Assembly (NCBI GenBank): GCA_026686805.1
Contig: GCA_026686805.1_3949.1
Length of the DNA stretch: 52,601 nucleotides
Reading direction: 5' to 3' (one strand)
DNA from: a phage
The translations under genes were made by a program, and so were the position numbers. How positions within the stretch are numbered: the first letter of the stretch is position 1; the number at the start of each line of letters is the position of its first letter. Of this stretch, positions 1-52,601 are shown piece by piece. The notes below the pieces were generated by a model. The model made no database searches and was not told the DNA's origin. It saw only the letters and a program-made list of their open reading frames with translations.

Positions 1-58
1 CCAAAAACTTTATAGTTTATCTCAAGCAATAATGCTTTCCTAAACTGGAGATTCAAAA

Positions 59-589
59 ATGAACAAGTTCAAAGCTATCAACTACATTCGCTCAAATAGT
101 GTCATGTCTAAGCCTGTTAAGGATACCTACGAATTTCGTTGCAATGGTGAACACTTTGCTACCATCACCAAATCAAACAACGGGGCTTATTATATCCATC
201 GTCGTAATGTTTCTACGGTTGTAGTTTCTAACTTTATGCAAGCTGTAGCGGAACTCCTCCCGCTCTTCTTAGAAAAGTATGCCGTACAGTGTGAAAGTGT
301 TCGTGAATGCACTAAAACAGTGTTAAACGGTTATCGTATGGCTTATGAGCGCTCTTTAAAGAATCTCAATAAATACTACAAAGCACCGGAAGGTACTTCA
401 TCCACAGCCTACGGGGTAGGGGGCTTCAATGTCAGCCTTTACGAAGTGGAAGAAATCGAGCTTTATGACCATCGCCCAAATGGTTACGCTAAGACACTGG
501 GAGATGGGTTAATGCTGAATATCAAGAACTTAGAAAAAACTTTAAGAGAAATTGAAAAAGATATTGACGAGACAATCAAAAGTCTGTAA
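59..589 (+). CDS. hypothetical protein (176 aa)
   Basis: ORF from track; ATG preceded by conserved motif ctaaactggagattcaaaaATG with GGAG Shine-Dalgarno. Confidence 0.6.
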   Translation: MNKFKAINYIRSNSVMSKPVKDTYEFRCNGEHFATITKSNNGAYYIHRRNVSTVVVSNFMQAVAELLPLFLEKYAVQCESVRECTKTVLNGYRMAYERSLKNLNKYYKAPEGTSSTAYGVGGFNVSLYEVEEIELYDHRPNGYAKTLGDGLMLNIKNLEKTLREIEKDIDETIKSL

Positions 590-650
590 ATTGTCAATCA
601 ACGGGGGATAACCTCCCCCACTAAATAAAATCCTAAACTGGAGATTCAAA

Positions 651-914
651 ATGGAACACGTCGAATTGACCACACTTTTACAAATTGCAACCGACAAAGA
701 GGATGTAGCACTATTCCACCGTATTGAAAGTGATTTGTTCAATGGTGAAATCATCAAAGAGTCTTACGAAGTTGTCGGATTCAAAGATGGTAAAACATTT
801 GGATTCTTTGACCTCGACAAAGGCAACGCCGTTACAAAATATGATGTTTTATCTTGTGAGATTCTGACAAAATACAACGAAAAAAGGCTTGCAACATACG
901 CCAACATGCAGTAA
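651..914 (+). CDS. hypothetical protein (87 aa)
   Basis: ORF from track; same conserved upstream cassette (hairpin + ctaaactggagattcaaaATG). Confidence 0.55.
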   Translation: MEHVELTTLLQIATDKEDVALFHRIESDLFNGEIIKESYEVVGFKDGKTFGFFDLDKGNAVTKYDVLSCEILTKYNEKRLATYANMQ

Positions 915-979
915 ATTACTAATCAACGGGAGGTAATAACCTCCCACTAGATAAAAACCTTAAACTAGGAGATTCTAAA

Positions 980-1228
980 ATGGCTACTATCCGCGCTACT
1001 GTTAATGCTTATGGCTGCTACACTCTGGACGTTAAATTTGATATTGGTGGAACTGATGAATGCTTTTCATTAGTGAAGACAGTTATCAAGCAAGTTATCC
1101 CAGATTATAACCCTACTGATGACTTCTGGAAAGACGCTGTAAAAGAGGCATTAAACGACGAGCATCACTATCATTATTGGGGTGATTTGATTGTCTCCCT
1201 GTACTACAGCAAACAAGGTTACAACTAA
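980..1228 (+). CDS. hypothetical protein (82 aa)
   Basis: ORF from track; same conserved upstream cassette (ctaaactaggagattctaaaATG). Confidence 0.55.
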   Translation: MATIRATVNAYGCYTLDVKFDIGGTDECFSLVKTVIKQVIPDYNPTDDFWKDAVKEALNDEHHYHYWGDLIVSLYYSKQGYN

Positions 1229-1266
1229 TCGACGCAGCGGGGCTAAATAGCCCCAGATACCTTTAC

Positions 1267-1317
1267 AGCCCCTTTCTCATATGGATTCGATAGAATCTAT
1301 CTCATAGGGGCTTTTTT
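1267..1317 (+). terminator. putative intrinsic terminator after rightward early genes
   Basis: stem agcccct(1267-1273)/aggggct(1306-1312) followed by T6; the large loop contains a palindromic 20-mer; a shorter hairpin ggggctaaatagcccc lies just upstream. Confidence 0.35.
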
Positions 1318-1739
1318 ACGTCTATGTAATAGCCCCTATACAATCCTTTCCCTTCCCTTTCCAGAATCTATCCCACTGATTCGATAGAATCTATCTCGTA
1401 CCTTAAAAAGCAATAACTCTATAGGTTATTCTATAGCCCCTTATCAAATCAACTTAAATAAAGCCAATAACCCCAGAAAGGGGATTGCCCATTAAAACGC
1501 TCTATAAAGCTCTATAACAGCCTTATCAACCTAACTTAAGCAATCATATTAACCCACTCTAAAAAGCCCTTTATAGAGCTTCCCAGAGCCTTAAAAGAAT
1601 CTTATAAGGGTGAAAGCTTATAGGCTGGCTAGTATCTTGTGAATAACTAAACAATCCCCTTGATAGTCACTAAAAAGCATGTTATAGGGGCTATAAAGTT
1701 ACTTCAAAGTAACGTAAAAAAGGCTATAAAGTTACGTAA

Positions 1740-2720
1740 ATGCTAGCCCCCTTAACATTTTCTTAACAATTTCTTAACAATCCCTACATAGTTATGCTTG
1801 TTAGAGACTTGTTAGCCCCTTGTTAAATCTCTGTTAAGACCACGTAAAAGCCTTGTAAGAGTCTTTGGCATAGCCTTAAAAGCTCCTGTAAAGCCCTATA
1901 AAGAGCTATCCATACAGTTGAGGGGTAAATACTAGGAAGAGACTTAAAAGAGCTTATAAGGGGCTATAGAGAGCTTTTAAGAGGCATGTTTAGAGAATCA
2001 CTAAGAGGGAAAGGGAACGATAAGAAAGAGATAGTGACCATGTTAATAGTTTGTTAAAAAGATTAAACACTTGTTAGAAACTTGTTAATTATCTTTACAA
2101 AATAACTCTTTAAAATTAACTTGTTAGCTCTTGTTAGTCATCTGTTAAGACTCTGTAAAACCTATGTATCAACTGTTAAGAAACTGTTACACCCTTGTTA
2201 GTTCTGTTAAGAATCTATTAAGACCTCTGAAGAGATGTTAAGAGGATGTGAGAACTGTTAAGAGATTGTTAAGGATATTTTAAAATTTTGCAAAGTACTT
2301 GTAAGGGAGCTGTTAAGGGCTACCAAGCAGATATACATCTTCTACAGATATTTTTCAGTTCCTTCAAAGACCCTAAAAAATGACTTGATAGTCCTATTTT
2401 ATAAAAATTTTAAGATTCTGAATAATTACCTATACAGTCTTTTAAAAATACAGGTAGAAACAGGCTTATAAGATACCTTGTTAGTACCGTGTTAGACCTT
2501 GTGAGATAAGGTCTGTGAAGATATTCCTGTTAAGTTTGTTAAAACAGTCTATATAGAGGCTTAGTAATACCTAGTGAACACCTATAGAGGGTAACATAGC
2601 TAACATAGAGATTAAGAGGTGTATAGGAGCTTCTAAGAAGGTGTAGAGAGATGGTTAAGGTGATTGTATAGGTTGTTAAGAAGGCTTGTTAGAAGAGTGT
2701 TTAGATGGCTATTTAGAAGG
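1740..2720. repeat. array of short degenerate repeats (YTTGTTAR / CTGTTAAG / TTGTTAAG) in ~10-12 bp phase, non-coding
   Basis: seen directly, e.g. copies starting 1797,1808,1819,1831 and 2120,2130,2142,2173,2184,2195,2205,2215; no ORF of 60 aa or more in the region. Confidence 0.6.
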
Positions 2721-2880
2721 GCTATACAGAGGGCTATTAAGACCACTAGATAGATACTAAGATACTATATAGTACTATATAACTATATAGAGAGTAAGAT
2801 TAAGAAGGTTGTTAAGAAGGATAGATATTTTATTCACATATGATGGTGACCCAGAGGTTGGGACAACCGATAAAATTTTA

Positions 2881-2911
2881 TAAAAATTAAAAAGCCCCCG
2901 ATTAAGGAGGC
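2881..2911 (-). terminator. putative intrinsic terminator ending the leftward gene block
   Basis: imperfect hairpin gccccc/ggaggc followed on the minus strand by a T-rich run (A-run 2881-2893 on plus). Confidence 0.3.
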
Positions 2912-2923
2912 TCTTAAGATATT

Positions 2924-3472
2924 TTAAATCAGTGTTTCCAGAACTGTTTTTAGGGATGACTTAGTTGTCTGATAAAAATGAGTGAATCCATTGTTGTTAT
3001 CGAATATCTGCATCATGATATCATCTCCCTTGATTGGGTACACTCGGATATCATAGTGAAAACCATTAAAGACACAAGAACCACTACAGAATGAACTAAA
3101 ATCGTCTACTGAGATGTACTCTTCATGTCCTGTGATTTTTATACAAATACCTTTACTCGGTCTCTTAGGGTTGATATCTTCCATCACAGACATACTCTGT
3201 CCACCAAGAGATACCATAGTGACCACTTTACGGTTCTTCTGTCTAAAGTACATCTTAACTTTCTGCAAAGTGTCTTCATAGAACGGATAAGACCTTTCTA
3301 CAAAGATTCCTTCAAGTGGCTCTTTACCATTTTCAACTTCTCTGTTATGCCGTACTGCAAAGATAATTTGTTCGAACCAGTCAAGATTTTCTTCGGAGAG
3401 TGCTTCCCGAATATCACCCCAATCAAGGACTAGGTAGTTACCTTCAACATCTTTTAAGTTATCTTTTTCCAT
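2924..3472 (-). CDS. hypothetical protein
   Basis: track ORF 2924..3517 begins with TTG and overlaps the upstream gene; internal ATG at 3472 has a GGTGTGA RBS-like sequence and removes the overlap, so the start is uncertain. Confidence 0.45.
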   Translation of the reverse strand: MEKDNLKDVEGNYLVLDWGDIREALSEENLDWFEQIIFAVRHNREVENGKEPLEGIFVERSYPFYEDTLQKVKMYFRQKNRKVVTMVSLGGQSMSVMEDINPKRPSKGICIKITGHEEYISVDDFSSFCSGSCVFNGFHYDIRVYPIKGDDIMMQIFDNNNGFTHFYQTTKSSLKTVLETLI

Positions 3473-3485
3473 AGCTATCACACCA

Positions 3486-3950
3486 TTATCGTAAAACTTG
3501 GTAAGCTGGAACTGCAAACTTGTTGCCGTTGTTCTTAATGAGGTCTTCTTCTGTTACTAAGAATGTAATCCCACACAAGTGTGTGTATTGGCTATCATAC
3601 TCAAATATTTTAAGTAAGTATTTACCATTGTGATAAACAGATTCTACTACACCTTTTGCAACAATCTTTCCAGTCTTGAAATCTTTAAGAGGGTATACAT
3701 TACCAACTTTAGGGACTGTTTTCATCTCAGGTTCTTTTAGTTTCTCACTAACTTCTACATCACCTAGTAAGTGAGAACTCTCAAACGCTACATATTGCAT
3801 ATAAGCTTCTGAGCATTCCCAGATAAAACAATGTACAAGAATCTTAGCAGCATGTCTTGAGCAATTCAACTTATCACAAATTTCTTTGTACATTTCATCT
3901 TTAGTTGAGTTGTCAAGCATTGCTTTTCGAACTGTTTCTTTAATTTTCAT
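3486..3950 (-). CDS. hypothetical protein (154 aa)
   Basis: ORF from track, tightly packed in leftward operon. Confidence 0.5.
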   Translation of the reverse strand: MKIKETVRKAMLDNSTKDEMYKEICDKLNCSRHAAKILVHCFIWECSEAYMQYVAFESSHLLGDVEVSEKLKEPEMKTVPKVGNVYPLKDFKTGKIVAKGVVESVYHNGKYLLKIFEYDSQYTHLCGITFLVTEEDLIKNNGNKFAVPAYQVLR

Positions 3951-4362
3951 AAGCTCTCCGAATAACTCTATTAAACATCTCTAAAGTCAGCTTTCCAGAT
4001 TCTAAATGTGGCATAACAAGCTTTAAAGCTTTTTCAACATCATGCACAATATCAATTATACCTTCTTCATAGGCTTCTACGAGGATATCTTTTACACTGA
4101 TATAGCCTTCATTGATAATGATTTGCATATCAAAATCTTCTGATTGCTTGTTTAACTTACCTCTCCAATACCCATCAGCATTAAAAGATATCACTTCACA
4201 CTCTTTAAAATCCATATCATCTGCATGGAATGGAGTAATTATTGTGCATTGGATTGGGTACTCTACACCAGTGGTGTCAACATCAAAGACCTTCACAGAA
4301 GTAAGTGGTTTCTTTGTTTTAGAGCAGTAAACTGTCAATCTTTTACCAATAAGCTCTTTCAT
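3940..4362 (-). CDS. hypothetical protein (140 aa)
   Basis: ORF from track. Confidence 0.5.
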   Translation of the reverse strand: MKELIGKRLTVYCSKTKKPLTSVKVFDVDTTGVEYPIQCTIITPFHADDMDFKECEVISFNADGYWRGKLNKQSEDFDMQIIINEGYISVKDILVEAYEEGIIDIVHDVEKALKLVMPHLESGKLTLEMFNRVIRRAYEN

Positions 4363-4414
4363 TTCGCTACCTTCTAAGTTTCTACAAAGGGGCTATCAAG
4401 TAACCCCTAAGTTA

Positions 4415-4639
4415 TTACTCAGACTTTTCAGTCTTCTTATCGGATTTCTTACTAGTCTTCTTCTCAGCTTTCTGTTCAGGCTCCTTCTCAGAAGTTGCCT
4501 TAATAACCATATCAAGAAGCTCTGATAAGTCACTCTTCAGCAAAGTAACAGGCTGCTCGTTGTAGAAGTTTTTGTCAAGATAAACTTTGAACTCTTCTAT
4601 AGAAGGAAATCCAAAAATTGGTACAGGTGTCTTAATCAT
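4415..4639 (-). CDS. hypothetical protein (74 aa), Lys-rich C-terminus
   Basis: ORF from track. Confidence 0.4.
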   Translation of the reverse strand: MIKTPVPIFGFPSIEEFKVYLDKNFYNEQPVTLLKSDLSELLDMVIKATSEKEPEQKAEKKTSKKSDKKTEKSE

Positions 4640-4715
4640 TGTTTAGTCTCTCCATAGGCATCTTTTAAGATTGCCTTGTTAATCATTTCAGCGATTGCAA
4701 AACGAACACATACAG

Positions 4716-5219
4716 CTATAATTGTAGGTTGCATTCTTTACTTACCTCTTCAAGTTTAACTTCAGAGTCCTTAAGTCGTTTCTTATGAACTCTGAATCTT
4801 AGTAGTGAGATTATGATACCAGCTAAAGGAACAGCATACAAGTACCAAACATCATATATCTTTGCAGTAATCTGTGTAATAGTCAAGTCTTGAGCTATGT
4901 AGCTGATTGCTGATACGGCTAGTAATGTTGCTAAGAAGAAAACCAGTATCATAGCAATATTCAGACAACCTCTGGCATGGTATTCATGCTTAATGCACTT
5001 ATTCTTCTCTTCAACAACACTGTTGTAGTCATTTGTAAAGTCTCTGTAGAAAGCTTTCAAGTATTCTTGAGTGTAGCCTTCAAAGCAACCTGTACCATAC
5101 CAATAATCACCACCAAAATGCGCTATGATACCGGTATCCCCATTTGGTTTGGTTACTCTCAAAGAGGTGTGATGACGAGTATCTTGATAGTCTATTTTGT
5201 ATCTTTCTTCATAAATCAT
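4716..5219 (-). CDS. hypothetical membrane protein (167 aa)
   Basis: ORF from track; long hydrophobic stretch (IAMILVFFLATLLAVSAISYIAQ...AVPLAGIIISLL). Confidence 0.5.
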   Translation of the reverse strand: MIYEERYKIDYQDTRHHTSLRVTKPNGDTGIIAHFGGDYWYGTGCFEGYTQEYLKAFYRDFTNDYNSVVEEKNKCIKHEYHARGCLNIAMILVFFLATLLAVSAISYIAQDLTITQITAKIYDVWYLYAVPLAGIIISLLRFRVHKKRLKDSEVKLEEVSKECNLQL

Positions 5220-5566
5220 TTTCCAATCCCTCTCAATCGTTTATTCCACTCAAGGTCAACAAGTCTTTGCAGGACTTTCCCTCTAGGTGTTACACCTTTT
5301 AAATCTGCATCGTAGCAACGGTAAAAGTCACCTTCAGCGTGTTTACCATAGCATTTTCTGATATTCTGACTCCTACGATATTGTTCTAATAGAGACAGCT
5401 TGTAGTAATCTTCAACTGTAGTTAGTTTTTTCATTCTTTCACCGTAGTGTTTCTCTAGAAACAAAAAGGGAACTACCTCTCGATAGCTCCCATCATAATC
5501 AGTGTTGTATACTCGGTCAAGAGTATTTTTTAGGCAGTAATGCGCTACGTTTGTTACTCTCTTCAC
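5216..5566 (-). CDS. hypothetical protein (start uncertain)
   Basis: ORF from track; overlaps upstream ORF, internal Met possible. Confidence 0.4.
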   Translation of the reverse strand: MKRVTNVAHYCLKNTLDRVYNTDYDGSYREVVPFLFLEKHYGERMKKLTTVEDYYKLSLLEQYRRSQNIRKCYGKHAEGDFYRCYDADLKGVTPRGKVLQRLVDLEWNKRLRGIGK

Positions 5567-6098
5567 TCAATAGTGCGATAAATTCGTCGCCTTTACCTTT
5601 CCACGGGCTGAATGAAGGGATATGCTCACGAATAGCCTCAATAACCGTCTTAAGTGCTGTATTTTTCATCCACCAATCAGAATCTGCTGATGCCACTACG
5701 TAGTATCCACCTTCATCAGTCAGAATTGGCTCTGAGATACATGGAGAAATCAAAGTTGTGACGATTGAACCATTGTTCATGTAGTATGTACGCTTAATAA
5801 CCTTTTCAAGAAGCTTGTGAAGGTCACCGAACAGTGTTACAAGTTCTTTGTGGTCAATGTCTTTTTCGAGGCTTGCTCGATACTTCAATAGTGCAGCATC
5901 AACCTCTCTGTCATTGAATTTGAAGTACTGGACTTCATCAACAAGGCAAACACTGATATTGTTGACATTCATAGTCAACTTACAGACTTTTGCAGGAGAA
6001 TTGATACTTGGTTGAAAAAGTGCAACACAACCTTCAATGTTCCCAAAATGTTGGACTAGTGTTACTTGTGGGGTAATATTCTGTTGCTCTTCGGACAT
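5517..6098 (-). CDS. hypothetical protein (193 aa)
   Basis: ORF from track. Confidence 0.5.
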   Translation of the reverse strand: MSEEQQNITPQVTLVQHFGNIEGCVALFQPSINSPAKVCKLTMNVNNISVCLVDEVQYFKFNDREVDAALLKYRASLEKDIDHKELVTLFGDLHKLLEKVIKRTYYMNNGSIVTTLISPCISEPILTDEGGYYVVASADSDWWMKNTALKTVIEAIREHIPSFSPWKGKGDEFIALLSEESNKRSALLPKKYS

Positions 6099-6442
6099 TA
6101 TAGTTTCCTCATTAAATACTTTTTAAGTTGTGTGTTAGGTTTCTCAAAAACTTCTATAGAAGATATCTTGACAGATTCACCACGCATACCTGTGTGTTTG
6201 AATATATAGTACTCTAACATCCCTATATACTTTGCTGGTAAGTCATGTTTGACATACACCGTTACAGAATCTTCAAATTCAACAACCTTTGTACCATCTT
6301 TGTAGTTAAACTCTTTAGGATGGTTGTAGTTGTCGATGTCGTACATTAAAAAGAGTCTTTTCCGTTGCATATCAAGCTTATTGGTTAAAGACTCTTTGAT
6401 GTCTGAGAAGTTTTTATACACTATGACGTGGAGCTTACTCAT
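6098..6442 (-). CDS. hypothetical protein (114 aa)
   Basis: ORF from track. Confidence 0.5.
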   Translation of the reverse strand: MSKLHVIVYKNFSDIKESLTNKLDMQRKRLFLMYDIDNYNHPKEFNYKDGTKVVEFEDSVTVYVKHDLPAKYIGMLEYYIFKHTGMRGESVKISSIEVFEKPNTQLKKYLMRKL

Positions 6443-6728
6443 CGTTAAACTCTCTGACGAAGAAGTAGTTGACTTTATTATTACCTACCATAAGGTCAAA
6501 GCAGGTATTCTCAAAAGGTTTGTTGTAGGCATCATATGAAGTATACGTATCAGCTACTTGTTTAGTGTTGAGCTTTTTACTTGATGGATTTAAGAGGCCA
6601 CCATACAGTTTCTTGATAGCCTCTTCTACAACAGACCAGATGATTTCGTCAGTAATTTCTTCGTACAGGTCAAGTTCACGCTCTAGTGAGAAGTCACAAA
6701 TAGGGAAAATAACCTGTACTTTACTCAT
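6435..6728 (-). CDS. hypothetical protein (97 aa)
   Basis: ORF from track. Confidence 0.45.
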   Translation of the reverse strand: MSKVQVIFPICDFSLERELDLYEEITDEIIWSVVEEAIKKLYGGLLNPSSKKLNTKQVADTYTSYDAYNKPFENTCFDLMVGNNKVNYFFVREFNDE

Positions 6729-7126
6729 TAACGAATCACCTGTGAGACTTGAATTGCTTCAGTTACTGACAAGTCACCTACTTTCTCTTCTTTGATAAAG
6801 GTGAAGGTAAGTTCAACAGGCTCTCGCTCTTCTTGCTCAACTGGAACACCATTAAGCTCATCAAAGATTGATTGGGTTGTCCAATCTTCACCACCATCTG
6901 GGTAGTGGATTGCGTAAAGAGGGAACTCCCTGTCAAACCAACCAAATACAGGACAACCATCTTCATCATCTCGTACTCGATGAAGTGTGCTTCCAGACCC
7001 TGTAAACTGAAGGAATAAATCTCCGTTGCACTTGTATATTACTGCATCGGCAAAACCTATATCTTCTCGACCATCATGGCCAAACGTGTCAACTTTTACT
7101 TGGATATCTCTAACATCTTTATTCAT
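6728..7126 (-). CDS. hypothetical protein (132 aa)
   Basis: ORF from track. Confidence 0.5.
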   Translation of the reverse strand: MNKDVRDIQVKVDTFGHDGREDIGFADAVIYKCNGDLFLQFTGSGSTLHRVRDDEDGCPVFGWFDREFPLYAIHYPDGGEDWTTQSIFDELNGVPVEQEEREPVELTFTFIKEEKVGDLSVTEAIQVSQVIR

Positions 7127-7517
7127 AAAAACCTCTCTCTGCTTGTTCGATTTTTGCTCTTAAAGTTTCGCAATGATGTAGATGGTAGTTAGCTTCTTGT
7201 TCATGTGTTGCTAACTGCCTTTCCAGAACAGTTTTATAGTAACCTGCAAGTTGCTCTTTTGTCAACGGGTGTTCTGAAATAATATCAAGTCCACTTTCGC
7301 CAAGAGGGTTGAATTGTCCATGCTCATTGACATTGTAAGTCTCAAACTTGAACAGACCATTGTTCACAGACTCAATAGGCGACAGCTCAACAAGCTCTAC
7401 AGTAAACCGTGTATATACCTTGTCACCTCTTGAAACCACATTGTTTCCGACAATGCGTACAAGCGAGCCATTACGAGTGTACTTAAAAGTTCCAAAGTCA
7501 CTAGCCCAAAGTTTCAT
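7119..7517 (-). CDS. hypothetical protein (132 aa)
   Basis: ORF from track. Confidence 0.5.
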   Translation of the reverse strand: MKLWASDFGTFKYTRNGSLVRIVGNNVVSRGDKVYTRFTVELVELSPIESVNNGLFKFETYNVNEHGQFNPLGESGLDIISEHPLTKEQLAGYYKTVLERQLATHEQEANYHLHHCETLRAKIEQAERGFYE

Positions 7518-7534
7518 AGTTTTCTCCTTAGAAA

Positions 7535-7558
7535 ATAAAAAAGGCTCCCGAAGGAGCC
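7535..7558 (-). terminator. intrinsic terminator downstream of lysozyme gene
   Basis: hairpin ggctcc-cgaa-ggagcc (7543-7558) with A-run on plus strand = U-run on minus-strand transcript. Confidence 0.55.
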
Positions 7559-7568
7559 TATGAAGATA

Positions 7569-8033
7569 TTACTTTGGATATAGATTGTCAAGATAAATGG
7601 CAGCTTCCATTCTACGTCTGTTTTTCAGGCCGTTTGAAGTGACCTTCTTACCTTTTACTGTAACCTTGTTCCACCACTGCATAGCTTCTGCACAACCGAC
7701 CTTATTACCAGCATTGTGGCGCTTGATAAATGTAGAGTCCTGCATAGCTGTGATACCAATGTTGTATGTTTCACTTACAAGTGCATCAAACTCGTTCTGA
7801 GAAGTTGGAACCTTGATAGCTTTGTTCACTGCTGCAACGAACTTTTCAACATCTGCGAGAAGATACTGTTCAGCTTGTTCAGCGGTAATCTTCATACCCA
7901 TCTTAACAGGTTTTCCGTCAATACGGATTGTCCCATACCCAATTGTTGGGATTCCGGCAGAGTCTTCGTAAGCCTCTAACTTCAGACCTTCGAAGAACTT
8001 AATAGCATCTAAACCTTTTCTTGAGAGTTGCAT
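7569..8033 (-). CDS. endolysin, phage lysozyme (GH24, T4-lysozyme-like)
   Basis: N-terminal motif ...FEGLKLEAYEDSAGIPTIGYGT... matches the catalytic Glu/Asp/Thr region of GH24 lysozymes (from memory); 154 aa. Confidence 0.8.
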   Translation of the reverse strand: MQLSRKGLDAIKFFEGLKLEAYEDSAGIPTIGYGTIRIDGKPVKMGMKITAEQAEQYLLADVEKFVAAVNKAIKVPTSQNEFDALVSETYNIGITAMQDSTFIKRHNAGNKVGCAEAMQWWNKVTVKGKKVTSNGLKNRRRMEAAIYLDNLYPK

Positions 8034-8917
8034 TATGCCTCCCCTGCTGGATTAACTGTAACTGTTGCTGCATTAGATGTTACAGAGCCACCTGCGCCAG
8101 TAACTACACAGGTGTAGCTTCCTGAATCAGCAGCGGTTGCTCCTTCTTTGGTGTAGGTTGCAGTAGTTGCATCGAGGATGTCTTCCTCATCTTTCTTCCA
8201 CTGATAACCTGTTGCACCTGTTGCCACAACATTCAACGTTAAGGTCTCACCTTCATTGATTTCTTGATTGGTTGGCTGTTGAGTGATGACAGGTAGTGCG
8301 TTCACAGTCACTGTTGCTGCATCTGAGGTAACACTTGTTCCACCCTCTCCAGATACAACACAAGTGTATGAACCAGCGTCAGAAGGTGCTACTGACTGTT
8401 TTGTGTAAGTTGCAGAATTGGCACTAGGGATGTCCTCACCATCCTTTTTCCATTGATATCCAGTGGCATTAGTTGCAATAACGCTTAGGGTAAGTGTACC
8501 CCCTTCATTTACTGTTTGATTGGTTGGTTGCTGAGTGATTGATGGTGGTGTGATGACATCTTTCAACTTAGCATTCAACATTGAGAACGGCTTAACTCTT
8601 GCCAACCATTCACAGTAAATTGTGTCAACATCTTTACCATTGATGATTGCATACTGCAAATCCATGAAGAAATCAGCAGTTCTCATCTGTGCACCAACAC
8701 TGTAAAGCAATTCATCACTAAATGGAACTTTGTAGTCTGGTTTGTAGTCAAACTTCTCAACTTCTGCAATATCAGCTTCAGGCCAATATGAACTATAGGT
8801 AAGTGGTAAAATAGCCTCTTGATATGTTCTAAAATCATATCTCTTACCAGCCTTTACGTTTGCAATGAAGCCCTTCACAAACTCTTTAAAGTCTGGGTAA
8901 GTCTTTGCTTTAATCAT
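8033..8917 (-). CDS. protein with N-terminal domain paralogous to the adjacent gene plus two tandem Ig-like domains
   Basis: two ~85-aa repeats (..PSITQQPTNQTVNEGGTLTLSV.ATNATGYQWKKDGEDI...SYTCVVSGEGG..VTSDAATVTVN) typical of Ig/I-set-like folds; N-terminus aligns with ORF 8914..9285. Confidence 0.6.
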   Translation of the reverse strand: MIKAKTYPDFKEFVKGFIANVKAGKRYDFRTYQEAILPLTYSSYWPEADIAEVEKFDYKPDYKVPFSDELLYSVGAQMRTADFFMDLQYAIINGKDVDTIYCEWLARVKPFSMLNAKLKDVITPPSITQQPTNQTVNEGGTLTLSVIATNATGYQWKKDGEDIPSANSATYTKQSVAPSDAGSYTCVVSGEGGTSVTSDAATVTVNALPVITQQPTNQEINEGETLTLNVVATGATGYQWKKDEEDILDATTATYTKEGATAADSGSYTCVVTGAGGSVTSNAATVTVNPAGEA

Positions 8918-9285
8918 TTCTTTTTAGCCTCTAAATGTGCGTTTAGTCTAAAATAACCTTTGTGGTGTGGAGATACATCACCAACAACAATGCCTTTAAC
9001 CTTATAACCTTTACCAATTACATACTGAATATCCATAAGGAATCTCCCAAGACCAACAATATGGAACATTGGATATAATAGGTTCTCAGAGTCTGGAATA
9101 TTGATTTCAGGTTTGTAGGTGTGTTGTTTGCTTGTTGGTGTAATATCTTCTTCAGGCCATTTACTGAGTCTCCATGTCAAAGGTGTTGGGATAACATCAT
9201 TAAGGTTGTACCTTTCACCATTTTGCACGGAATTGATATAGGATTGTAGGAAGCAATAAAAGTCTTTTGCACTCTTAGCTTTCAT
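8914..9285 (-). CDS. hypothetical protein, paralog of the N-terminal domain of 8033..8917
   Basis: shared motifs (YxxP...FMDLQY.I..GKDV / FLMDIQYVIGKGYKV; RxxxFxxLNAxL) seen by eye. Confidence 0.5.
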   Translation of the reverse strand: MKAKSAKDFYCFLQSYINSVQNGERYNLNDVIPTPLTWRLSKWPEEDITPTSKQHTYKPEINIPDSENLLYPMFHIVGLGRFLMDIQYVIGKGYKVKGIVVGDVSPHHKGYFRLNAHLEAKKK

Positions 9286-9332
9286 TAAATATCCTTATAA
9301 ATAGTTAAAGGGGCTGATGCCCCTATTCACAC

Positions 9333-9923
9333 TTAAGCTTTGGTCTTAAGTAGGTTTTTAAGTTTTTTAAGATTCATACTCTCATCAAACTTAAAACCAA
9401 ATCCATTGACATAATCAATGAACTCGGATTTCTTACTGAGTGACAATGCGTAACTCATATCGAAGTTCTTACTTGTTTCTGCGTCTGGACTAGAGTTCAC
9501 ATCAAATGAAATTTCTGTAGGTTCTTGCTTACTTTTTCTCATATTATCAACCAACAAACATGTATAGTTTGCTGGATAGAAGTTTACACTACCATCAACG
9601 TAGCTGTACTTATTATTATGGATAAGGTTTGAAAATACCTTAAGAAATGTTTCTGAGTCGTGGCAAACAAGTTTGAATTGGCTGCTCTCTCCAAGCGCAA
9701 CTAATGAGTACGGACTTTCACTATCAAAGTCATAATTTGGATTCGATGGCGTCACTGTTACACGCATCAAGTTATTAGCGATAGTCTTCTGTTTAAAAGA
9801 ATTTTGAACATAGTGAAGACCTCTATCACACTGATTGACTAGCTCTTTAAGTAGGTCATTTGCATATGGTGAGTTAATTGATACAGAGCCATCACTATTG
9901 TAATTAAAACTTACTGTTAACAT
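9333..9923 (-). CDS. hypothetical protein (196 aa)
   Basis: ORF from track. Confidence 0.5.
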   Translation of the reverse strand: MLTVSFNYNSDGSVSINSPYANDLLKELVNQCDRGLHYVQNSFKQKTIANNLMRVTVTPSNPNYDFDSESPYSLVALGESSQFKLVCHDSETFLKVFSNLIHNNKYSYVDGSVNFYPANYTCLLVDNMRKSKQEPTEISFDVNSSPDAETSKNFDMSYALSLSKKSEFIDYVNGFGFKFDESMNLKKLKNLLKTKA

Positions 9924-10150
9924 TTTTCAGTTCTCCTGCGATTTATGATTTTGCTGCAATAGAGAAACGAAGTAAACTCACTGGAAGAAACCATTAAGTG
10001 TTGTTCACTAGATTGAGCCATTGCCCTGAAATACATTCCAGTCAAAGCATCATAGTGACTATTCTTTCCAATTGAGGTTATATAGCCATGACTCTTTGCA
10101 GTTTGATATAAATCTATAATATCTGCGATTTCTAATTGGGAACTACACAT
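9917..10150 (-). CDS. hypothetical protein (77 aa)
   Basis: ORF from track. Confidence 0.4.
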   Translation of the reverse strand: MCSSQLEIADIIDLYQTAKSHGYITSIGKNSHYDALTGMYFRAMAQSSEQHLMVSSSEFTSFLYCSKIINRRRTEKC

Positions 10151-10392
10151 AGATAATCCTCTTGTCTTCTGTAATTTTGAAAGAACAGGTACAGACCAAT
10201 TTCAGAGGATGAATAGTAGATTGACTCTACCCTTTTTGATTCCTTACAGTGATTGGTATTCTTACCTTTCTTCGGTTTATTTGATTTTCTCATTAAGTCT
10301 CCTTTGTAGAACAAGGCAGACCTACAGCTTTAAGTAAGATGGTACAGTAATCCATACAACAAGTCAAGAACTATTGCAAGTTAAAAAAGTTG

Positions 10393-10416
10393 TTGACAAA
10401 GTACTTGACAAGGTGT
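10393..10416 (+). promoter_or_regulatory. conserved element gttgacaaWgtacttgacaaggtgt with tandem TTGACA boxes (copy 1)
   Basis: near-identical copy at 52541-52565; lies in divergent intergenic region upstream of the + strand gene at 10543. Confidence 0.35.
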
Positions 10417-10542
10417 AGGCTTATAAATACTTAGAAGATTACTTAAAAGGTTCCTCTAAAAAGGCTATTTAAACAGATATCTTTCTGGATATCTATCTTT
10501 TATCTTAAAAGCCTTTTAAGAGGTCTTATAAGAGGCATACCA

Positions 10543-10914
10543 ATGAAAAACAGAACAAACAAAGGCCAGTTTAAAAAAGGCCAATCTGGAAACCCATCTG
10601 GAAGACCAAAAGGCTCTCGCAACAAAAGCTCACTTGTAAAAGCTCAACTGACCATTGACAATTCTGCTGAGTTTGCTGCAAAGTTATTTGAAGCGATTGT
10701 TACAAGGGATGCTGCTAAGCTTGCAGAGTTCGGGTTAAACACAGATGACGTAACCATCAAGAGTATGATTGAGGTCGGTAAAACTATCTTTACTCACTCA
10801 GCAGGTGAGATGAAAGCACTTGCAGCAGACACTAAGAAGACTCCTGATAATGGTGGTCAACAACAGACAGATAACAAACCAACGTTCTCTGCTGTAGCGA
10901 CTCTTAAAAAATAA
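10543..10914 (+). CDS. hypothetical protein with basic N-terminal GNPSGRPKG (AT-hook-like) motif
   Basis: ORF with AAGAGG RBS; motif KGQSGNPSGRPKGSRNK suggests nucleic-acid binding (inference). Confidence 0.55.
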   Translation: MKNRTNKGQFKKGQSGNPSGRPKGSRNKSSLVKAQLTIDNSAEFAAKLFEAIVTRDAAKLAEFGLNTDDVTIKSMIEVGKTIFTHSAGEMKALAADTKKTPDNGGQQQTDNKPTFSAVATLKK

Positions 10915-10925
10915 TTTTAAAAGGT

Positions 10926-10961
10926 GTTGACAGACTCTATAAAGTTGCTCTAAAGTCTGTC
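10926..10961 (+). promoter_or_regulatory. perfect 9-bp inverted repeat (tgacagact / agtctgtca) containing a TTGACA box, between two genes
   Basis: seen directly; hairpin 10927-10961 with 17-nt loop; could be terminator-like hairpin and/or operator/promoter. Confidence 0.3.
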
Positions 10962-10995
10962 ACATCAACAAACAAATGAGAGAAGAGAGTAAAAT

Positions 10996-12411
10996 ATGAG
11001 CGAATTATTTAAACATGCGCACCTTCATGCAGGTCGAACTGAAAATGGTGCTGTAAACCATACTTCATCAATGTCTGCTCTTGTAGACTTTTACAAAGCT
11101 GCTGGTTCAAGCCGTAGCAACGTAGAAATCTTACCAGACCTGTTCTACAAAGCTTTGCGTGAGGATGTTGATGTTGTAGTTCGTATTTTGCTTCATATGC
11201 GAGATGTACGAGAAGGTATGGGTGAGCGTAAAGCCTTCAGAACTGTTTTACTTCAAGCGATTGAAGACAAAGTTTTAGAGCCTACGCAGGTTCTTCGCAT
11301 TATGGATAAGATTGCAGAACTTGGTCGTTTTGATGACTTCAAAATCTTCGTAGGTACTCGTTTCGAGACAGATGCCTTCAAACATCTAGAAGCAGCATTA
11401 CTAGACCCTGCAACAGCAGGTTTGGCGGCTAAGTGGTTACCACGAGTCAAACCACGTCATAAGCAGTTTGTAAAACGTTTCTGCAAGTTTGCCAACTTGA
11501 GTGAGAAAGAGTACCGCACACTGTTGTCTGCACTATCTGATACAGTTGAGCAAAAAATCTCTGCTAATGAGTTTGGTAAGATTGACTACAGTAAGATTCC
11601 TTCACTTGCTGCTGCACGTTACCAAAAACTGTTTAACCGCAAAGATGGAGAACGCTACAAAGCTTACATCGAGTCCTTATCAAAGGGTGAGGCTAAGATT
11701 AATGCTGGTGCTGTTTACCCATACGATGTAATTAAATCTGTTAAGCATGGTAATGCAGATGTTGCTAATGAGCAGTGGAAAGCACTACCAAACTGGATGG
11801 CAGAGGGTGAAAACATCTTGTGTATGTCTGATGTTTCAAGCTCAATGTCTTGGGTGAATTTTGGTTCAATTACTGCTCTTGATATTGGTGTTTCACTTGC
11901 ATTGTATGTAGCAGAACGTAATACAGGTTGCTTTAAGAATGAGTTGATGGTTTATTCAACAAACCCTCACTTCATCGAACTGAGTGGTGATTTACGAAAC
12001 CGTCATCGTCAGGTGATGCGACACGTTGAATATGGCTCAACTAACTTACAAGCAGCTTTTGACCGTATTCTTGAAACAGGTAAAAGAAACAACTTGACTC
12101 AGAAAGATATGCCAAGTAAGCTTATCATCTTCTCCGATATGGAGTTCAATCAGGTTGATGGAGCTAACGGTCGTACAAACTTTGAAGCAATTCGTAGTAA
12201 GTACAAAAAAGCTGGATACGAAATGCCTCAACTGGTATTCTGGTACTTAGCAAACCGTAATGGTACTTGCGAAGTGTCTGTTAAGGATAACGGTGTAGCA
12301 ATGGTATCTGGTTTTTCTCCAGCTACTTTAAAAGCTCTGCTTGGTGGTGAGAAGTTTGACCCAATCAGTGTAATGCTCAAAGCAGTAATGATTGACCGTT
12401 ATATCTGGTAA
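10996..12411 (+). CDS. von Willebrand factor A (vWA) domain protein with MIDAS motif, N-terminal helical domain
   Basis: DxSxS MIDAS-like motif (MSDVSSSMS) followed by hydrophobic strand ...LIIFSDMEFNQ; 471 aa; RBS present. Confidence 0.55.
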   Translation: MSELFKHAHLHAGRTENGAVNHTSSMSALVDFYKAAGSSRSNVEILPDLFYKALREDVDVVVRILLHMRDVREGMGERKAFRTVLLQAIEDKVLEPTQVLRIMDKIAELGRFDDFKIFVGTRFETDAFKHLEAALLDPATAGLAAKWLPRVKPRHKQFVKRFCKFANLSEKEYRTLLSALSDTVEQKISANEFGKIDYSKIPSLAAARYQKLFNRKDGERYKAYIESLSKGEAKINAGAVYPYDVIKSVKHGNADVANEQWKALPNWMAEGENILCMSDVSSSMSWVNFGSITALDIGVSLALYVAERNTGCFKNELMVYSTNPHFIELSGDLRNRHRQVMRHVEYGSTNLQAAFDRILETGKRNNLTQKDMPSKLIIFSDMEFNQVDGANGRTNFEAIRSKYKKAGYEMPQLVFWYLANRNGTCEVSVKDNGVAMVSGFSPATLKALLGGEKFDPISVMLKAVMIDRYIW

Positions 12412-12420
12412 AAAGTTTTA

Positions 12421-12457
12421 AAAAGGGTATTGACAATGTGTTTGATACCCTTTAATA
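12421..12457 (+). promoter_or_regulatory. sigma70-like promoter TTGACA-17-TAATAT embedded in a perfect 9-bp inverted repeat, upstream of the tRNA array
   Basis: -35 ttgaca 12429-12434, 17-nt spacer, -10 taatat 12452-12457; inverted repeat aaagggtat(12421-12429)/atacccttt(12444-12452). Confidence 0.45.
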
Positions 12458-12576
12458 TGTTCTACATAGAAACGAAACGAGAGCTTTTCTAAGATACTGA
12501 AAAATATTTTAAAAAAGTTCTTGACAACCACTAAAAAATAATGTTAAAGTGGTTACATAGAGTTTGAAAAGTTTAT

Positions 12577-12653
12577 CTCTGTTTAGCTCAGCTTGGTAGA
12601 GCGTTCCGTTTGGGGCGGTAAGGCCGGAGGTTCAAGTCCTCCAACAGAGACCA
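12577..12653 (+). tRNA. tRNA-Pro (anticodon TGG)
   Basis: hand-folded cloverleaf: acceptor ctctgtt/aacagag, D-arm gctcagcttggtagagc, anticodon loop ttTGGgg, T-loop ttcaagt, CCA encoded. Confidence 0.65.
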
Positions 12654-12660
12654 AATTAAT

Positions 12661-12738
12661 GTTCCAGTAGACAAAATGGTAAAGTCACCACTCTTTCAAA
12701 GTGGATATCTGAGGGTTCAAATCCCTTCTGGAACGCCA
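12661..12738 (+). tRNA. tRNA-Glu (anticodon TTC)
   Basis: acceptor gttccag/ctggaac, anticodon stem ccact/agtgg, loop ctTTCaa, T-loop ttcaaat, CCA encoded. Confidence 0.75.
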
Positions 12739-12745
12739 GTTTTGA

Positions 12746-12817
12746 CAGAAGACCAATTACAGCAAACTTAATCTACTCATCTGACACGAAATCGGACAAA
12801 GAAGATATTTGGTCTGG
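12746..12817 (+). repeat. bipartite spacer element copy a (CAGAAGACC-nnWTWCAGCAA ... GGTCTGG)
   Basis: seen directly; 5' block 12746-12765, 3' block 12811-12817; agacc/ggtct can pair. Confidence 0.5.
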
Positions 12818-12828
12818 TCATTGAGAAT

Positions 12829-12905
12829 TGCGGGTATAGAGAAAGGGCGTCTCACATGTCTCATTAGCATGGTATCGGCAGGTTCGACTCCTGCACCCGC
12901 CTCCA
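12829..12905 (+). tRNA. tRNA with CAT anticodon (Met or Ile-lysidine type)
   Basis: anticodon stem catgt/gcatg, loop ctCATta, T-arm gcagg-ttcgact-cctgc, CCA encoded; acceptor has a mismatch at one end so boundaries +/-1. Confidence 0.6.
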
Positions 12906-12911
12906 ATTTTG

Positions 12912-12971
12912 CAGAAGACCGTATTCAGCAACAAAATACTTTTTGCGGATAAAAGAAAAAACACGGTCTGG
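12912..12971 (+). repeat. bipartite spacer element copy b
   Basis: gcagaagaccgtattcagcaa ... acacggtctgg. Confidence 0.5.
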
Positions 12972-12982
12972 CAATGTATTAA

Positions 12983-13059
12983 GGTTAGGAAGCACATAAG
13001 GTATGTGCGGTCGCCTGTTAAGCGAATGGCACAGGGTTCGAATCCCTGACTAACCGCCA
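12983..13059 (+). tRNA. tRNA-Asn (anticodon GTT)
   Basis: acceptor ggttagg/actaacc, D-stem gcac/gtgc, anticodon loop ctGTTaa, T-arm caggg-ttcgaat-ccctg, CCA encoded. Confidence 0.7.
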
Positions 13060-13067
13060 AATTAAAT

Positions 13068-13155
13068 GTGTCGTTATCCCGTAGATGGTAGCGGTGGGGA
13101 CTGTAAATCCCTTGTCATTGAGACTCGGTAGGTTCGACTCCTACACGGCACACCA
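13068..13155 (+). tRNA. tRNA-Tyr (anticodon GTA), long variable arm
   Basis: acceptor gtgtcgt/acggcac, anticodon stem gggga/tccct, loop ctGTAaa, long variable arm, T-arm gtagg-ttcgact-cctac, CCA. Confidence 0.7.
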
Positions 13156-13160
13156 ATAAA

Positions 13161-13237
13161 GGCTATGTAGTTTAACTGGAGAAAATACTCCCCTGTCACG
13201 GGAGATGATGTGAGTTCAAGTCTCATCGTAGCCGCCA
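13161..13237 (+). tRNA. tRNA-Asp (anticodon GTC)
   Basis: acceptor ggctatg/cgtagcc, anticodon stem ctccc/gggag, loop ctGTCac, T-loop ttcaagt, CCA. Confidence 0.75.
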
Positions 13238-13298
13238 ATTTTGAGAGGGCTATTTAGCCCCTCCCTTAAAGAGTTCTTACGAGTATTCTTTAAAGGAG

Positions 13299-13372
13299 CA
13301 GAAGACCAAATACAGCAAGAATGTATGAAATTTCAAGCCAATTTAATTTTGAAAATTTAAAACTTGGTCTGG
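13299..13372 (+). repeat. bipartite spacer element copy c
   Basis: agcagaagaccaaatacagcaa ... aacttggtctgg. Confidence 0.5.
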
Positions 13373-13385
13373 CTCAACAAATTTA

Positions 13386-13517
13386 CAGAAGACCGTTTAC
13401 AGCAAAACTTAAACAATCTATTTCTCCGGTAAAGAAAAGGCGAAGGTTCGATTCCTTCACTCGGCAGATGTCGAGTTGGTGTAATGGTAGCACTTAAGAT
13501 GATAAACAACGGTCTGG
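13386..13517 (+). repeat. bipartite spacer element copy d, enclosing a tRNA-like relic
   Basis: acagaagaccgtttacagcaa ... aacaacggtctgg; interior holds T-arm/acceptor-like and acceptor/D-arm-like segments. Confidence 0.5.
13442..13495 (+). other. tRNA-like relic in reversed half order (T-arm + 3' acceptor strand immediately followed by complementary 5' acceptor strand + D-arm)
   Basis: gaagg-ttcgatt-ccttc + actcggc then gtcgagt + ggtgtaatggtagcac; no complete cloverleaf can be drawn. Confidence 0.35.
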
Positions 13518-13666
13518 TAATTATCTTTGTAGATAAGTTATTAAGCTTACCTGTGAGTATGCGACCACAAAGGGTGAAAGGGTAAATTCTAGATTTAAAC
13601 CCAACAAGGCACATCGCTACAGACCTTAAGCAAGTCTGGGTAGCTTATCTACAAAGGTAATTTAAT

Positions 13667-13742
13667 GGAAGTGTAGCAGAATGGTGATGCGGCAGACTTT
13701 TAATCTGACAGGCGATGGGTTCGAATCCCTCCACTTCTACCA
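13667..13742 (+). tRNA. tRNA-Lys (anticodon TTT)
   Basis: acceptor ggaagtg/cacttct, anticodon loop ctTTTaa, T-loop ttcgaat, CCA; T-stem weak in my fold. Confidence 0.6.
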
Positions 13743-13746
13743 AAAT

Positions 13747-13823
13747 GGTTCAGTCGCAGATAAGGTAATGCAAGGGTCTCATAAGCCCTATGAATGTGGG
13801 TTCAATTCCCATCTGAACCTCCA
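13747..13823 (+). tRNA. tRNA with CAT anticodon (Met, initiator or Ile-lysidine type)
   Basis: acceptor ggttcag/ctgaacc, anticodon stem agggt/gccct, loop ctCATaa, T-loop ttcaatt, CCA. Confidence 0.7.
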
Positions 13824-13831
13824 ATTTATCG

Positions 13832-14326
13832 GTGATACTTATGATTTGTGCTAACAAAGATTGCGGAAATGAAGCCGTTAAAGGTGGAAAATTTTGCTCA
13901 CGCTCTTGTTCTGCAAAAGTGAACAACAAGAAACACCCAAAGAGAAGTCAGGAAGGCTCTTGCCATTCATGCGGAAAGGTAACGCCAAAAGCAAGAAAAT
14001 ACTGTGACGAATGTATTTCAGGTGGAGTCATGAAAAAACATAAGACCCATCATGAAAAAAGCAAAGCTAAATCACTGCACGTTAAAAAGTCTCGTGATAG
14101 ACTGAAGAAGGCTTTAGTTGATTACAAGGGTGGTTGTTGTTCAATTTGTGGTTACAATAGGTGCATAAAGGCTCTAGAGTTTCACCACTTAGACCCTAAC
14201 ACAAAAGACTTCACAGTAGGTCAAAAACACTACTCACTGGCTACAATGCAGTCTGAAGTTGATAAGTGTGTCTTGCTTTGTGCAAATTGCCATAGAGAAG
14301 TACACGAAGGGGTAACAATGCTGTGA
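13832..14326 (+). CDS. HNH homing endonuclease (Cys-rich N-terminus, C-terminal HNH motif)
   Basis: C-terminal ...CSICGYNRC...LEFHHLDPNTKDF...CVLLCANCHREVHEG = HNH signature; embedded in tRNA array; stop codon overlaps start of tRNA-Ile. Confidence 0.75.
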   Translation: MILMICANKDCGNEAVKGGKFCSRSCSAKVNNKKHPKRSQEGSCHSCGKVTPKARKYCDECISGGVMKKHKTHHEKSKAKSLHVKKSRDRLKKALVDYKGGCCSICGYNRCIKALEFHHLDPNTKDFTVGQKHYSLATMQSEVDKCVLLCANCHREVHEGVTML

Positions 14327-14395
14327 AAGCACATATGGATGTGCATTCGGCTGATAACCGAAAGGTAGAAGGTTCGAATCCTTCTCACAGTACCA
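14320..14395 (+). tRNA. tRNA-Ile (anticodon GAT)
   Basis: acceptor gctgtga/tcacagt, D-stem gcac/gtgc, anticodon stem ttcgg/ccgaa, loop ctGATaa, T-arm gaagg-ttcgaat-ccttc, CCA. Confidence 0.75.
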
Positions 14396-14410
14396 ATTTC
14401 AATAAAGTTG

Positions 14411-14439
14411 TTGACATTGAGATGCGACTACTTTATAGT
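14411..14439 (+). promoter_or_regulatory. sigma70-like promoter TTGACA-17-TATAGT inside the tRNA array
   Basis: -35 ttgaca 14411-14416, 17-nt spacer, -10 tatagt 14434-14439. Confidence 0.5.
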
Positions 14440-14445
14440 AACCTT

Positions 14446-14610
14446 AGTTTTCGTTGCGTAGCGTCTATTTTGCAAATTTAAAATAAATGCAAACGACAAT
14501 GTTTTTCTGGCAGTAGCTTGATAGGCTAAACACCAGTGAGGTCTTCCAATCCCTCATCAAAGAATTTGGCGTACTAGCCCACGGTATGATTAATAAGGTG
14601 GGCATCTTTA
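14446..14610 (+). ncRNA. candidate small structured RNA downstream of promoter (no coding potential, no tRNA fold)
   Basis: hairpins tttgca/tgcaaa and gcccac(14577-14582)/gtgggc(14598-14603) followed by atcttt; purely structural inference. Confidence 0.2.
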
Positions 14611-14643
14611 AGGGCTTTCTAAGAGAGTCTTTAAAGATAATTA

Positions 14644-14725
14644 CGGGGCGTATCTCAGCGGTCTTCTAAACCGCCGTTAACCGAGTAAGTGGAGTATGCG
14701 GGTTCGAGTCCTGCCGCCTCGACCA
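14644..14725 (+). tRNA. atypical tRNA-like gene, possible tRNA-Arg (anticodon TCT); D-arm not placeable, 23-nt region between anticodon and T arms
   Basis: acceptor cggggcg/cgcctcg, perfect anticodon arm gcggt-ctTCTaa-accgc, T-arm gcggg-ttcgagt-cctgc, CCA; geometry non-canonical. Confidence 0.35.
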
Positions 14726-14868
14726 ATTTAGTTAGCAGATTACTTAGACGACCTTATCGGGTCTCCGTGTAAGGAGGTGGTCTGTATCTCATGTTTTCCA
14801 GAACATGTAAATAATCTGAGAAGGGGCTTTACAGTGTTGAGATAATACGGTAAGCTTCGAATTATAGT

Positions 14869-14951
14869 ATGGGACGATGTTAAGACTCTAAGGCATGAGC
14901 AACGGCTTCCAACACCGTTTCAAAGGGGTTCAACTCCTCCGTCCCATGCCA
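14869..14951 (+). tRNA. atypical tRNA-like gene, possible tRNA-Trp (anticodon CCA); 7 extra nt between acceptor and D-arm
   Basis: acceptor atgggac/gtcccat (7/7), anticodon arm acggc-ttCCAac-accgt, T-loop ttcaact, CCA. Confidence 0.35.
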
Positions 14952-14964
14952 AAGTCTTATTAGG

Positions 14965-15052
14965 GGTAGGTAGCGGCTAATGGTAGCCAAACTGTCTTGA
15001 AAACAGTTGCCACTGTAGAGATACGGTGAGGGTTCGACTCCTTTACTTACCG
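14965..15052 (+). tRNA. tRNA-Ser (anticodon TGA), long variable arm
   Basis: acceptor ggtaggt/acttacc, perfect anticodon stem actgt/acagt, loop ctTGAaa, 20-nt variable arm, T-arm gaggg-ttcgact-ccttt; CCA not encoded. Confidence 0.7.
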
Positions 15053-15310
15053 CCTAATAAGATTTTAAAGCCAAGCTTCATTCGGATGTTGCTTTGGTAT
15101 CCCTCGTGTATTGTCGTACACACTGATAAAACACCTAGTAGGTGTCACGGAGAAGAGATAATATCAAGCTCTCCAAAGGTTCTAGTCACCGGATTAAACA
15201 AGACTATGCAAAGACCTTTTTAGGTCTTTTTAGAGGGCTTCTAAGGTTATTACGGCTTGTTGTGGAACCTTGTTGCTTAGGTTCTTAGAAGTTCTCTAAA
15301 AAGATTTAAT

Positions 15311-15388
15311 GGGAGATTGACGGTAATTGGTAAACCTATCTCGCTTAGAACGAGATGTTTGAGGGTTCGAATCCCTTGTCTCCTACCA
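15311..15388 (+). tRNA. tRNA with TAG anticodon (Leu by anticodon), short variable loop
   Basis: acceptor gggagat/gtctcct, perfect anticodon stem tctcg/cgaga, loop ctTAGaa, T-loop ttcgaat, CCA; class I architecture unusual for Leu. Confidence 0.55.
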
Positions 15389-15395
15389 AATTAAT

Positions 15396-15471
15396 GCAGG
15401 TGTAGCAAAATGGTTATGCGGCTGACTCTTAATCAGTAAGACGATGGGTTCAATTCCCTCCACCTGTACCA
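15396..15471 (+). tRNA. tRNA-Lys (anticodon CTT)
   Basis: acceptor gcaggtg/cacctgt, anticodon stem gctga/tcagt, loop ctCTTaa, T-loop ttcaatt, CCA. Confidence 0.65.
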
Positions 15472-15476
15472 AAAAT

Positions 15477-15552
15477 GGGGTCATAGTTTATATGGTTAAA
15501 ATTCGAGTTTTGCAAACTTGGGAACTGAGTTCAATTCTCAGTGACTCCACCA
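15477..15552 (+). tRNA. tRNA-Ala (anticodon TGC)
   Basis: acceptor ggggtca/tgactcc, anticodon stem cgagt/acttg, loop ttTGCaa, T-loop ttcaatt, CCA. Confidence 0.65.
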
Positions 15553-15558
15553 ATTAGT

Positions 15559-15633
15559 GCATCCATAGTTTAAACGGGAAAATTACAGTCTTCCAAACTG
15601 AGGTTGAGGGTTCGATTCCCTCTGGATGCTCCA
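15559..15633 (+). tRNA. tRNA-Gly (anticodon TCC)
   Basis: acceptor gcatcca/tggatgc, anticodon loop ctTCCaa, T-arm gaggg-ttcgatt-ccctc, CCA. Confidence 0.7.
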
Positions 15634-15640
15634 AATTAAT

Positions 15641-15716
15641 GCTCCTATCGTATAATTGGCTATTACGGTTGCCTTGTAAGCAACTTATCAGGGTTCGAAT
15701 CCTTGTGGGAGCACCA
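15641..15716 (+). tRNA. tRNA-Thr (anticodon TGT)
   Basis: acceptor gctccta/tgggagc, perfect anticodon stem gttgc/gcaac, loop ctTGTaa, T-loop ttcgaat, CCA. Confidence 0.75.
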
Positions 15717-15718
15717 AT

Positions 15719-15811
15719 TCAGAGGTCAAGTGAAAGACCGCTGGTGTCAACTGAAGACCGTAACAAATTCCACGGAGTTGAGTTAGCGGCACAACTTCAG
15801 ACCTCTTTCAC
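15719..15811 (+). other. structured spacer element (inverted repeat agaggtc ... gacctct, internal gaagaccgtaacaaattc block)
   Basis: seen directly; related to the CAGAAGACC-containing spacer elements; function unknown. Confidence 0.3.
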
Positions 15812-15886
15812 ACTCGCTTAGTTTATATGGTAAAACATCACCCTTACAAGATGAAGAAAAAGGTTCAAGTCCTTTAGTGAGTACCA
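15812..15886 (+). tRNA. tRNA-Val (anticodon TAC)
   Basis: acceptor actcgct/agtgagt, anticodon stem tcacc/gatga (one mismatch), loop ctTACaa, T-arm aaagg-ttcaagt-ccttt, CCA. Confidence 0.65.
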
Positions 15887-15887
15887 T

Positions 15888-15965
15888 GTTCCAGTATCCC
15901 AATTGGCAGAGGATGCAAGCTCAAACCTTGTATTAGTGACGGTTCGAATCCGTCTTGGAACACCA
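15888..15965 (+). tRNA. tRNA with CAA anticodon (Leu by anticodon), short variable loop
   Basis: acceptor gttccag/ttggaac, anticodon stem gcaag/cttgt, loop ctCAAac, T-arm gacgg-ttcgaat-ccgtc, CCA. Confidence 0.55.
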
Positions 15966-15981
15966 ATTTTAGGAGAACACT

Positions 15982-16089
15982 ATGAGCAATAAGTCAATTG
16001 CAAAAAAGTTTAGAGCGTCATACCTAAACAGACGTAAAAACAAAGTTTGTGAAAAACTGTATGGTGTTCTCGTAGGTAAGCAGGATTAG
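15982..16089 (+). CDS. possible small ORF (35 aa, basic) overlapping the 5' end of tRNA-Arg
   Basis: AGGAG RBS 6 nt upstream of ATG; below the track's 60-aa cutoff; overlap with tRNA makes it doubtful. Confidence 0.2.
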   Translation: MSNKSIAKKFRASYLNRRKNKVCEKLYGVLVGKQD

Positions 16090-16155
16090 TTCAAATGGAT
16101 AGAGCAACAGTCTACGAAGCTGTTAATAGGGGTTCGAATCCCTTATCCTGCACCA
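16080..16155 (+). tRNA. tRNA-Arg (anticodon ACG)
   Basis: acceptor gcaggat/atcctgc, D-arm gttcaaatggatagagc, anticodon stem acagt/gctgt, loop ctACGaa, T-loop ttcgaat, CCA. Confidence 0.75.
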
Positions 16156-16174
16156 ATTTAAAGAGGCTATTTAG

Positions 16175-16732
16175 ATGAGATATTTGAAGTATGCTTCATG
16201 GATTTTCTTAGCTTTGTTAGAGCCATTTGCAGCAATCTTAGCAGTTATCTTAGCACCTTTTGTAGTTCCATTCTACAGTGAGAAGAAAGGACACTTACCT
16301 TTCGGGTTCAGATGGATGGAGACATATGACAACCCAATTGATGGTGATGAAGGTCACGTTAAAAGATGGGCTAATATCAGATGGATTGGTAAACTAGGTG
16401 TCTACATGCAAAGAGTCGGATGGCTCTGGAGAAACAAAGCTTATAACTTCTCTTACCATGTATTAGGAAGAGATGTAAAAGATGTTACTAAGTGGAAAGG
16501 TAATATCAACGTAAGTTCTGACCCTGAAGATAATCAGACAGGTTATCTACTAATGTGGAACAGTAATGCTTGGGGATTATTCGCTTTTATCCCATCAATT
16601 AAAATCTTTGGTAAACAATTTTACTGGAGAATTTATATTGGATGGAAACTAAAAAGTGTTGTCCCAGAAGAAAGAGCATTCTCAAGGGAAAGAGTTATGT
16701 TGGCATTCTTTATTCATCCACTGAGAAAGTAA
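16175..16732 (+). CDS. hypothetical protein with hydrophobic N-terminus (185 aa), embedded in tRNA array
   Basis: ORF from track; N-terminal hydrophobic segment WIFLALLEPFAAILAVILAPFVVPF. Confidence 0.5.
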   Translation: MRYLKYASWIFLALLEPFAAILAVILAPFVVPFYSEKKGHLPFGFRWMETYDNPIDGDEGHVKRWANIRWIGKLGVYMQRVGWLWRNKAYNFSYHVLGRDVKDVTKWKGNINVSSDPEDNQTGYLLMWNSNAWGLFAFIPSIKIFGKQFYWRIYIGWKLKSVVPEERAFSRERVMLAFFIHPLRK

Positions 16733-16740
16733 AGATTTAA

Positions 16741-16816
16741 AGGGGATTAGTTTACAAGGTTAAAACCTCGGTCTTTGAAATCGAAGAAGTTGGTTCAATT
16801 CCAACATCCCCCGCCA
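16741..16816 (+). tRNA. tRNA-Gln (anticodon TTG)
   Basis: acceptor aggggat/atccccc (1-72 mismatch), anticodon stem tcggt/atcga, loop ctTTGaa, T-arm gttgg-ttcaatt-ccaac, CCA. Confidence 0.65.
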
Positions 16817-16818
16817 AT

Positions 16819-16897
16819 GCTCCATTACTCCAATTGGCAGAGAGGCCAGACTTAAAATCTGTGTTATGTATCGGTTCGAATCCGATATGGAGTACCA
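16819..16897 (+). tRNA. tRNA with TAA anticodon (Leu by anticodon), short variable loop
   Basis: acceptor gctccat/atggagt, anticodon stem caga/tctg, loop ctTAAaa, T-arm atcgg-ttcgaat-ccgat, CCA. Confidence 0.5.
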
Positions 16898-16902
16898 AAT
16901 TT

Positions 16903-16978
16903 AGCGGCATAGCATAACTGGCAATGCAGCAGTCTCTGAAGCTGTCTTATTAAGGTTCAAATCCTTATGCCGCTGCCA
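16903..16978 (+). tRNA. tRNA-Gln (anticodon CTG)
   Basis: acceptor agcggca/tgccgct, D-stem gcat/atgc, anticodon loop ctCTGaa (stem with two G-U pairs), T-arm taagg-ttcaaat-cctta, CCA. Confidence 0.55.
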
Positions 16979-17009
16979 CTTCTAAGGATTCTTACGAGAG
17001 TCCTTAAAT

Positions 17010-17085
17010 GTGGCCTTATCATAAACGGTAATGACCCATGCTGTGAACATGGTCTATACGGGTTCAAATCCCGTAGGTCACCCCA
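17010..17085 (+). tRNA. tRNA-His (anticodon GTG)
   Basis: acceptor gtggcct/aggtcac, perfect anticodon stem ccatg/catgg, loop ctGTGaa, T-arm acggg-ttcaaat-cccgt, CCA. Confidence 0.7.
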
Positions 17086-17091
17086 ATTTAT

Positions 17092-17167
17092 AGTCCAAGT
17101 AGCTTATATGGTTAAAGCGCGTGTCTGAAAAACATGAGAAGAGTGTTCAAATCCCACTGGACTACCA
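17092..17167 (+). tRNA. tRNA-Phe (anticodon GAA)
   Basis: acceptor (t)agtcca/tggact(a), anticodon stem cgtgt/acatg, loop ctGAAaa, T-loop ttcaaat; 5' boundary +/-1. Confidence 0.6.
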
Positions 17168-17183
17168 ATTTCAAAGGTGCTTA

Positions 17184-17918
17184 ATGAAAGAGATGACAGA
17201 ACAAGGTAAGGAGATTTTCAATCTCTTAAAAACCGGTAAAGGGTTTTCTAACCCCCTTATTACTGGTGCAGCAGTTCTCGGTGGAACCGTAGCTGCCTCT
17301 ACATCACTTGTAAGCTCTATTAGCTCTGTATCAGACCCTACAGTAAAGGATAAGCTTGTTGCTGCTGGACTTACAACAGTTCTGCTTAACAGCTTTACCA
17401 CGAGTCTGACAAGCACTACATCAACTACCAAAACACTAACAGATTACGGTCAAAAATCCATTGATGAGTTTTCATCACGTATGCAGGTAGCAAAAGGTTA
17501 TTCTAATGTTATGGGTGCAGCAGGTGAACAAGTTGGCTGTACACCATTTAGTGGTATTATGGGTGTTGCTACAGAGTATGGTCAAAAAGCTATTGATACG
17601 ATTAACAGTGCACTAGATAGTGTTAATGGTGTGTTAAGTGACTTACAAGATGCTATTGACAAAGGTCTTGATACTATTTCTGATTTAGCTGAGCAAGCTG
17701 TTAGTAAGATTAATGAAGGTATTTCAAAAATTACAGCTTATGCAGATGAAGTTGTGCAGATGATTGAAGAAGAAGCTGCTCTTATTGCAGAGTACCTTAA
17801 AACGAATATCAATGGGTTCTTAGCAGGTATCTTACCAGACTGGTTTGATGATGCTTGTAAAACTGGTGTAATTGACACTATTGCAACACCAGAAATGAAG
17901 AACGCATTACAGAAATAA
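17184..17918 (+). CDS. hypothetical Ser/Thr-rich protein (244 aa), embedded in tRNA array
   Basis: track ORF 17121..17918 overlaps tRNA-Phe; ATG at 17184 has RBS aaaggtg and clears the tRNA. Confidence 0.5.
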   Translation: MKEMTEQGKEIFNLLKTGKGFSNPLITGAAVLGGTVAASTSLVSSISSVSDPTVKDKLVAAGLTTVLLNSFTTSLTSTTSTTKTLTDYGQKSIDEFSSRMQVAKGYSNVMGAAGEQVGCTPFSGIMGVATEYGQKAIDTINSALDSVNGVLSDLQDAIDKGLDTISDLAEQAVSKINEGISKITAYADEVVQMIEEEAALIAEYLKTNINGFLAGILPDWFDDACKTGVIDTIATPEMKNALQK

Positions 17919-17920
17919 AT

Positions 17921-18013
17921 GGAAGATTAACCCTAAAAGGTAAGGGAGCAGTTTGCTAAACTGCCAGTAGCTGAGAAATCGGTGTACCAGTTCAAGTCTG
18001 GTATCTTCCTCCA
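17921..18013 (+). tRNA. tRNA-Ser (anticodon GCT), long variable arm
   Basis: acceptor ggaagat/atcttcc, perfect anticodon stem gcagt/actgc, loop ttGCTaa, ~21-nt variable arm, T-arm accag-ttcaagt-ctggt, CCA. Confidence 0.75.
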
Positions 18014-18017
18014 ATTT

Positions 18018-18093
18018 GAATCCGTGACAGAAATGGCTATGTGCCTGTCTGCAAAACAGGTTTATAAGGGTTCGAGTCCCTTCGGATTCTCCA
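18018..18093 (+). tRNA. tRNA-Cys (anticodon GCA)
   Basis: acceptor gaatccg/cggattc, perfect anticodon stem cctgt/acagg, loop ctGCAaa, T-arm aaggg-ttcgagt-ccctt, CCA. Confidence 0.75.
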
Positions 18094-18255
18094 ATTTATT
18101 TTACTCTCTCTCAATTAAAATAATAATAATGCCCTGCTATAAGTATTCTTCCTTTCGCTACCGAAGAGTATTTTTAGACAGGGCTTTTTTACAGAGTTAT
18201 ACTTTATAAGAAGCCTTATACAGTATGTCTCTGACGTACATTGTGGTTTCTCCTT

Positions 18256-18279
18256 GACGGTCTCTGTACCGTCTTTTTT
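18256..18279 (+). terminator. intrinsic terminator after tRNA array
   Basis: hairpin gacggt-ctctgt-accgtc followed by T6; a second, looser hairpin (gccctg ... cagggc + T6, 18131-18190) lies upstream. Confidence 0.5.
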
Positions 18280-18315
18280 AAGGGGAAACATGATTAACTA
18301 TTTGGAGAAAACATA

Positions 18316-18516
18316 ATGAGCGAGACCGTTTATAAAGAACTTTATGAAGCTAATAAGAAGCTAGAATTTATGCAGAATACTATCATGGCAATTGCAGACA
18401 GATTGTCTGTAGCAACAGGTATTGATATTAAAGAAGCATCTATGGATGCACTTCTTGATGCTGTTGATGCAAAGTTCGAAGTTAAGAAAGAAGAGACTGC
18501 TACAGACTCTGAATAA
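18316..18516 (+). CDS. hypothetical protein (66 aa) immediately upstream of large terminase
   Basis: ORF with GGAG RBS; position is compatible with a small terminase subunit but there is no sequence evidence. Confidence 0.4.
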   Translation: MSETVYKELYEANKKLEFMQNTIMAIADRLSVATGIDIKEASMDALLDAVDAKFEVKKEETATDSE

Positions 18517-18537
18517 TTCTATTTGCGGAGGTGCTTA

Positions 18538-20139
18538 ATGGACTTAAATGCTGTTAAGCAGAAGCGAGTGGAAGATGTTAGGAAAGTCCTAGCTGGAGAG
18601 TTGGGGCTTTCTGATGAAGTAAAAGAAATTATCAAATCATTCGGTAAAGACCCCTCTAAATTCCTTCCAACTCAAATTCTGACTTTATTAAGATACACAC
18701 CAGACCAAGTTAGACTTATCTTCAAATTGATGACTGATAAGAATTATGTAGCCCCTCAGCCGGGTTCTCAAGAGGTCTTTTTAAATACTAATGCTGACTT
18801 GGTTCTCTATGGTGGTGCTGCTGGTGCTGGTAAAACTGCTGCATTGTTAATGGATTCTTTAAGGTTTATTGAAGACCCTAACTATAATGCTGTATATTTC
18901 CGTCGAAATACAACACAGCTACAAGGTGGTTTATGGCCTGCTGCAAAGAAACTATTTGGTAAGTTTGGTGGGGTTCCTCACGAGCAGAAGATGACTATCA
19001 CATTCCCTTCTGGGGCAACTATCAAGTTTACCTATCTAGAACTTGAAAAGCACGCTGAAGGTCATCAGGGTATTGAATACTCAGCTATTTACTTTGACGA
19101 AGGTACACACTTCTCTGCTTCACAGATTTCATACCTACAAACACGTCTGCGTTCTGGTGCTGAAGGTGATTCATACATGAAGATTTCCATGAACCCAGAC
19201 AGAGACCACTTTATTTATGATTGGGTAGAACCATTCTTAGATGAAGAAGGTTATCCAGACCCTGAAAAGTGTGGTCGTATTCGTTGGTATGTAATGAATG
19301 ACGGTGTGATGGTTTCTGATTGGGAGAGAGACAAGATTCTTGAAATGTTCCCTCTTGAGATTCCTCAAACATACACCTTTATCTCTGGTACGATTGATGA
19401 TAACCCAATCCTTGACTTCTTAGAGCCTAAGTACCGTGGTAAGTTGGAAAACAACACCCCTGTAAACGTTGCAAGACTTCGTTTCGGTAACTGGAAGGCT
19501 CGTGCAGAAGGTTCAAACTATTGGCAAAGACAATGGTGTGAAATTGTTGATTCACTCCCAGAAGATGTATTCGATGTTAGAGCATGGGACTTAGCAGCAA
19601 CTTTACCATCTGAGATTAACCCTAATCCAGACTGGACAGCAGGTGTTAAGATGGGTAAATCTAAAAAAGACGGTTGCTATTATATCATTGATGTAGTAAG
19701 ATTTAGAGATAGACCCTCTGGAGTCGAAACACAAATTAATTTGACTGCTGAAAGTGACGGTAAGCGAACTGGTATTTTTATCCCTCAAGACCCAGGCGCT
19801 GCTGGTAAATCCTACGCGACATCCCTCATCAGGAAACTTGCCGAGAAAGGCTATCGTGCAAGAGCTAAACCAACAAATAAAGATAAAGTTACCCGCTTTG
19901 CGGGATTTTCTGCTGCTTCTGAAGCTGGACTTGTAAAAGTCTTAAGAGGTAGTTGGAATGAAGCTTACTTTCAAGAGCTTGAAGGCTTTTGTGGTGATGG
20001 CAAAACTAAAGATGACCAAGTGGATGCTACCAGTGATGCTTTCAACAGTCTTAACGAAGTTAAATTATTCAAGCCACCATCAATGGGTGCTCACACAGAC
20101 TTAGTGAGAGGAAACCCATATGAGGGGCTTAGACGTTGA
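18538..20139 (+). CDS. terL: terminase large subunit
   Basis: Walker A P-loop LYGGAAGAGKTAALL near N-terminus; ~530 aa; directly upstream of portal-sized gene; start moved to ATG 18538 (GGAGG RBS) from track ATG 18523. Confidence 0.8.
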   Translation: MDLNAVKQKRVEDVRKVLAGELGLSDEVKEIIKSFGKDPSKFLPTQILTLLRYTPDQVRLIFKLMTDKNYVAPQPGSQEVFLNTNADLVLYGGAAGAGKTAALLMDSLRFIEDPNYNAVYFRRNTTQLQGGLWPAAKKLFGKFGGVPHEQKMTITFPSGATIKFTYLELEKHAEGHQGIEYSAIYFDEGTHFSASQISYLQTRLRSGAEGDSYMKISMNPDRDHFIYDWVEPFLDEEGYPDPEKCGRIRWYVMNDGVMVSDWERDKILEMFPLEIPQTYTFISGTIDDNPILDFLEPKYRGKLENNTPVNVARLRFGNWKARAEGSNYWQRQWCEIVDSLPEDVFDVRAWDLAATLPSEINPNPDWTAGVKMGKSKKDGCYYIIDVVRFRDRPSGVETQINLTAESDGKRTGIFIPQDPGAAGKSYATSLIRKLAEKGYRARAKPTNKDKVTRFAGFSAASEAGLVKVLRGSWNEAYFQELEGFCGDGKTKDDQVDATSDAFNSLNEVKLFKPPSMGAHTDLVRGNPYEGLRR

Positions 20140-20155
20140 TAGCTAGGTGAGAAGA

Positions 20156-21622
20156 ATGGCAGATATTACAGAAACACAAGAAAGCTTACCACCATTTAGA
20201 ATGGGTGAAGTAGGTTCTTTGGGTCTGAAGGTTAAGAATGGAAGAATCTATGAAGAACCTCGTCAGGCACTAAGGTTCCCTGAAAGTATTAAAACTTTCC
20301 AATTAATGATGCGTGACCCTGCTGTAGCAGCATCTGTAAATATTATTAAGATGTTTGTCAGAAAAGTCAACTGGAGATTCGTACCTCCAAAGGGAAAAGA
20401 GCAAGACCCTAAAATGCTTGAAAGAGCAGACTTCTTTAATTCTTTAATGGATGACATGGAGCATGATTGGGCAGATTTTATTAATTCTGTAATGTCATTC
20501 TGCACTTATGGGTTCTGTGTTAACGAGAAAGTTTATAAGAAGCGTCAGGGTAAAAAAGGAAAGTACCAGTCAAAATTTGATGATGGTCTAATTGGATGGG
20601 CTAAATTACCAATCAGAAACCAATCAACACTTGATAAGTGGTATTTTGACGAAGACTTTAGAAAAGTTACTGGTGTTAGACAGAATCTGAGAAATGTTTC
20701 ACATATTGCTGGAGCAATTAATCTCGGAGAAAGACCACTAACAAGAAAACTTCCACGAGCTAAATTCATGCTGTTCAAGTATGACGATGAATATGGAAAT
20801 CCAGAAGGTCGTTCACCATTACTTAATGCTTATGTACCGTGGAAGTATAAAGTTCAGATTGAAGAGTATGAAGCTGTTGGTGTTTCAAGAGACTTGGTAG
20901 GTATGCCAAAGATTGGTTTGCCACCAGATTATCTTGATGAAAATGCAGAACCTGAAAAGAAAGCTTTCGTACAATACTGCAAGACTGTTGTTAATGATAT
21001 GATTGCTAACGACAGAGCAGGTTTAATCTGGCCTAGATATATTGACCCAGACACTAAAGAGGATATTTTTGAGTTCTCATTAGTTTCTAGACAGGGTGCT
21101 AAAGCATACGATACAGGTTCTATTATTGACAGATATTCCAAGCAGATTATGATGGCATTTATGTCAGATGTTCTTGCTATGGGTCAGTCAAAATACGGTT
21201 CATTCTCTCTTGCAGATTCTAAGACAAGCTTACTAGCAATGTCAGTAGATATTCTGCTTAAGCAGATTAAGAACGTAATTAACCGTGATTTAGTTGCACA
21301 GACTTATGCTCTTAATATGTGGGATGATGAAGAACACGTACAAATTACATATGATGATATCGAAACTCCAGACCTTGAAGCAATTGGTTCTTATATTCAG
21401 AAAACTGTTGCAGTAGGTGCTTTGGAAGTTGACAAAGAACTATCTAACAAACTTAGAGAGCATATTGGTCTTCCTCCTGCTGATGAATCTCAGCCAGTAT
21501 CTGAAAAGCTTTCTCCAAATAGTCAAAGCCGCTCAGGAGATGGTTATAAGACCGCTGGAGAAGGTACTGCAAAGACACCTTCAGCAAAAGACCCAAGCAC
21601 AGCAAATAAGGCAAATAAATAA
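20156..21622 (+). CDS. portal protein (putative)
   Basis: ~490-aa ORF immediately after large terminase (synteny); track ORF begins with GTG at 20147, ATG at 20156 has AGGTGAGAAG RBS. Confidence 0.6.
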   Translation: MADITETQESLPPFRMGEVGSLGLKVKNGRIYEEPRQALRFPESIKTFQLMMRDPAVAASVNIIKMFVRKVNWRFVPPKGKEQDPKMLERADFFNSLMDDMEHDWADFINSVMSFCTYGFCVNEKVYKKRQGKKGKYQSKFDDGLIGWAKLPIRNQSTLDKWYFDEDFRKVTGVRQNLRNVSHIAGAINLGERPLTRKLPRAKFMLFKYDDEYGNPEGRSPLLNAYVPWKYKVQIEEYEAVGVSRDLVGMPKIGLPPDYLDENAEPEKKAFVQYCKTVVNDMIANDRAGLIWPRYIDPDTKEDIFEFSLVSRQGAKAYDTGSIIDRYSKQIMMAFMSDVLAMGQSKYGSFSLADSKTSLLAMSVDILLKQIKNVINRDLVAQTYALNMWDDEEHVQITYDDIETPDLEAIGSYIQKTVAVGALEVDKELSNKLREHIGLPPADESQPVSEKLSPNSQSRSGDGYKTAGEGTAKTPSAKDPSTANKANK

Positions 21623-22122
21623 TGGCTGAAGTTATCTCTATTTCAAATGCTACACGAGTGCATTCGTATAGAGGTGTTCTTATTATCACTGACAAATTAT
21701 CTGTAGAGGCTGGCTCAAGGGTCAGCCTTTCAGGTTATGTAAGTGATGGTGAAACCTCTGACGTTTTCACTATTTGCAGGTTACTTGATGCTCCAATGAG
21801 TGGAAAACCGTTTATTTCAGGAAATTGTAGTGAAATTGTTAAAATTCCATTTGACAGTTCATGCCTTTTGGGTGTAAAGTTATATAACTGCGAGAATAAA
21901 CGTATCAATGTTAATAGCATTGAAGCCGCTTTCATTACCCTCGACACTGCATTTCAATCTCCAATGACAGTTAATAAAGAAACAAACAGACTTGAATACA
22001 TTTTTTCACAAAATGATTACAAAGTACTTGTCAAAGGCAAAGTATATGATATGATTGTAAATGTGGTAGATGAATCTGGTAACCATTCAACAGTCCTTAA
22101 ACAAAAAGTAAGGTTTAATTAA
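21622..22122 (+). CDS. hypothetical protein (166 aa), head module
   Basis: ORF from track, overlapping stop/start with portal. Confidence 0.5.
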   Translation: MAEVISISNATRVHSYRGVLIITDKLSVEAGSRVSLSGYVSDGETSDVFTICRLLDAPMSGKPFISGNCSEIVKIPFDSSCLLGVKLYNCENKRINVNSIEAAFITLDTAFQSPMTVNKETNRLEYIFSQNDYKVLVKGKVYDMIVNVVDESGNHSTVLKQKVRFN

Positions 22123-22454
22123 TGGGAACATTAACTATTGATGGTAAGAATAAAATCCTCGCCACGCTAACCCCAACGACTATTATTTTACACAATGTAG
22201 ACCCAACGGCAGACCCTACAGCAAATAAGGTTACTCAGCCAGTGGCTATTTATTTTTCTGAACCGGATAACGGCTTAATTGCCTCAGAAGACACAGTTAA
22301 TATTACTGTTCCAGCTTCTGCAACGGTCTCACACTATAGCTTGTGGGATGCTAACGATAAATGCGTGGCAACTGGTGCTCTTAGCAAACCTCAATTCTTT
22401 GCTGAAGAAGGTATCTATGTTATCTCTTCAGTCTCTGTAGATTTAAACAAATAG
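22122..22454 (+). CDS. hypothetical protein (110 aa), head module
   Basis: ORF from track. Confidence 0.5.
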   Translation: MGTLTIDGKNKILATLTPTTIILHNVDPTADPTANKVTQPVAIYFSEPDNGLIASEDTVNITVPASATVSHYSLWDANDKCVATGALSKPQFFAEEGIYVISSVSVDLNK

Positions 22455-22465
22455 GGTGAGTAAAA

Positions 22466-23812
22466 ATGAGTTCGAATATCTTCAGACTTGCTGATAGATT
22501 ATTCAACCAACCTTTACTAGCCACTGAATCATTAGCTCACTCAGCAGCAACTTATGTGAATAACAGATTGCTGGGTGATGTCCAAGCAGCAGTAAACTTT
22601 GATAAACCCAAAGGTGACGCAAGAAGTCTTTTAAAAGTAAAAGATGACATTGCTATTATCCCTATTATGGGTGGTTTAACTCATCGTATGACGTTCATTG
22701 ATGCAATGTGTACAGGTGGATTAAGCTCTTATGAGGGTTTACGTAGAGGCTTTGACGAAGCTTTAGCAGATGAGTCAATCAAGACTATTGTTCTGCATAT
22801 TGATTCTGGTGGTGGTGAAGCTTCAGGTTGCTTTGAATTAGCACGTCACATTATGGCTTCAAGAGGCCAAAAGAAAATTATTGCTTATGTAGATGAGTTC
22901 GCTTGTTCCGCTGCATACGCTCTTGCATCTTCTGCTGAAGAAATTATTGCATCACCAGATGCAGATGTTGGTTCTATTGGTGTAATTATGGTTCATCAGG
23001 AATTAACTAAGGCATTTGAAAAGAATGGCGTAACAATTAACGTCATCAAAGCTGGTGAGTTTAAAGGTATGGGTTCACCATTCCAAGCACTCTCAGAAGA
23101 AAGCAAAGAAAGACTTCAAAAGAGAATTAATGATACCTACGCAACCTTTACAGGTTTTGTAGCTGAATCACGTAATCTCTCTGAAGAAGCTGTAAAGAAT
23201 ACTGAGGCGAATGTTTATTCTGCTCAGGAAGCTCTTGAACTTGGTTTAATTAACTCAATCATGTCTCAAGATGATTTCTTAAATTACTTACAAGGTTCTG
23301 AAGAGGCTCCTGTAAGTTTAAACGTTAACAATTCAGGTGAAGAAATGACTGAACAAGAAAAGCAAGAACTAGAGGCTTTGCGTCTTCAGGTTGCTCAAAT
23401 GAAAGCCAAAGAACAGGAAGCTGCTTTGTCAGATTTGACTAATAAGATTTCTGCTTCTGCTGAAGCTTTTGGATTTGATGCAAAAGAAGCTGCAACGACT
23501 ATTTTAGGTGCTGGTCTTGATAACCCTCTGAGTGTTCTGTTTATGAATGCTATGGAAGGTGCTAACCAGAAACTTAATGAAACTATCGCGTCCCATGCTT
23601 CTGCAATGGAAGAAAAAGAATCAGAAATTACCAAGCTGAAAGAAACTGCTGGTGCTGTTCTTGAGCATTCTAATGCTATGGAAGAAATGGGTAATAACGG
23701 TGAAGCTGATTTGGTTGAAGAAGAAAAAGAACCAGCTAAGAATGCTTCCGAAGACACCGCTGAACAACGCAAACTGGCTCTCCAGAATGCTCTAAAATCT
23801 CTTATCAAATAA
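22466..23812 (+). CDS. prohead protease, S49 (SppA/ClpP-like) family, with Ala/Glu-rich scaffold-like C-terminal half
   Basis: motifs IVLHIDSGGGEASG and ...AYVDEFACSAAYALASSA... resemble S49 peptidase core; C-terminal half low-complexity helical. Confidence 0.65.
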   Translation: MSSNIFRLADRLFNQPLLATESLAHSAATYVNNRLLGDVQAAVNFDKPKGDARSLLKVKDDIAIIPIMGGLTHRMTFIDAMCTGGLSSYEGLRRGFDEALADESIKTIVLHIDSGGGEASGCFELARHIMASRGQKKIIAYVDEFACSAAYALASSAEEIIASPDADVGSIGVIMVHQELTKAFEKNGVTINVIKAGEFKGMGSPFQALSEESKERLQKRINDTYATFTGFVAESRNLSEEAVKNTEANVYSAQEALELGLINSIMSQDDFLNYLQGSEEAPVSLNVNNSGEEMTEQEKQELEALRLQVAQMKAKEQEAALSDLTNKISASAEAFGFDAKEAATTILGAGLDNPLSVLFMNAMEGANQKLNETIASHASAMEEKESEITKLKETAGAVLEHSNAMEEMGNNGEADLVEEEKEPAKNASEDTAEQRKLALQNALKSLIK

Positions 23813-23823
23813 GGAACACAATA

Positions 23824-24201
23824 ATGGCATATCAAGGTTTTACTAAGTTAGGTAACAGAGAACCTCTGAATGATATCATTCTTTGGGAACAGGTTACACC
23901 AACAGGCCACTCTCGTAAAGAGTATACCCCACAGGCATCTACAGAGTATCGTGTAGGTGAAGTTCTGAAAGCAGACGGTACTAAGGTACAAGCGGGAGAA
24001 GAATCTCAAGCAGACTCTGTATGTATCGTTAATTTCTACGCAGACCTGCAACTGTCTTACCACGGTCAGTTGAAAGTTGTTGGTATTTACCGCGACGCAG
24101 AGCTAAAAGACATGCTTACTCTTGAATCAAGCGTTGACGCTGATGCAGTCAAGACAGCTCTGGCTGCTAAAGGTATTGATTTCGTACCAACTGGCCTGTA
24201 A
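23824..24201 (+). CDS. hypothetical head protein (125 aa; possible decoration protein)
   Basis: ORF between protease and capsid genes; position only. Confidence 0.4.
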   Translation: MAYQGFTKLGNREPLNDIILWEQVTPTGHSRKEYTPQASTEYRVGEVLKADGTKVQAGEESQADSVCIVNFYADLQLSYHGQLKVVGIYRDAELKDMLTLESSVDADAVKTALAAKGIDFVPTGL

Positions 24202-24234
24202 TAACAATAATAAGACATTCTGGAGAATTTTACA

Positions 24235-25341
24235 ATGTTGACTAATTCTGAAAAAAGCAGATTTTTCCTTGCTGACCTGACTGGTGAAGTCCAGTCTATC
24301 CCAAATACTTATGGGTATATTTCCAACTTAGGTCTGTTCCGTTCAGCACCAATCACCCAAACTACTTTCCTTATGGACTTGACTGATTGGGATGTTAGCT
24401 TGCTTGATGCGGTAGACCGTGATAGCCGTAAAGCAGAGACTAGCGCACCTGAGCGTGTTCGTCAAATCAGCTTCCCAATGATGTACTTCAAAGAAGTTGA
24501 AAGCATTACTCCTGATGAAATTCAGGGTGTACGTCAGCCAGGCACTGCAAACGAACTGACTACTGAAGCTGTAGTACGTGCTAAGAAGCTGATGAAGATT
24601 CGTACCAAGTTCGATATTACTCGTGAGTTCCTGTTTATGCAAGCTCTGAAGGGTAAAGTTGTTGATGCTCGTGGTACTCTGTATGCTGACCTGTACAAGC
24701 AGTTCGACGTTGAGAAGAAGACTGTTTACTTCGACCTTGACAACCCTAATGCTGACATCGACGCTTCTATTGAAGAACTGCGTATGCACATGGAAGACGA
24801 AGCTAAGACTGGCACTGTAATCAACGGTGAAGAAATTCACGTAGTTGTTGACCGCTTATTCTTCAGCAAACTGGTTAAGCATCCTAAGATTCGTGACGCT
24901 TATCTTGCACAACAGACTCCACTGGCTTGGCAACAGATTACTGGTTCTCTGAGAACTGGTGGCACTGACGGCGTTCAGGCTCACATGAACACTTTCTACT
25001 ACGGTGGTGTTAAGTTTGTCCAGTACAACGGTAAGTTCAAAGACAAGCGTGGTAAGGTTCACACTCTGGTGAGCATTGATAGCGTAGCGGCAACTGTTGG
25101 TGTCGGTCATGCTTTCCCTAACGTTTCTATGCTGGGCGAAGCAAACAACATCTTCGAAGTGGCATATGGTCCATGTCCTAAGATGGGTTATGCCAATACA
25201 CTTGGTCAGGAACTGTACGTATTCGAATACGAAAAAGACCGTGACGAAGGTATTGACTTTGAAGCTCACTCTTACATGCTGCCATACTGCACACGTCCTC
25301 AGTTGTTGGTAGACGTTCGTTCTGACGCTAAACCAGACTAA
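24235..25341 (+). CDS. major capsid protein (putative)
   Basis: 368-aa ORF following protease/scaffold gene with strong RBS region; assignment by synteny. Confidence 0.55.
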   Translation: MLTNSEKSRFFLADLTGEVQSIPNTYGYISNLGLFRSAPITQTTFLMDLTDWDVSLLDAVDRDSRKAETSAPERVRQISFPMMYFKEVESITPDEIQGVRQPGTANELTTEAVVRAKKLMKIRTKFDITREFLFMQALKGKVVDARGTLYADLYKQFDVEKKTVYFDLDNPNADIDASIEELRMHMEDEAKTGTVINGEEIHVVVDRLFFSKLVKHPKIRDAYLAQQTPLAWQQITGSLRTGGTDGVQAHMNTFYYGGVKFVQYNGKFKDKRGKVHTLVSIDSVAATVGVGHAFPNVSMLGEANNIFEVAYGPCPKMGYANTLGQELYVFEYEKDRDEGIDFEAHSYMLPYCTRPQLLVDVRSDAKPD

Positions 25342-25362
25342 TATTCTTAAGGAGGGTTATGA

Positions 25363-25812
25363 ATGTGTTATACAGGCGACCCAGCCAATAACCCTCTTGA
25401 TAGAGTAAGAATCCTCTGCACAGACACCAATAATGATGAAATTCTTATTGAACAGTCTGTGCTAGAGTGGTTCTATCTAGAATCTGGAAAGGATGAAAAG
25501 AAAGCAGCCATCAAAGCTCTTAAATATTTACTCTTTCAAGTAGCCAAGATGGGAGATGAGAAGGTTGGTGGTGTTTATTTACGTAACTCTTCCAGATTCA
25601 AATCTCTGAAAGCTGTTTATGACGACCTTGTTAAAAGCTCTGTTTCAGGACTACCCTATGCAGGTGGTATTAATCAGTGTGATATTGATATGCGTCGTCA
25701 GAATCCTTGCTCTGTCAAGAAATACACAGAATATGGTGATGCTGCCAGATACGAAGGCAGAGATTACTGCAACCGTGTTAATGGCGTATTTATTATCGAG
25801 CGAGATGAATAA
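25363..25812 (+). CDS. hypothetical protein (head-tail joining region)
   Basis: ORF with AGGAGGG RBS. Confidence 0.5.
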   Translation: MCYTGDPANNPLDRVRILCTDTNNDEILIEQSVLEWFYLESGKDEKKAAIKALKYLLFQVAKMGDEKVGGVYLRNSSRFKSLKAVYDDLVKSSVSGLPYAGGINQCDIDMRRQNPCSVKKYTEYGDAARYEGRDYCNRVNGVFIIERDE

Positions 25813-26294
25813 TGGTTAAAAGGGTTATTCACCCCGCTAGAGCAAAATTAGTCGGGGCTATGAAGAACTTGCAAACGGCTAATGCTCAAGTTGGGTATTT
25901 TCAAGAACAAGGTCAACATAGCTCTGGTTTTTCTTATCCTGCTTTAATGTATTTACAAGAAGTTATTGGGGTTCCTTCAGCTTCTGGTAAAGTATATCGT
26001 AGGTTGTTTGAAATCACTATGATGCTAAACAAACAGACCTTGTTAGAGCAGACTAAGAAGAATCTATATAAGCAACTTAGCAGTCTCAACACAGACCCTT
26101 CAAATACCTTAGAAGCATTTGCAAAGAATGCTCAAAAGGCAATTAAAAGAGGTTTTGGTAATTCTGCTATCCTCCCTCCTAACGCACCTTCCACAGTCAA
26201 GAAAAAAGGCTTTAATGCACCTCTTGTTGAGACAGGTGACTTAAGAGATAACCTTGCTTATAAAATTTCTACTAAGAAGGGTATTAAGAAATGA
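25812..26294 (+). CDS. hypothetical protein (head-tail joining region)
   Basis: ORF from track, start overlaps preceding stop. Confidence 0.45.
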   Translation: MVKRVIHPARAKLVGAMKNLQTANAQVGYFQEQGQHSSGFSYPALMYLQEVIGVPSASGKVYRRLFEITMMLNKQTLLEQTKKNLYKQLSSLNTDPSNTLEAFAKNAQKAIKRGFGNSAILPPNAPSTVKKKGFNAPLVETGDLRDNLAYKISTKKGIKK

Positions 26295-26692
26295 GACTCT
26301 TAAACAGACACAGCTTTGTAGTAAAGCGTAAAGTCTCTGAAGACGGTTATTACAATGATGATGGTGATTGGGTAGCTTCACAAGATATTGTAGAGGTTAA
26401 CTGCAAAGGTAATATCCAGCCATATATCAAAGGTTCTGTAAAGAATGGTACACAGATTGCTTTACCGGAAGGTATCAGGCTTACCGATACAAGAATCCTG
26501 TATACTACATATAAACTTAGAACTTCAGATGATGTAGAGTGGAATGAGTCTGACATTGTTATGATTGATGGCCATGAGTATGAAGTATTTATGACTATGG
26601 ATTGGTCACAACAATTAGCCCATACGTCCCATTATGAATATATCATTATTAGAAGGGATAAAATGAATGCAGTTAGAAACAGCAGAACTTGA
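26291..26692 (+). CDS. hypothetical protein (head-tail joining region)
   Basis: ORF from track. Confidence 0.45.
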   Translation: MRLLNRHSFVVKRKVSEDGYYNDDGDWVASQDIVEVNCKGNIQPYIKGSVKNGTQIALPEGIRLTDTRILYTTYKLRTSDDVEWNESDIVMIDGHEYEVFMTMDWSQQLAHTSHYEYIIIRRDKMNAVRNSRT

Positions 26693-27266
26693 AAAAGGTC
26701 TAGTTAGAACCTTAGTGGATGTTATTGGTCACAGACTAGCTCGTGATAAAAATAATAGACCAAACGTAATTAGAGCTTACCCTTCTGATAACTCAAATGA
26801 CAAAGGTTTAAAACCTGACCAGCCATTTATTACCGTATATTGTCAAGATGCTGCAACACCTTATGGTTGGGTTCTTGATAAGTTTGTTGAGGATGATGTA
26901 GTTTGCTACAGAATTGCTTTTCAGATTCCTGTACTAATTACGGTGAATGGTAAAGGTGCTCACAGCATCATGCTTGAGCTTAAACAACGATTAGAGATGA
27001 GTTCAGTCAGGGATTTAATTCTTGAAGAGACAGGAGCTACAGTTTTAGACACTGGAGCTATCCCAAATGACTATACTTATCTTAATACAGATTTCGAAAA
27101 TTCTGCGCCTCTTGTTGTAACTCTTGTAAAAAATTCAGTCCTGAAAGATGAACGTGGAGGTATTATTGAACGTGTCATTGTTGATGGTGAATTAGTTTAC
27201 GAAGAAGGACAAGAGCCACCAGAATATACTATCCATCTAGATGTAGACTCCAAAGGGGTAAAATAA
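26667..27266 (+). CDS. hypothetical protein (head-tail joining region)
   Basis: ORF from track. Confidence 0.45.
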   Translation: MQLETAELEKGLVRTLVDVIGHRLARDKNNRPNVIRAYPSDNSNDKGLKPDQPFITVYCQDAATPYGWVLDKFVEDDVVCYRIAFQIPVLITVNGKGAHSIMLELKQRLEMSSVRDLILEETGATVLDTGAIPNDYTYLNTDFENSAPLVVTLVKNSVLKDERGGIIERVIVDGELVYEEGQEPPEYTIHLDVDSKGVK

Positions 27267-28619
27267 ATGTGGAATCCAATTGTTAATGTAGATATTACAT
27301 TGAACACCGCAGGAACTACAAGAGAAGGTTTTGGGCTGCCACTATTTTTAGCTTCAACAGATAACTTTGAAGAAAGAGTCCGTGGTTACACTTCCTTAAC
27401 TGAAGTTGCTGAAGATTTCGATGAAAACTCTGCTGCATATAAGGCTGCTAAACAACTTTGGAGTCAGACTCCTAAAGTAACTCAGCTTTATATTGGTAGA
27501 CGTGCTATGCAGTACACTGTATCAATTCCTGATGAGGTTACTGAGAGCACTGATTATTCTTTAACTGTAGCTGTTAGTGGTGGAGTTTCTCAGCCATTCC
27601 AGTACACTTCACAGTCAGAAGATACTGCTGAGAAGGTGTTACAGCAGCTTAAAACACAGATTGAAGCAGAACCTTCTGTAAAAGACCTTGTTACCGTTAA
27701 TGTAACTGGTTCTGGCGGTTCAGCAACAATGGTAATTACCAAAGCTGGTGACAATGACTTCGTGAAGGTGACTTCTACAGCACAAACAGTATCAATTGCA
27801 AGTACTACTGCTGACACAGCATCGACTGCTCTGGCAGCTATTGAAGCTTACTCAACTGACTGGTATTTCATTGCAGCAGAAGACAGAACTCAACAGTTTG
27901 TCTTAGCAATGGCTTCTGAGATTCAAGCTCGTAAGAAAATTTTCTTTACAGCTAACTCTGATGTAACAGCCCTACAAGGTACAGAATTAGCTAGTGCAAA
28001 TGATGTTCCAGCACAGCTTGCTAAGAGTCAGTACACTCGTACCGTTTGCTTGTGGCATCACACAGCAGCAGAAGACTATCCAGAAATGGCATACATTGCT
28101 TATGGTGCTCCGTATGATGCAGGTTCAATTGCTTGGGGTAATGCACAGTTAACTGGCGTAGCTGCTTCTCTACAGCCATCTAATCAGAGACCTCTGACGA
28201 GTATTCAGAAGTCAGCTTTAGATGCACGTCACTGTAACTTTATTGACCTTGATGGTGGTGTTCCAGTGGTTCGTAGAGGGATTACTTCTGGTGGGGAATG
28301 GATTGATATCATCCGTGGTGTTGACTGGTTAGAATCAGACCTGAAAACTTCTCTGAGAGACTTGCTAATTAACCAGAAGGGTGGTAAGATTACTTATGAT
28401 GATACTGGTATTACCCGTATTCGTCAAGTCATTGAAACCTCTCTGCAAAGAGCAGTCAACAGAAACTTCCTGTCATCTTACACAGTTAATGTTCCTAAAG
28501 CCTCTCAAGTTGCTTTGGCAGACAAGAAAGCTCGTATCCTGAAAGACGTTACCTTCTCAGGTATCTTAGCAGGGGCTATCTTGGATGTTGACTTGAAAGG
28601 TACAGTGGCTTACGAATAA
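27267..28619 (+). CDS. tail sheath protein (putative)
   Basis: 450-aa ORF directly upstream of a ~150-aa tube-sized gene, chaperones and tape measure (canonical contractile-tail order). Confidence 0.5.
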   Translation: MWNPIVNVDITLNTAGTTREGFGLPLFLASTDNFEERVRGYTSLTEVAEDFDENSAAYKAAKQLWSQTPKVTQLYIGRRAMQYTVSIPDEVTESTDYSLTVAVSGGVSQPFQYTSQSEDTAEKVLQQLKTQIEAEPSVKDLVTVNVTGSGGSATMVITKAGDNDFVKVTSTAQTVSIASTTADTASTALAAIEAYSTDWYFIAAEDRTQQFVLAMASEIQARKKIFFTANSDVTALQGTELASANDVPAQLAKSQYTRTVCLWHHTAAEDYPEMAYIAYGAPYDAGSIAWGNAQLTGVAASLQPSNQRPLTSIQKSALDARHCNFIDLDGGVPVVRRGITSGGEWIDIIRGVDWLESDLKTSLRDLLINQKGGKITYDDTGITRIRQVIETSLQRAVNRNFLSSYTVNVPKASQVALADKKARILKDVTFSGILAGAILDVDLKGTVAYE

Positions 28620-28634
28620 TAGAGGTAAATTGGA

Positions 28635-29081
28635 ATGGCTATGTATCAGCAATATTCCCCTAAAGACGTTGTGTGTAGCTGGAATGGTATTGCCATTGAA
28701 GGCTTTGCCCCAGACTCATTCTTACGTCTACAGAGAACATCACCACTTGTGACACCAGTTGTAGGTGCGGGTGGTCAAGTTGCTCTGACAAGAAATGCAG
28801 ACAAGACAGGCACTATTGAGATTGAGCTAATGCAGACTTCTCTCTCTAACCAGATGCTTTCTGCAATTCAAGCTAAACAAGACAATATGGAACTTGAAGA
28901 AGATATCTCTTCTAACTTCGTAATCTACGACCCATCAGGCTCTGTTCTGGCAACTGGTATTAATGCTTGGTTGCAGGAATTACCGCAGATTGAACTTGGT
29001 CGTGACCAGAACTCTAAAACTTGGATTTTTGGTTGTGAGAAGCTAGACTACACTTCTACAATTCCAGCGTCAAGTGTTTAA
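28635..29081 (+). CDS. tail tube protein (putative)
   Basis: 148-aa ORF between sheath-sized gene and terminator; synteny. Confidence 0.5.
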   Translation: MAMYQQYSPKDVVCSWNGIAIEGFAPDSFLRLQRTSPLVTPVVGAGGQVALTRNADKTGTIEIELMQTSLSNQMLSAIQAKQDNMELEEDISSNFVIYDPSGSVLATGINAWLQELPQIELGRDQNSKTWIFGCEKLDYTSTIPASSV

Positions 29082-29093
29082 TAAATCCTATAA

Positions 29094-29126
29094 GGGGGAG
29101 ACTTTAAAAGGTCTTCCCCTTTTTTG
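29094..29126 (+). terminator. intrinsic terminator after tube gene
   Basis: hairpin gggggagac...gtcttcccc followed by tttttgtttctttt. Confidence 0.55.
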
Positions 29127-29154
29127 TTTCTTTTAAAAGTATTAAGGAATCACA

Positions 29155-29553
29155 ATGAAAACAGAATCTAGAGTAATTAATGGTAAGAAAGTAAATATCG
29201 TTCTGCTTGGGGCAAGAGATGGTATTAAGATGTCTATGAAGTTGGGTAAAATTGTTGTTCCAACCTTTGCACAGATGCTGTCAAGTCTGACTGATAAAGA
29301 CAAGAAAGAAGCTCCAATGGTTCCATTTAAAGAACTTGTTGAAGCTTGTTTTGACAGAATTGAAGAAATTAACCTTGAAGAAATGGCTACATTACTATTT
29401 CAAGGGGCAACTGTCGATGACTTCCCACTTAATATTGATACGTACTTCCAAGCAAACTACGGTGAGTTTATTGATTACTTAGCATTTGCGCTGGAGGCAA
29501 ACTTCGGAAGTTTTTTCGAAGCAAGCATTTTCAAAAGCCTAACTTCTCAGTAA
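29155..29553 (+). CDS. tail assembly chaperone (putative)
   Basis: 132-aa acidic ORF immediately upstream of tape measure gene. Confidence 0.45.
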   Translation: MKTESRVINGKKVNIVLLGARDGIKMSMKLGKIVVPTFAQMLSSLTDKDKKEAPMVPFKELVEACFDRIEEINLEEMATLLFQGATVDDFPLNIDTYFQANYGEFIDYLAFALEANFGSFFEASIFKSLTSQ

Positions 29554-29555
29554 AC

Positions 29556-29794
29556 ATGGGTAACACTCTACAGACACCACTAACTGATGCTGCTGTAGAG
29601 GCAACCTATGAAGAAGCAGACGAGATGAAATTTGTGCTTGCTATTTATGGTATGGAAGGGTGTAAAGAAACACTTGACCAACTCTTTGCTATGACATTCT
29701 CTGATTTATTATCATTGAGACAATTTCTTGAGATTCAGAGGTCGTATAAAGAGGAAATTGCTTACAACGAACTTAGAAGAGCAGGAAAAATGTA

Positions 29795-29795
<1 letters not shown>
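29556..29795 (+). CDS. hypothetical protein (79 aa; possible second chaperone)
   Basis: ORF from track. Confidence 0.4.
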
Positions 29796-35179
<5,384 letters not shown>

Positions 35180-35180
<1 letters not shown>

Positions 35181-36649
35181 TGGCAGGATTAACTACAACA
35201 GGATTACAAACTCTAAGATATCAGGAAATTTTTGATAATATCAAATCAAGACTTCTTAGAGATATTTCACCAAACCTTGACGTTTCTGAAGATAGCCAAT
35301 TAGGTCTCTTCCTAGCTTCAATTGCAAGGTCTTTAGCAGATACACATGAGATTCTATCAGAAATCTATGACGGCGGGACAATTGACAAGGCTGAAGGATT
35401 TAACCTTGATGATATTACAGCTTTGAATGCTGTATACAGATATGTTGCTCAGGCAACAAGGGGTCAGGTTGAGTTCACTGGAACAACTGGTGCTACCATC
35501 TCTTCAACAACAAGATTGAGAAGTACTGCTGGAAATATCTTTTATCCAGTTAACAATATTACCCTTACCCCATCATATTGTGTTGAAGCTGTTCTTGAAG
35601 TTAACTCTTTACGAACTGATGCAGATTATGTTATTATTATTGATAACATTATTTTCTCATATAAACCAACCTCATCAGACACAATTACCACACTACTAAC
35701 TAAATTAGCAGAGGCTATTAATGGTGGTATTGTAGCAAAAGCAGAAGTTATCAATGATGGAGCCTCATTAAGAATCTATAAAGACGAGGGTGATATCATT
35801 GCAAGAACAAACCCTATGGTTGTTACTGCGACAACGTTTCTGACCTTTACAAAGATTACAACTATCTCAGATGTAGTGGCTGAAGAGGTTGGTGCTATTC
35901 CTGCTTTAGCTGGGACTCTTATTGAGATTGAGACAACTGTTGATGGTCTTGACAGCATCTATAACAGGTATGACTTAACAACTGGTAGAAACGAAGAAAC
36001 TGACACAGAACTTAGACAGAGATATTTAGAATCCTTAGCAGTTACTGGTGTAGGGACTTTGGATGCAATTGTAGCTGCTGTTAAAAGAGTTCAAGGGGTC
36101 TCAGATGCTTCAGGTGTTGAAAATGATACTGAAGAGACGGACTCAGAAGGTCTTCCACCAAAATCTTTTAAGATTGTCGTAGTTGGTGGTCAAAATGATA
36201 ATGTTGCTCAAGCAATCTGGGATACAAAACCTGCTGGTATTAGGGCTTATGGCTCAATTTTTGGTACAGCCCATGATTTAGGTGGTTTAGCACATAATAT
36301 TTATTTTAGCAGACCAACACCAAAATACGCATTTGTTAAAGTCTCTTACTCTTTATATGACGAAGAGAGCTTGACAATCCCTGAAGAGGATATCAGAGAC
36401 AGTATTGTACAAGGTATTAATGCCTACGGAAGAACTCTTAAGGTTGGTAATGACGTTATCCCTAACAGAATCTACGGATATATCTATGACGTAATTAAAG
36501 GTATTGAGATTAACGAGGTTAAAGTAGCCTTATCAAACAGCCAATCAGTTCCACCTAGTGACGGACAATATACTACAGCAAGAATTACTGTTGACGGTGA
36601 CCAATATACTGTTTGGGAAAGCAGCCAGTATACCATCACTAAGGAGTAA
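35180..36649 (+). CDS. baseplate J-like protein (putative)
   Basis: 489-aa ORF in baseplate cluster; synteny. Confidence 0.45.
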
Positions 36650-36651
36650 CA

Positions 36652-37506
36652 ATGTTTGAAAAGATTGATAGTGTTTATTATAAAACACTTGATGAAAGAA
36701 CTGTAACACAGTTTAAAGATAAGTTTATCTATACAAGCATCTTGAAAGCAATCACTGATGAGCTACAAACCTTAGAAGATGTTTGCTGGCAAATGCACAC
36801 AGAGAGGAATATTAGGACGTCAGTAGGCCAACAACTTGATAATATTGGCTCACTGATTAAAGTTCCTAGACCTTTAGGTGCTGATGATGAAACATATAGA
36901 GCTATGCTTTATATCCAAATCTTCCTAAGACGTTCTGACACTACTCCAACATTCTTGCAAAAAGCAATTATGACATTGTATGGTGCAACTTTCTCTCAGA
37001 TTTTTGAGCATATTACCCCTAAGACTGGTGGTATCGTTATCCGTATTAACACCAGAAGAAGCGTTCTTGATGCTGCATATACACTGTCAAAGATTTCTGC
37101 AACAACCACTGGTTCCGCTGTTATCTTAAGAGATGTTACTTTAAATGGGACTGCTTGGACACCTGTAGAGGTTGCTGATTCATCACTTGCTATTGTTGAT
37201 GATAAAGAGAACTGGTTTGTAACTGATGCTAACAGAGGTCTGGTCACAAATAACACTGGCGGCTCTCTGGAGTCCAACCTAGTAGGGAGTCTTGCAGATG
37301 CTGGTGTTATTGATGGTTACTTTAAGGTTGACAGAACAGCAAACTCGCAGAGCGATGATTATATGACTGTAGATAGGTCTAATAATAGCGGCTATTTCAT
37401 TGCTGGTAAAGAAGCTATTGCAGGTAGTGCATATGGAATCATGGCTGAGGTTGCACAAATTGTCAAAGGCAGAAAAGATAAATCACAACAAGAAGGAAAT
37501 TCTTAA
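36652..37506 (+). CDS. baseplate/tail protein (gpI-like, putative)
   Basis: 284-aa ORF following J-like gene. Confidence 0.4.
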
Positions 37507-37808
37507 TGGCAGTTTTAAATTGGTCTACAAATGAAGTAGATACTGATGGTAATCAGTTAAAAGTTTTACCACCACCGGAAGTTCAAGAGACAGGTCTTTT
37601 AAAGGGTGAGCCTATGGGTAGACAGTGGTTCAACTATATTATCAACTACCTGCTGAATAAAGTAAATGGCACTGTTGGTGAAGTTCGTTCATATGCAACT
37701 GAGCAACCAGATTTAGTGGCTAATGGCTGGAACCTCATTAAGTCTGAGACAGGGACTGCATCAACAAGTACAAGAAACCTTTACACATATGAATATGTAG
37801 GAGCTTAA
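37506..37808 (+). CDS. hypothetical tail protein (100 aa)
   Basis: ORF from track. Confidence 0.4.
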
Positions 37809-37810
37809 TA

Positions 37811-38986
37811 ATGGCAGTAGGTGAAATTCAAATTAGTGCCTTGCCACAAGCGGCCTTACCAATCGATTTGAGTGATATCTTCCACCTTAAGCAAGGTGTT
37901 GAGGATAAAAGATGTACGCTTGAGCAGTTGTTAGCACCTCACACATCTTTGAGGAATAACCCTCATGGTGTAACTAAATCACAAGTAGGTCTTGATAATG
38001 TTATTAACTCTCTTCAATTAGTTGCAGCTAATAACTTGTCAGACATTGTAAATGTTGCTGAGGCAAGAGCAAATCTACAAATTATGTCGTCAGAGGAAGT
38101 GAATAACTTAATTCAGCAACATATTGACGATAAAAGCAACCCACACAACACAACGAAAGCACAGGTTGGTTTAAGTAATGTTCAGAACTGGACAACATCT
38201 AATCTGTACAATGAAGATGCTGATAAGTATGCTACAGCGAGAGCAGTGAATAATCTATACAAAGCTATCCAAGCATCATATCCAGTGGGTACTATTCATC
38301 TATCTGTTAACTCTGCTAACCCATCCACTTACTTGCTTTGTGGAGGTACTTGGGAGTTAGTTTCTAAAGGTAGAGCACTAGTTGGTTATGATACAGATTC
38401 TAGACCTGTTGGTTCAACGTTTGGTTCTCAGACTGTAGCATTAACAAATAATAATTTACCAGCGCATACTCACTCTATCTATCTAACAGGTGGTGGTCAT
38501 ACACACTCTGCAAGTGTATCTATCTCTAGTTTTGATTATGGTTCAAAAAGTACATCAACTTTTGATTACGGTACAAAAACGACTAATAGTGCTGGTGCTC
38601 ACACTCACACGTTTAGTGGCACAACAAGTAATGCTGGTAACCACAACCATAGAGTCCCTATGAGGGGTAATGATAGGGGTGGCACAAACGCTATTACTGC
38701 ATCTGCTGATGCTGGTGTTGGTAATGCTATGTATACTGATTTAGCTGGTGCTCACACCCATAGCTTCTCAGGTACAACTGCATCATCTGGTGCTCATAGC
38801 CATACTGTCGCAATTGGTGCTCACAGCCACACTGTTAATATTGGTTCGCACAGTCATACAGGCACTGTTACTGTTTCTAGCTCTGAGCACACACACTCAG
38901 GGACATCTGGTTCTGTTGGTGGTGGTCAAGCTTTCAGTGTTGAGCAGCCATCTTTTGTAGTGTATGTGTGGCAGAGAACAGCTTAA
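37811..38986 (+). CDS. tail fiber protein with multiple HxH repeats
   Basis: C-terminal half contains repeated HTHS/HSHT/HNHR motifs and ends ...QAFSVEQPSFVVYVWQRTA, paralogous to the C-terminus of the next gene. Confidence 0.65.
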   Translation: MAVGEIQISALPQAALPIDLSDIFHLKQGVEDKRCTLEQLLAPHTSLRNNPHGVTKSQVGLDNVINSLQLVAANNLSDIVNVAEARANLQIMSSEEVNNLIQQHIDDKSNPHNTTKAQVGLSNVQNWTTSNLYNEDADKYATARAVNNLYKAIQASYPVGTIHLSVNSANPSTYLLCGGTWELVSKGRALVGYDTDSRPVGSTFGSQTVALTNNNLPAHTHSIYLTGGGHTHSASVSISSFDYGSKSTSTFDYGTKTTNSAGAHTHTFSGTTSNAGNHNHRVPMRGNDRGGTNAITASADAGVGNAMYTDLAGAHTHSFSGTTASSGAHSHTVAIGAHSHTVNIGSHSHTGTVTVSSSEHTHSGTSGSVGGGQAFSVEQPSFVVYVWQRTA

Positions 38987-38996
38987 TTTCTTTACA

Positions 38997-39018
38997 GGGG
39001 CTATAAAGCCCCTTTTAA
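38997..39018 (+). terminator. hairpin between the two tail fiber genes
   Basis: aggggc-tataaa-gcccct followed by ttttaag (short U tract). Confidence 0.3.
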
Positions 39019-39032
39019 GAGGAAAATTCATA

Positions 39033-41582
39033 ATGGCAGATTACAAATTGAGTCAATTAAACTCAATCGACACAATTCGTTCAGAAGACCTATTGCACAT
39101 CAGAGTTAAGAAAAGACCTGAAATGTTGGGTGATGAAGACCGCAGAATGACCTATCAAGACTTCTTAGCTTCCTTCAAACTAGAAAGGTTTGTTCAGATT
39201 GCTGGAAGTAATATGACTGGGGATTTAGGTATTGTCAAGTTACTTTATGGTGGTAAGGCAGTATTTGACCCTACAGGTTCTTCTGAAATTACTATTGGGG
39301 ATGTTTTAAAGACTTTTAAACTTAATGCAAATGGTCTTAAACTAACTATTGCAGATGCTTCAAGGTCAGCAACTGTTTATCATACTCTGAATAAGCCAAG
39401 TCCTAATGAGCTTGGTATGAGAACTAATGAAGAGAATGACGCAAGATATGCAAGACTTGCTATCACAAACACATTCTCTGGAACTCAAAATATTCAAGGT
39501 GATGCTAACTTACTTCGCCTTAGAAACCAAAATGCAAATAATGCACAATACATCGAAGGTGTAAACCTAGATGGTTCGGCTAGATGGTGGGTTGGTATTG
39601 GTAGTAATGGCTCTGATGAAGTAAAGCTGTACAATAACAAATACAACTCAGCCTTGACTGTTGCAAGTAATGTCTCTGTTAATAAGTCTTTAGCAATCAC
39701 TGGTCAAGTTCAACCTTCAGATTTCTCTAACTTAGATGCTAGATACTTCACTCAGACAGTTGCTAATCAGAGATTTGCACAGTTAGCTGCTAATAATAAT
39801 TTCACGGGCACTAACACGTTTAGTAGAAATCTAACCATCATTAGTGACAGTGCTGCTTTAAGGTTGAAAAATGCAACAGCTAGCTCACTATTCATTCAGG
39901 GTGTTGACTCTCAGAACACTAACAGGTGGTATGTAGGGAACGGGGATAACACAGCCTCTGTGCTGCTACACAACTATGTACACGGTTCAAATATCAGGCT
40001 TGATAATGGCTATATCTCAGTCAACCAGAACTTCAGAATCACTGGTCAAATTCAACCTTCGGATTGGACTAATATTGACTCTAGATATATTCCGGCAGCA
40101 ACATTAAGTACGATTGCAAGGACTAATGCACAAAATACTTTTAATGGTGTACAGAAAGTTGTTACGGATAATGAAGCCCTAATTGTGAAAAACTCTACTC
40201 AGAACAGACCATTGTATATCCGTGGTGTGGACACTGCTAATGTGTCAAGGTGGTGGGTAGGTGTTGGTGGGGCAGATACTAATGATGTAACCCTAAATAA
40301 CAGTTATTCTGGAACCCAATTGGTTCTCGGGAATACAACATCATACATTAACAAAACATTGACTATTGCTGGACAAGTTCAACCTTCAGATTTCTCTAAC
40401 TTAGATGCTAGATACTTTACGCAAAGTGCTAGTGATAGTAGATACCTAAGAATCAGAAGCACTAGCTTCAATGTGGGAAACACTGATAAGTGGGCTAAAA
40501 TTGCCACTGTTGTGATGCCACAATCAGCATCCACTGCTGTTATTGAGGTATTTGGTGGGTCAGGTTTTAATATTAATACACCAAACCAAGCAGGTAAATG
40601 TGAAATTGTTCTGCGAACTTCAAATAACAATCCAAAGGGCTTAAATGTTGTTGCTTGGAGAACATCAGAGAACACCATTATCAGGGATATTGGTTATGTG
40701 AATACTTCTGGAGACACCTATGATATTTACTATCTTGCTGGTACGTATCAAAACAGCACAACGACAAGGGTTCAGTCTTCTAGTAATGCAAGTGTACAGT
40801 TGTTTGAAGTCCCACAGACATTTGATGATGCTCCACAAGGTATTGTGAAGGGTACAATTGCAAAATACTACACAAGTTTGCAAAAACCAACCCCTTCAGA
40901 TATTGGTGCATACACTAAAGCAGAAACTGACCAGAAGATTGCAGAAGCAATTAGTGACTCTACAGACCTGAATAAAATCTATCCAGTAGGTATTGTGACG
41001 TGGTTTAACAGTAATGTCAACCCTAATACAGCACTTCCTGGGTTAACTTGGACGTACCTGAACAATGGTGTTGGTAGAACTATTAGAATTGCAGCAGCAA
41101 ACGGTTCAGATGTTGCTACAACTGGTGGTTCAGACTCTGTAACGTTGTCTGTTGGTAACTTACCTTCACACACGCACAGCTTCTCTGCTACTACTTCATC
41201 ATTTGACTATGGTACTAAGACTTCTAGCACAACTGGTAACCACAACCACAACAGAGGTACTATGGAGATTACTGGTTCATTTGGTTACTTCAGAAGTGAC
41301 GCTAGTAGCTTCTACACAGCAAGTGGTGCATTCTACCTCGGTAGTCAGGCAGGTTCTAAAGGGTATACTGGTAACAACTTTACTAATGGTATCCCTGTCA
41401 ACTTCAACGCATCAAGAAACTGGTCTGGTGTAACGAATACAACAGGTAACCACAGCCACACTGTTGGTATTGGTGCTCACAGCCACACAGTTAGCGGTAA
41501 CACAGGTGGTACTGGTTCTGGTTCAGCATTTAGTGTTACTAACCAGTTCTATAAGTTAATGGCTTGGGTAAGAACTGCTTAA
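39033..41582 (+). CDS. tail fiber protein with three internal tandem repeats and HxH-rich C-terminus
   Basis: start set at ATG 39033 (AAGAGGAAA RBS) instead of track 38964; three ~100-aa repeats each ending ..ITGQVQPSDFSNLDARY..; C-terminus ...GNHSHTVGIGAHSHTV...SAFSVTNQFYKLMAWVRTA. Confidence 0.7.
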   Translation: MADYKLSQLNSIDTIRSEDLLHIRVKKRPEMLGDEDRRMTYQDFLASFKLERFVQIAGSNMTGDLGIVKLLYGGKAVFDPTGSSEITIGDVLKTFKLNANGLKLTIADASRSATVYHTLNKPSPNELGMRTNEENDARYARLAITNTFSGTQNIQGDANLLRLRNQNANNAQYIEGVNLDGSARWWVGIGSNGSDEVKLYNNKYNSALTVASNVSVNKSLAITGQVQPSDFSNLDARYFTQTVANQRFAQLAANNNFTGTNTFSRNLTIISDSAALRLKNATASSLFIQGVDSQNTNRWYVGNGDNTASVLLHNYVHGSNIRLDNGYISVNQNFRITGQIQPSDWTNIDSRYIPAATLSTIARTNAQNTFNGVQKVVTDNEALIVKNSTQNRPLYIRGVDTANVSRWWVGVGGADTNDVTLNNSYSGTQLVLGNTTSYINKTLTIAGQVQPSDFSNLDARYFTQSASDSRYLRIRSTSFNVGNTDKWAKIATVVMPQSASTAVIEVFGGSGFNINTPNQAGKCEIVLRTSNNNPKGLNVVAWRTSENTIIRDIGYVNTSGDTYDIYYLAGTYQNSTTTRVQSSSNASVQLFEVPQTFDDAPQGIVKGTIAKYYTSLQKPTPSDIGAYTKAETDQKIAEAISDSTDLNKIYPVGIVTWFNSNVNPNTALPGLTWTYLNNGVGRTIRIAAANGSDVATTGGSDSVTLSVGNLPSHTHSFSATTSSFDYGTKTSSTTGNHNHNRGTMEITGSFGYFRSDASSFYTASGAFYLGSQAGSKGYTGNNFTNGIPVNFNASRNWSGVTNTTGNHSHTVGIGAHSHTVSGNTGGTGSGSAFSVTNQFYKLMAWVRTA

Positions 41583-41661
41583 TCCCTTGTTGACTGATTG
41601 TTAAGATGGTGTTAATATTCTTTATGGGTATTCTCACCATCTTGGCTGATGAGGTGATTAA

Positions 41662-41856
41662 ATGCCTACAATCCTAGCAATTCTTCTAAAAAATCTAGGT
41701 AGCTTCTTCTGGAAACTCATTTTATCCCTTCTAAGTGAATACATGATTGAGAAAGTGTTCTTTAAGCTTGCAAGATACCTTGCGAGTAAAACAGACACAC
41801 CTATTGATGATGAGTTCGTAGATAACTTAGAGAAAGCTTTTAAAGGGGAGAAATAA
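41662..41856 (+). CDS. small protein with hydrophobic N-terminus (64 aa)
   Basis: ORF with GAGGTGA RBS. Confidence 0.45.
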   Translation: MPTILAILLKNLGSFFWKLILSLLSEYMIEKVFFKLARYLASKTDTPIDDEFVDNLEKAFKGEK

Positions 41857-42228
41857 ATGAAGTGGCTAGAGGAAGCTTTTAAAAATAATATTGGTGCAAT
41901 TGTAGTTGGTATTTTTAGTGTTATCGGGATGTATACCACTATGCAAGTTTCAAGTGGTAAGCAAGAAGTGTCTGTCACAACAAAGTTACAGCAGCTAGAT
42001 AATTATTCCAAAAGTAACTATTCAGCTATTCGTGATTTACAGTCTGACATGAGACTGATTCAGCTAGGGATGGAGAACCAGAAAGTCCAGTTAGAGAATG
42101 TTAAGGGTGAGAATGCAAAACTTACCAAAACTCTTGATAAATTCTCTGACAGTGTGAACAATCTGGCTCAATCAGTATCAGCCTTGCAAGCTATTACTGA
42201 AAAGAACACAAAGAATACTGAAAAATAA
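41857..42228 (+). CDS. membrane-anchored coiled-coil protein (123 aa)
   Basis: N-terminal TM-like segment IGAIVVGIFSVIGMYTTMQV then heptad-like helical region; GGGGAG RBS. Confidence 0.45.
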   Translation: MKWLEEAFKNNIGAIVVGIFSVIGMYTTMQVSSGKQEVSVTTKLQQLDNYSKSNYSAIRDLQSDMRLIQLGMENQKVQLENVKGENAKLTKTLDKFSDSVNNLAQSVSALQAITEKNTKNTEK

Positions 42229-42234
42229 AATTTA

Positions 42235-42262
42235 AGGCTCCTTTTTACGGGAGCCTTTTTGT
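42235..42262. terminator. bidirectional intrinsic terminator between convergent gene blocks
   Basis: hairpin ggctcc-tttttacg-ggagcc flanked by A-run upstream and tttttgttttt downstream. Confidence 0.6.
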
Positions 42263-42264
42263 TT

Positions 42265-43164
42265 TTACTTGCCTACTGACAGAGGTGCTTCAATCTTTCC
42301 TGCATGTTGGTAGTTGTAAATGCCACCAATAAAATCACTTGCAGTAAGGTGTTTTAGGTCACTTAGTGTGTTAAGTGGTACACCAATCTCAAAAGTAGGT
42401 GCATGGAACTCTTCATTGTTCATCAGTTCATAAACCTGCTTCATATGGTTCTGATAAATCTGGGTATCCCCAAAGACACCTATCAAGTACCGTGGAGTGT
42501 ATCCAGTCATCTTACAAAGAACTTCTAAGATGAAACCATAAGACGCAATGTTAAATGGAAGTCCTAAAAAGGTGTCTACAGAACGCTGATACCATTGCAA
42601 ATCCACTTCACCTTCATTAGTGATATAAATCTGAAACAGAACATGACAAGGTGCTAAAGCCATTGAGTTTGCTGCAATATCTGCTGCATTCCAAGCATTA
42701 ACAAGCATGTAACGGTCTGTGATATCACCCTTCATCTTCGTTACTAAGGTCTCTAGTTGGTCTACAACACAACCATTATGACCTTCAAAGTTTCTCCACT
42801 GAACCCCATAGATTCTCCCACCTGCATCATCTAACCAATCTTGTTCAGAAGAATAATTAGAGCTTAACCAGCGTTTAAAATCATCTGACCAGATAGTCCA
42901 GCGTTCCCCATCATTTTCACCCCAAGTACGGTAACGGAGTTCACCCAGCTTATTCTCACCATTCAGGAACCATAAAGCTTCCCCAATAACTTGCCGTGTA
43001 AACACCTGTTTAGATGTTAAAAGCGGGAAACCAGTTCGCATATCAAAACGAAACTGAGGTGGAGCAAAAGCAGAGATGACATCTCCAGTTCGTGTGGTAC
43101 GCAGTTCACCGACTGATAAAACATGGTTCAGGATATTTTTGTAACTCAAATCAGCTTGTGACAT
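42265..43164 (-). CDS. thyA: thymidylate synthase
   Basis: conserved ThyA motifs: ...LAPCHVLFQ... (active-site Cys) and ...QRSVDTFLGLPFNIASY...; 299 aa. Confidence 0.9.
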   Translation of the reverse strand: MSQADLSYKNILNHVLSVGELRTTRTGDVISAFAPPQFRFDMRTGFPLLTSKQVFTRQVIGEALWFLNGENKLGELRYRTWGENDGERWTIWSDDFKRWLSSNYSSEQDWLDDAGGRIYGVQWRNFEGHNGCVVDQLETLVTKMKGDITDRYMLVNAWNAADIAANSMALAPCHVLFQIYITNEGEVDLQWYQRSVDTFLGLPFNIASYGFILEVLCKMTGYTPRYLIGVFGDTQIYQNHMKQVYELMNNEEFHAPTFEIGVPLNTLSDLKHLTASDFIGGIYNYQHAGKIEAPLSVGK

Positions 43165-43165
43165 A

Positions 43166-43711
43166 TTAAAAGTGTCCTTTTACTTGTGGAACATAAATTT
43201 CAAAGGTTGCTTTACCATCTTCTGAAAGTCTTGACTGAACCTTTGCAAATACACGGTTATCATACAGCTTATCGAAGAAGTTTTCAAAAGGTAAATGCAC
43301 AGTGGCCTCTTCAGTCACTTTATGGAAGACTGTGTGGAACACTACATCAGCATACGGTAAAGCACTGACAAGAATACCTGCACCACCAATTACAAAAACA
43401 TCTTCATCAATAGAGCTATCAAGATACTTCAAAAATGCTCCAAAGGACTCTTTACTGGCCTTAGCATACATTACATCATCTTTGTCAAAATCTATACCTA
43501 AATATGGCACAGAATTTGTTAAGATAAGGTTTTCACGGTCAGGTAAAGGCTTACTACCCAGAGTCTTAAAAGTCTCATTACCCATGACTACTAAATTTCC
43601 TTTAGTGAGTCTCTTAAACTCTTGCATGTCCTGTTTATGTCTAGGCCACGGCATACCAGTTGGAGTACCGAACTCCCCATGTTCACCACTTGCAAAGATT
43701 AATTTAATCAT
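43166..43711 (-). CDS. folA: dihydrofolate reductase
   Basis: DHFR motifs: MIKLIFA..GEFG..GMPW, VVMGNETFKTLGSKPLPDRENLILT, VFVIGGAGI; adjacent to thyA. Confidence 0.85.
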   Translation of the reverse strand: MIKLIFASGEHGEFGTPTGMPWPRHKQDMQEFKRLTKGNLVVMGNETFKTLGSKPLPDRENLILTNSVPYLGIDFDKDDVMYAKASKESFGAFLKYLDSSIDEDVFVIGGAGILVSALPYADVVFHTVFHKVTEEATVHLPFENFFDKLYDNRVFAKVQSRLSEDGKATFEIYVPQVKGHF

Positions 43712-43968
43712 TTTGTAAATCCTTTCTTAATGAACCAGTTGATAACATTCTTCACAGCTTTATTGCTATGGTAGATTAAGTGTGGTGTAGGTTGGTATGA
43801 ACCATAAGCCCAGAAAGCAATGATTTCATTGCACTCTGTACACCTTGTACTCTCTTCAGCAATATGACCGTTGACTATTTCACTTACCTCACCTTGTAAG
43901 TCTGTACATCCACAATGTGGACATCGGATAGGTGTTCCATCAGACTCATAGCAGTGTTCAATTTCCAT
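43708..43968 (-). CDS. zinc-ribbon protein (86 aa)
   Basis: two Cys pairs CPHCGC ... CTECNE. Confidence 0.5.
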   Translation of the reverse strand: MEIEHCYESDGTPIRCPHCGCTDLQGEVSEIVNGHIAEESTRCTECNEIIAFWAYGSYQPTPHLIYHSNKAVKNVINWFIKKGFTK

Positions 43969-44484
43969 TTACTTAACCTCAAAAACTGGCTCAAGAACCA
44001 ATATAAAGTCTACACAGTCATCTTCTTCATCCAGAATACCATCAAAGTTCTTAGGAACGAAGTCGAAGAGACTCATAACAAAACAGTCAGAAGTGACCTT
44101 GATAGTTCCTCCCATGTTCTCTACAGTTAACACTGTACGACTTTCTTTTACCTCCCTCAGAAGATTACCCACAAAGTCATCTAAGAAGTACTTCATCAAT
44201 GACTTAAAACCTTTAGGATAATCTGTACCAGAGTATGTTTCAATCTGTGGTACAAGCTTAACATTTATACTAGTCTTTGTTAAGAACGTTTTAGAGAACA
44301 TACTATCAGGTAACTTACAAACAGTCTTTCCAGTACCTTCATGTTCAATCTCAACAAAACCAGCTTCATCGCCACATGTAACTATTTTAAAAGATGCTTC
44401 ATTTTCATACTGTGAAGCCATAAACTTTTTAAGCATCTCCTTAAGGAAATCTGCATGAGCATCTTGTAAGTAGACATCAATCAT
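43969..44484 (-). CDS. hypothetical protein (171 aa)
   Basis: ORF from track. Confidence 0.5.
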   Translation of the reverse strand: MIDVYLQDAHADFLKEMLKKFMASQYENEASFKIVTCGDEAGFVEIEHEGTGKTVCKLPDSMFSKTFLTKTSINVKLVPQIETYSGTDYPKGFKSLMKYFLDDFVGNLLREVKESRTVLTVENMGGTIKVTSDCFVMSLFDFVPKNFDGILDEEDDCVDFILVLEPVFEVK

Positions 44485-44497
44485 AGTTAATCACCTA

Positions 44498-44857
44498 TTA
44501 TGGGAACAGACACTTAATGTCATCGTTTTTGAAAACAAAACTTGTGTAGTTGTGACCATCAACATCCAACCAAACAGCCTGAACATCTACACCATCAAGA
44601 TTCTGGTAAAGCTCTTTGATGAAGTGGTCTTTCACAATCTGACTGCTAGTTGTTTCCAGCTTAATGTTCGAGATTGCTGAACCTACAGCCATATAGCCCA
44701 TGACACGTTTCTTCTCAGTATGCTTAATCTTACCATCTTTGTAAGCCATAATGAGATTGGAAAGAATTTTTACACCATAATACTTTTCAAGGTGAGTAGG
44801 TACACCATAAAAACCTAATGCGAAGTTTTCAGAGTGGATAATGTTTTCACGTTTCAT
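44498..44857 (-). CDS. hypothetical protein (119 aa)
   Basis: ORF from track. Confidence 0.5.
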   Translation of the reverse strand: MKRENIIHSENFALGFYGVPTHLEKYYGVKILSNLIMAYKDGKIKHTEKKRVMGYMAVGSAISNIKLETTSSQIVKDHFIKELYQNLDGVDVQAVWLDVDGHNYTSFVFKNDDIKCLFP

Positions 44858-44858
44858 A

Positions 44859-45188
44859 TTAATCTGCCAACCTTAAATTAAAATTAACACCAAATTTTTC
44901 ACATACTTCCAACATATACTCAAGGGAAACATTCCCAGTGAGGTGGATTATGTTGGATACACGAGCCTGAGAGATACCACAAATTTTAGCAACTTGCTCT
45001 TGAGAAAGACCTCTGGATTTAATCTCTCTCTTAAAACGATGTGCAACGAAGTCTCTCATTTCATCTACATCCATTGGACAAATATAACTCTCCATTTCAG
45101 CCTCTCTATCAGCCTCCCAATCATCTTGTGGGGCATAGGGGTCAAAAACCTCATTCATCTTTCTTCTTCCGTTTGCGTGAAGTGTCAA
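44859..45188 (-). CDS. helix-turn-helix DNA-binding protein
   Basis: C-terminal HTH-like segment RGLSQEQVAKICGISQARVSNI. Confidence 0.5.
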   Translation of the reverse strand: MTLHANGRRKMNEVFDPYAPQDDWEADREAEMESYICPMDVDEMRDFVAHRFKREIKSRGLSQEQVAKICGISQARVSNIIHLTGNVSLEYMLEVCEKFGVNFNLRLAD

Positions 45189-45363
45189 TTAATGAATCTA
45201 TGTTTGTAGCCCTAACCTTTTCACGTTCATCGTTAAGATAATCATCAAGAGCCTTTTCAATTTGTGAATCATCTTGACAGATGACTGTAAAGACTGTAAA
45301 GCCGTCTGTATCGTCAATTATCTTACCATAACCGCTTCTGGGATGTAACTTTTTAAGAGACAT
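45151..45363 (-). CDS. hypothetical protein (70 aa)
   Basis: ORF from track; overlaps neighbour. Confidence 0.35.
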   Translation of the reverse strand: MSLKKLHPRSGYGKIIDDTDGFTVFTVICQDDSQIEKALDDYLNDEREKVRATNIDSLIDTSRKRKKKDE

Positions 45364-45364
45364 A

Positions 45365-45748
45365 TTAGATACCTGTGCAGCTTCTGTTTTCTAAGAAATA
45401 TTCAACACCGTACATAGCTTTTTGCATCAAATCTTCTTTAAACTGGATACGATGGTTGAGCATAGCCTGTACATCAATATCATCATGGTGCTTCTCTTTA
45501 ATATTTGCAGATTGCAGGAAATACTCTGCAAGAACACGATACTGGTAGTCAGTCACCTTATCGGTCATCTCTGTCAAAGACTCTTCAGAGATTGGTTTAA
45601 GTAGCTCACCTTTAGATAGAGCAACACCTTTAACAATCTGGCAAGTGTCTTCTGGAACACCTGATAAGTCCACATTTGGGAGTTCTGTTGCATTGACTGG
45701 TAAATTCATTGCCATAACCATTGCAGCAGCTAATAAAATCTTTTTCAT
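45365..45748 (-). CDS. secreted/periplasmic protein with signal peptide
   Basis: N-terminus MKKILLAAAMVMAMNLPVNA looks like a Sec signal peptide. Confidence 0.5.
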   Translation of the reverse strand: MKKILLAAAMVMAMNLPVNATELPNVDLSGVPEDTCQIVKGVALSKGELLKPISEESLTEMTDKVTDYQYRVLAEYFLQSANIKEKHHDDIDVQAMLNHRIQFKEDLMQKAMYGVEYFLENRSCTGI

Positions 45749-46029
45749 AATGACCTCAAAGTTATATTAAATTTTGTATTACATTGAGTATAAAAATAAG
45801 CTATAACACCTGACTTGTCAACAGATTTTATAGCTTATTTGGCAGATTTTTTATAAGGCTACTGCCATCCTTCCATACCAGACTACACCATGCCAGACCA
45901 GACTTCACATCACCTTACCGTGCAATACATGACTTAAAACCCTTTTAGAAGACTCTTAAGTGATGCTGGTGAGTACCCGTTGGTTTATGCTGCTCAGTAT
46001 ACTCACCATATTTTCTATGTCAACAACTT

Positions 46030-46176
46030 TTATATAAAAGCCCTGATAGCTATATGTGTTGCAAAACAGAAGATTGTGAACAAGAAACCCATTGCAAAGG
46101 ATGTGTTCAAAAGCTTACTTGTGATGTAAGATAACACAAAGATAACTAATGCAAACAGAATGATTGTACTTAACAT
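46030..46176 (-). CDS. possible small hydrophobic protein (48 aa)
   Basis: hand-translated ORF (MLSTIILFALVIFVLSYITSKLLNTSFAMGFLFTIFCFATHIAIRAFI) below the track's cutoff; weak RBS. Confidence 0.25.
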   Translation of the reverse strand: MLSTIILFALVIFVLSYITSKLLNTSFAMGFLFTIFCFATHIAIRAFI

Positions 46177-46179
46177 AGT

Positions 46180-47283
46180 TTACTCATAATCCCTAATAAC
46201 TAGCCCGACAGGGAACTGTAAAGAACCCTTACGAGTCATCTTCTGGAACTGAACCGTTAAAGGCTTCCCGATAAACTCTTCAGGATGTTCAGCAAGATAC
46301 TTTTTCTTCTCATGAGTAGTCTTCCATGAGACATCTACAAAGACGTTAGGAAGAGTCTCTACAACGAACTTACCGTGACCACGTTTATCAGTCTTGACAC
46401 CAGTCACTTTAAACTCTTCAGTGTGCATCTTCTTGTGCTTAATCAAGAAGTATGAACGGTGACAACACTCATAGAAAGATTCTTCAGAGATTGAACGGTA
46501 CATTGCACCTTCAAACTGAGCTTCAACCCACTTATCATGGGCTTCATCAAACTCTTCCCAAGAATTTACACGACGAGACTTAACAGGAACAACTTTACAG
46601 CCGTCTCTGAAGTCATTCAATGGTGAAGTCTCAATAATATCTCTACGCTCAGGCCACGTCTTAGTACTGTCACAGATATCATACCAGTAAAACTTGAGTA
46701 GATGTCGGTCAGGATTGTCTTCATTTTTAATCATGGAGACAATATCTTCTAAGTCCAACCCATGAGCATAGATTTCACCATCAAATTCATCAACATCTTT
46801 ATGGAGCCTCAACATTGCCATAATGTCAGGTATTAGCTCAGTAGGAATTTTATAAATAGTGTTCTCACGAGAATATGCTGTAAATACACTACCAATACTT
46901 AAGTGTCTTGAAATTCTACAACGTACACCATCCAGTTTCGGTTGAGCATCAGCAGGGAACTTCAGATACTTTGCATGACTAACCTTTGCAGCATCATGAG
47001 CAAGCTGTACACCTACCTTCTCAGTATTCTGTGCAGACTCTTTTGTGTAAGCATAACCTTTACGGTCAACTTGCTTTTTATACTTAGCAGTAACTTCAAA
47101 GAGAGCTTGCTGTTCAGCGTTACGCTCATTCTTTTTACCGATGTTCTTAGGCTCTGCTGTGTACTCTTCAAACATCATCTTGCCATTTTCTTTACCGTAG
47201 GTTGTAATAACTTTGTCACCTACAGCAACGCATGACCAGACGTTAAAAGAGCCGTCTTTATTTTGTTTGTACAGAATTGTCAT
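46180..47283 (-). CDS. ATP-dependent DNA ligase
   Basis: adenylation motif I KLDGVR; motif III-like FDGEIYAHG; EGAMYRS; LIKHK; start set at second ATG (47283, AGAGGA RBS) rather than track start 47319. Confidence 0.75.
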   Translation of the reverse strand: MTILYKQNKDGSFNVWSCVAVGDKVITTYGKENGKMMFEEYTAEPKNIGKKNERNAEQQALFEVTAKYKKQVDRKGYAYTKESAQNTEKVGVQLAHDAAKVSHAKYLKFPADAQPKLDGVRCRISRHLSIGSVFTAYSRENTIYKIPTELIPDIMAMLRLHKDVDEFDGEIYAHGLDLEDIVSMIKNEDNPDRHLLKFYWYDICDSTKTWPERRDIIETSPLNDFRDGCKVVPVKSRRVNSWEEFDEAHDKWVEAQFEGAMYRSISEESFYECCHRSYFLIKHKKMHTEEFKVTGVKTDKRGHGKFVVETLPNVFVDVSWKTTHEKKKYLAEHPEEFIGKPLTVQFQKMTRKGSLQFPVGLVIRDYE

Positions 47284-47284
47284 T

Positions 47285-47476
47285 TTATTCCTCTGAGTGA
47301 TACCAAGTGTTGCAAGCATTACATGCGTAAAGCTCTAAGTCATTTTTATCTGGTTTATGGAAACAGTTTGCTCCGCAGTGGCAACGAAACGGCTTTCCAC
47401 CAACTGTCAGGATGAAGGATTGAACCTTTCCATCAGGGGTCCGTACAGCATTTTTATGCTTATCTTCTTTGTTCAT
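47285..47476 (-). CDS. small Cys-rich zinc-ribbon protein (63 aa), paralog of 47801..48004
   Basis: shared pattern KNAV.T.DG...FIL.V.GK.FRC.CG.NCFHKPD...L..Y.CN.C. Confidence 0.5.
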   Translation of the reverse strand: MNKEDKHKNAVRTPDGKVQSFILTVGGKPFRCHCGANCFHKPDKNDLELYACNACNTWYHSEE

Positions 47477-47555
47477 TTATCTCTTGCCTCACAAGCTATG
47501 CAGCCTTTTGAGTAGAAGGAGTGCCAAGCATGTCCACCAAAGTCTTCTTTGGTAA

Positions 47556-47804
47556 TTAAATTGAATTTATAGCTTCCATGTGTTTTCCGTAGAAATCTAA
47601 ACATTTTTCATCTTGCTCCTTTATGTAACTATCATAAAATTCAGGTGATTCTGGTCTTTCACCAAAGGAAATAACCTTCAGGTAGTACTTACCATATGTG
47701 GAGCTGTCTAACCAAGAATCAAATAGTAATTTCTTAGTATTAGTCTTTGGAGGGATTACCAAGCTTTTCTCATACAATTCCTTCATCTCTTGAGTTATCT
47801 TCAT
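47556..47804 (-). CDS. hypothetical protein (82 aa)
   Basis: ORF from track. Confidence 0.45.
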   Translation of the reverse strand: MKITQEMKELYEKSLVIPPKTNTKKLLFDSWLDSSTYGKYYLKVISFGERPESPEFYDSYIKEQDEKCLDFYGKHMEAINSI

Positions 47805-48004
47805 TGCATACCCTTAATCTTACCTAAGAACCTTACACCACAATTATTACACTCGTATATGTCTAAATTTGTGTTATCAGGTTTATGAAAACAGTTTGAC
47901 CCACAACGACACCGGAATAGCTTACCATCAACACGAAGAATGAATGTTTCAAGCTCACCATCTTCTGTAAGAACTGCGTTCTTAAATTTATTATCTTTAC
48001 CCAT
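47801..48004 (-). CDS. small Cys-rich zinc-ribbon protein (67 aa), paralog of 47285..47476
   Basis: see paralog. Confidence 0.5.
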   Translation of the reverse strand: MGKDNKFKNAVLTEDGELETFILRVDGKLFRCRCGSNCFHKPDNTNLDIYECNNCGVRFLGKIKGMQ

Positions 48005-48160
48005 TTGTACTCTCGCCTGTGTCAGATTTCATATAAGACCTATCACTACGTCTTTTAATGAAATGTACAACGCATTTCGGTGTATCTTTTGCATCTTTGA
48101 TGTGCAACCTTTCGAAACTACGCACTGTGAAGGTTGCATCTGTCATTGTTTGCTTAGATT

Positions 48161-48418
48161 TCATTTTCTCTTACCTCCAATCTCTACATCAATAACTTGA
48201 ACATCACCAGCAACATCAAAATTATGAATGATGCTCTCCACAGTGTAAGTCCAACCATCAATGCGAACCAACTCACCTTCTCGTGGGACTATTGGGTTAC
48301 GTTGAGCTACGGTTGTAGTGGAGTGAACAACATCATAACAATAGATGTAGTTTACTAAGACTTCCATCGCGAAAACCTCACTCAATAACCGTAGTGTGTG
48401 ATTGTCCATTTTTGCCAT
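48161..48418 (-). CDS. hypothetical protein (start uncertain)
   Basis: ORF from track; overlaps upstream lipoprotein ORF by 41 nt. Confidence 0.4.
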   Translation of the reverse strand: MAKMDNHTLRLLSEVFAMEVLVNYIYCYDVVHSTTTVAQRNPIVPREGELVRIDGWTYTVESIIHNFDVAGDVQVIDVEIGGKRK

Positions 48419-48635
48419 AGTTGTAAGATGTTGTTGTTTGAGAATTTGGACATCTTACAACAACAATATCTCTGCTTATAGCATCACCATTGAGTTTGTA
48501 GATTTTGCAGTCTTGCATCTCTGGAGGGAGGCTGTAAGAAGCATCTTTGTTTTCATAAGATGGGTTGCAGCCAGATAGAAAAATTACTCCAAGTGCAACC
48601 ATTGCTTTCACACAAATCTTAACCTTATTGTTCAC
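48378..48635 (-). CDS. putative lipoprotein
   Basis: signal peptide ending in lipobox-like LSGC (..MVALGVIFLSGCNPS..). Confidence 0.45.
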   Translation of the reverse strand: MNNKVKICVKAMVALGVIFLSGCNPSYENKDASYSLPPEMQDCKIYKLNGDAISRDIVVVRCPNSQTTTSYNYGKNGQSHTTVIE

Positions 48636-48767
48636 GATAGTCTATCTCTCTGTATGTTTTTAAATAGTGAGTGATGAGTTCTGGTAATTCACTACGTTTA
48701 ACGTTTGAACGAAGAAGTGTCCAGTCAAAACCTTTACCAACCCTTCCCCAGAGGCTGTACATTTTCT

Positions 48768-49001
48768 TCATAGCAACTCCAGAATATCAATACGTTCGCC
48801 TTTGAGTACTCCAGTACGGTCTTTTGCAATCTTACCGTCAACGATAAGGATGTGTGTAGACCTTAAAGCGTCGTTGTTAAAGGTTTTTACGAACTTGCTA
48901 GGCATGACTACAATGGACATCTCCTGAATTAACTCTGGAGTGTAGCAGTTATCATGAAGTTGCTGAATAACGTCTGCAAGTGTCATTTTTGATGTCTCCA
49001 A
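48768..49001 (-). CDS. hypothetical protein (77 aa)
   Basis: ORF from track. Confidence 0.4.
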   Translation of the reverse strand: METSKMTLADVIQQLHDNCYTPELIQEMSIVVMPSKFVKTFNNDALRSTHILIVDGKIAKDRTGVLKGERIDILELL

Positions 49002-49198
49002 TATTCAATATCTACAAGTTCTTGTGCAACACTTTTAAGGTTACTTTTAAGGAAAACTTTCTCACCACCAGGCAGGGAAGTGTTATCAATGAGTCTATTC
49101 ATTCTCTCAAACAACTTCTGCTTACGGTTCTTGATAGTTTCCTTTGAAGCACCTTTCATCATTGCTGCATGGGTTCTTCCACGGTGGCTCATAATCAC
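48983..49198 (-). CDS. hypothetical protein (71 aa)
   Basis: ORF from track. Confidence 0.4.
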   Translation of the reverse strand: MIMSHRGRTHAAMMKGASKETIKNRKQKLFERMNRLIDNTSLPGGEKVFLKSNLKSVAQELVDIEYWRHQK

Positions 49199-49243
49199 TC
49201 CTATATAAGATACAGTATAAGGTACTCTTCCATGAGCACCTTG

Positions 49244-49810
49244 TCAACTTAGTTTTGCAAACTCTCCGTGGAGTTTTACAGCAGCTTCACAGTAAGCTTT
49301 ATGGGCTTCTTCAGGTGTGTCATAGTAGCCTAATGACATCTTTTTACCTTTATAGCTTATTTGCGCAAACCACCTACCAGACTTCTTCTTCAGGCTTACA
49401 CCCTTATAGCCTGATTTATTGGTGGATAGTTTGCTTTTATTCCAAGCACTTTGGTAGTCATCTGCTTCTCTTAAGTTTACAATCCTGTTATCAAGGGAGT
49501 CTCCATTAATGTGGTCAATAACACCTTTCGGTAACCTACCATACACGTACAGCCATGCGAGTCTGTGTGCTTTATGTGCTTTCTTGTCAAAATAGATAGT
49601 AATCTGCTTATGACCAGTTGAGTCAATCTGGATGCTCCCCGCTACCTGTCCTGCGTACTTACTATTAAAGACTTTAACAGCCCTTGAGTCACCCTCTCTA
49701 CGAAGCCAAGTAAAGACCCCTGTTTCGGGGTCATAGTGTAGTAGCTCCTTTAAACGTTCTTGTGTAATCATTTTGTCACCATTAATGCACTTCCAACCAC
49801 GATTTACCAA
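49244..49810 (-). CDS. HNH homing endonuclease with C-terminal AP2-type DNA-binding domain
   Basis: HNH core ...KAHRLAWLYVYGRLPKGVIDHINGDSLDNRIVNLREA..; AP2-like ...GYKGVS...GRWFAQISYKGKKMSLGYYDTPEEAHKAY..; track start overlaps the polymerase 3' end, alternative ATG at 49771. Confidence 0.7.
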   Translation of the reverse strand: MVNRGWKCINGDKMITQERLKELLHYDPETGVFTWLRREGDSRAVKVFNSKYAGQVAGSIQIDSTGHKQITIYFDKKAHKAHRLAWLYVYGRLPKGVIDHINGDSLDNRIVNLREADDYQSAWNKSKLSTNKSGYKGVSLKKKSGRWFAQISYKGKKMSLGYYDTPEEAHKAYCEAAVKLHGEFAKLS

Positions 49811-52481
49811 CCTTACCAGTACCAGTTACCAGTGTTTCACTCTTTAGTCCTAAGTTCTTAGAGGCTTGCCCGTAATACCAATCAGTGACAGCCTTCACCT
49901 CTGCCGTCATACTTTCTGGGCATTCCCAACTCGTCTCGTCGTGATAGGAGCACAATAAACGAGCACCTATAGCTGGTTTGCGACCGTTCAACTTCATCAA
50001 ACCTTCGTCAATCATACGACGGCAAGCAAGGTTAATTGCCTCGTTCTGAATCTGACTTTCCGAACCCATGAGCAAATAATTCAACAACTTATGTGGAGAT
50101 TTACACCACAACCAAGCTCCAGCAACCTTTACAAAACCCCCTTTAGAGATTGCAGCAGTCTTACCAAACACCTCTTCAAGTGCCTTTTTAGTTGCTTTGT
50201 AGTCAGCTTCCAAGTCATCTAGCAGCTTCTTAATTTTAGGCAAACGAATAAAGTAAGTCTGTTTAGTCAGTGCACCTTCCTGAGTAGTTGCAGCTTTAAT
50301 CGTCTTAGCAAACTTCTCATCACCTGCACCGAACAGCAGTGCATAGATACCATTCTTAGCTTTTTTACGACCCTTACTAATCTCATGGAGAAGATTCTCA
50401 TCCTGAGTGGCTCGACAAGTCAAGATATCCTGCTCATCATTCAAGCTAAAGTAAATACTGTTCAGTGTGTGTGCATCAGTCCCTGAATAGACAACGTACA
50501 GGTCATTCTCAGAGTCATAGCGGAGGTACTTATCAATCTCTGGGTTGAGGTACTCATCAAAGTGTTTGCAGTAATAGCGTCCATCTTCTTGACGAATAAA
50601 CTCAATCTCTTCTTTACCTTGCGTTACCGCTTTGGTGAAGTCTTTGTCACCCATAAAGTTACAAAGAAGAACTAGCTGGGCTGAGTTCATATCTACAGAG
50701 ACGACGTTAGTACCTTCTTCACAAATCCACACTGCCCTCATTGGTTCCCCATAGACAGCAGCACCAGACGGTACGTTTACAATACCATATTGTGTCATAC
50801 GCCCAGTTGAAGTACCAAATACCATTGCACCAGCACTAAGGCGACCATCTGGACGAATCTGGTTTAACCAACCTTTTTCATCATCCTTTGAGTTCTCAAT
50901 GGTTCTGCGTCGGTGCATCAAAGTATAGTATTTAGCAATCTTCTGTCCAAGCTCACCTTCAATCGTATCATAAGAAGATTCAGTAAGTTTTGGTGAAGTA
51001 CGGATTAAGCAAGGTTCAAGCAAATCCGTGTACTTCTTCACAGACCAGTTATGTTCAATGTACTGGACACCTTCATGTTCAACATAACTCAAGCCACACC
51101 GTTCAACCATCTCCTGCCACTTAGGATGCTTTGTAATCATCTTTTTGTTGTCTTTGAAACGACAAACTTTGACAGGGCGACCATCTGAGTCTTTCTTGTA
51201 GTTCCAGTCATCTGGAATCCAACCAACTGACTTCAAGTAGTCTTTAACAACTGCTACCTGAGTCATACGAGAAACTTCAAACTCAATTGGTGTATATGGT
51301 GCATCAATCAATCCTGTGTAGCGACTTGACTCAAGTTCAAAGTGGTTAACAACATGGCTGTTATAGTACTTCACAGTTTTAACAGTTTTTACTGGCTTCC
51401 AGTCTTTGCATTTCTTACCAATCTTTGCATTCAACTCGTTGCAAATTGCACGAGCATCCTTCATTGCTACAAAACCTTCCTTGTACTCTTCACCAGTTAC
51501 AGAGTTGGTTGGTGTGTAGCAATTTCTCTTTTCAATGTTAAAAATCTTTGTAGTTGGCTTACCAAATGGCTTGATTTCGTATGTCTGCATCTCACCGTTA
51601 CGCACCTGTTGACGATACTTTGTCTTAGGATACTTGGTAATTCTCTTCAGTCCATCTGCATGACCAAATGTTTCAACATACTCATTCCAAGCTTTTGCAA
51701 ACTCTTCTCCAGTGACTTTACCTTTGGTCTTAATAGTTGGAGGAAGGTGTGGTTCAACCTCTGAAGCAAGCTCATTAGTCAACTTGTCAAGTTCCTTTAC
51801 ATGGAACTCCATAAGCTCTTTATCAGCTTTCCAACCATTGATAGCTTGTTGGCTCATCCAGAAAGATGTCTCTTTAGCTCGCATGTAAGTTTCATAAGTG
51901 TCTATACCACACTTCTTAAGCTTGAGATACTCGTTATCAAGTGCCCGTTTAGTTTTGGCGTTAATACGGATATCTTCTACAACACGAGTGAAGATTTCTG
52001 CATTCCACACACCCCAATGTTCAATCTCTGGTTTACGAACACCAACACGAGCACCCCATGCAGCCAAACCATGAGCACCTTTATAACCCTTTGGAGTTGG
52101 TCTATCCATCCACTGAACACGAGACTGGATAAGAGAGTCCTGAAAGAAATTACTCCACGGCTTACATTTTGGATTATCAAAGTTCCATAAATCCGGTGCA
52201 ATGTGATTGAAAACCCACCAGTCATAACCGAGACCATTATGGATACAAAGTCGTTTTGCCTTCAACGCAAACTCAATACCTTCACGTAAACCACCCTTAA
52301 TGTACTTAGTGTACTTGTGGCCGAGGATAGGCTCATCTGTGAAGACCCATACAGGTGGCTCTTCATCGTCAGATTTATAGTCTGCAAAAGCCATTACGTG
52401 AACTTTAGTGAACTCAAGGAGTAAACCATCAGTTTCTGTATCACCAACTAAATGTAAGTTTTTAAAATCTACGTTTTCCAT
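49782..52481 (-). CDS. DNA polymerase, family A (Pol I-like) with 3'-5' exonuclease domain
   Basis: exo motif I LVGDTETDGL near N-terminus; polymerase motifs VSVDMNSAQLVLL (A-like), RKKAKNGIYALLFGAG (B-like), CSYHDETSWE (C-like); start set at ATG 52481 (GAGGGAG RBS) rather than track 52511. Confidence 0.8.
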   Translation of the reverse strand: MENVDFKNLHLVGDTETDGLLLEFTKVHVMAFADYKSDDEEPPVWVFTDEPILGHKYTKYIKGGLREGIEFALKAKRLCIHNGLGYDWWVFNHIAPDLWNFDNPKCKPWSNFFQDSLIQSRVQWMDRPTPKGYKGAHGLAAWGARVGVRKPEIEHWGVWNAEIFTRVVEDIRINAKTKRALDNEYLKLKKCGIDTYETYMRAKETSFWMSQQAINGWKADKELMEFHVKELDKLTNELASEVEPHLPPTIKTKGKVTGEEFAKAWNEYVETFGHADGLKRITKYPKTKYRQQVRNGEMQTYEIKPFGKPTTKIFNIEKRNCYTPTNSVTGEEYKEGFVAMKDARAICNELNAKIGKKCKDWKPVKTVKTVKYYNSHVVNHFELESSRYTGLIDAPYTPIEFEVSRMTQVAVVKDYLKSVGWIPDDWNYKKDSDGRPVKVCRFKDNKKMITKHPKWQEMVERCGLSYVEHEGVQYIEHNWSVKKYTDLLEPCLIRTSPKLTESSYDTIEGELGQKIAKYYTLMHRRRTIENSKDDEKGWLNQIRPDGRLSAGAMVFGTSTGRMTQYGIVNVPSGAAVYGEPMRAVWICEEGTNVVSVDMNSAQLVLLCNFMGDKDFTKAVTQGKEEIEFIRQEDGRYYCKHFDEYLNPEIDKYLRYDSENDLYVVYSGTDAHTLNSIYFSLNDEQDILTCRATQDENLLHEISKGRKKAKNGIYALLFGAGDEKFAKTIKAATTQEGALTKQTYFIRLPKIKKLLDDLEADYKATKKALEEVFGKTAAISKGGFVKVAGAWLWCKSPHKLLNYLLMGSESQIQNEAINLACRRMIDEGLMKLNGRKPAIGARLLCSYHDETSWECPESMTAEVKAVTDWYYGQASKNLGLKSETLVTGTGKVGKSWLEVH

Positions 52482-52540
52482 TTTTACTCCCTCTAAAATC
52501 ATTAACCTCATACATTACTGCAAAAAATTATAAAAAGCAA

Positions 52541-52565
52541 GTTGACAATGTACTTGACAAGGTGT
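52541..52565 (+). promoter_or_regulatory. conserved element gttgacaaWgtacttgacaaggtgt with tandem TTGACA boxes (copy 2)
   Basis: near-identical to 10392-10416; upstream of polymerase start in a divergent region. Confidence 0.35.
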
Positions 52566-52601
52566 TAATCTTTGCGAAGTGGGTTTTTACTTAAAAGGTT
52601 A

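What the first reader, a model, noticed from the sequence alone, without database searches (positions are those of the whole stretch)
12577..18093. Dense array of about 27 tRNA genes apparently covering all 20 amino acids
Hand folding gives Pro, Glu, Met/Ile(CAT) x2, Asn, Tyr, Asp, Lys x2, Ile, Ser x2, Ala, Gly, Thr, Val, Arg(ACG), Gln x2, His, Phe, Cys, three tRNAs with Leu anticodons, and atypical candidates for Arg(TCT) and Trp(CCA). A near-complete set in 5.5 kb suggests the phage buffers its own translation against host codon bias, tRNA depletion or anticodon-nuclease defences.
Basis: partly seen in the sequence, partly recalled or inferred. Interest (0 to 1): 0.6.

Follow-up and report, generated by a model that had tools for sequence, protein, structure and literature searches.

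The report
Phage tRNA array hiding other RNAs
The 27-gene tRNA array is real but is the already-known cluster of Felix O1-type phages; what looks unreported is that its "gaps" hold other structured RNAs, above all a widespread phage RNA that encodes a tmRNA-style degradation tag but has no tRNA-like end.

Summary
**Observation: confirmed.** ARAGORN tRNAs, all on the + strand at 12577-18093. They cover 19 amino acids. Both are conserved RNAs with compensatory base changes, which gives 27 genes and 20 amino acids.

**The array is known.** The window is a Felixounavirus, 98% identical to phage garuso and 96% to Felix O1. The cluster is annotated there and was published in 2010.

**Interpretation: partly supported.** Anticodon choice fits phage codon use: AGA is about 10-fold commoner than in E. 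coli. Literature reports Felixounaviruses growing on a host that lacks the tRNA-Ser genes serT and serU. Evasion of anticodon nucleases was not tested.

**tRNAs fill only 38% of the interval. The rest also holds:**
- A promoter-driven RNA of about 180 nt (14444-14625) with a tmRNA-like tag frame, ANDNVFLAVA-stop-stop, and two covariation-supported pseudoknots. No tRNA-like domain was found. Relatives occur in 651 phage records, at least 120 viral contigs and 329 E. coli genomes. They are unannotated, and I found no description in the papers I could search.
- Four stem-enclosed modules. One is a circularly permuted tRNA mimic like a YrlA Y RNA. They lie next to a gene whose predicted fold is Ro60.

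How the tag RNA works is unresolved.

The parts
10996..12411 (+). Ro60-like protein gene (TROVE-like ring plus vWA domain) just upstream of the array
   Evidence: Pfam gives DUF2828 + DUF7788. The AlphaFold model has pLDDT 89. The 11 best Foldseek PDB hits are all Ro60/TROVE at E 1e-8 to 4e-6: 9kop, 2i91, 9l5y Thermus phage Ro60, 9nfa, 9nf8, 9nep, 1yvp, 2nvo. The gene is annotated 'RNA-binding protein' in Felix O1 and Sf14.
12430..12550 (+). Two sigma70-like promoters at the head of the array (TTGACA-17-TAATAT and TTGACA-18-TAAAGT)
   Evidence: Consensus scan, 10 of 12 matches each. Inferred function only.
12577..12653 (+). tRNA-Pro(TGG)
   Evidence: ARAGORN; Rfam 57.7 bits
12661..12738 (+). 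tRNA-Glu(TTC)
   Evidence: 60.4 bits
12743..12821 (+). Stem-enclosed RNA module 1 (GAC[AGA]AGACC...UNCAGCAA...GGUCU[G]GUC)
   Evidence: Repeat family D8/D15. Conserved in Felix O1, garuso, Sf14 and SUSP1.
12829..12905 (+). tRNA with CAT anticodon #1 (1-72 mismatch, U37; Met, initiator or Ile2 identity unresolved)
   Evidence: ARAGORN only. Missed by Rfam. Cove score 28.9 in the Felix O1 paper.
12909..12975 (+). Stem-enclosed RNA module 2
   Evidence: Weak Rfam hit to Dictyostelium Class I RNA, 24 bits, through the shared stem plus UUCAGCAA motif.
12983..13059 (+). tRNA-Asn(GTT)
   Evidence: 48 bits
13068..13155 (+). tRNA-Tyr(GTA), class II
   Evidence: ARAGORN. Missed by the Rfam tRNA model at gathering score. 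Flagged 'pseudo' by tRNAscan in Felix O1.
13161..13237 (+). tRNA-Asp(GTC)
   Evidence: 60.6 bits
13296..13376 (+). Stem-enclosed RNA module 3
13383..13521 (+). Stem-enclosed module 4: circularly permuted tRNA mimic (anticodon-like hairpin, T arm, closed acceptor stem ACUCGGC-AGAU-GUCGAGU, D arm), the YrlA-type Y RNA architecture
   Evidence: Fold. Partial Rfam tRNA hit, model positions 8-71, 22.9 bits. 92% conserved across three genera, with a compensatory change in the acceptor-like stem. Lies 1 kb downstream of the Ro60-like gene on the same strand.
13667..13742 (+). tRNA-Lys(TTT)
   Evidence: 54.4 bits
13747..13823 (+). tRNA with CAT anticodon #2
   Evidence: (55.6 bits)
13832..14326 (+). 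HNH homing endonuclease ORF, overlapping the start of tRNA-Ile by 7 nt
   Evidence: ORF. Annotated HNH endonuclease in garuso and Felix O1. No Pfam hit at E<=0.001.
14320..14395 (+). tRNA-Ile(GAT)
   Evidence: 60 bits
14411..14439 (+). Promoter of the tag RNA: TTGACA-17-TATAGT
   Evidence: Best promoter match in the region, 11 of 12. Conserved in Andreotti, Sf14, SUSP1 and Hena2.
14444..14625 (+). tmRNA-like tag RNA with no tRNA-like domain. Conserved 5' UAGUUUUCG. Tag frame 14489-14518 (GCA AAC GAC AAT GTT TTT CTG GCA GTA GCT = ANDNVFLAVA), then stops TGA 14519-21 and TAG 14522-24 in a hairpin loop. Pseudoknot a: 14537-41/14552-56 and 14546-49/14566-69. Pseudoknot b: 14570-75/14583-88 and 14577-82/14598-603.
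   Evidence: Sequence. Weak Rfam tmRNA hits. A profile built without Felix-type rows hits 14444-14605 at E 1.7e-32, single copy. Covariation: 92.6% paired, 12 pairs changed on both sides, 0 of 500 shuffles reach the observed values. Coding constraint on the tag frame. No tmRNA or tRNA-like domain by ARAGORN.
14644..14725 (+). Atypical tRNA-like RNA with UCU (Arg AGA/AGG) anticodon loop: no canonical D arm, 23-nt region between anticodon and T arms, G3:U70, A73, CCA
   Evidence: Rfam tRNA 31.7 bits; not called by ARAGORN. Replaces the canonical tRNA-Arg(TCT) of Andreotti, Sf14 and SUSP1 at the same site. 83-90% identical copies occur in rV5-like, T5-like and jumbo phages, with compensatory changes.
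14869..14951 (+). Atypical tRNA-like RNA with CCA (Trp) anticodon loop: 8-bp acceptor stem, 4-bp T stem, 9-nt linker before a 3-bp D stem
   Evidence: Not called by ARAGORN or Rfam. Fold z = -2.0. Compensatory changes in the D, anticodon and T stems. SUSP1 has a 7/5 version with different stems and the same CCA loop.
14965..15054 (+). tRNA-Ser(TGA), class II; the only member without an encoded CCA
   Evidence: (33.2 bits)
15311..15388 (+). tRNA with Leu anticodon TAG, 78 nt, no long variable arm
   Evidence: (44.5 bits)
15396..15471 (+). tRNA-Lys(CTT)
   Evidence: 56.9 bits
15477..15552 (+). tRNA-Ala(TGC), G3:U70
   Evidence: (56.9 bits)
15559..15633 (+). tRNA-Gly(TCC)
   Evidence: 59.6 bits
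15641..15716 (+). tRNA-Thr(TGT)
   Evidence: 58.4 bits
15812..15886 (+). tRNA-Val(TAC)
   Evidence: 60 bits
15888..15965 (+). tRNA with Leu anticodon CAA, 78 nt, no long variable arm
   Evidence: (44 bits)
16080..16155 (+). tRNA-Arg(ACG)
   Evidence: 61.1 bits
16175..16732 (+). ORF, DUF7338 family
   Evidence: E 1e-61
16741..16816 (+). tRNA-Gln(TTG)
   Evidence: 56.6 bits
16819..16897 (+). tRNA with Leu anticodon TAA, 79 nt, no long variable arm
   Evidence: (47.5 bits)
16903..16978 (+). tRNA-Gln(CTG)
   Evidence: 60.3 bits
17010..17085 (+). tRNA-His(GTG), no encoded G-1
   Evidence: (53.3 bits)
17092..17167 (+). tRNA-Phe(GAA), weak T stem
   Evidence: (35.6 bits)
17184..17918 (+). ORF, DUF7217 family (putative membrane protein in relatives)
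   Evidence: E 1e-88
17921..18013 (+). tRNA-Ser(GCT), class II
   Evidence: 46.2 bits
18018..18093 (+). tRNA-Cys(GCA)
   Evidence: 56.4 bits
18256..18273 (+). Terminator-like hairpin plus T run downstream of the array

Best explanation
The interval is the tRNA gene cluster of a Felix O1-type phage (Felixounavirus). It lies between a Ro60-like gene and the terminase genes.

**tRNAs.** The cluster encodes 25 conventional tRNAs and two structurally unconventional ones, with UCU and CCA anticodons. Together these give one decoder for every amino acid. Isoacceptors are chosen to match the phage's A/T-rich codon use. Their most likely job is to keep phage translation running largely independently of the host tRNA pool. 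That the tRNA genes are real is shown here. The codon match is shown. In-vivo function is taken from literature on relatives. Charging of the two atypical RNAs is inferred.

**Non-tRNA RNAs.** The cluster is better described as an RNA tool-kit locus than as a pure tRNA array. Its non-tRNA space carries further structured RNAs, probably released from the same transcripts by tRNA-processing enzymes.
- **Tag RNA.** This is an RNA of about 180 nt with its own strong promoter. It keeps the messenger half of tmRNA: a resume-type GCA codon, a 10-codon ssrA-like degron frame, double stops in a hairpin and two pseudoknots. It has no alanine-accepting tRNA-like half. Selection at the codon level suggests the tag is translated, so its most likely role is as a template for tagging peptides during ribosome rescue. 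It would need a partner from the host, because no tRNA-like domain travels with it. This mechanism is inferred, not shown.
- **Y-RNA-like modules.** There are four stem-enclosed modules, one a permuted tRNA mimic. They are probably Y-RNA-like partners of the adjacent Ro60-like protein. This too is inferred.
For: **Identity and tRNAs**
- The interval is 98.4% identical to phage garuso and 96.1% to Felix O1, with the same annotated tRNAs. The cluster was published with 22 tRNAs.
- Two independent programs call the tRNAs.
- Phage codon use matches the anticodons carried.
- Felixounaviruses infect a host without serT/serU.

**Atypical tRNAs**
- Both show compensatory changes.
- Both have the array's CCA plus A/T-rich trailer.
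- The UCU RNA sits exactly where relatives have a canonical tRNA-Arg(UCU). AGA is the phage's main Arg codon, about 10x the host frequency.

**Tag RNA**
- There are 26 distinct DNA versions, all 10 sense codons plus a stop, with consensus A-N-[DE]-[DEN]-x-[FYVM]-L-[AM]-[AV]-A.
- The final Ala uses all four GCN codons, Leu uses CTG or TTG, and the stop is TAA, TGA or TAG.
- There are 258 synonymous codon differences in frame, against 38 and 139 in the other two frames.
- Four pseudoknot helices are 93-100% paired, with 10 pairs changed on both sides.
- It has the best promoter match in the region.
- It is present in 651 phage records of several families, at least 120 IMG/VR contigs and 329 of 5426 E. 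coli genomes.
- Between unrelated phages, the element itself is the only shared non-tRNA DNA in these loci, apart from one short 40-nt match.

**Ro60-like fold:**. **Modules conserved in three genera:**
Against: - No experiment here shows expression, processing or charging of any of these RNAs.
- The two atypical tRNAs lack normal D-arm geometry, so ArgRS or TrpRS recognition is uncertain. E. coli ArgRS uses A20 in the D loop (my knowledge).
- G3:U70 in the UCU RNA could even direct alanine charging, although the pair is not conserved in all homologs.
- For the tag RNA, trans-translation as currently understood requires a covalently or base-pair-linked tRNA-like domain and SmpB. None was found in cis.
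- No SmpB-like ORF was seen in the window, though the test was weak.
- No significant complementarity to E. coli ssrA was found.
- The profile of the element does not hit E. coli ssrA. Homology to tmRNA therefore rests on the tag region and on architecture.
- The Y-RNA reading rests on architecture and gene neighbourhood. The published Ro-binding motif GNCGAA(N)G is only approximately present (CAGAAG), and only the tRNA family reached Rfam E<=0.01 on module 4.
Confidence: 0.8

Rival explanations
1. The main selective value of the array is protection against host tRNA-targeting defences (anticodon nucleases, tRNA-cutting retrons, PARIS-type systems) or against phage-induced loss of host tRNAs, rather than codon matching. 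On this view the phage copies, including the two structurally odd ones, are nuclease-resistant replacements.
For: - The set is nearly complete. It even includes tRNAs for codons the phage uses no more often than the host does, such as GAA, TTC and CAC. Codon compensation alone does not need these.
- The odd UCU RNA is conserved at 83-90% identity in at least five unrelated phage groups, which suggests a selected special property.
- Retron Eco2, which cuts tRNAs, does not protect against most Felixounavirus species.
- The hypothesis is published for phage tRNAs in general (PMC10264068, listed).
Against: - Nothing here tests nuclease sensitivity.
- The Lys(UUU) anticodon loop reads CUUUUAA. I did not compare anticodon loops with the host's.
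- The strong codon match is enough to explain which isoacceptors were chosen.
Confidence: 0.35
2. The tag RNA is not a template. It is a decoy that binds host factors which recognise the messenger part of tmRNA (SmpB tail, ribosomal protein S1, RNase R, or a defence sensor). It would damp or redirect host ribosome rescue during infection.
For: - It lacks the tRNA-like domain needed to enter the ribosome.
- It moves alone between phages.
- A tRNA-like-domain-only tmRNA from phage DS6A is reported to inhibit host tmRNA (PMC4131195). Half-molecule inhibitors therefore have a precedent.
Against: A decoy needs no open frame. Yet all 26 variants keep exactly 10 sense codons, a stop and the degron-like residues, with an excess of synonymous changes in that frame only.
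Confidence: 0.25
3. The two atypical tRNA-like RNAs and the four modules are decaying tRNA pseudogenes and spacer debris, left by homing-endonuclease traffic in the cluster, and have no function.
For: - HNH endonuclease genes come and go inside the cluster: one here, three in Felix O1.
- Standard tRNA software rejects or barely accepts the atypical RNAs.
- tRNAscan flagged two Felix O1 tRNAs as pseudogenes.
Against: - Compensatory changes keep every helix paired.
- The UCU RNA is 83-90% identical across unrelated phage families.
- The modules are 92% conserved across three genera while neighbouring loops diverge.
- AGA demand is very high.
Confidence: 0.08

Closest known systems
tRNA gene cluster of Felix O1 and other Felixounavirus/Ounavirinae phages
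   Same: It has the same genes in the same order, 96-98% identical DNA and the same flanking genes: the 'RNA-binding protein' upstream and terminase downstream.
   Different: - Published annotations list 17-26 tRNAs and no other RNA genes.
- This subgroup carries the atypical UCU RNA where Andreotti, Sf14 and SUSP1 have a canonical tRNA-Arg(UCU).
- HNH endonuclease content differs.
tmRNA (SsrA), including two-piece (permuted) tmRNAs and phage tmRNAs of cluster C mycobacteriophages
   Same: - A resume codon GCA with no start codon or Shine-Dalgarno sequence.
- A 10-codon tag that begins AND and ends in a hydrophobic Ala-rich C-terminus, like E. coli ANDENYALAA.
- Tandem stops in a hairpin loop.
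- Pseudoknots after the tag.
- A location among tRNA genes.
   Different: - No acceptor stem, T arm or CCA belongs to it.
- It is only about 180 nt.
- It scores 15-24 bits against Rfam tmRNA models, whose gathering score is 47.
- ARAGORN does not call it.
- A profile of the family does not hit E. coli ssrA.
- Known phage tmRNAs are complete, or tRNA-like-domain-only in DS6A. This is the converse half.
Bacterial and phage YrlA-type Y RNAs with Ro60 (Rsr)
   Same: - They are encoded within about 1 kb of a Ro60-like gene on the same strand.
- A stem is formed by the 5' and 3' ends.
- Module 4 carries a tRNA mimic in the order T arm, closed acceptor stem, D arm, as described for YrlA (PMC4201824).
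   Different: - The protein is Ro60-like only by predicted fold (Pfam DUF2828; no sequence hit to solved Ro60 structures).
- The Ro-binding motif matches only approximately.
- Three of the four modules have no tRNA mimic.
- Only the tRNA family reached Rfam E<=0.01 on module 4.
- Binding is untested.
Non-canonical tRNAs (D-armless mitochondrial tRNAs; 8/4 and 9/3 'allo-tRNAs' - recalled from memory, not tested)
   Same: The acceptor and T helices add up to 12 bp (8+4) in the CCA RNA. The D arm is missing or displaced in the UCU RNA.
   Different: Allo-tRNAs have long variable arms and Ser/Leu-type identities. The RNAs here have Trp and Arg anticodons and occur in enterobacterial phages. The resemblance is a lead only.

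Membership tests
Canonical tRNA (25 genes) | Cloverleaf with a 7-nt anticodon loop and T-loop, recognised by tRNA-specific software | tested here: met
   ARAGORN of 25. The Rfam tRNA model reaches gathering score for 23 of them; Met(CAT) #1 and Tyr are found by ARAGORN only.
Canonical tRNA (the two atypical RNAs, 14644-14725 and 14869-14951) | Standard cloverleaf: 7/5 acceptor/T stems and a 4-bp D stem two nucleotides after the acceptor stem | tested here: not met
   The UCU RNA has no D arm at the normal place. The CCA RNA has an 8/4 geometry and a 9-nt linker. ARAGORN rejects both even at relaxed thresholds. Rfam gives 31.7 bits for the first and nothing for the second.
Functional tRNA-like RNA (the two atypical RNAs) | Helices maintained by compensatory substitutions; conserved anticodon loop; 3' CCA | tested here: met
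   97.6% and 99.2% of cells are paired. Six pairs each have changes on both sides. 0-2 of 500 shuffles reach the observed values, and slid controls are far lower. The CCA and trailer match the rest of the array.
Functional tRNA (any member) | Aminoacylation with the amino acid implied by the anticodon | not testable with these tools
   This needs acid-gel Northern blots, tRNA-seq or in-vitro charging.
Felixounavirus tRNA cluster | Collinear, highly similar DNA with the same flanking genes | tested here: met
tmRNA | tRNA-like domain: acceptor stem with G3:U70, T arm and 3' CCA formed by the ends of the RNA or by a second piece | tested here: not met
   ARAGORN makes no tmRNA call in the window. 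In 128 element-bearing stretches it makes one, a spurious call that borrows a tRNA-Met. The promoter places the 5' end at the conserved UAGUUUUCG. Apart from one 40-nt match, nothing but the element is shared between unrelated carriers.
tmRNA | Internal tag reading frame with a resume codon (usually GCA), no start signal, ending in stop codon(s) and encoding a C-terminal degron | tested here: met
   The frame reads ANDNVFLAVA, then TGA TAG. It is under coding constraint. The E. coli tag is ANDENYALAA.
tmRNA | Pseudoknots flanking the tag | tested here: inconclusive
   Two downstream pseudoknots are well supported. Upstream I see only a variable hairpin next to the resume codon. It is not a demonstrable PK1, and alignment is poor there.
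tmRNA | Match to curated covariance models at gathering score | tested here: not met
   RF00023 scores 15.4 bits and RF04321 (permuted) 23.6 bits, against a gathering score of 47.
tmRNA | Works with SmpB on stalled ribosomes | not testable with these tools
   No SmpB-like ORF was found in the window by tblastn with an E. coli SmpB sequence recalled from memory. This is a weak test.
Y RNA (YrlA type) | Encoded near a Ro60 ortholog on the same strand | tested here: met
   The Ro60-like fold of ORF 10996-12411 is shown. The modules lie 0.3-1.1 kb downstream on the + strand.
Y RNA (YrlA type) | Terminal stem carrying the Ro-binding motif GNCGAA(N)G (PMC4201824) | tested here: inconclusive
   All four modules have a conserved terminal stem with an internal loop, (G/A)C-AGA-AGACC / GGUCU-G-G(U/C). 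The motif reads CAGAAG, not CGAAG.
Y RNA (YrlA type) | tRNA-mimicking domain with T arm, closed acceptor-like stem and D arm | tested here: met
   Met by module 4 only.
Y RNA (YrlA type) | Binding to Ro60 | not testable with these tools
   This needs RNA immunoprecipitation.

The most novel reading that the evidence does not exclude
The RNA at 14444-14625 would represent an undescribed, horizontally mobile family of 'half tmRNAs', found in Ounavirinae, Ackermannviridae, N4-like phages, several siphoviruses, lambdoid prophages and phage-plasmids of Enterobacteriaceae. These RNAs carry only the messenger module of tmRNA. During infection the family would supply a phage-specified degradation tag (ANDxxxL[AM][AV]A) to the host's ribosome-rescue machinery. 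It could do so by teaming up in trans with a host or phage tRNA-like piece, or by a route not yet known. Phages would thereby reprogram trans-translation rather than merely carry tRNAs.
Probability: 0.3. Interest if true: 0.85.

Novelty: new variant of a known kind. Interest (0 to 1): 0.6.

Why it matters
**The tRNA array itself** adds little. It is a textbook feature of Felix O1-type phages, and the count of 27 only refines published counts of 17-26. It does so by rescuing two non-canonical tRNAs, one of which decodes the phage's most host-mismatched codon, AGA.

**The wider locus** matters more. It seems to collect several kinds of translation and RNA-surveillance RNAs next to a Ro60-like protein.

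**The tag RNA** has the highest potential value:
- If it is a working template, trans-translation can be driven by a messenger module physically separate from any tRNA-like domain. Many phages, including therapeutic Felix O1-like and Kuttervirus phages, would then manipulate protein tagging in their hosts.
- If it is a decoy, it is a new type of phage inhibitor of ribosome rescue.
- Either way it is a conserved, easily testable, currently unannotated RNA gene in hundreds of sequenced phages and in about 6% of complete E. coli genomes.
- Genome announcements for carriers explicitly report zero tmRNAs.

Tried and rejected
1. **Relaxed ARAGORN thresholds** (ps95/90/85) found no extra tRNAs.
2. 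**tRNA-like partner in cis.**
 - ARAGORN tmRNA mode on 128 element-bearing stretches gave only one call, a spurious one.
 - A search for tmRNA-type 5' ends (GGnnTGATTCTG) near the element found only Erwinia phage Hena2. Its 165-nt RNA did not fold or score convincingly. This is left as a lead.
3. **Atypical UCU RNA as the tmRNA's tRNA-like domain.** It has G3:U70, A73 and CCA. I rejected the idea because close relatives with the same tag RNA have an ordinary tRNA-Arg there, and G3:U70 is not conserved.
4. **Pairing of the tag RNA with host tmRNA.** Duplex energies against E. coli ssrA were no better than shuffles for 3 of 4 representatives. The only complementarity I noticed is 7 nt, UGAUUAA to UUAAUCA at ssrA position 236.
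5. **Alternative small ORF.** ATG-CAA-ACG... in the +1 frame was rejected, with 38 synonymous differences against 258 in the tag frame.
6. **Host ssrA picked up at prophage ends.** Rejected because the family profile does not hit E. coli ssrA, and the element lies between Q and holin in a lambdoid prophage.
7. **Sequence search of the Ro60-like ORF against solved structures** found nothing. Only the fold comparison worked.
8. **Rfam on prophage-type loci and on module 4** gave no family other than tRNA at E<=0.01.
9. **Supplementary phage list of the YrlA paper** was not available, so I cannot say whether Felix O1 was among its 22 phages.
10. **Literature searches** for phage tmRNA-like RNAs found only complete or tRNA-like-domain-only phage tmRNAs. 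The searchable library is incomplete, so absence is not proof of novelty.

Full report
**What the window is.** The interval 12500-18200 is 98.4% identical to Escherichia phage garuso and 96.1% identical to Salmonella phage Felix O1. 192 phage records cover at least 80% of it. In garuso and Felix O1 the same stretch is annotated as a run of tRNA genes, lying between an 'RNA-binding/vWFA protein' gene and the terminase genes. The Felix O1 genome paper reported 22 tRNAs there (PMC3185647). A comparative study reports 17-23 per Felixounavirus genome (PMC8300805). The array is therefore a known feature of a known phage genus.

**Checking the observation.**
Relaxed thresholds add none.
- Rfam's tRNA model finds 24 at gathering score. 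It misses Met(CAT) at 12829 and Tyr at 13068, and adds 14644-14722.
- The software-called set covers 19 amino acids. Trp is missing, and the only Arg decoder is ACG.
- 26 of the 27 RNAs discussed here end in an encoded CCA followed by an A/T-rich trailer. Ser(TGA) is the exception.
- tRNAs occupy 2120 of 5517 nt, or 38%.

**The two atypical candidates are real RNAs.**

*The UCU RNA, 14644-14725.*
- It has a 7-bp acceptor stem, a 5-bp stem with loop CUUCUAA, a T arm and ACCA.
- Only 7 nt lie where the D arm should be, and 23 nt lie between the anticodon and T arms.
- In Andreotti, Sf14 and SUSP1 the homologous site holds an ordinary tRNA-Arg(UCU).
- The odd version recurs at 83-90% identity, unannotated, in rV5-like, T5-like and jumbo phages.
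- Across five such phages, 97.6% of cells are paired. Six pairs have changes on both sides, four of them in the anticodon stem. Slid controls give 38-58%.

*The CCA RNA, 14869-14951.*
- It has an 8-bp acceptor stem, a 4-bp T stem, a 3-bp D stem after a 9-nt linker, and loop UUCCAAC.
- Six variants are 99.2% paired, with six pairs changed on both sides.
- SUSP1 has a 7/5 version with different stems and the same CCA loop.

Both are therefore conserved, structured, CCA-ended RNAs with tRNA-style anticodon loops, although they fail the test for a canonical cloverleaf. Whether they are charged with Arg and Trp was not testable.

**Does the anticodon set fit the phage?**
- I took 47 long ORFs of the window (38.5 kb) and compared codon use with an E. 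coli K-12 table that I supplied from memory.
- The largest mismatch is AGA, at 20.5 versus 2.1 per 1000. AGA is the phage's main Arg codon.
- Other codons whose cognate tRNA the phage carries are also enriched: ACA 3.8x, AAG 3.1x, TCA 2.9x, CTA 2.5x, GTA 2.0x, CCA 2.0x.
- The Felix O1 authors had remarked that an Arg(AGA) tRNA was expected but missing. The UCU RNA fills that gap, which argues that it is functional.
- Eight phages able to grow on the recoded host Syn61-delta-3 (no serT, serU) were Felixounaviruses, and such growth is attributed to phage seryl-tRNA(UGA) (PMC12269064).
- The 'own translation supply' reading is thus reasonably supported. The anticodon-nuclease part was not tested.

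**Oddities among the called tRNAs.**
- The three tRNAs with Leu anticodons are 78-79 nt and lack the long variable arm of bacterial tRNA-Leu. The Ser and Tyr tRNAs do have one.
- These Leu-anticodon tRNAs keep A73, a 3-bp D stem and a Leu-like D loop (CAAUUGGCAGA). From my knowledge of E. coli LeuRS, which does not need the long arm, leucine identity is plausible. It was not tested.
- Neither CAT tRNA shows the full bacterial initiator signature. #1 has a 1-72 mismatch and U37. #2 has three G-C pairs in the anticodon stem, out of the standard register. Assignment to Met, fMet or Ile2 stays open.

**A tmRNA-like tag RNA between tRNA-Ile and the UCU RNA.**

*Anatomy.*
- The best sigma70-type promoter match of the region, TTGACA-17-TATAGT at 14411-14439 with 11 of 12 matches, is followed by a conserved UAGUUUUCG.
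- At 14489-14524 the sequence reads GCA AAC GAC AAT GTT TTT CTG GCA GTA GCT TGA TAG, that is ANDNVFLAVA-stop-stop. The E. coli tmRNA tag is ANDENYALAA.
- Rfam gives only weak tmRNA hits: 15.4 and 23.6 bits against a gathering score of 47.

*Distribution.*
- blastn showed the core is shared, at about 72-81% identity and unannotated, with Ackermannviridae (Det7), Swiduovirus, N4-like Pollock and Klebsiella siphoviruses. In all, 651 phage records match.
- A pattern scan of IMG/VR reached its limit at 120 contigs.
- 329 of 5426 complete E. coli genomes carry it: 97 chromosomal places and 237 on plasmids, those listed being about 100-215 kb.
- In one lambdoid prophage it lies between the Q antiterminator and holin genes. 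In one of those plasmids it lies upstream of a tRNA cluster.

*The tag frame is under coding selection.*
- 26 distinct DNA versions all have 10 sense codons plus a stop, with consensus A-N-[DE]-[DEN]-x-[FYVM]-L-[AM]-[AV]-A.
- The last Ala uses all four GCN codons, Leu uses CTG or TTG, and the stop is TAA, TGA or TAG.
- Synonymous differences number 258 in this frame, against 38 and 139 in the other two.

*Structure.* Downstream of the tag, two H-type pseudoknots are supported on 48 non-redundant sequences. The four helices are 93-100% paired, the structure as a whole has 12 pairs with changes on both sides, 0 of 500 shuffles reach the observed values, and slid controls give 19-49%.

*A distinct, single-copy family.* A profile built without Felix-type sequences finds one copy in the window at 14444-14605 (E 1.7e-32). 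It does not hit E. coli ssrA.

**What the tag RNA lacks.**
- No tRNA-like domain was found. ARAGORN's tmRNA mode fails on the window and on 127 of 128 element-bearing stretches; the one call is spurious.
- The promoter places the 5' end at the start of the conserved core.
- Between unrelated carriers, the element is the only shared non-tRNA DNA apart from one 40-nt match. A lambdoid prophage and phage swi2 share it at 97.5% over 362 nt.
- It consistently sits next to tRNAs or tRNA-like hairpins. I read that as a way to have its ends cut by tRNA-processing enzymes, which is an inference.
- No SmpB-like ORF is in the window, by a weak test. No convincing complementarity to host tmRNA was found.
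- The tmRNA database papers list only complete phage tmRNAs and a tRNA-like-domain-only form in phage DS6A.
- Genome notes for a Kuttervirus that carries the element (hit H73) and for E. coli phages that include Felixounaviruses state that no tmRNA is present.
- I therefore regard it as a probable undescribed family: it works like the messenger half of tmRNA but fails the membership test for tmRNA. I rate 'translated tag template that needs a host partner' above 'decoy', because of the coding constraint. The mechanism is unresolved.

**A Ro60-like gene and Y-RNA-like modules.**
- The ORF just upstream of the array (10996-12411) matches only DUF2828 and DUF7788 in Pfam.
- With a 40-sequence alignment it gives a confident model, pLDDT 89. 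The 11 best PDB matches are all Ro60/TROVE proteins, including a Thermus phage Ro60.
- The tRNA-sized gaps at 12743-12821, 12909-12975, 13296-13376 and 13383-13521 each hold a module. The module is closed by a conserved stem with an internal loop, (G/A)C-AGA-AGACC ... GGUCU-G-G(U/C), followed by UNCAGCAA.
- All four modules are conserved in Felix O1, garuso, Sf14 (Mooglevirus) and SUSP1 (Suspvirus).
- The fourth encloses a circularly permuted tRNA mimic: an anticodon-like hairpin, a T arm, an acceptor stem closed by a loop and a D arm. One acceptor-stem pair shows a compensatory change.
- That is the architecture and gene neighbourhood described for YrlA Y RNAs (PMC4201824). The published Ro-binding motif is matched only approximately, and binding is untested.

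**Verdict.**
The array itself is already known.
- The added value lies in three points:
 - Two non-canonical but conserved tRNAs complete the set.
 - The 'spacers' are themselves RNA genes.
 - One of those RNA genes is a widespread tmRNA-like tag RNA without a tRNA-like domain, which appears undescribed and is directly testable.

Noticed in passing
L012, L013, L016, L025, L010 (IMG/VR prophage-type loci), e.g. L013:5100-5800 (- strand); lambdoid prophage L130:4650-5660: In lambdoid-type prophages the tag RNA sits inside arrays of repeated modules, ACAACAGGUAAGAGCAUUG - X - CAGUGCUCUUUCCGUUGUGG. X is a hairpin plus a T-arm-like element (GGCGACGUCGGAGAUCGCC...GAGGGUUCGAAUCCCUAC). The two flanks can pair around either X or the tag RNA. 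No Rfam family matches. The array lies between the Q antiterminator and holin genes.
   Followed up: partly
L009:2796-2964 (Erwinia phage Hena2): An unannotated stretch of about 165 nt lies directly upstream of Hena2's tag-RNA promoter. It starts GGGUGAUUCUG, like the 5' end of tmRNA, and ends with a T arm, AUCACUC, G and CCA. It could be a separate tRNA-like piece or a tRNA with a large insertion. Fold and Rfam results were inconclusive.
   Followed up: partly
window 12753-12765, 12921-12931, 13308-13318, 13395-13405: The motif U(U/A)(A/U)CAGCAA right after the 5' strand of a terminal stem is the same layout as the conserved CCUUACAGCAA motif of Dictyostelium Class I RNAs. Rfam RF01414 gives 24 bits on module 2 and 12.8 bits on module 4. 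This is probably coincidence, but it is striking.
   Followed up: no
window 13519-13662; 15220-15309; 14604-14638; 14745-14835: Further long hairpins lie in the remaining spacers: 22-nt arms 100 nt apart (91% complementary), 26-nt arms 38 nt apart, and a 17-bp hairpin right after the tag RNA. Two more hairpins read by eye lie between the UCU and CCA RNAs, in a stretch conserved in Andreotti, Sf14 and SUSP1. They may be additional small RNAs or processing and termination signals.
   Followed up: no
window 15311-15388, 15888-15965, 16819-16897: All three tRNAs with Leu anticodons lack the long variable arm that defines bacterial tRNA-Leu. Hena2's are also only 77-78 nt. Other phages seen here, Pollock and ESCO9, have normal 85-86-nt Leu tRNAs.
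   Followed up: partly
window 13832-14326 versus L002 (Felix O1) 3882-4274 and 5192-5605: HNH homing endonuclease genes are inserted at different places in the cluster in different relatives: one here, three in Felix O1, and one overlapping tRNA-Ile by 7 nt. A 114-nt spacer between Leu(CAA) and Arg(ACG) is absent in garuso. The cluster is a hot spot for endonuclease-driven turnover.
   Followed up: no
window 14590-14596 and L138 (E. coli ssrA) position 236 of the gene: The invariant loop UGAUUAAUAA of the tag RNA's second pseudoknot contains UGAUUAA, which is complementary to UUAAUCA in E. coli tmRNA. Seven nucleotides only, and not supported by the duplex statistics.
   Followed up: partly
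window 17092-17167 / 17121-17918: The longest ORF call for the DUF7217 gene (GTG at 17121) overlaps tRNA-Phe. The ATG at 17184, used in the Felix O1 annotation, avoids the overlap.
   Followed up: yes

What the first reader, a model, noticed from the sequence alone, without database searches (positions are those of the whole stretch)
12746..13639. Repeated bipartite spacer elements (CAGAAGACC-nnWTWCAGCAA ... GGTCTGG) between tRNA genes
Four clear copies (12746-12817, 12912-12971, 13299-13372, 13386-13517) share a ~20-nt 5' block and a GGTCTGG 3' block that can pair with it (agacc/ggtct), enclosing 50-115 nt of unrelated sequence. Weaker relatives occur at 13619-13639 and 15719-15811. They are not tRNAs or ORFs. 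They could be processing hairpins, small RNAs, endonuclease target sites, or decayed miniature mobile elements.
Basis: seen in the sequence. Interest (0 to 1): 0.6.

Follow-up and report, generated by a model that had tools for sequence, protein, structure and literature searches.

The report
Phage small RNAs partnered with Ro60-like protein
The four repeats are most likely small structured RNAs of a widespread, apparently undescribed family that always sits beside a phage gene for a Ro60-like RNA-binding protein, and their shared "handle" closely resembles the hallmark of the enigmatic Class I RNAs of social amoebae.

Summary
Four exact copies of CAGAAGACC-N5-CAGCAA ... GGTCTGG lie between tRNA genes of a FelixO1-like phage. 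Each folds the same way: a 4-bp outer helix, an AGA/G internal loop, a 7-bp helix, single-stranded UWCAGCAA, then a variable interior. Both helices show compensatory or G·U changes.

They are not local oddities. A covariance model built only from distant phage contigs finds copies 1-3 in the window (E 7e-7 to 5e-5). With filters off it also finds copy 4.

The same model gives 71 and 72 hits in two independent sets of loci that encode the window's upstream ORF family (DUF2828). All 143 hits are on the gene's strand, none on the other, and most lie within 500 nt of the gene. In 13-14 loci the element abuts the gene's ribosome-binding site.

The DUF2828 protein is 98% identical to Bas63 gp130 and is predicted to fold like Ro60. 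Copy 4 carries a permuted tRNA-like domain arranged as in bacterial YrlA Y RNAs.

Best reading: these are Y-RNA-like partners of a Ro60 paralog, released from the tRNA precursor. The handle also matches the dictyostelid Class I RNA signature. RNA expression and protein binding are inferred, not shown.

The parts
10996..12411 (+). ORF of 471 aa, DUF2828 + DUF7788: the predicted Ro60-like (TROVE-like ring + vWA) protein and proposed protein partner of the RNAs
   Evidence: Pfam DUF7788 3e-43 and DUF2828 4e-29. PHROG 850 'RNA-binding protein'. AlphaFold2 model pLDDT 87.7. The 12 best PDB matches are all Ro60/TROVE, E 5e-9 to 7.5e-7, TM 0.48-0.63. 98% identical to Bas63 gp130.
12430..12550 (+). 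Two sigma-70-like promoters (12430-12458 and 12521-12550) at the head of the tRNA/small-RNA array
   Evidence: TTGACA-17-TAATAT and TTGACA-18-TAAAGT, 10 of 12 matches each. These are consensus matches only; the total count is no higher than in shuffles.
12743..12820 (+). Copy 1. P1 12743-12746/12817-12820; AGA 12747-12749; P2 12750-12756/12809-12815; linker UUA 12757-12759; core CAGCAA 12760-12765; variable interior with a 5-bp/7-nt-loop hairpin; 3' G 12816
   Evidence: R1 hit 12747-12819, 36.1 bits, E 7.4e-7. Rfam Dicty_Class_I_RNA 17.5 bits at 12751-12816. RNAalifold across 7 genomes keeps P1 and P2.
12909..12974 (+). Copy 2. P1 12909-12912/12971-12974; P2 12916-12922/12963-12969; linker AUU; core CAGCAA 12926-12931; 3' G 12970
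   Evidence: R1 hit 12913-12973, 36.1 bits, E 7.4e-7. Rfam Dicty_Class_I_RNA 24.0 bits at 12917-12970. P1 TTGC/GCAA versus TTAC/GTAA in relatives is a compensatory change.
13296..13375 (+). Copy 3. P1 13296-13299/13372-13375; P2 13303-13309/13364-13370; linker AUA; core CAGCAA 13313-13318; 3' G 13371
   Evidence: R1 hit 13300-13374, 28.9 bits, E 4.9e-5.
13383..13520 (+). Copy 4, the long form. P1 13383-13386/13517-13520; P2 13390-13396/13509-13515; core CAGCAA 13400-13405; P3 13408-13412/13494-13498; V hairpin 13421-13437; T arm 13442-13458 (loop TTCGATT); closed 7-bp acceptor-like stem 13459-13476; UG 13477-13478; D arm 13479-13493 (loop AATGGTA)
   Evidence: The MFE fold gives a four-way junction. 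Rfam tRNA gives a partial 22 bits at 13409-13459. RNAalifold on 6 homologs recovers all the arms named here except P3, with 3 compensatory pairs in the acceptor-like stem. R1 with filters off gives 19.3 bits, E 0.0016.
13616..13644 (+). Possible degenerate mini-copy (GCUAC-AGAC-CUUAAGCAA-GUCU-GG-GUAGC); not counted as a member
   Evidence: Hairpin with z -0.39, so no better than shuffles. No R1 hit.

Best explanation
The four elements are genes for small structured non-coding RNAs: three of roughly 65-80 nt and one of about 138 nt. They belong to a widespread family that is genetically coupled to DUF2828 genes.

All members share a 'handle':
- The 5' and 3' ends pair in a 7-bp helix. Its outer pairs are usually A-U and G-C.
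- The helix is followed on the 5' strand by single-stranded N-U-W-C-A-G-C-A-A.
- It is followed on the 3' strand by an unpaired G, often G-U.

The interior is a free cargo slot. It can be a short hairpin (copies 1-3), a permuted tRNA-like domain in the order V arm, T arm, closed acceptor stem, D arm (copy 4), or larger conserved modules in other phages.

Proposed mechanism, with steps marked as inferred:
1. The RNAs are transcribed with the tRNAs from the promoters at 12430 and 12521. They are released by the tRNA-processing machinery: RNase P at the downstream tRNA 5' end, and RNase E plus exonucleases after the upstream CCA. Inferred.
2. The handle is the binding site of the DUF2828 protein encoded just upstream. 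That protein has the Ro60 ring + vWA fold. Inferred.
3. The resulting ribonucleoprotein works like Ro60-Y RNA particles, with the variable module tethering or decoying another factor. The tRNA mimic would address tRNA-recognising enzymes or nucleases. Inferred.
4. This serves RNA surveillance or repair, or counter-defence, during infection. The Bas63 ortholog gp130 was reported to counter the ppl defence system.

What is shown here: the structure, the covariation, the family, the strand- and position-linkage to DUF2828, and the Ro60-like predicted fold.
For: Structure:
- The same P1 / AGA-G loop / P2 closing architecture appears in all four copies.
- Across 9 related genomes the ends are 93-100% identical while the interiors are 59-84% identical.
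- Interior lengths differ by non-multiples of 3, which argues against coding.
- Helix substitutions are A->G changes that give G·U. P1 of copy 2 changes G-C to A-U.

Family:
- A descriptor of the form N7-N3-CAGCAA...complement gave 112 strict hits on the DUF2828 strand and 1 on the other.
- Model R1 was built from 33 elements of non-Felixounavirus loci only. In the whole window it finds copies 1-3 and nothing else below E 0.1. With filters off it also finds copy 4.
- R1 gives 71 hits in 76 viral loci and 72 hits in 80 bacterial or archaeal assembly loci. All are on the gene strand and none on the opposite strand.
- There are no hits in Erwinia phage phiEa104, which has the tRNA array but no DUF2828 gene.
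- 59 of 71 and 54 of 72 hits lie within 500 nt of the gene, and none lies inside it.
- In the independent set, 99.1% of cells pair and all 7 pairs covary. The covariation score is 0.937 against 0.263 for shuffles (0 of 500) and 0.09-0.16 for slid controls.

Link to the protein:
- In 13-14 loci the element's 3' strand lies 7-18 nt before the DUF2828 start codon, with the Shine-Dalgarno sequence directly after ...CUG.
- The protein's predicted fold matches Ro60. The best match is the Thermus phage Ro60, which binds two phage-encoded Y-like RNAs encoded next to its gene (PMC12135203).
- Bas63 gp130 is 98% identical to the window ORF, and Bas63 carries the same four elements. The PhageMaP preprint calls gp130 Ro60-like and a counter of ppl, and speculates about Y RNAs among the tRNAs (PMC11482910).

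tRNA mimicry:
- 12 of 16 T-arm-bearing members have a T arm followed by a closed 6-8-bp stem, then U-R, then a D arm.
- Rfam YrlA gives sub-threshold full-length hits on such members: L076 at 38.9 and 28.7 bits.
Against: - There are no expression data. The RNA ends are unknown, and no discrete RNA species has been shown.
- Binding to the DUF2828 protein rests on gene neighbourhood and fold analogy only.
- The canonical Ro60-binding motifs (GGUCCGA, GNCGAA, CGAA) are absent.
- DUF2828 shows no significant sequence similarity to Ro60. The best profile-vs-PDB hit is E 0.27.
- 28 of 75 viral loci and 32 of 80 genome loci gave no R1 hit. Some of the viral ones have long-form members that only the descriptor found.
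- The first alignment, A2, was pre-selected for perfect pairing. The unselected replication (A3) offsets this.
- The promoter matches are no more frequent than in shuffles.
Confidence: 0.7

Rival explanations
1. The RNAs are real and functional but act independently of the DUF2828 protein. They might sponge or decoy a host factor such as an anticodon nuclease, a tRNA-modifying enzyme or an RNA chaperone. On this view they are merely co-inherited with DUF2828 in an RNA-repair or tRNA island.
For: The interiors of copies 1-3 and the V arm of copy 4 are 5-bp stems with 7-nt loops, which is anticodon-arm geometry. Copy 4 is a tRNA mimic. In Dictyostelium the look-alike Class I RNAs were shown to bind an RRM protein, Rnp1A.
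Against: Linkage to the DUF2828 gene is very tight and strand-specific across very distant lineages. Elements also abut the gene's ribosome-binding site. Both are hard to explain without a direct relationship. The conserved part is the handle, not the cargo.
Confidence: 0.12
2. They are cis-acting processing or stability elements of the polycistronic tRNA precursor. They would act as spacer hairpins that guide RNase E, RNase III or RNase P, or protect against exonucleases, with no function as free RNAs.
For: They sit 6-12 nt from neighbouring tRNAs in the window and in L010. They share promoters with the tRNAs.
Against: The same module occurs next to DUF2828 in contigs where ARAGORN finds no tRNA, such as L013, L014 and L017. 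Most tRNA junctions in the window have no such element. Erwinia phage phiEa104 has a comparable tRNA array but no DUF2828 gene and no elements. An invariant single-stranded CAGCAA and a tRNA-mimic cargo are not needed for a spacer.
Confidence: 0.08
3. They are operators on mRNA only. The handle would be a translational autoregulatory site for the DUF2828 protein, and the window copies would be duplicated operators without a role as separate RNAs.
For: Minimal 39-47-nt versions lie in the 5' UTR directly before the Shine-Dalgarno sequence and start codon of DUF2828 in 13-14 loci.
Against: In the window the copies lie 330-1100 nt downstream of the ORF's stop codon, behind two further promoters, and no copy precedes the ORF. 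They carry elaborate conserved cargos, and there are up to 4-5 tandem copies per locus. This rival is in any case compatible with the protein binding the handle.
Confidence: 0.07
4. They are DNA-level elements: remnants of miniature mobile elements, or recognition sites of the neighbouring HNH homing endonuclease.
For: Short inverted ends with variable cargo superficially resemble MITEs. HNH genes are scattered through the array.
Against: - The strand bias is 143 to 0.
- G·U-compatible substitutions occur on one strand only.
- The flanks are inverted complements, not target-site duplications.
- Positions are fixed in all relatives.
- The elements are retained where the HNH gene is absent.
- Helix sequence is free to vary as long as pairing holds.
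Confidence: 0.02

Closest known systems
Bacterial and phage Y RNAs (YrlA/YrlB of Salmonella, Yrn1 of Deinococcus, Yrl1/Yrl2 of Thermus phage phiLo; Rfam RF02553)
   Same: - Small RNAs encoded next to a Ro60-fold gene, often several per genome.
- The 5' and 3' ends pair into a stem that carries a conserved motif, and the interior module is variable.
- One member per genome carries a tRNA-like domain in the order V, T, closed acceptor stem, D, exactly as described for YrlA (PMC4201824).
- There is phage precedent for Ro60 plus adjacent Y-like RNAs forming an RNP with host PNPase (PMC12135203).
- The Rfam YrlA model aligns full-length to tRNA-like members at sub-threshold scores.
   Different: - The protein is DUF2828/DUF7788, not Pfam TROVE. 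Similarity to Ro60 is visible only at the fold level.
- The conserved RNA motif is UWCAGCAA plus a 3' G, not GGUCCGA, GNCGAA or CGAA.
- No window copy reaches any YrlA score.
- The RNAs are embedded in a tRNA array.
Dictyostelid Class I RNAs (Rfam RF01414; Kjellin et al. 2021, PMC7919456)
   Same: Described features of Class I RNAs are:
- length about 60 nt;
- a start of AAG;
- a 6-bp terminal stem whose structure, not sequence, is conserved, with an invariant 5' G paired to the C of a 3' CUGU;
- an 11-nt single-stranded motif CCUUACAGCAA directly after the 5' stem strand;
- a variable, A/U-rich remainder.

The phage consensus is (A)AG-N5, N-U-W-CAGCAA, an A-rich interior, then N5-CU-G(U), with a median length of about 60 nt for the short class.

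In all my scans RF01414 hit only these elements: window copies 2 and 1, L076 7937-7991, L079 5888-5943 and L053 3960-4017, at 17.5-24.4 bits.
   Different: - Scores are below Rfam's gathering threshold of 41.5 bits.
- The linker is one nucleotide shorter.
- Class I genes have their own DUSE promoter and are reported as unique to Dictyostelia.
- The known direct binder is the RRM protein Rnp1A.
- Whether dictyostelids encode a DUF2828 protein could not be tested here.
Stable small RNAs in the T4 tRNA cluster (species 1 and 2, rnaC/rnaD) (from my own knowledge, not checked here)
   Same: Non-tRNA stable RNAs encoded inside a phage tRNA gene cluster and matured from the same precursor. Their function is still unknown.
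   Different: No known shared motif, no known dedicated protein partner, and no sequence relation was tested.
Vault RNA-TEP1 and the TROVE module in general (from my own knowledge)
   Same: TROVE + vWA proteins bind small RNAs whose ends form a stem.
   Different: These are eukaryotic, with different RNA motifs. Nothing about them was tested here.

Membership tests
Y RNA / YrlA (RF02553) | Encoded next to a Ro60 (TROVE + vWA) gene | tested here: inconclusive
   The adjacent gene has a Ro60-like predicted fold. By sequence it is DUF2828/DUF7788, not TROVE, and the best profile-vs-PDB hit to Ro60 is only E 0.27.
Y RNA / YrlA (RF02553) | 5' and 3' ends pair into a terminal stem that encloses a variable module | tested here: met
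   P1 and P2 are present in all four copies. Covariation is shown family-wide.
Y RNA / YrlA (RF02553) | Ro60-binding sequence GGUCCGA / GNCGAA(N)G / CGAA in the stem region | tested here: not met
   The 5' strand reads AGAAGACCNN-UWCAGCAA and contains no CGAA-type motif.
Y RNA / YrlA (RF02553) | tRNA-like domain (V arm, T arm, closed acceptor-like stem, D arm) | tested here: met
   Met for copy 4 only. Copies 1-3 lack the domain, as YrlB does.
Y RNA / YrlA (RF02553) | Rfam gathering score of 69 bits | tested here: not met
   No YrlA hit in the window at E up to 10. The best relatives reach 38.9 and 28.7 bits.
Y RNA / YrlA (RF02553) | Physical association with the Ro60 protein | not testable with these tools
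   Needs RIP, EMSA or a complex structure.
Dictyostelid Class I RNA (RF01414) | About 60 nt, with a short terminal stem whose invariant 5' G pairs with the C of a 3' CUG(U) | tested here: met
   P2-to-P2 lengths are 66, 54 and 68 nt. G is at helix position 2 and C is its partner, followed by U and G. In the window the 3' end reads CUGG rather than CUGU.
Dictyostelid Class I RNA (RF01414) | 11-nt motif CCUUACAGCAA adjacent to the 5' stem strand (U3, C6, C9, A10, A11 invariant) | tested here: inconclusive
   The window has UUACAGCAA, AUUCAGCAA and AUACAGCAA, with the linker one nucleotide shorter. Linker U is 97% conserved in distant members without being imposed by the search. C, G and C of the core are invariant in 62 unselected hits.
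Dictyostelid Class I RNA (RF01414) | Rfam gathering score of 41.5 bits | tested here: not met
   24.0 bits for copy 2 and 17.5 bits for copy 1.
Dictyostelid Class I RNA (RF01414) | Own DUSE promoter about 60 nt upstream; dictyostelid genome | tested here: not met
   This is a phage genome. The RNAs lie inside a tRNA operon behind sigma-70-like promoters.
tRNA | Cloverleaf with an anticodon arm, detected by ARAGORN or by Rfam tRNA at 29 bits or more | tested here: not met
   ARAGORN calls none of the four. Copy 4 gives only a partial 22-bit match. Its arm order is permuted and there is no anticodon loop.
MITE-like mobile element / homing-endonuclease site | Terminal inverted repeats plus direct target-site duplication, presence/absence polymorphism, no strand preference | tested here: not met
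   The flanks are inverted complements. The elements are syntenic in 9 genomes. Family hits are 143 to 0 by strand. The elements persist where the HNH gene is absent.

The most novel reading that the evidence does not exclude
The phage RNAs and the dictyostelid Class I RNAs may be one RNA family, the cognate ligands of DUF2828-type Ro60 paralogs. That would define a second 'Y-RNA-like' RNP lineage shared by phages, giant viruses or their hosts, and social amoebae.

The reading predicts that Dictyostelia encode a DUF2828/DUF7788 protein that binds the AAG-stem-CCUUACAGCAA...CUGU handle of Class I RNAs. One candidate is the uncharacterised DDB_G0281243, which was pulled down with Class I RNA DdR-21.

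My evidence does not exclude this. The RNA signatures match feature by feature. DUF2828-fold proteins occur in giant viruses of protists. The presence of the protein in Dictyostelium could not be checked.
Probability: 0.3. Interest if true: 0.92.

Novelty: new variant of a known kind. Interest (0 to 1): 0.82.

Why it matters
- **A candidate RNA ligand for DUF2828.** DUF2828/DUF7788 is a large protein family of unknown function. It had thousands of hits and occurs in phages, prophage-bearing bacteria and giant viruses. This gives it a concrete, testable RNA ligand and a defined binding handle.
- **It turns a published guess into named candidates.** The PhageMaP authors speculated that some 'tRNAs' downstream of the Ro60-like anti-defence protein Bas63 gp130 are Y RNAs. 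Here are four specific, currently unannotated RNA genes present in at least 237 phage records.
- **It extends the Ro60-Y RNA principle.** A conserved protein handle with an exchangeable adaptor, including a tRNA mimic, now appears in a second, sequence-unrelated protein and RNA pair.
- **It offers a mechanistic lead for Class I RNAs.** These abundant RNAs were discovered in 2004, are thought to be unique to Dictyostelia, and still have no known mechanism.
- **It is practical.** A covariance model for this family would remove spurious small ORF calls in many phage annotations, for example bas63_0137 and bas63_0138, which lie antisense to copies 3 and 4.

Tried and rejected
- **Known RNA families.** Rfam 15 was searched at permissive E-values over the region and again over only 936 nt. 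No family reaches threshold, and no ribozymes, riboswitches or sRNAs appear.
- **A distant copy at L081 2627.** A loose scan matched AGAAAACC...GGTCTG there, but it lies inside coding sequence and is a chance match.
- **The weaker relatives.** 13619-13639 and 15719-15811 are not family members by R1 with filters off.
- **Kink-turn or bulge-helix-bulge for the AGA/G loop.** I considered both from the sequence. The required G·A pairs and 3-4-3 geometry are absent.
- **Coding potential of the overlapping small ORFs.** Rejected, because interior lengths differ among relatives by non-multiples of three.
- **A leader copy upstream of the window's own DUF2828 ORF.** None was found.
- **Whether Dictyostelium has a DUF2828 protein, or what DDB_G0281243 is.** Literature and supplement searches found nothing. 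The AFDB fold library was unavailable. The protein search tools list only the best hits, which are phage-like. This stays untested.
- **Avesson 2011.** The paper is not held.
Full report
**Where we are.** The window is a FelixO1-like myovirus (Felixounavirus). It is 97% identical over 2 kb to Escherichia phage garuso and to Salmonella phage FelixO1. The finding lies at the start of an array of 25 tRNA genes, all on the + strand. Directly upstream is a 471-aa ORF at 10996-12411.

**The observation.** CAGAAGACCNNNNNCAGCAA occurs four times without mismatch, at 12746, 12912, 13299 and 13386. No shuffle of 100 reached the observed count. Folding each copy with a few flanking bases gives the same closing architecture every time:
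- A 4-bp outer helix P1, different in each copy: TGAC/GTCA, TTGC/GCAA, GAGC/GCTC, TTAC/GTAA.
- An internal loop, AGA on the 5' side and G on the 3' side.
- A 7-bp helix P2: AGACCAA/TTGGTCT or AGACCGT/ACGGTCT.
- Single-stranded UUA/AUU/AUA + CAGCAA.
- A variable interior.

Nine related genomes were compared: FelixO1, two Mooglevirus phages, five IMG/VR contigs and the window. The ends are 93-100% identical while the interiors are only 59-84% identical. Interior lengths differ by non-multiples of three. The only substitutions inside P2 are A->G, which give G·U on the + strand RNA. P1 of copy 2 switches from G-C to A-U. This is the signature of an RNA-level constraint, not of coding sequence or a DNA site.

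**The neighbour gene.**
- The upstream ORF matches Pfam DUF7788 and DUF2828 and PHROG 850 'RNA-binding protein'.
- An AlphaFold2 model built on 36 homologs has mean pLDDT 87.7.
- Its twelve best PDB matches are all Ro60/TROVE proteins: Thermus phage phiLo Ro60 (9KOP, 9L5Y), Xenopus and human Ro60, and Deinococcus Rsr. They align over the full length with E 5e-9 to 7.5e-7 and TM 0.48-0.63. Isolated vWA domains come next.
- Sequence alone does not show the relationship. A profile search against the PDB gives Ro60 only at E 0.27.
- The ORF is 98% identical to bas63_0130 of phage Bas63.
- The PhageMaP preprint reported gp130 as structurally Ro60-like and as a counter of the ppl defence system. [quoted passage not shown] Bas63 has the same four elements.

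**From four repeats to a family.** I fetched 80 viral contigs that encode relatives of the ORF at 39-98% identity. A mechanical descriptor was then applied: seven bases, three bases, CAGCAA, and within 15-260 nt the complement of the seven bases. Under the strict form (helix starts A/U-G, and a G follows the 3' strand) it gave 112 hits on the gene strand and 1 on the other.

The helix sequence differs completely among lineages: AGAGCAC, AGATTAG, AGGTTCC, TGGTTCC/GGAACCA, AGGATCG and others. Features that were not imposed are nevertheless conserved:
- The middle linker base is U in 97% of 70 distant members.
- The third linker base is A or U in 96%.
- The stretch before the 3' strand is A-rich.
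- The bases after the 3' G are U-rich.

**Unbiased tests.**
- I aligned 33 non-redundant short members, none from Felixounavirus or Mooglevirus, and built covariance model R1.
- On the whole 52.6-kb window R1 finds copies 1, 2 and 3 (36.1, 36.1 and 28.9 bits; E 7e-7, 7e-7 and 5e-5). Nothing else scores below E 0.1.
- With filters off it also finds copy 4 (19.3 bits, E 0.0016).
- On 76 viral loci (873 kb, both strands) it gives 71 hits at E <= 0.05, all on the DUF2828 strand.
- 59 of those hits lie within 500 nt of the gene and none lies inside it. 47 of 75 loci have a hit.
- Erwinia phage phiEa104 is an Ounavirinae relative with a similar tRNA array but no DUF2828 gene. It has none.

**Independent replication.** I repeated the test on 80 DUF2828 loci from bacterial and archaeal genome assemblies, at 33-42% protein identity. 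R1 gives 72 hits, again all on the gene strand. 70 of them are upstream of the gene and 54 lie within 500 nt. In the model-made alignment of 62 of these hits:
- 99.1% of helix cells pair, and all seven pairs show double changes.
- The covariation score is 0.937, against 0.263 for shuffles (0 of 500) and 0.09-0.16 for slid controls.
- C, G and C of the core are invariant.
- The base after the helix is G in 60 of 61, followed by U in 45 of 61.

**A direct hint that the protein reads the handle.** In 13-14 loci from different lineages, an element ends 7-18 nt before the DUF2828 start codon. The Shine-Dalgarno sequence follows directly after the ...CUG of the 3' strand. In several of these loci the element is a minimal 39-47-nt version. 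This is the usual layout of a translational operator for an RNA-binding protein. The window itself has no such leader copy.

**The cargo.** Short members (46-78 nt, median about 60) have A/U-rich interiors.
- In the Felixounavirus copies each interior contains one 5-bp stem with a 7-nt loop. The stem is replaced by a different complementary pair in Mooglevirus: TCTGA/TCGGA versus ATTTC/GAAAT (by inspection).
- Copy 4 and at least eleven other members carry a T arm (5 bp, loop UUCRANN) followed immediately by a closed 6-8-bp stem. That stem's sequence covaries, and its loop sometimes still reads CCA. Then come U-R and a D arm with GG.
- This is a circularly permuted tRNA body whose 'anticodon stem' opens into the handle. 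It is the V-T-AS-D arrangement described for Salmonella YrlA.
- RNAalifold on six copy-4 homologs recovers P1, P2 and the V, T, AS and D arms, but not P3, which comes only from the single-sequence fold. Three pairs in AS are compensatory.
- The Rfam YrlA model aligns end-to-end to such members in L076 at 38.9 and 28.7 bits. This is below its 69-bit threshold.
- Other members have 150-250-nt interiors that fall into conserved subfamilies. One (L043 5731-5837) encloses a normal-order tRNA-Thr-like sequence.

**An unexpected look-alike.**
- The only Rfam family that touches the short elements is RF01414, the Class I RNA of Dictyostelium. It hits window copy 2 (24.0 bits), copy 1 (17.5), L076 7937-7991 (24.3), L079 5888-5943 (24.4) and L053 3960-4017 (23.4). 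It hit nothing else in about 135 kb scanned at permissive thresholds.
- Its consensus, GaUcuC-CUUACAGCAA-(A/U-rich)-GagAuC-UG, lines up with the R1 consensus, uAAAGGaUgc-UUACAGCAA-...-gcAuCCUGaUa.
- The published description of Class I RNAs reads like a description of the phage handle. It lists a length of about 60 nt, a start of AAG, and a 6-bp stem conserved in structure but not sequence.
- It also lists an invariant 5' G paired to the C of a terminal CUGU, an unstructured 11-nt motif after the 5' stem strand, and a variable remainder.
- That paper found no Class I RNAs outside Dictyostelia. Their mechanism is unknown. A pull-down recovered the RRM protein Rnp1A, two nucleotide-metabolism enzymes and an uncharacterised protein, DDB_G0281243.
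- The scores are below Rfam's threshold and the linker is one base shorter, so I do not file the phage RNAs as members.
- I could not test whether dictyostelids encode a DUF2828 protein. DUF2828-fold proteins do occur in giant viruses of protists.

**What it most likely is.** The four elements are small non-coding RNAs whose common handle is the binding site of the Ro60-like DUF2828 protein encoded next door. This is the Ro60-Y RNA logic in a different protein and RNA pair. Copy 4 is the tRNA-mimicking member (YrlA-like) and copies 1-3 are short members (YrlB-like or Class I-like).
- Shown here: the structure, the covariation, the family, the linkage and the predicted fold.
- Inferred: transcription from the promoters at 12430 and 12521, release by tRNA-processing enzymes, binding to the protein, and a role in RNA surveillance, repair or counter-defence.
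- Precedent: Thermus phage Ro60 binds two adjacent phage Y-like RNAs and recruits host PNPase.

**Alternatives.**
- *Processing spacers.* These do not explain members in tRNA-free contigs.
- *mRNA operators only.* This does not explain the window copies, which lie behind separate promoters and carry cargo.
- *DNA-level mobile elements or HNH sites.* These are contradicted by the 143:0 strand bias, the G·U substitutions, the inverted rather than direct flanks, the synteny, and retention without the HNH gene.
- *Functional RNAs that act without DUF2828.* This remains possible, but it would leave the tight linkage unexplained.

**Novelty.** I found no description of an RNA partner for DUF2828 in the held literature, and no Rfam family covers these elements. 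GenBank records annotate nothing there, or spurious small ORFs. I rate this a new variant of a known kind (Ro60-Y RNA-type RNPs). If the Class I connection reflects a shared protein partner, its reach would be much wider.

**Limits.** There is no expression or binding evidence. E-values from R1 are rough because calibration was shortened. The first alignment was pre-selected for pairing, although it was replicated on unselected hits. About 40% of DUF2828 loci have no short-form hit. The Dictyostelium link rests on RNA similarity alone.

Noticed in passing
window 14644-14722: Rfam tRNA gives 31.7 bits, above its threshold, but ARAGORN does not call it. The anticodon loop CTTCTAA suggests Arg-UCU, and there is an unusual insert after the anticodon arm. 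Bas63 annotates a tRNA-Arg at the equivalent place.
   Followed up: partly
window 14874-14950: A tRNA-like sequence: acceptor GGGACG/CGTCCC followed by a base and CCA, plus a T-loop-like GGTTCAACTCC. Neither ARAGORN nor Rfam calls it, and the anticodon loop appears to be 9 nt.
   Followed up: no
window 15719-15811: A long, stable hairpin between tRNA-Thr and tRNA-Val (-30.7 kcal/mol, z -2.96). It contains GAAGACCGTAACAAA, which resembles the 5' block, but the family model does not recognise it. It may be a different structured spacer RNA or a decayed copy.
   Followed up: partly
window 13616-13644: Mini hairpin GCUAC-AGAC-CUUAAGCAA-GUCU-GG-GUAGC. Its loop differs from the Class I motif CUUACAGCAA by one missing C. 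There is no model hit and its folding energy is no better than shuffles.
   Followed up: partly
L168 (Bas63, MZ501086) 5249-5523: Minus-strand 'hypothetical protein' ORFs bas63_0137 and bas63_0138 are annotated over or next to copies 3 and 4. They are probably spurious calls on RNA genes.
   Followed up: no
L043 5731-5837: A handle that encloses a normal-order tRNA-Thr-like sequence (Rfam tRNA 52.9 bits at 5753-5824). So the cargo slot can hold an unpermuted tRNA.
   Followed up: no
L011, L012, L016, L019, L029, L032; L046, L061, L065, L077, L079; L014, L040, L049: Long-form members (95-253 nt) fall into subfamilies with conserved interior cores. Examples are ...CUUUCUGGAGGGGAAAGCAAAAACUCGCCAAAA..., ...GCUUGCGGAACUGAACCGAUAUACUGGGGAA... 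and ...GAGACCCGGAGAUCAGUGACCUGGUUCAAAACUAAAA.... These may be further undescribed RNA modules.
   Followed up: no
L016 1761-1799, L011 5951-5990, L019 2856-2894, L061 5904-5947 and about 10 more: Elements, several of them minimal 39-47-nt handles, sit in the 5' UTR of the DUF2828 ORF with the Shine-Dalgarno sequence directly after the 3' strand. This suggests translational autoregulation.
   Followed up: partly
L081 3231-3307, L083 4374-4450; L036 11822-12176, L037 12119-12479: A tRNA with anticodon UUA (ochre-suppressor type) lies about 0.8 kb from the DUF2828 gene in L081 and L083, and tmRNA genes lie about 4.5 kb from it in L036 and L037. DUF2828 tends to sit in translation and RNA-repair islands.
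   Followed up: no
L079 4253-4443: A sub-threshold group I intron match (40.9 bits, E 5e-7) just upstream of two tRNAs and the elements.
   Followed up: no
L003 (Citrobacter phage Maleficent) 3978-4132 versus window 13747-14395: The HNH endonuclease ORF between tRNA-Met and tRNA-Ile (window 13832-14326, whose stop overlaps the tRNA-Ile start) is absent in Maleficent. This is a presence/absence polymorphism typical of a homing endonuclease and is independent of the RNA elements.
   Followed up: partly
protein family of window 10996-12411: BFVD fold search shows DUF2828-fold proteins in giant viruses of protists: Pithovirus, Marseillevirus, CroV, Mimiviridae and Bodo saltans virus. Phage TROVE/Ro-like proteins come next in the ranking, bridging the two families.
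   Followed up: partly

What the first reader, a model, noticed from the sequence alone, without database searches (positions are those of the whole stretch)
13442..13495. tRNA-like halves in reversed order: permuted tRNA or relic of a tandem tRNA pair
A T-arm plus 3' acceptor strand (gaagg-ttcgatt-ccttc-actcggc) is followed 4 nt later by the complementary 5' acceptor strand plus a D-arm-like segment (gtcgagt-tg-gtgtaatggtagcac). No anticodon arm can be placed in a normal cloverleaf. The likely explanation is the junction of two decayed tandem copies of one tRNA gene; the more interesting alternative is a circularly permuted tRNA, known from some algae and archaea but not phages. It sits inside bipartite spacer element d.
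Basis: partly seen in the sequence, partly recalled or inferred. Interest (0 to 1): 0.5.

Follow-up and report, generated by a model that had tools for sequence, protein, structure and literature searches.

The report
Phage Y RNA with permuted tRNA mimic
The reversed tRNA halves are real, but they are most likely the tRNA-shaped part of a small non-coding "Y RNA" encoded next to a phage Ro60-like RNA-binding protein, which points to the RNA partners proposed but not located for that anti-defence protein.

Summary
At 13421-13493 all four tRNA arms are present in circularly permuted order: anticodon-like hairpin, T arm, a 7-bp acceptor hairpin closed by AGAU, then D arm. Un-permuted in silico, ARAGORN calls tRNA-Thr(GGU).

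It is not a decaying relic. The arrangement is kept in about 250 Ounavirinae genomes and recurs in distant phages. All 7 acceptor pairs, 3 of 4 D-stem pairs and 2 of 5 T-stem pairs show compensatory changes.

It is unlikely to be a decoding tRNA. The "anticodon" loop varies (7 nt, 6 nt, other triplets, degenerate).

The domain sits in the loop of a bipartite stem followed by UACAGCAA. This is one of four such hairpins (a-d) in the tRNA array. They lie 0.3-1 kb downstream, on the same strand, of a 471-aa DUF2828/vWA protein. The predicted fold of that protein matches Ro60, and it is the ortholog of Bas63 gp130.

T arm, acceptor hairpin, D arm next to Ro60 is the architecture of YrlA-type Y RNAs. 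A model built only from these phages finds a full-length match beside the Ro-like gene of a mycobacteriophage.

Verdict: a new variant of a known kind. Expression and protein binding are untested.

The parts
10996..12411 (+). Gene for a 471-aa Ro60-like protein (DUF2828 + DUF7788/vWA). It is the ortholog of Bas63 gp130 and the presumed protein partner.
   Evidence: Pfam PF11443 and PF25043. PHROG 850 'RNA-binding protein'. AF2 model with pLDDT 88. The Foldseek PDB top 10 are all full-length Ro60/TROVE, E 7e-9 to 1e-6, TM 0.47-0.66. 97.9% identical to MZ501086 80319-81731. 34% identical to mycobacteriophage 'Ro-like RNA binding protein'.
12430..12550 (+). Two sigma-70-like promoter matches (12430-12458 and 12521-12550) ahead of the tRNA array. 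They are the likely start of the transcript that carries the hairpins.
   Evidence: Consensus scan, 10 of 12 matches each. No + strand terminator-like site between them and 13520. These are consensus matches only.
12743..12820 (+). Hairpin a (stem only). Outer helix TGAC/GTCA, internal loop AGA/G, inner helix AGACCAA/TTGGTCT, then TTACAGCAA. It fills the tRNA-Glu to tRNA-Met spacer.
   Evidence: R1 33.4 bits, E 1e-5. MFE fold.
12909..12974 (+). Hairpin b (stem only). Outer helix TTGC/GCAA, internal loop AGA/G, inner helix AGACCGT/ACGGTCT, then ATTCAGCAA. It fills the tRNA-Met to tRNA-Asn spacer.
   Evidence: R1 34.9 bits, E 5e-6. MFE fold.
13296..13375 (+). Hairpin c (stem only). Outer helix GAGC/GCTC, internal loop AGA/G, inner helix AGACCAA/TTGGTCT, then ATACAGCAA.
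13383..13520 (+). Hairpin d, the complete Y-RNA-like element that contains the finding. Outer helix TTAC (13383-86) / GTAA (13517-20). Internal loop AGA (13387-89) / G (13516). Inner helix AGACCGTT (13390-97) / AACGGTCT (13508-15). Motif TACAGCAA at 13398-13405.
   Evidence: The MFE fold reproduces every helix. RNAalifold predicts the closing helix, T arm, acceptor hairpin and D arm independently. Covariation.
13421..13441 (+). Anticodon-arm-like hairpin TTTCT-CCGGTAA-AGAAA (equivalent to the 'V' stem-loop of YrlA) plus the 4-nt variable region AGGC.
   Evidence: Rfam tRNA partial alignment. ARAGORN after un-permuting. The loop varies among relatives: CCGGTAA, CGGTAA, CTGGTAA, CTATGAA, and degenerate in Mooglevirus.
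13442..13458 (+). T arm GAAGG-TTCGATT-CCTTC, with G53, T54, T55, C56, R57, A58 and C61 in place.
   Evidence: Invariant in Ounavirinae. 2 of 5 pairs covary in distant homologs.
13459..13476 (+). Acceptor-like hairpin ACTCGGC-agat-GTCGAGT (7 bp). The predicted RNase P site is between 13469 and 13470.
   Evidence: Three stem types with compensatory changes at pairs 2, 3 and 5 in Ounavirinae. All 7 pairs covary when distant phages are included. A length of 7 bp can be drawn in every homolog examined. In the SUSP2/Sf13 type that leaves a 2-nt loop, so as an uncut hairpin it is 6 bp with a 4-nt loop.
13477..13493 (+). U8-G9 linker and D arm GTGT-AATGGTA-GCAC (A14, G18, G19, A21).
   Evidence: Invariant in Ounavirinae. 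3 of 4 pairs covary in distant homologs.
13616..13644 (+). Small conserved hairpin GCTACAGAC-CTTAAGCAA-GTCT-GG-GTAGC just before tRNA-Lys. Its loop carries the related AGCAA motif. Whether it belongs to the system is uncertain.
   Evidence: Covarying stem between the window and Mordin/SUSP2 (CAGAC/GTCTG versus CAAACC/GGTTTG). Fold.

Best explanation
The reversed tRNA halves are the tRNA-mimic module of a phage Y RNA of the YrlA type.

Shown here:
- The RNA structure and its covariation.
- The Ro60-like fold of the neighbouring protein.
- The conserved linkage of hairpins and gene across phages.

Inferred:
- The tRNA array is transcribed from the promoters at 12430/12521 (inferred).
- Maturation of the flanking tRNAs releases the spacers as 65-140-nt hairpin RNAs a-d (inferred).
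- Their ends are locked in a bipartite stem: a 4-bp outer helix, an AGA/G internal loop and a 7-8-bp inner helix, next to a single-stranded (U)ACAGCAA.
- By analogy with Y RNAs, this module is the docking site for the Ro60-like ring protein encoded immediately upstream (10996-12411) (inferred).
- Hairpin d additionally carries a complete, circularly permuted tRNA-like domain in its loop (V/anticodon-like hairpin, T arm, 7-bp closed acceptor stem, D arm). It keeps the nucleotides needed for the T-loop/D-loop elbow, so it should fold into a tRNA L-shape and recruit or decoy tRNA-recognising factors onto the Ro-like particle (inferred).
- Because the acceptor stem is exactly 7 bp, RNase P probably opens the AGAU loop at 13469/13470 and the new 3' end is trimmed and CCA-tailed. 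This was shown for the 7-bp YrlA of M. smegmatis (inferred here).
- The likely biological role is RNA surveillance, RNA repair or counter-defence, since the Bas63 ortholog gp130 counters the ppl defence system (inferred).

Expression, processing, protein binding and role are all inferred, not shown.
For: - Structure. All arms are present. The MFE fold and RNAalifold recover the closing helix, T arm, acceptor hairpin and D arm.
- Covariation. On 14 sequences that include distant phages, 94.5% of cells are paired against about 45% for slid controls. 16 of 29 pairs have changes on both sides (7/7 acceptor, 3/4 D stem, 2/5 T stem, 3/8 closing helix), and 0 of 500 shuffles reach these values.
- Protein. 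Pfam DUF2828 + vWA. The AF2 model matches only Ro60/TROVE full length at the top of the PDB. A profile search picks the Ro60 MIDAS region weakly. 34% identity to mycobacteriophage 'Ro-like RNA binding protein'.
- Linkage. The element starts 972 nt downstream of the gene on the same strand. The published YrlA criterion is within 4 kb on the same strand (PMC4201824).
- Homologs. Model R1, built only from Ounavirinae, finds full-length matches beside the Ro-like gene in a 143-kb phage contig (62 and 49 bits), in the tRNA array about 6 kb upstream of the gene in Vibrio phage phi-pp2 (44 bits), and in mycobacteriophage Rumpelstiltskin (52 bits, E 2e-10). In Rumpelstiltskin, three hairpins with the same stem + ACAGCAA module follow the gene directly, and the middle one carries T arm, 7-bp acceptor hairpin, TA, D arm.
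- Stem + ACAGCAA hairpins cluster within about 250 nt of the gene in Aeromonas, Listeria, Campylobacter and metagenomic phages.
- Negative control. The T5 tRNA array has no Ro-like gene annotated in the stretch fetched. No full-length R1 hit there exceeds 16 bits.
- Literature. YrlA has the order T, AS, D with a closed acceptor stem and "resembles circularly permuted tRNAs". The 7-bp M. smegmatis YrlA is cut by RNase P and CCA-tailed. Bas63 gp130 is Ro60-like, and its Y RNAs were only guessed at.
Against: - The Rfam YrlA model (RF02553) does not match the window even at E<=10. It gives only 21 bits (gathering score 69) on the mycobacteriophage homolog.
- The published Ro-binding motif GNCGAAN0-1G is not present near the 5' end. 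GGCGAAG at 13439-13445 lies at the V/T junction and is not conserved among relatives.
- There is no expression, RNA-end or binding data.
- gp130 alone, moved into T7 or expressed from a plasmid, counters ppl without the phage hairpins. The RNAs are therefore not needed for that phenotype.
- Two natural Felixounavirus isolates have lost the tRNA-like domain through deletions, so it is dispensable for growth in culture.
- Fold z-scores are modest, -0.9 to -2.2.
- Alignment A4 was fitted to the model, which inflates the pairing counts somewhat.
Confidence: 0.75

Rival explanations
1. It is a true circularly permuted tRNA gene. The transcript is circularised or ligated at position 26/27, opened at the acceptor loop, and becomes a decoding tRNA-Thr(GGU).
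For: All four arms are present, and the un-permuted sequence is called tRNA-Thr(GGU) by ARAGORN for the window and SUSP2 types. SUSP2/Sf13 have a canonical CUGGUAA loop. The acceptor stem can be drawn as 7 bp in every homolog. Leader and trailer pair with each other. Some deposited records annotate a tRNA-Thr here.
Against: The anticodon loop is not conserved. The window has C33, many Felixounaviruses have a 6-nt loop, one contig has CUAUGAA, and the Mooglevirus arm is degenerate. There is no bulge-helix-bulge motif: the only leader-trailer helix lies 23 and 13 nt away from the 26/27 junction. From established knowledge, bacteria lack the splicing endonuclease used for permuted tRNAs in algae and archaea. 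Three paralogous hairpins have the same stem and no tRNA parts. A homolog (L038 9682-9819) lacks the anticodon-like arm altogether.
Confidence: 0.05
2. It is a neutral relic: the junction of two decayed tandem copies of one tRNA gene, with no present function.
For: A tandem-dimer origin is plausible. Mooglevirus copies keep G-CCA-AACA after the 3' strand, like a normal tRNA end plus spacer. Listeria phage A511 shows a T arm plus 3' strand in front of an intact tRNA-Lys. T-loop recombination does rearrange this region.
Against: T and D arms are invariant over about 250 genomes, while the acceptor stem changes only by compensatory substitutions. The same permuted order recurs in mycobacteriophage, Vibrio and metagenomic phages with different sequences but retained pairing. 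No relative shows an intact tRNA pair at this position.
Confidence: 0.03
3. The hairpins, including the tRNA-like one, are processing or stability elements of the polycistronic tRNA precursor, or stable by-product RNAs like those of T4 and T5. They act independently of the Ro60-like protein.
For: Hairpins a and b fill their inter-tRNA spacers almost exactly. A tRNA-like fold with a 7-bp acceptor stem is an RNase P substrate by design. T5 has experimentally known stable and 'tRNA-like' RNAs inside its tRNA array without a Ro-like gene nearby. gp130 works without the hairpins in T7.
Against: The same hairpin module follows or precedes the Ro-like gene where no tRNA genes are annotated or were detected in the flanks fetched: mycobacteriophage cluster L and Campylobacter phage Los1. 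R1 finds none in the T5 array.
Confidence: 0.12
4. The region encodes a small protein. The candidates are the 58-aa ORF 13321-13497 (+) and the 85-aa ORF 13357-13614 (-). Several deposited records annotate small ORFs here.
For: The ORFs exist. Some records annotate hypothetical proteins here.
Against: There are 1-nt and other non-triplet indels among close relatives. ORF lengths and frames over the T loop change erratically between relatives. The substitution pattern is RNA-type covariation.
Confidence: 0.01

Closest known systems
YrlA (Y RNA-like A) of bacteria and mycobacteriophages, Rfam RF02553 (Chen et al. 2014, PMC4201824; Wang et al. 2018, bioRxiv 10.1101/312249)
   Same: Order V stem-loop, T arm, closed acceptor-like stem, UA/UG, D arm. 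T and D loops carry the tRNA tertiary-contact nucleotides. The acceptor stem is conserved in pairing, not in sequence. The whole domain is enclosed by pairing of flanking strands. It is encoded within 4 kb of a Ro60 homolog on the same strand. The 7-bp acceptor stem matches the M. smegmatis RNA that RNase P cuts.
   Different: No match to the Rfam model. No GNCGAAN0-1G motif; instead there is an AGA/G internal loop and (U)ACAGCAA. The protein partner is a DUF2828-type Ro60 homolog, with no TROVE family (PF05731) among the Pfam matches at E<=0.01. The RNA is embedded in a phage tRNA array together with three stem-only paralogs. The hairpin 5' of the T arm looks like a full anticodon arm.
Hairpins next to the 'Ro-like RNA binding protein' gene of cluster L mycobacteriophages (e.g. 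Rumpelstiltskin JN680858, 41412-41682)
   Same: Same stem + UA(A)CAGCAA module in three tandem hairpins, the middle one carrying T arm, 7-bp acceptor hairpin, TA, D arm. Found by the Ounavirinae model at 52 bits. The protein is 34% identical.
   Different: They lie directly 3' of the gene and end in a terminator, not inside a tRNA array. The internal-loop sequence differs (UGU/A). I could not verify whether exactly these RNAs are among the 22 phage YrlA listed in 2014, because the supplement is not held.
Circularly permuted tRNA genes of Cyanidioschyzon merolae, other algae and Thermofilum pendens (Soma 2014, PMC3978253, cited)
   Same: The 3' half is encoded before the 5' half, joined by a short linker that closes the acceptor stem. 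Leader and trailer pair.
   Different: Those genes have a bulge-helix-bulge motif and are matured into ordinary decoding tRNAs with conserved anticodons. Here there is no such motif, the anticodon loop drifts, and the host lacks the enzyme.
Stable non-tRNA RNAs inside phage tRNA arrays: T5 RNA I, III, IV, 'tRNA-like' RNA1/2/3 (record AY543070), and T4 species 1 and 2 RNAs (from my own knowledge)
   Same: Small structured RNAs co-transcribed with, and processed out of, a phage tRNA cluster. Some are tRNA-like and of unknown function.
   Different: No sequence or model similarity, and no Ro-like gene annotated in the T5 stretch fetched.
Thermus phage phiLo Ro60 with Yrl1/Yrl2 (PMC12135203)
   Same: A phage-encoded Ro60 homolog with phage-encoded Y-like RNAs next to the gene. 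That protein is among the best structural matches of the window's protein (9kop, 9l5y).
   Different: Those RNAs have a CGAA motif in a large bulge, and no tRNA-like domain is described for them. They lie upstream of the gene.
Dictyostelid Class I RNAs, Rfam RF01414 (Kjellin et al. 2021, PMC7919456)
   Same: A short covarying stem joining the 5' and 3' ends, a conserved CCUUACAGCAA-type motif directly after the 5' stem strand, a variable loop, and about 60 nt in length. Aeromonas and Vibrio phage hairpins even share the AAG start and CUGU end and score 26-30 bits on the Rfam model.
   Different: All hits are below the gathering score of 41.5; the window's element d scores 12.8 bits. Class I RNAs are reported as restricted to Dictyostelia and bound by the RRM protein Rnp1A. 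No link to a Ro-like protein is known.

Membership tests
YrlA-type Y RNA | T-arm-like and D-arm-like stem-loops with tRNA-invariant nucleotides, in the order T then D | tested here: met
   T arm 13442-58 (G53, T54, T55, C56, R57, A58, C61) and D arm 13479-93 (A14, G18, G19, A21), preceded by U8. Both are conserved.
YrlA-type Y RNA | A stem-loop between T and D in the place of the acceptor stem, conserved in pairing rather than in sequence | tested here: met
   7 bp + AGAU at 13459-76. Three stem types in Ounavirinae, and 7 of 7 pairs covary with distant homologs.
YrlA-type Y RNA | A further, less conserved stem-loop (V) 5' of the T arm | tested here: met
   Hairpin 13421-37. It is variable or degenerate among relatives.
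YrlA-type Y RNA | 5' and 3' parts pair to form the stem that carries the Ro60 binding site | tested here: inconclusive
   A covarying bipartite stem encloses the domain. The RNA ends and the protein contact are unknown.
YrlA-type Y RNA | GNCGAAN0-1G motif near the 5' end | tested here: not met
   The 5' part carries (U)ACAGCAA instead. GGCGAAG at 13439-45 is at the V/T junction and changes to GGAGAAG, GGTGAAG or GAGAGAAG in relatives.
YrlA-type Y RNA | Encoded within about 4 kb of a Ro60 ortholog, on the same strand | tested here: met
   The gene at 10996-12411 (+) has a Ro60-like fold. The element starts at 13383 (+).
YrlA-type Y RNA | Reaches the gathering score of Rfam RF02553 | tested here: not met
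   No hit at E<=10. The mycobacteriophage homolog reaches 21.4 of 69 bits.
YrlA-type Y RNA | Expressed and bound by the Ro60 protein | not testable with these tools
   Needs Northern blot or RNA-seq, and immunoprecipitation or gel shift.
Circularly permuted tRNA gene | 3' half upstream of 5' half, with the halves complementary in the acceptor stem | tested here: met
Circularly permuted tRNA gene | Un-permuting gives a canonical tRNA with a conserved anticodon loop in all orthologs | tested here: not met
   Holds only for the window and SUSP2 types. There are 6-nt loops, C33, other triplets and a degenerate arm elsewhere.
Circularly permuted tRNA gene | Bulge-helix-bulge motif formed by leader and trailer at the junction | tested here: not met
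   The nearest leader-trailer helix is 23 and 13 nt from the 26/27 junction and has a 3/1 internal loop, not two 3-nt bulges 4 bp apart.
Circularly permuted tRNA gene | A mature, contiguous tRNA is produced | not testable with these tools
   Needs tRNA-seq or circular RT-PCR.
tRNA pseudogene / tandem-pair relic | Neutral decay: no compensatory substitutions, patchy conservation, intact pair in some relatives | tested here: not met
   Covariation and wide conservation. No intact pair in any relative fetched.
Dictyostelid Class I RNA (RF01414) | Reaches the Rfam gathering score | tested here: not met
   Window 12.8 bits. Best phage hairpins 25.7-29.8 bits against 41.5.
Dictyostelid Class I RNA (RF01414) | Short stem joining the ends plus an 11-nt CCUUACAGCAA motif after the 5' stem strand | tested here: inconclusive
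   The stem and UUACAGCAA/UACAGCAA are present in a-d and in homologs. Whether this is homology or convergence is unknown.

The most novel reading that the evidence does not exclude
The module that encloses the permuted tRNA is a stem plus (U)ACAGCAA. On this reading it is the general RNA ligand of DUF2828-type Ro60-like proteins, and it is the same module as that of the dictyostelid Class I RNAs. Those abundant developmental RNAs would then be Y-RNA-like partners of a Ro-like protein. The phage versions would be their viral counterparts. In hairpin d, RNase P would open the acceptor loop and CCA addition would follow, giving a two-piece tRNA look-alike that recruits or decoys tRNA-targeting host factors during defence and counter-defence.
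Probability: 0.15. Interest if true: 0.8.

Novelty: new variant of a known kind. Interest (0 to 1): 0.6.

Why it matters
- A 2024 preprint showed that the Ro60-like protein gp130 of the Felixounavirus Bas63 counters a bacterial defence system. It could only guess that "some tRNA genes are possibly Y RNAs" (PMC11482910). This analysis proposes where they are: not among the tRNA genes but in the spacers, as four hairpins, one of which carries a permuted tRNA mimic. That makes the question directly testable.
- It defines a conserved RNA module, different from the published Ro-binding motif, that accompanies this protein family in phages of enterobacteria, Vibrio, Aeromonas, Campylobacter, Listeria and Mycobacterium.
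- It supports the idea that tRNA-mimicking Y RNAs arise from tandem tRNA genes.
- It flags recurrent mis-annotation of these loci, either as tRNA-Thr/Asn or as small ORFs.

Tried and rejected
- Permuted group I intron (intron halves flanking the exons in reversed order). No G lies before 13421 to serve as the intron's terminal G (read directly from the sequence).
- Promoter reading of TTGACA-like starts of the repeats. The -10 regions are inconsistent between copies.
- Coding reading. Rejected on indels and erratic ORFs.
- Intrinsic terminators. No + strand terminator-like site inside the spacer.
- A proximal "anticodon stem" CUUA/UAAG closing the four-hairpin junction appears in the window's MFE fold but is not conserved in SUSP2/Sf13.
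- A loose regex scan for stem + WCMGCAA has a background of about 4.6 hits per shuffled window. I therefore rely on model scores, position and conservation rather than on that count.
- Searches that failed: the search for related loci on viral contigs, afdb50 fold search, three papers not held, supplements of PMC4201824 not held.
- Sequence search of the protein against the PDB found nothing. Only the fold comparison was informative.
Full report
**Context.** The window is a Felixounavirus. The Asp-Lys spacer 13238-13666 is 100% identical to Escherichia phage allfine and 95-99% identical in about 200 Felix O1-like phages. ARAGORN finds 25 tRNA genes, all on the + strand, between 12577 and 18093. 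Rfam at gathering threshold finds only tRNAs. The finding lies in the 429-nt spacer between tRNA-Asp (13161-13237) and tRNA-Lys (13667-13742).

**Observation.**
- T arm GAAGG-TTCGATT-CCTTC, 13442-13458
- 3' acceptor strand ACTCGGC, 13459-13465
- AGAT, 13466-13469
- 5' acceptor strand GTCGAGT, 13470-13476
- TG, 13477-13478
- D arm GTGT-AATGGTA-GCAC, 13479-13493

TTTCT-CCGGTAA-AGAAA at 13421-13437, followed by AGGC, sits exactly where an anticodon arm and a 4-nt variable region precede a T arm. The Rfam tRNA model aligns to it (22 and 24 bits, below threshold). Joining 13470-13494 to 13421-13466 gives a sequence that ARAGORN calls tRNA-Thr(GGU), and the same holds for the SUSP2 version. As a chance control, I paired the 3' acceptor strand of every tRNA in the window with the 5' strand of every other. 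Only 2 of 650 combinations reach 7/7. The 25 true junctions reach at most 6, with a median of 3.

**Not a relic.** I aligned the spacer from three genera of Ounavirinae and collected 26 further contigs by pattern search.
- The T and D arms are invariant.
- The acceptor stem occurs in three versions: ACTCGGC/GTCGAGT in the window, ACACGTT/GGCGTGT in SUSP2 and Sf13, and ACCCTTC/GAAGGGT in Mordin and Michonne. They differ by compensatory changes at pairs 2, 3 and 5.
- The linker varies from 2 to 8 nt. In Mooglevirus it reads G-CCA-AACA, like a normal tRNA 3' end plus spacer, which fits an origin from a tandem tRNA pair.
- RNAalifold independently predicts a closing helix, the T arm, the acceptor hairpin and the D arm.
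- No relative has an intact tRNA pair at this position.

**Not a decoding tRNA.** The anticodon-like loop is CCGGTAA (C33) in the window and CGGTAA (6 nt) in many Felixounaviruses. It is CTGGTAA in SUSP2/Sf13 and CTATGAA in one contig, and the arm is degenerate in Mooglevirus. One distant homolog lacks the arm altogether. There is no bulge-helix-bulge motif, and the only leader-trailer pairing lies 23 and 13 nt from the 26/27 junction. The overlapping ORFs are not conserved in frame or length.

**The enclosing element and its paralogs.** The tRNA-like domain sits in the loop of a bipartite stem:
- outer helix TTAC/GTAA (13383-86 / 13517-20)
- internal loop AGA/G
- inner helix AGACCGTT/AACGGTCT (13390-97 / 13508-15)
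- single-stranded TACAGCAA immediately after the 5' strand

The MFE fold reproduces this. Three more hairpins have the same module without any tRNA parts: a at 12743-12820, b at 12909-12974 and c at 13296-13375. Both helices covary between the copies: TGAC/GTCA, TTGC/GCAA, GAGC/GCTC and TTAC/GTAA for the outer helix, and ..CAA/TTG.. versus ..CGT/ACG.. for the inner helix. Hairpins a and b fill their inter-tRNA spacers almost exactly, so tRNA maturation would release them. Two sigma-70-like promoters precede the array, and no + strand terminator-like site intervenes.

**The neighbouring protein.** The ORF 10996-12411 (+) ends 165 nt before the first tRNA.
- It carries Pfam DUF2828 and DUF7788 and matches PHROG 850 'RNA-binding protein'.
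- Sequence search of the PDB finds nothing. A family profile weakly picks out the MIDAS region of Ro60 (E 0.42).
- An AlphaFold2 model built on 40 homologs (pLDDT 88, pTM 0.88) matches Ro60/TROVE proteins over their full length, and these are the ten best PDB hits. They include Xenopus and human Ro60, Deinococcus Rsr and the Ro60 of Thermus phage phiLo, with E 7e-9 to 1e-6 and TM 0.47-0.66. Isolated vWA domains follow only at E>1e-3.
- tblastn finds the family in 710 phage records. These include 95 mycobacteriophages, where it is annotated 'Ro-like RNA binding protein' (34% identity over the full length), as well as KVP40-like Vibrio phages, Aeromonas, Listeria, Campylobacter, Staphylococcus, Enterococcus and Bacillus phages.
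- It is 97.9% identical to Bas63 gp130. A 2024 preprint reports that gp130 resembles Ro60, counters the ppl defence system and works when moved into T7. [quoted passage not shown] The Bas63 record annotates two small minus-strand ORFs over the spacer.

**Comparison with Y RNAs.** Chen et al. (PMC4201824) and Wang et al. (bioRxiv 10.1101/312249) describe YrlA as follows:
- a stem formed by the 5' and 3' parts
- a V stem-loop, a T arm, an acceptor-like stem closed by a loop, UA, and a D arm
- the description "resemble circularly permuted tRNAs"
- a probable origin from dimeric tRNA transcripts
- a location within 4 kb of Ro60 on the same strand

The M. smegmatis YrlA has a 7-bp acceptor stem, is cut by RNase P and receives CCA. 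The window's element has this architecture and this genomic linkage.

**Homologs elsewhere.** A covariance model (R1) built only from Ounavirinae sequences finds full-length matches in these places:
- a 143-kb phage contig, 550 and 240 nt after the Ro-like gene (62 and 49 bits), each with new T, acceptor (7 bp) and D stem sequences
- the tRNA array of Vibrio phage phi-pp2, about 6 kb upstream of its Ro-like gene (44 bits)
- mycobacteriophage Rumpelstiltskin, 97 nt after the gene (52 bits, E 2e-10)

In Rumpelstiltskin, three tandem hairpins GGACGC-UAACAGCAA..GCGUCC, GGACUCC-UACAGCAA..GGAGUCC and GGUCAC-UAACAGCAA..GUGACC follow the gene and end in a terminator. The middle one holds CTGGG-TTCGAGT-CCCAG, TAGCGGC-cctgt-GTCGCTA, TA and GCTT-AAGGGCA-GAGC.

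On the 14-sequence alignment that includes these distant members, 94.5% of cells pair against about 45% with slid partners. 16 of 29 pairs changed on both sides: all 7 acceptor pairs, 3 of 4 D-stem pairs, 2 of 5 T-stem pairs and 3 of 8 closing-helix pairs. No shuffle of 500 reaches these values. One caveat: this alignment was fitted to the model.

Stem-only hairpins with the ACAGCAA motif also occur near the gene in other phages:
- directly upstream of the gene in a metagenomic phage (three)
- in Aeromonas phage 4_4572 (at least seven)
- in Listeria phage A511 and Campylobacter phage Los1 (one each)
- in the tRNA array of Yersinia phage P778 (four)

The T5 tRNA array, with no Ro-like gene annotated in the fetched stretch, gives no comparable hit.

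**What does not fit.**
- Rfam's YrlA model does not match the window even at E<=10. It reaches only 21 of 69 bits on the mycobacteriophage element.
- The published GNCGAAN0-1G motif is absent from the 5' part. The GGCGAAG at the V/T junction is not conserved.
- gp130 acts without the hairpins in T7.
- Two natural isolates have lost the domain. SP116 lost it by recombination between the element's T loop and that of tRNA-Lys, and ESCO49 by a deletion from tRNA-Tyr to position 13494.
- Nothing is known about expression.

**Conclusion.** The best-supported reading is a YrlA-like Y RNA, one of four hairpin RNAs that are candidate ligands of the phage Ro60-like protein. It has a divergent binding module and an unusually complete permuted tRNA domain. 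I file it as a new variant of a known kind, because two defining sequence features of YrlA were tested and not met, while the architecture and the genomic linkage are met.

**Side observation.** The same module (a stem joining the ends, UUACAGCAA after the 5' strand, a variable loop) defines the Class I RNAs of dictyostelid amoebae. Rfam's Class I model gives repeated sub-threshold, full-length hits to the phage hairpins: 26-30 bits in the Aeromonas phage, 15-19 bits in the mycobacteriophage and 13 bits in the window. I could not test whether this is homology.

Noticed in passing
L042 525-577, 4140-4193, 4598-4660, 4844-4898; L041 6511-6557, 6644-6705; window 13391-13516: The phage stem + UUACAGCAA hairpins give repeated sub-threshold, full-length hits to Rfam Dicty_Class_I_RNA (13-30 bits; gathering score 41.5). 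Aeromonas and Vibrio copies also share that family's AAG start and CUGU end. Class I RNAs are reported as unique to Dictyostelia. One of their four pull-down proteins, DDB_G0281243, has no known function.
   Followed up: partly
window 14644-14722: A tRNA-Arg(UCU)-like gene that Rfam scores at 31.7 bits and ARAGORN misses. It has no D arm (7 nt between the acceptor and anticodon stems) and a 23-nt variable region. It replaces the canonical tRNA-Arg(UCU) that Bas63 and REP5 have at this position.
   Followed up: partly
window 13387-13397 versus L036 33627-33703 (Bas63 tRNA-Arg): AGAAGACCGUU in the 5' strand of hairpin d is the exact reverse complement of positions 26-36 (AACGGUCUUCU, including the UCU anticodon) of the phage tRNA-Arg(UCU). 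All four hairpins share AGAAGACC. This may be chance or may reflect a shared origin. It is not conserved in other phage groups.
   Followed up: no
window 13832-14326 (+): A 164-aa HNH endonuclease ORF (PHROG 2255) is inserted between tRNA-Met and tRNA-Ile. In Bas63 these two tRNAs are 1 nt apart. It is a likely homing endonuclease.
   Followed up: partly
L046 (SP116) about 1100-1137; L047 (ESCO49) about 880-905: Natural deletions. SP116 fuses the element's T arm to the 3' end of tRNA-Lys (T-loop recombination). ESCO49 lacks tRNA-Asp, hairpin c and the tRNA-like part of d. T-loops seem to act as recombination points in this array.
   Followed up: partly
L043 (Listeria phage A511) 784-840: A T arm plus a 3' acceptor strand lies just upstream of, and is complementary to the 5' strand of, an intact tRNA-Lys. 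This is about 4 kb upstream of the Ro-like gene gp57. It may be an evolutionary intermediate between a tandem tRNA pair and a permuted mimic, or simply a partial duplication.
   Followed up: no
L001 701-831 (REP5); H164 Zakai, H170 Gardann; L036 32748-33022 (Bas63): Deposited records mis-annotate these elements. REP5 has a 131-nt 'tRNA-Thr_GGT'. Two mycobacteriophages have 'tRNA-Thr' or 'tRNA-Asn' over the YrlA-like RNA. Bas63 has small minus-strand hypothetical ORFs.
   Followed up: partly
L045 (phage T5, AY543070) 5285-5645, 6809-6980, 7839-8084, 8878-8950, 15849-16567: The T5 record annotates experimentally known stable RNAs, including 'tRNA-like stable RNA with unknown functions', inside its tRNA array. 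They are unrelated to the present model.
   Followed up: partly
window 13616-13644: A small hairpin with loop CUUAAGCAA lies just before tRNA-Lys. It is conserved, with a compensatory stem change, in Mordin/SUSP2, and a similar hairpin is present in Yersinia phage P778 (L034 about 13612-13640).
   Followed up: partly
window 10543-10914 (+): A DUF5681 protein gene directly precedes the Ro-like gene here, in Yersinia phage P778 and in L037. In L040 it lies instead next to the large terminase gene.
   Followed up: no

Follow-up and report, generated by a model that had tools for sequence, protein, structure and literature searches.

The tRNA array of the window, the 52,601-nt stretch of phage DNA analysed here, carries an HNH endonuclease gene between tRNA-Met(cat) and tRNA-Ile(gat). 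In this study, we compared this locus with those of related phages that lack the gene. The best explanation, to which we assign a probability of about 0.8, is a free-standing HNH homing-endonuclease gene that was inserted precisely into the 2-nt tRNA-Met/tRNA-Ile spacer, that would spread by homing and whose expression would be controlled by tRNA processing. The features of the locus are listed in Table 1.

Table 1. Features at and around the HNH gene (positions in the window).
Feature	Position	Strand	Details
Truncated tRNA relic	13409..13459	+	22 bits
tRNA-Met(cat), left flank of insert	13747..13823	+	ARAGORN; Rfam 55.6 bits; alignment with empty alleles
494-bp insert, present or absent among Felixounaviruses	13826..14319	+	Alignment with empty alleles
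Shine-Dalgarno-like GGTGAT	13831..13836	+	4 nt 5' of ATG; read from sequence
HNH endonuclease CDS	13841..14326	+	161 aa plus TGA; ortholog of Felix O1 ORF44 / Felix01p085
N-terminal region with two CxxC/Cx4C...CxxC zinc-ribbon-like motifs	13841..14020	+	C3, C8, C19, C23; C41, C44, C55, C58
HNH (His-Me finger) nuclease core, residues ~95-157	14123..14311	+	C100-x2-C103, H115-H116, C147-x2-C150-H151, H155
tRNA-Ile(gat), right flank of insert	14320..14395	+	ARAGORN; Rfam 60 bits
Putative sigma-70-like promoter TTGACA-17-TATAGT, 11/12	14411..14439	+	Directly after tRNA-Ile
tRNA-like element	14644-14722		Replaces relatives' tRNA-Arg(tct)

The window belongs to a Felix O1-like myovirus (Felixounavirus). 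ARAGORN predicted 25 tRNA genes on the same strand from 12577 to 18093, and the tRNA region at 12500-18200 was 98.4% identical to that of Escherichia phage garuso and 96.1% identical to that of Salmonella phage Felix O1. The HNH protein is orthologous to the Felix O1 protein annotated as 'HNH endonuclease' (NP_944863.2), with 160 of 161 residues identical. In the Felix O1 record (NC_005282), the CDS at 25030-25515 and tRNA-Ile at 25509-25584 are annotated at the same site and with the same 7-nt overlap. Copies of ORF44 were also present in garuso, L27, Sl26, Henu11 and others. The gene itself differs in nothing material from that of Felix O1; what differs is that the window joins the array to a wV8-like structural module.

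We determined the insertion site by aligning the array with those of relatives without the gene. In all eight aligned empty alleles, tRNA-Met and tRNA-Ile were intact and 2 nt apart, the 3' CCA of tRNA-Met ending 2 nt 5' of tRNA-Ile. In skuden, warpig and SME50, tRNA-Met ends in ...GAACCTCCAAT and is directly followed by GCTGTGAAAGC... of tRNA-Ile. The sequence of the filled allele is ...CCTCCAAT/TTATCGGTGATACTTATG...GAAGGGGTAA/CAATGCTGTGA, and the empty sites of pSJ21 and phiWec172 were identical to its flanks. The distance between the two anchors was 523-524 nt in the 10 HNH+ loci in which both anchors were found, versus 30 nt in 8 HNH- loci. The junctions were clean, the insertion was intergenic, and neither tRNA gene was altered by it in comparison with the empty alleles. 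The insert boundary is ambiguous by 4 nt, as CAAT occurs at 13822-13825 and again at 14316-14319. Thus, the proposal in the initial annotation of a free-standing gene inserted beside a tRNA, with endonuclease-free alleles in relatives, was supported by the alignment of empty and filled alleles, and the array comparison suggested there located the insertion site in the 2-nt tRNA-Met/tRNA-Ile spacer. An intron or intein was rejected, since the insert lies between two intact tRNA genes and Rfam gave no intron family match in 12400-18300.

The insert contains a Shine-Dalgarno sequence and the HNH ORF, and it has no in-frame stop of its own. The terminal codons ATG-CTG-TGA (14318-14326) are made of the pre-existing spacer and positions 1-7 of tRNA-Ile. 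The ORF overlaps tRNA-Ile(gat) by 7 nt, as the initial annotation had noted from the two coordinates, and the sequence, the ORF list and ARAGORN agreed on these bounds. Its TGA (14324-14326) occupies tRNA positions 5-7 within the acceptor stem. The tRNA folds into a perfect cloverleaf (z = -3.4), and its 7-bp acceptor stem includes GCUGUGA with the UGA. At the 5' end, the ORF can begin at GTG 13832 or ATG 13841. Of the two, ATG 13841 is most likely the true start, because it is conserved in every ortholog, has GGTGAT upstream and is the annotated start in Felix O1, garuso and Sl26. The GTG was absent from Henu11 and KEP3. In the alignment, GGTGAT was kept in all HNH+ alleles, Henu11 included. 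This sequence is complementary to the 3' end of 16S rRNA, AUCACC.

The encoded protein was then compared with known nuclease families. The best match in PHROGs was phrog_2255 'HNH endonuclease' (E = 4e-37). When the window protein was aligned with six homologs of 32-41% identity, all from unrelated phages, C100, C103, H115, H116, C147, C150, H151 and H155 were invariant across the seven sequences, as were C44, C55 and C58 of the zinc-ribbon-like region. The profile of this alignment matched the HNH (En) domain of LtrA with E = 7e-4, and the CxxC, HH and CxxCH motifs were aligned. LtrA and the AI2M-like HNH family PF21368, which are group II intron-encoded, are the closest solved or curated relatives of the nuclease core, and LtrA and the window protein share the CxxC...HH...CxxCH zinc-stabilised His-Me finger. 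The similarity of the window protein to LtrA is weak and lies beneath the Pfam cutoff: PF21368 scored 15.0 bits against a cutoff of 23 (E = 0.023). In LtrA, the HNH domain is appended to a reverse transcriptase/maturase, whereas the window protein is a small stand-alone HNH protein with zinc ribbons and no intron. PF01844 (10.2 bits, cutoff 21.4) and a double-zinc-ribbon family (E = 0.015) were also below their cutoffs, NCBIfam gave no relevant match to the window protein above its curated cutoffs, and a single-sequence AlphaFold2 model of the 161-aa protein was unusable (pLDDT 44.6, pTM 0.25). These results indicate that the protein is a predicted HNH / His-Me finger nuclease that has the catalytic and structural-zinc residues, and its N-terminal ~60 residues are presumed to be a DNA-binding module. 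Together, the PHROG match, the invariant motif and the dN/dS given below argue that a chance ORF is ruled out. No paralog of the HNH protein was found in the window. The gene lies 4.2 kb upstream of the terminase ORF (18523-20139); a terminase-associated (packaging) HNH protein was rejected, as the gene sits inside the tRNA array and is absent from ~95% of relatives.

We next examined how the gene is distributed. A nucleotide query with positions 13660-14480 matched 258 phage records, and full-length carriers were defined by a query coverage of at least 80%. Full-length copies were found in 11 of the 258, and Henu12 had one further copy interrupted by a contig end. About 246 of the 258 records matched by their flanks alone and were without the HNH gene (~95%), which answers the question, raised in the initial annotation, of whether all relatives carry the gene at the same place. 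In a protein search, 12 records had at least 80% identity and 403 were below 60%. The carriers occupied at least four local haplotypes. Their backgrounds differed in the presence of two indels, one of 76 bp between tRNA-Lys and tRNA-Met and one of 89 bp after the promoter downstream of tRNA-Ile; the carrier OPT-SAL01 had a divergent left flank in common with the non-carrier pSJ21. The gene was found in two genera, Felixounavirus and Mooglevirus (Henu11). The best matches to the 25-kb structural module of the window were wV8 and the O157 typing phages (97.9%), which lack the HNH gene. The closest matches in the HNH region, garuso and Felix O1, were outside the 60 best backbone matches. In the carrier KEP3, the backbone was close (97.3%), whereas the HNH allele had diverged (89.7%). 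These results show that the distribution of the gene conflicts with the backbone phylogeny, and this fits the prediction for a homing element moving by recombination.

Nine of the 11 copies were intact. Those of MET-P1-301 and OPT-SAL01 lacked one A in an A7 run, which reflects a frameshift or else an error in sequencing the homopolymer. Between the window-type and the Henu11/KEP3-type alleles, dS was ~0.6-0.7 and dN/dS was 0.14-0.20. Since dN/dS is this low at a dS of ~0.65, the HNH protein is under purifying selection. Such constraint, together with nine intact and two frameshifted copies, matches the life cycle of a homing gene. A carrier frequency of ~5% is unexpected for efficient drive and counts against the homing explanation. 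Co-conversion was examined among 11 HNH+ and 8 HNH- sequences, and no flanking column within ±300 nt split the two groups; the flanks are constrained tRNA genes, so that the power of this comparison is low. The same 19 sequences had no protective target polymorphism within ±300 nt. A difference in the tRNA-Ile variable loop (A versus C/T) in the first alignment vanished once more empty alleles were added.

The same observations bear on three other explanations. The gene could be a domesticated nuclease that is kept for a benefit to the phage, through the exclusion of competitors by cutting of their tRNA arrays, or through recombination and amplification of tRNA genes against tRNA-targeting defences. 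The purifying selection on the protein, the tie of the HNH clade to tRNA arrays with many isotypes (described below) and the indel mosaics of Felixounavirus arrays are in its favour. A 2026 paper is a further point for it: SegB (T4/T6) homologs are enriched beside tRNAs, with a statistical association, and through their action tRNA and anti-defence genes can undergo segmental amplification (PMC13096335). However, ~95% of otherwise near-identical phages manage without the gene, two carriers have frameshifted copies, and no tandem amplification of tRNA genes was seen around the HNH gene in the window. We therefore regard this explanation as unlikely. Domestication and homing are not mutually exclusive.

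It is less likely still that the gene is an inactive relic, the decaying remnant of a past invasion that hitch-hikes with no current nuclease activity. The low carrier frequency, the homopolymer frameshift in 2 of 11 copies and the missing co-conversion signal would agree with decay, but the copy in the window is intact and has kept every catalytic and zinc residue, dN/dS is far below 1 at a dS of ~0.65, and the gene occurs in several haplotypes and in both genera. Least probable of all is an ancestral gene that was repeatedly and precisely lost by deletion between the two CAAT microhomologies: the 4-bp direct repeat does flank the insert, but CCAAT(T) is the usual trailer of most tRNAs in the array (repeat family D1), so the repeat is expected anyway, the carriers are scattered over different local haplotypes and backbones, and loss would require either that most lineages underwent an identical deletion or that a single old deletion then took on the same mosaic distribution.

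The 494-bp cassette supplies a ribosome-binding site and a 161-codon ORF with no stop. Translation continues through the spacer into the first 7 nt of tRNA-Ile and ends at the acceptor-stem UGA. According to the homing explanation, in a mixed infection the enzyme would nick or cut the empty tRNA-Met/tRNA-Ile junction, or an adjacent tRNA gene, of an endonuclease-free phage. Recombinational repair, in which the two tRNA genes serve as homology arms, would then copy the cassette in. The carrier would be immune if the junction is what is recognised, as the insert splits that site. A tRNA sequence as the cleavage target, which the initial annotation had suggested, is plausible.

The position of the stop codon was also examined in homologs from other phages. 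Homologs with 26-55% identity were present in more than 400 phage records, and in five of them the ORF ended inside, or at the 5' end of, a tRNA on the same strand. The overlap was 10 nt with tRNA-Lys in the Vequintavirinae phages Erwinia pEp_SNUABM_01 and Salmonella NINP13076, with tRNA-Thr in Pseudomonas KIL1 (Flaumdravirus) and with tRNA-Ala in the T5-like Escherichia phage Elw, and it was 1 nt with tRNA-Asn in Hafnia Zyzzx (Ounavirinae). A profile of the family retrieved 80 loci from IMG/VR, 72 of which had a tRNA within 1.5 kb. After removal of duplicates, 73 distinct loci remained. A tRNA started between -60 and +20 nt from the ORF stop in 34 of these 73, compared with 7.6±2.6 (maximum 19) expected when the ORF end was placed at random within the same loci. 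The overlap was exactly 10 nt in 16 of the 73 loci, versus 0.1 expected. A 10-nt overlap places the stop at tRNA positions 8-10, where the near-universal U8-A9-G10 reads UAG. Most of the overlapping ORFs in the clade (21 of 26) used one reading frame, ending at or near positions 8-10. The partner tRNAs comprised ~15 anticodon species, with tRNA-Asn(gtt) the commonest, and apart from the TAG required by the overlap and features generic to tRNAs, no shared target motif was found in them. These results show that the distant homologs of the window gene in unrelated phages have the same tRNA-adjoining layout.

As the gene lies within a tRNA array, we also considered how it is expressed. Strong promoter-like sites on the + strand near the gene were found at 12430 and 12521, upstream of the array, and directly after tRNA-Ile (Table 1). 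Since no + strand promoter-like site was found between 12810 and 14411, the HNH gene is most likely co-transcribed with the first tRNA group and would lack its own promoter. As for the promoter after tRNA-Ile, all aligned alleles were invariant up to and including its -35 hexamer. If the next tRNA transcription unit begins at this promoter, the first unit would have the HNH gene as its penultimate gene. A cut by RNase P at the 5' end of tRNA-Ile (14319/14320) would split codon 160 and remove the stop, and the resulting non-stop HNH mRNA would keep the level of the endonuclease low. Non-stop mRNA is expected to undergo tmRNA tagging (rescue).

A similar arrangement has been reported for SegB of phage T4, a free-standing homing endonuclease that lies in a tRNA cluster and is missing in close relatives (Brok-Volchanskaya et al. 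2008, PMC2330249). The segB ORF extends to the 5' edge of the tRNA that follows, and maturation of tRNA-Arg cuts between its last sense codon and the stop, which was proposed as a negative control of expression (PMC2330249). The same report showed that segB is co-transcribed with tRNAs and that SegB cleaves tRNA genes of relatives, with its activity, its target (a T-psi-C motif) and biased inheritance established experimentally. For the window gene, cleavage, target and biased inheritance are predictions from comparison. SegB is a GIY-YIG enzyme and is not homologous to the HNH protein of the window. In addition, segB has a hairpin over its ribosome-binding site, whereas no hairpin sequestering the HNH ribosome-binding site was predicted (z = +1.1).

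Control via processing of the primary transcript has also been suggested for the T5 F-Tfl endonucleases (F-TflI/II/IV) (PMC2330249). In the T5 record, we found that hegD overlaps tRNA-Gln2 by 23 nt, hegC overlaps tRNA-Ser2 by 14 nt and T5.069 overlaps tRNA-Asn by 24 nt. Like the window gene, hegC and hegD are HNH-type genes in a tRNA array, but they belong to another subfamily (IPR002711, IPR010902). The T5 region had no significant similarity to the window protein, the best tblastn match being hegA with E = 0.048. The stop-in-tRNA layout of the T5 genes and the window gene is thus convergent, because there is no significant homology to hegC, hegD or T5.069. True homologs of the window protein are present in the T5-like phages Elw and S124. 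The parallel with T4- and T5-type phages drawn in the initial annotation was therefore apt, since in segB and hegC/hegD, too, the gene runs up to or into the 5' end of the tRNA that follows.

The stop-in-tRNA overlap could be a mere by-product of insertion at a tRNA boundary that offers a nearby stop. A further idea is that the overlap is a selected governor that couples nuclease dose to tRNA maturation and that evolved independently in SegB, the T5 HNH genes and the zinc-ribbon HNH clade. A related idea is that the clade may recognise generic features of tRNA genes and remodel or amplify arrays. We put the latter two ideas forward tentatively and consider them possible rather than probable.

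The surrounding array was searched for traces of rearrangement. The other HNH genes of relatives lie between tRNA-Tyr and tRNA-Asp, downstream of tRNA-Ile, and between tRNA-Gly and tRNA-Thr. The array is thus a mosaic and a hot spot; several indels occur in it, and relatives have HNH genes at no fewer than three further sites. A reversed tRNA relic had been described near the gene; the minus strand had no tRNA-like match with E<=1 in 12400-18300 and none with E<=10 in 13230-13670, and the sole relic is in forward orientation (Table 1). A 28-nt spacer repeat family also occurs in the array, as does a 22-nt inverted repeat (13519-13540 / 13641-13662), which proved not to be tRNA-derived. The suggestion that relics and spacer elements are traces of endonuclease-driven rearrangement was not borne out, as nothing links the spacer repeats or relics to the endonuclease.

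The gene is an already annotated accessory element of Felix O1, whose genome has six HNH homing-endonuclease-like genes (PMC3185647), and both the element type and the stop-in-tRNA architecture have been published. The empty allele, the insertion site and the tRNA overlap are not discussed in the Felix O1 genome paper (PMC3185647) or its annotations. Three refinements were not stated in the literature searched, namely the exact empty site, the low carrier frequency and the stop at tRNA positions 8-10 as a signature of the HNH clade.

The exact empty site, ...GAACCTCCAAT/GCTGTGAAAGC..., is a ready substrate for the biochemistry of this endonuclease. The comparison also shows that Felixounavirus tRNA arrays are hot spots in which HNH genes have inserted at four or more alternative sites, and this explains much of the variation in array length between therapeutic-candidate phages. 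The association with tRNAs that was quantified for SegB is now extended to a large HNH clade, with the stop at tRNA positions 8-10 as its signature. If it is true that tRNA processing limits the expression of the endonuclease, this would explain, as a general rule, how selfish nucleases are made tolerable inside RNA operons.

A second allele of tRNA-Ile(gat), which has more than 20 differences and the 5' end TGTGGGTTAGC, was found at the same position in warpig and VpaE1. Many endonuclease-free phages, in which tRNA-Met and tRNA-Ile lie 2 nt apart, have this divergent allele (roughly 72 of the 258 phage records matching the HNH locus, as estimated from the 90-95% identity band). The relatives carrying the HNH gene all have the other tRNA-Ile(gat) allele, and none has the divergent one. 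The divergent allele could be a candidate cleavage-resistant variant of the target. Two copies of the HNH gene are frameshifted. In MET-P1-301 and OPT-SAL01, a run of six A replaces the run of seven in GAAAAAAGC, at HNH codons 72-74, and the gene is left without annotation in both records. The missing A is explained either by genuine decay of the gene or by an error in sequencing the homopolymer.

We found that other spacers of the same array hold further HNH genes in relatives, none of which is present in the window. At the tRNA-Tyr/tRNA-Asp site, the gene ends 4 nt 5' of tRNA-Asp, and at the tRNA-Gly/tRNA-Thr site it ends 1 nt 5' of tRNA-Thr; another site is the region 3' of tRNA-Ile. The tRNA array is a hot spot for endonuclease genes with multiple sites. 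The nuclease gene is not the only ORF packed against tRNAs here, since two further protein ORFs, of 265 and 185 aa, are wedged between tRNAs. The 265-aa ORF ends 2 nt 5' of tRNA-Ser (17921).

Features of the tRNA array in the window and HNH genes at other sites in relatives (the latter in coordinates of each relative's locus)
Feature	Position	Strand	Remarks
Truncated tRNA relic	13409-13459	+	anticodon arm and T-arm; 22 bits, under threshold
tRNA 5'-half look-alike	13470-13493	+	GTCGAGTTGGTGTAATGGTAGCAC; few nt 3' of the relic
28-nt direct-repeat family	12738-12765, 12904-12931, 13291-13318, 13378-13405		core CAGAAGACC..T.ACAGCAA; spacers of first tRNA group
22-nt inverted repeat	13519-13540 / 13641-13662		91% complementary; brackets 100-nt segment
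Predicted sigma-70 promoter	14411-14439	+	near-consensus, TTGACA-17-TATAGT; 16 nt 3' of tRNA-Ile
tRNA-like element	14644-14722	+	Rfam tRNA 31.7 bits, slightly over gathering score
Conserved ORF, 185 aa	16175-16732	+	flanked by tRNA-Arg (to 16155) and tRNA-Gln (from 16741)
Putative membrane protein ORF, 265 aa	17121-17918	+	starts inside tRNA-Phe (17092-17167)
HNH genes, Felix O1	2882-3274, 4192-4605
HNH gene, pSJ21 and phiWec172	266-699
HNH gene, wV8	4384-4788
HNH genes, warpig and SME50

A normal tRNA-Arg(tct) occupies the position of the tRNA-like element in skuden, VpaE1, MET-P1-301, and Sl26. In the element, a CTTCTAA anticodon loop is retained and the T-arm is good. Its acceptor stem is poor, a normal D-arm is missing, and about 18 nt of additional sequence are present. 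ARAGORN made no tRNA call for it. It may represent a pseudo-tRNA; alternatively, it may encode a stable tRNA-like RNA similar to those in the T5 annotation.

The truncated relic and the 5'-half-like sequence (13409-13500) lie within the conserved stretch of 430 bp that separates tRNA-Asp from tRNA-Lys. They could be two tRNA fragments fused by deletion, or a permuted remnant. Two copies of the 28-nt repeat begin immediately after the terminal CCA of tRNA-Glu and of tRNA-Met, and this family might serve as a signal for processing or regulation. The 22-nt inverted repeat, located just 5' of tRNA-Lys(ttt), is not tRNA-derived; it may be what the initial annotation took for a reversed tRNA relic.

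Up to and including the -35 hexamer of the predicted promoter, no variation was observed among all aligned relatives. An 89-bp additional segment is present just 3' of this promoter in Felix O1, KEP3, SME50, and NJ12. Henu11, KEP3, and MET-P1-301 have a 76-bp additional segment in the spacer between tRNA-Lys(ttt) and tRNA-Met(cat) (window equivalent 13743-13746). The distribution of the 76-bp segment is independent of both the 89-bp indel and the HNH allele type, which demonstrates recombination on a fine scale inside the array. At a larger scale, the structural module (18500-43400) is wV8-like (97.9%) and the tRNA array (12500-18200) is garuso-like (98.4%); garuso was not found among the best 60 backbone matches to the window. 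The window is a mosaic of a wV8-like structural module and a garuso-like tRNA array.
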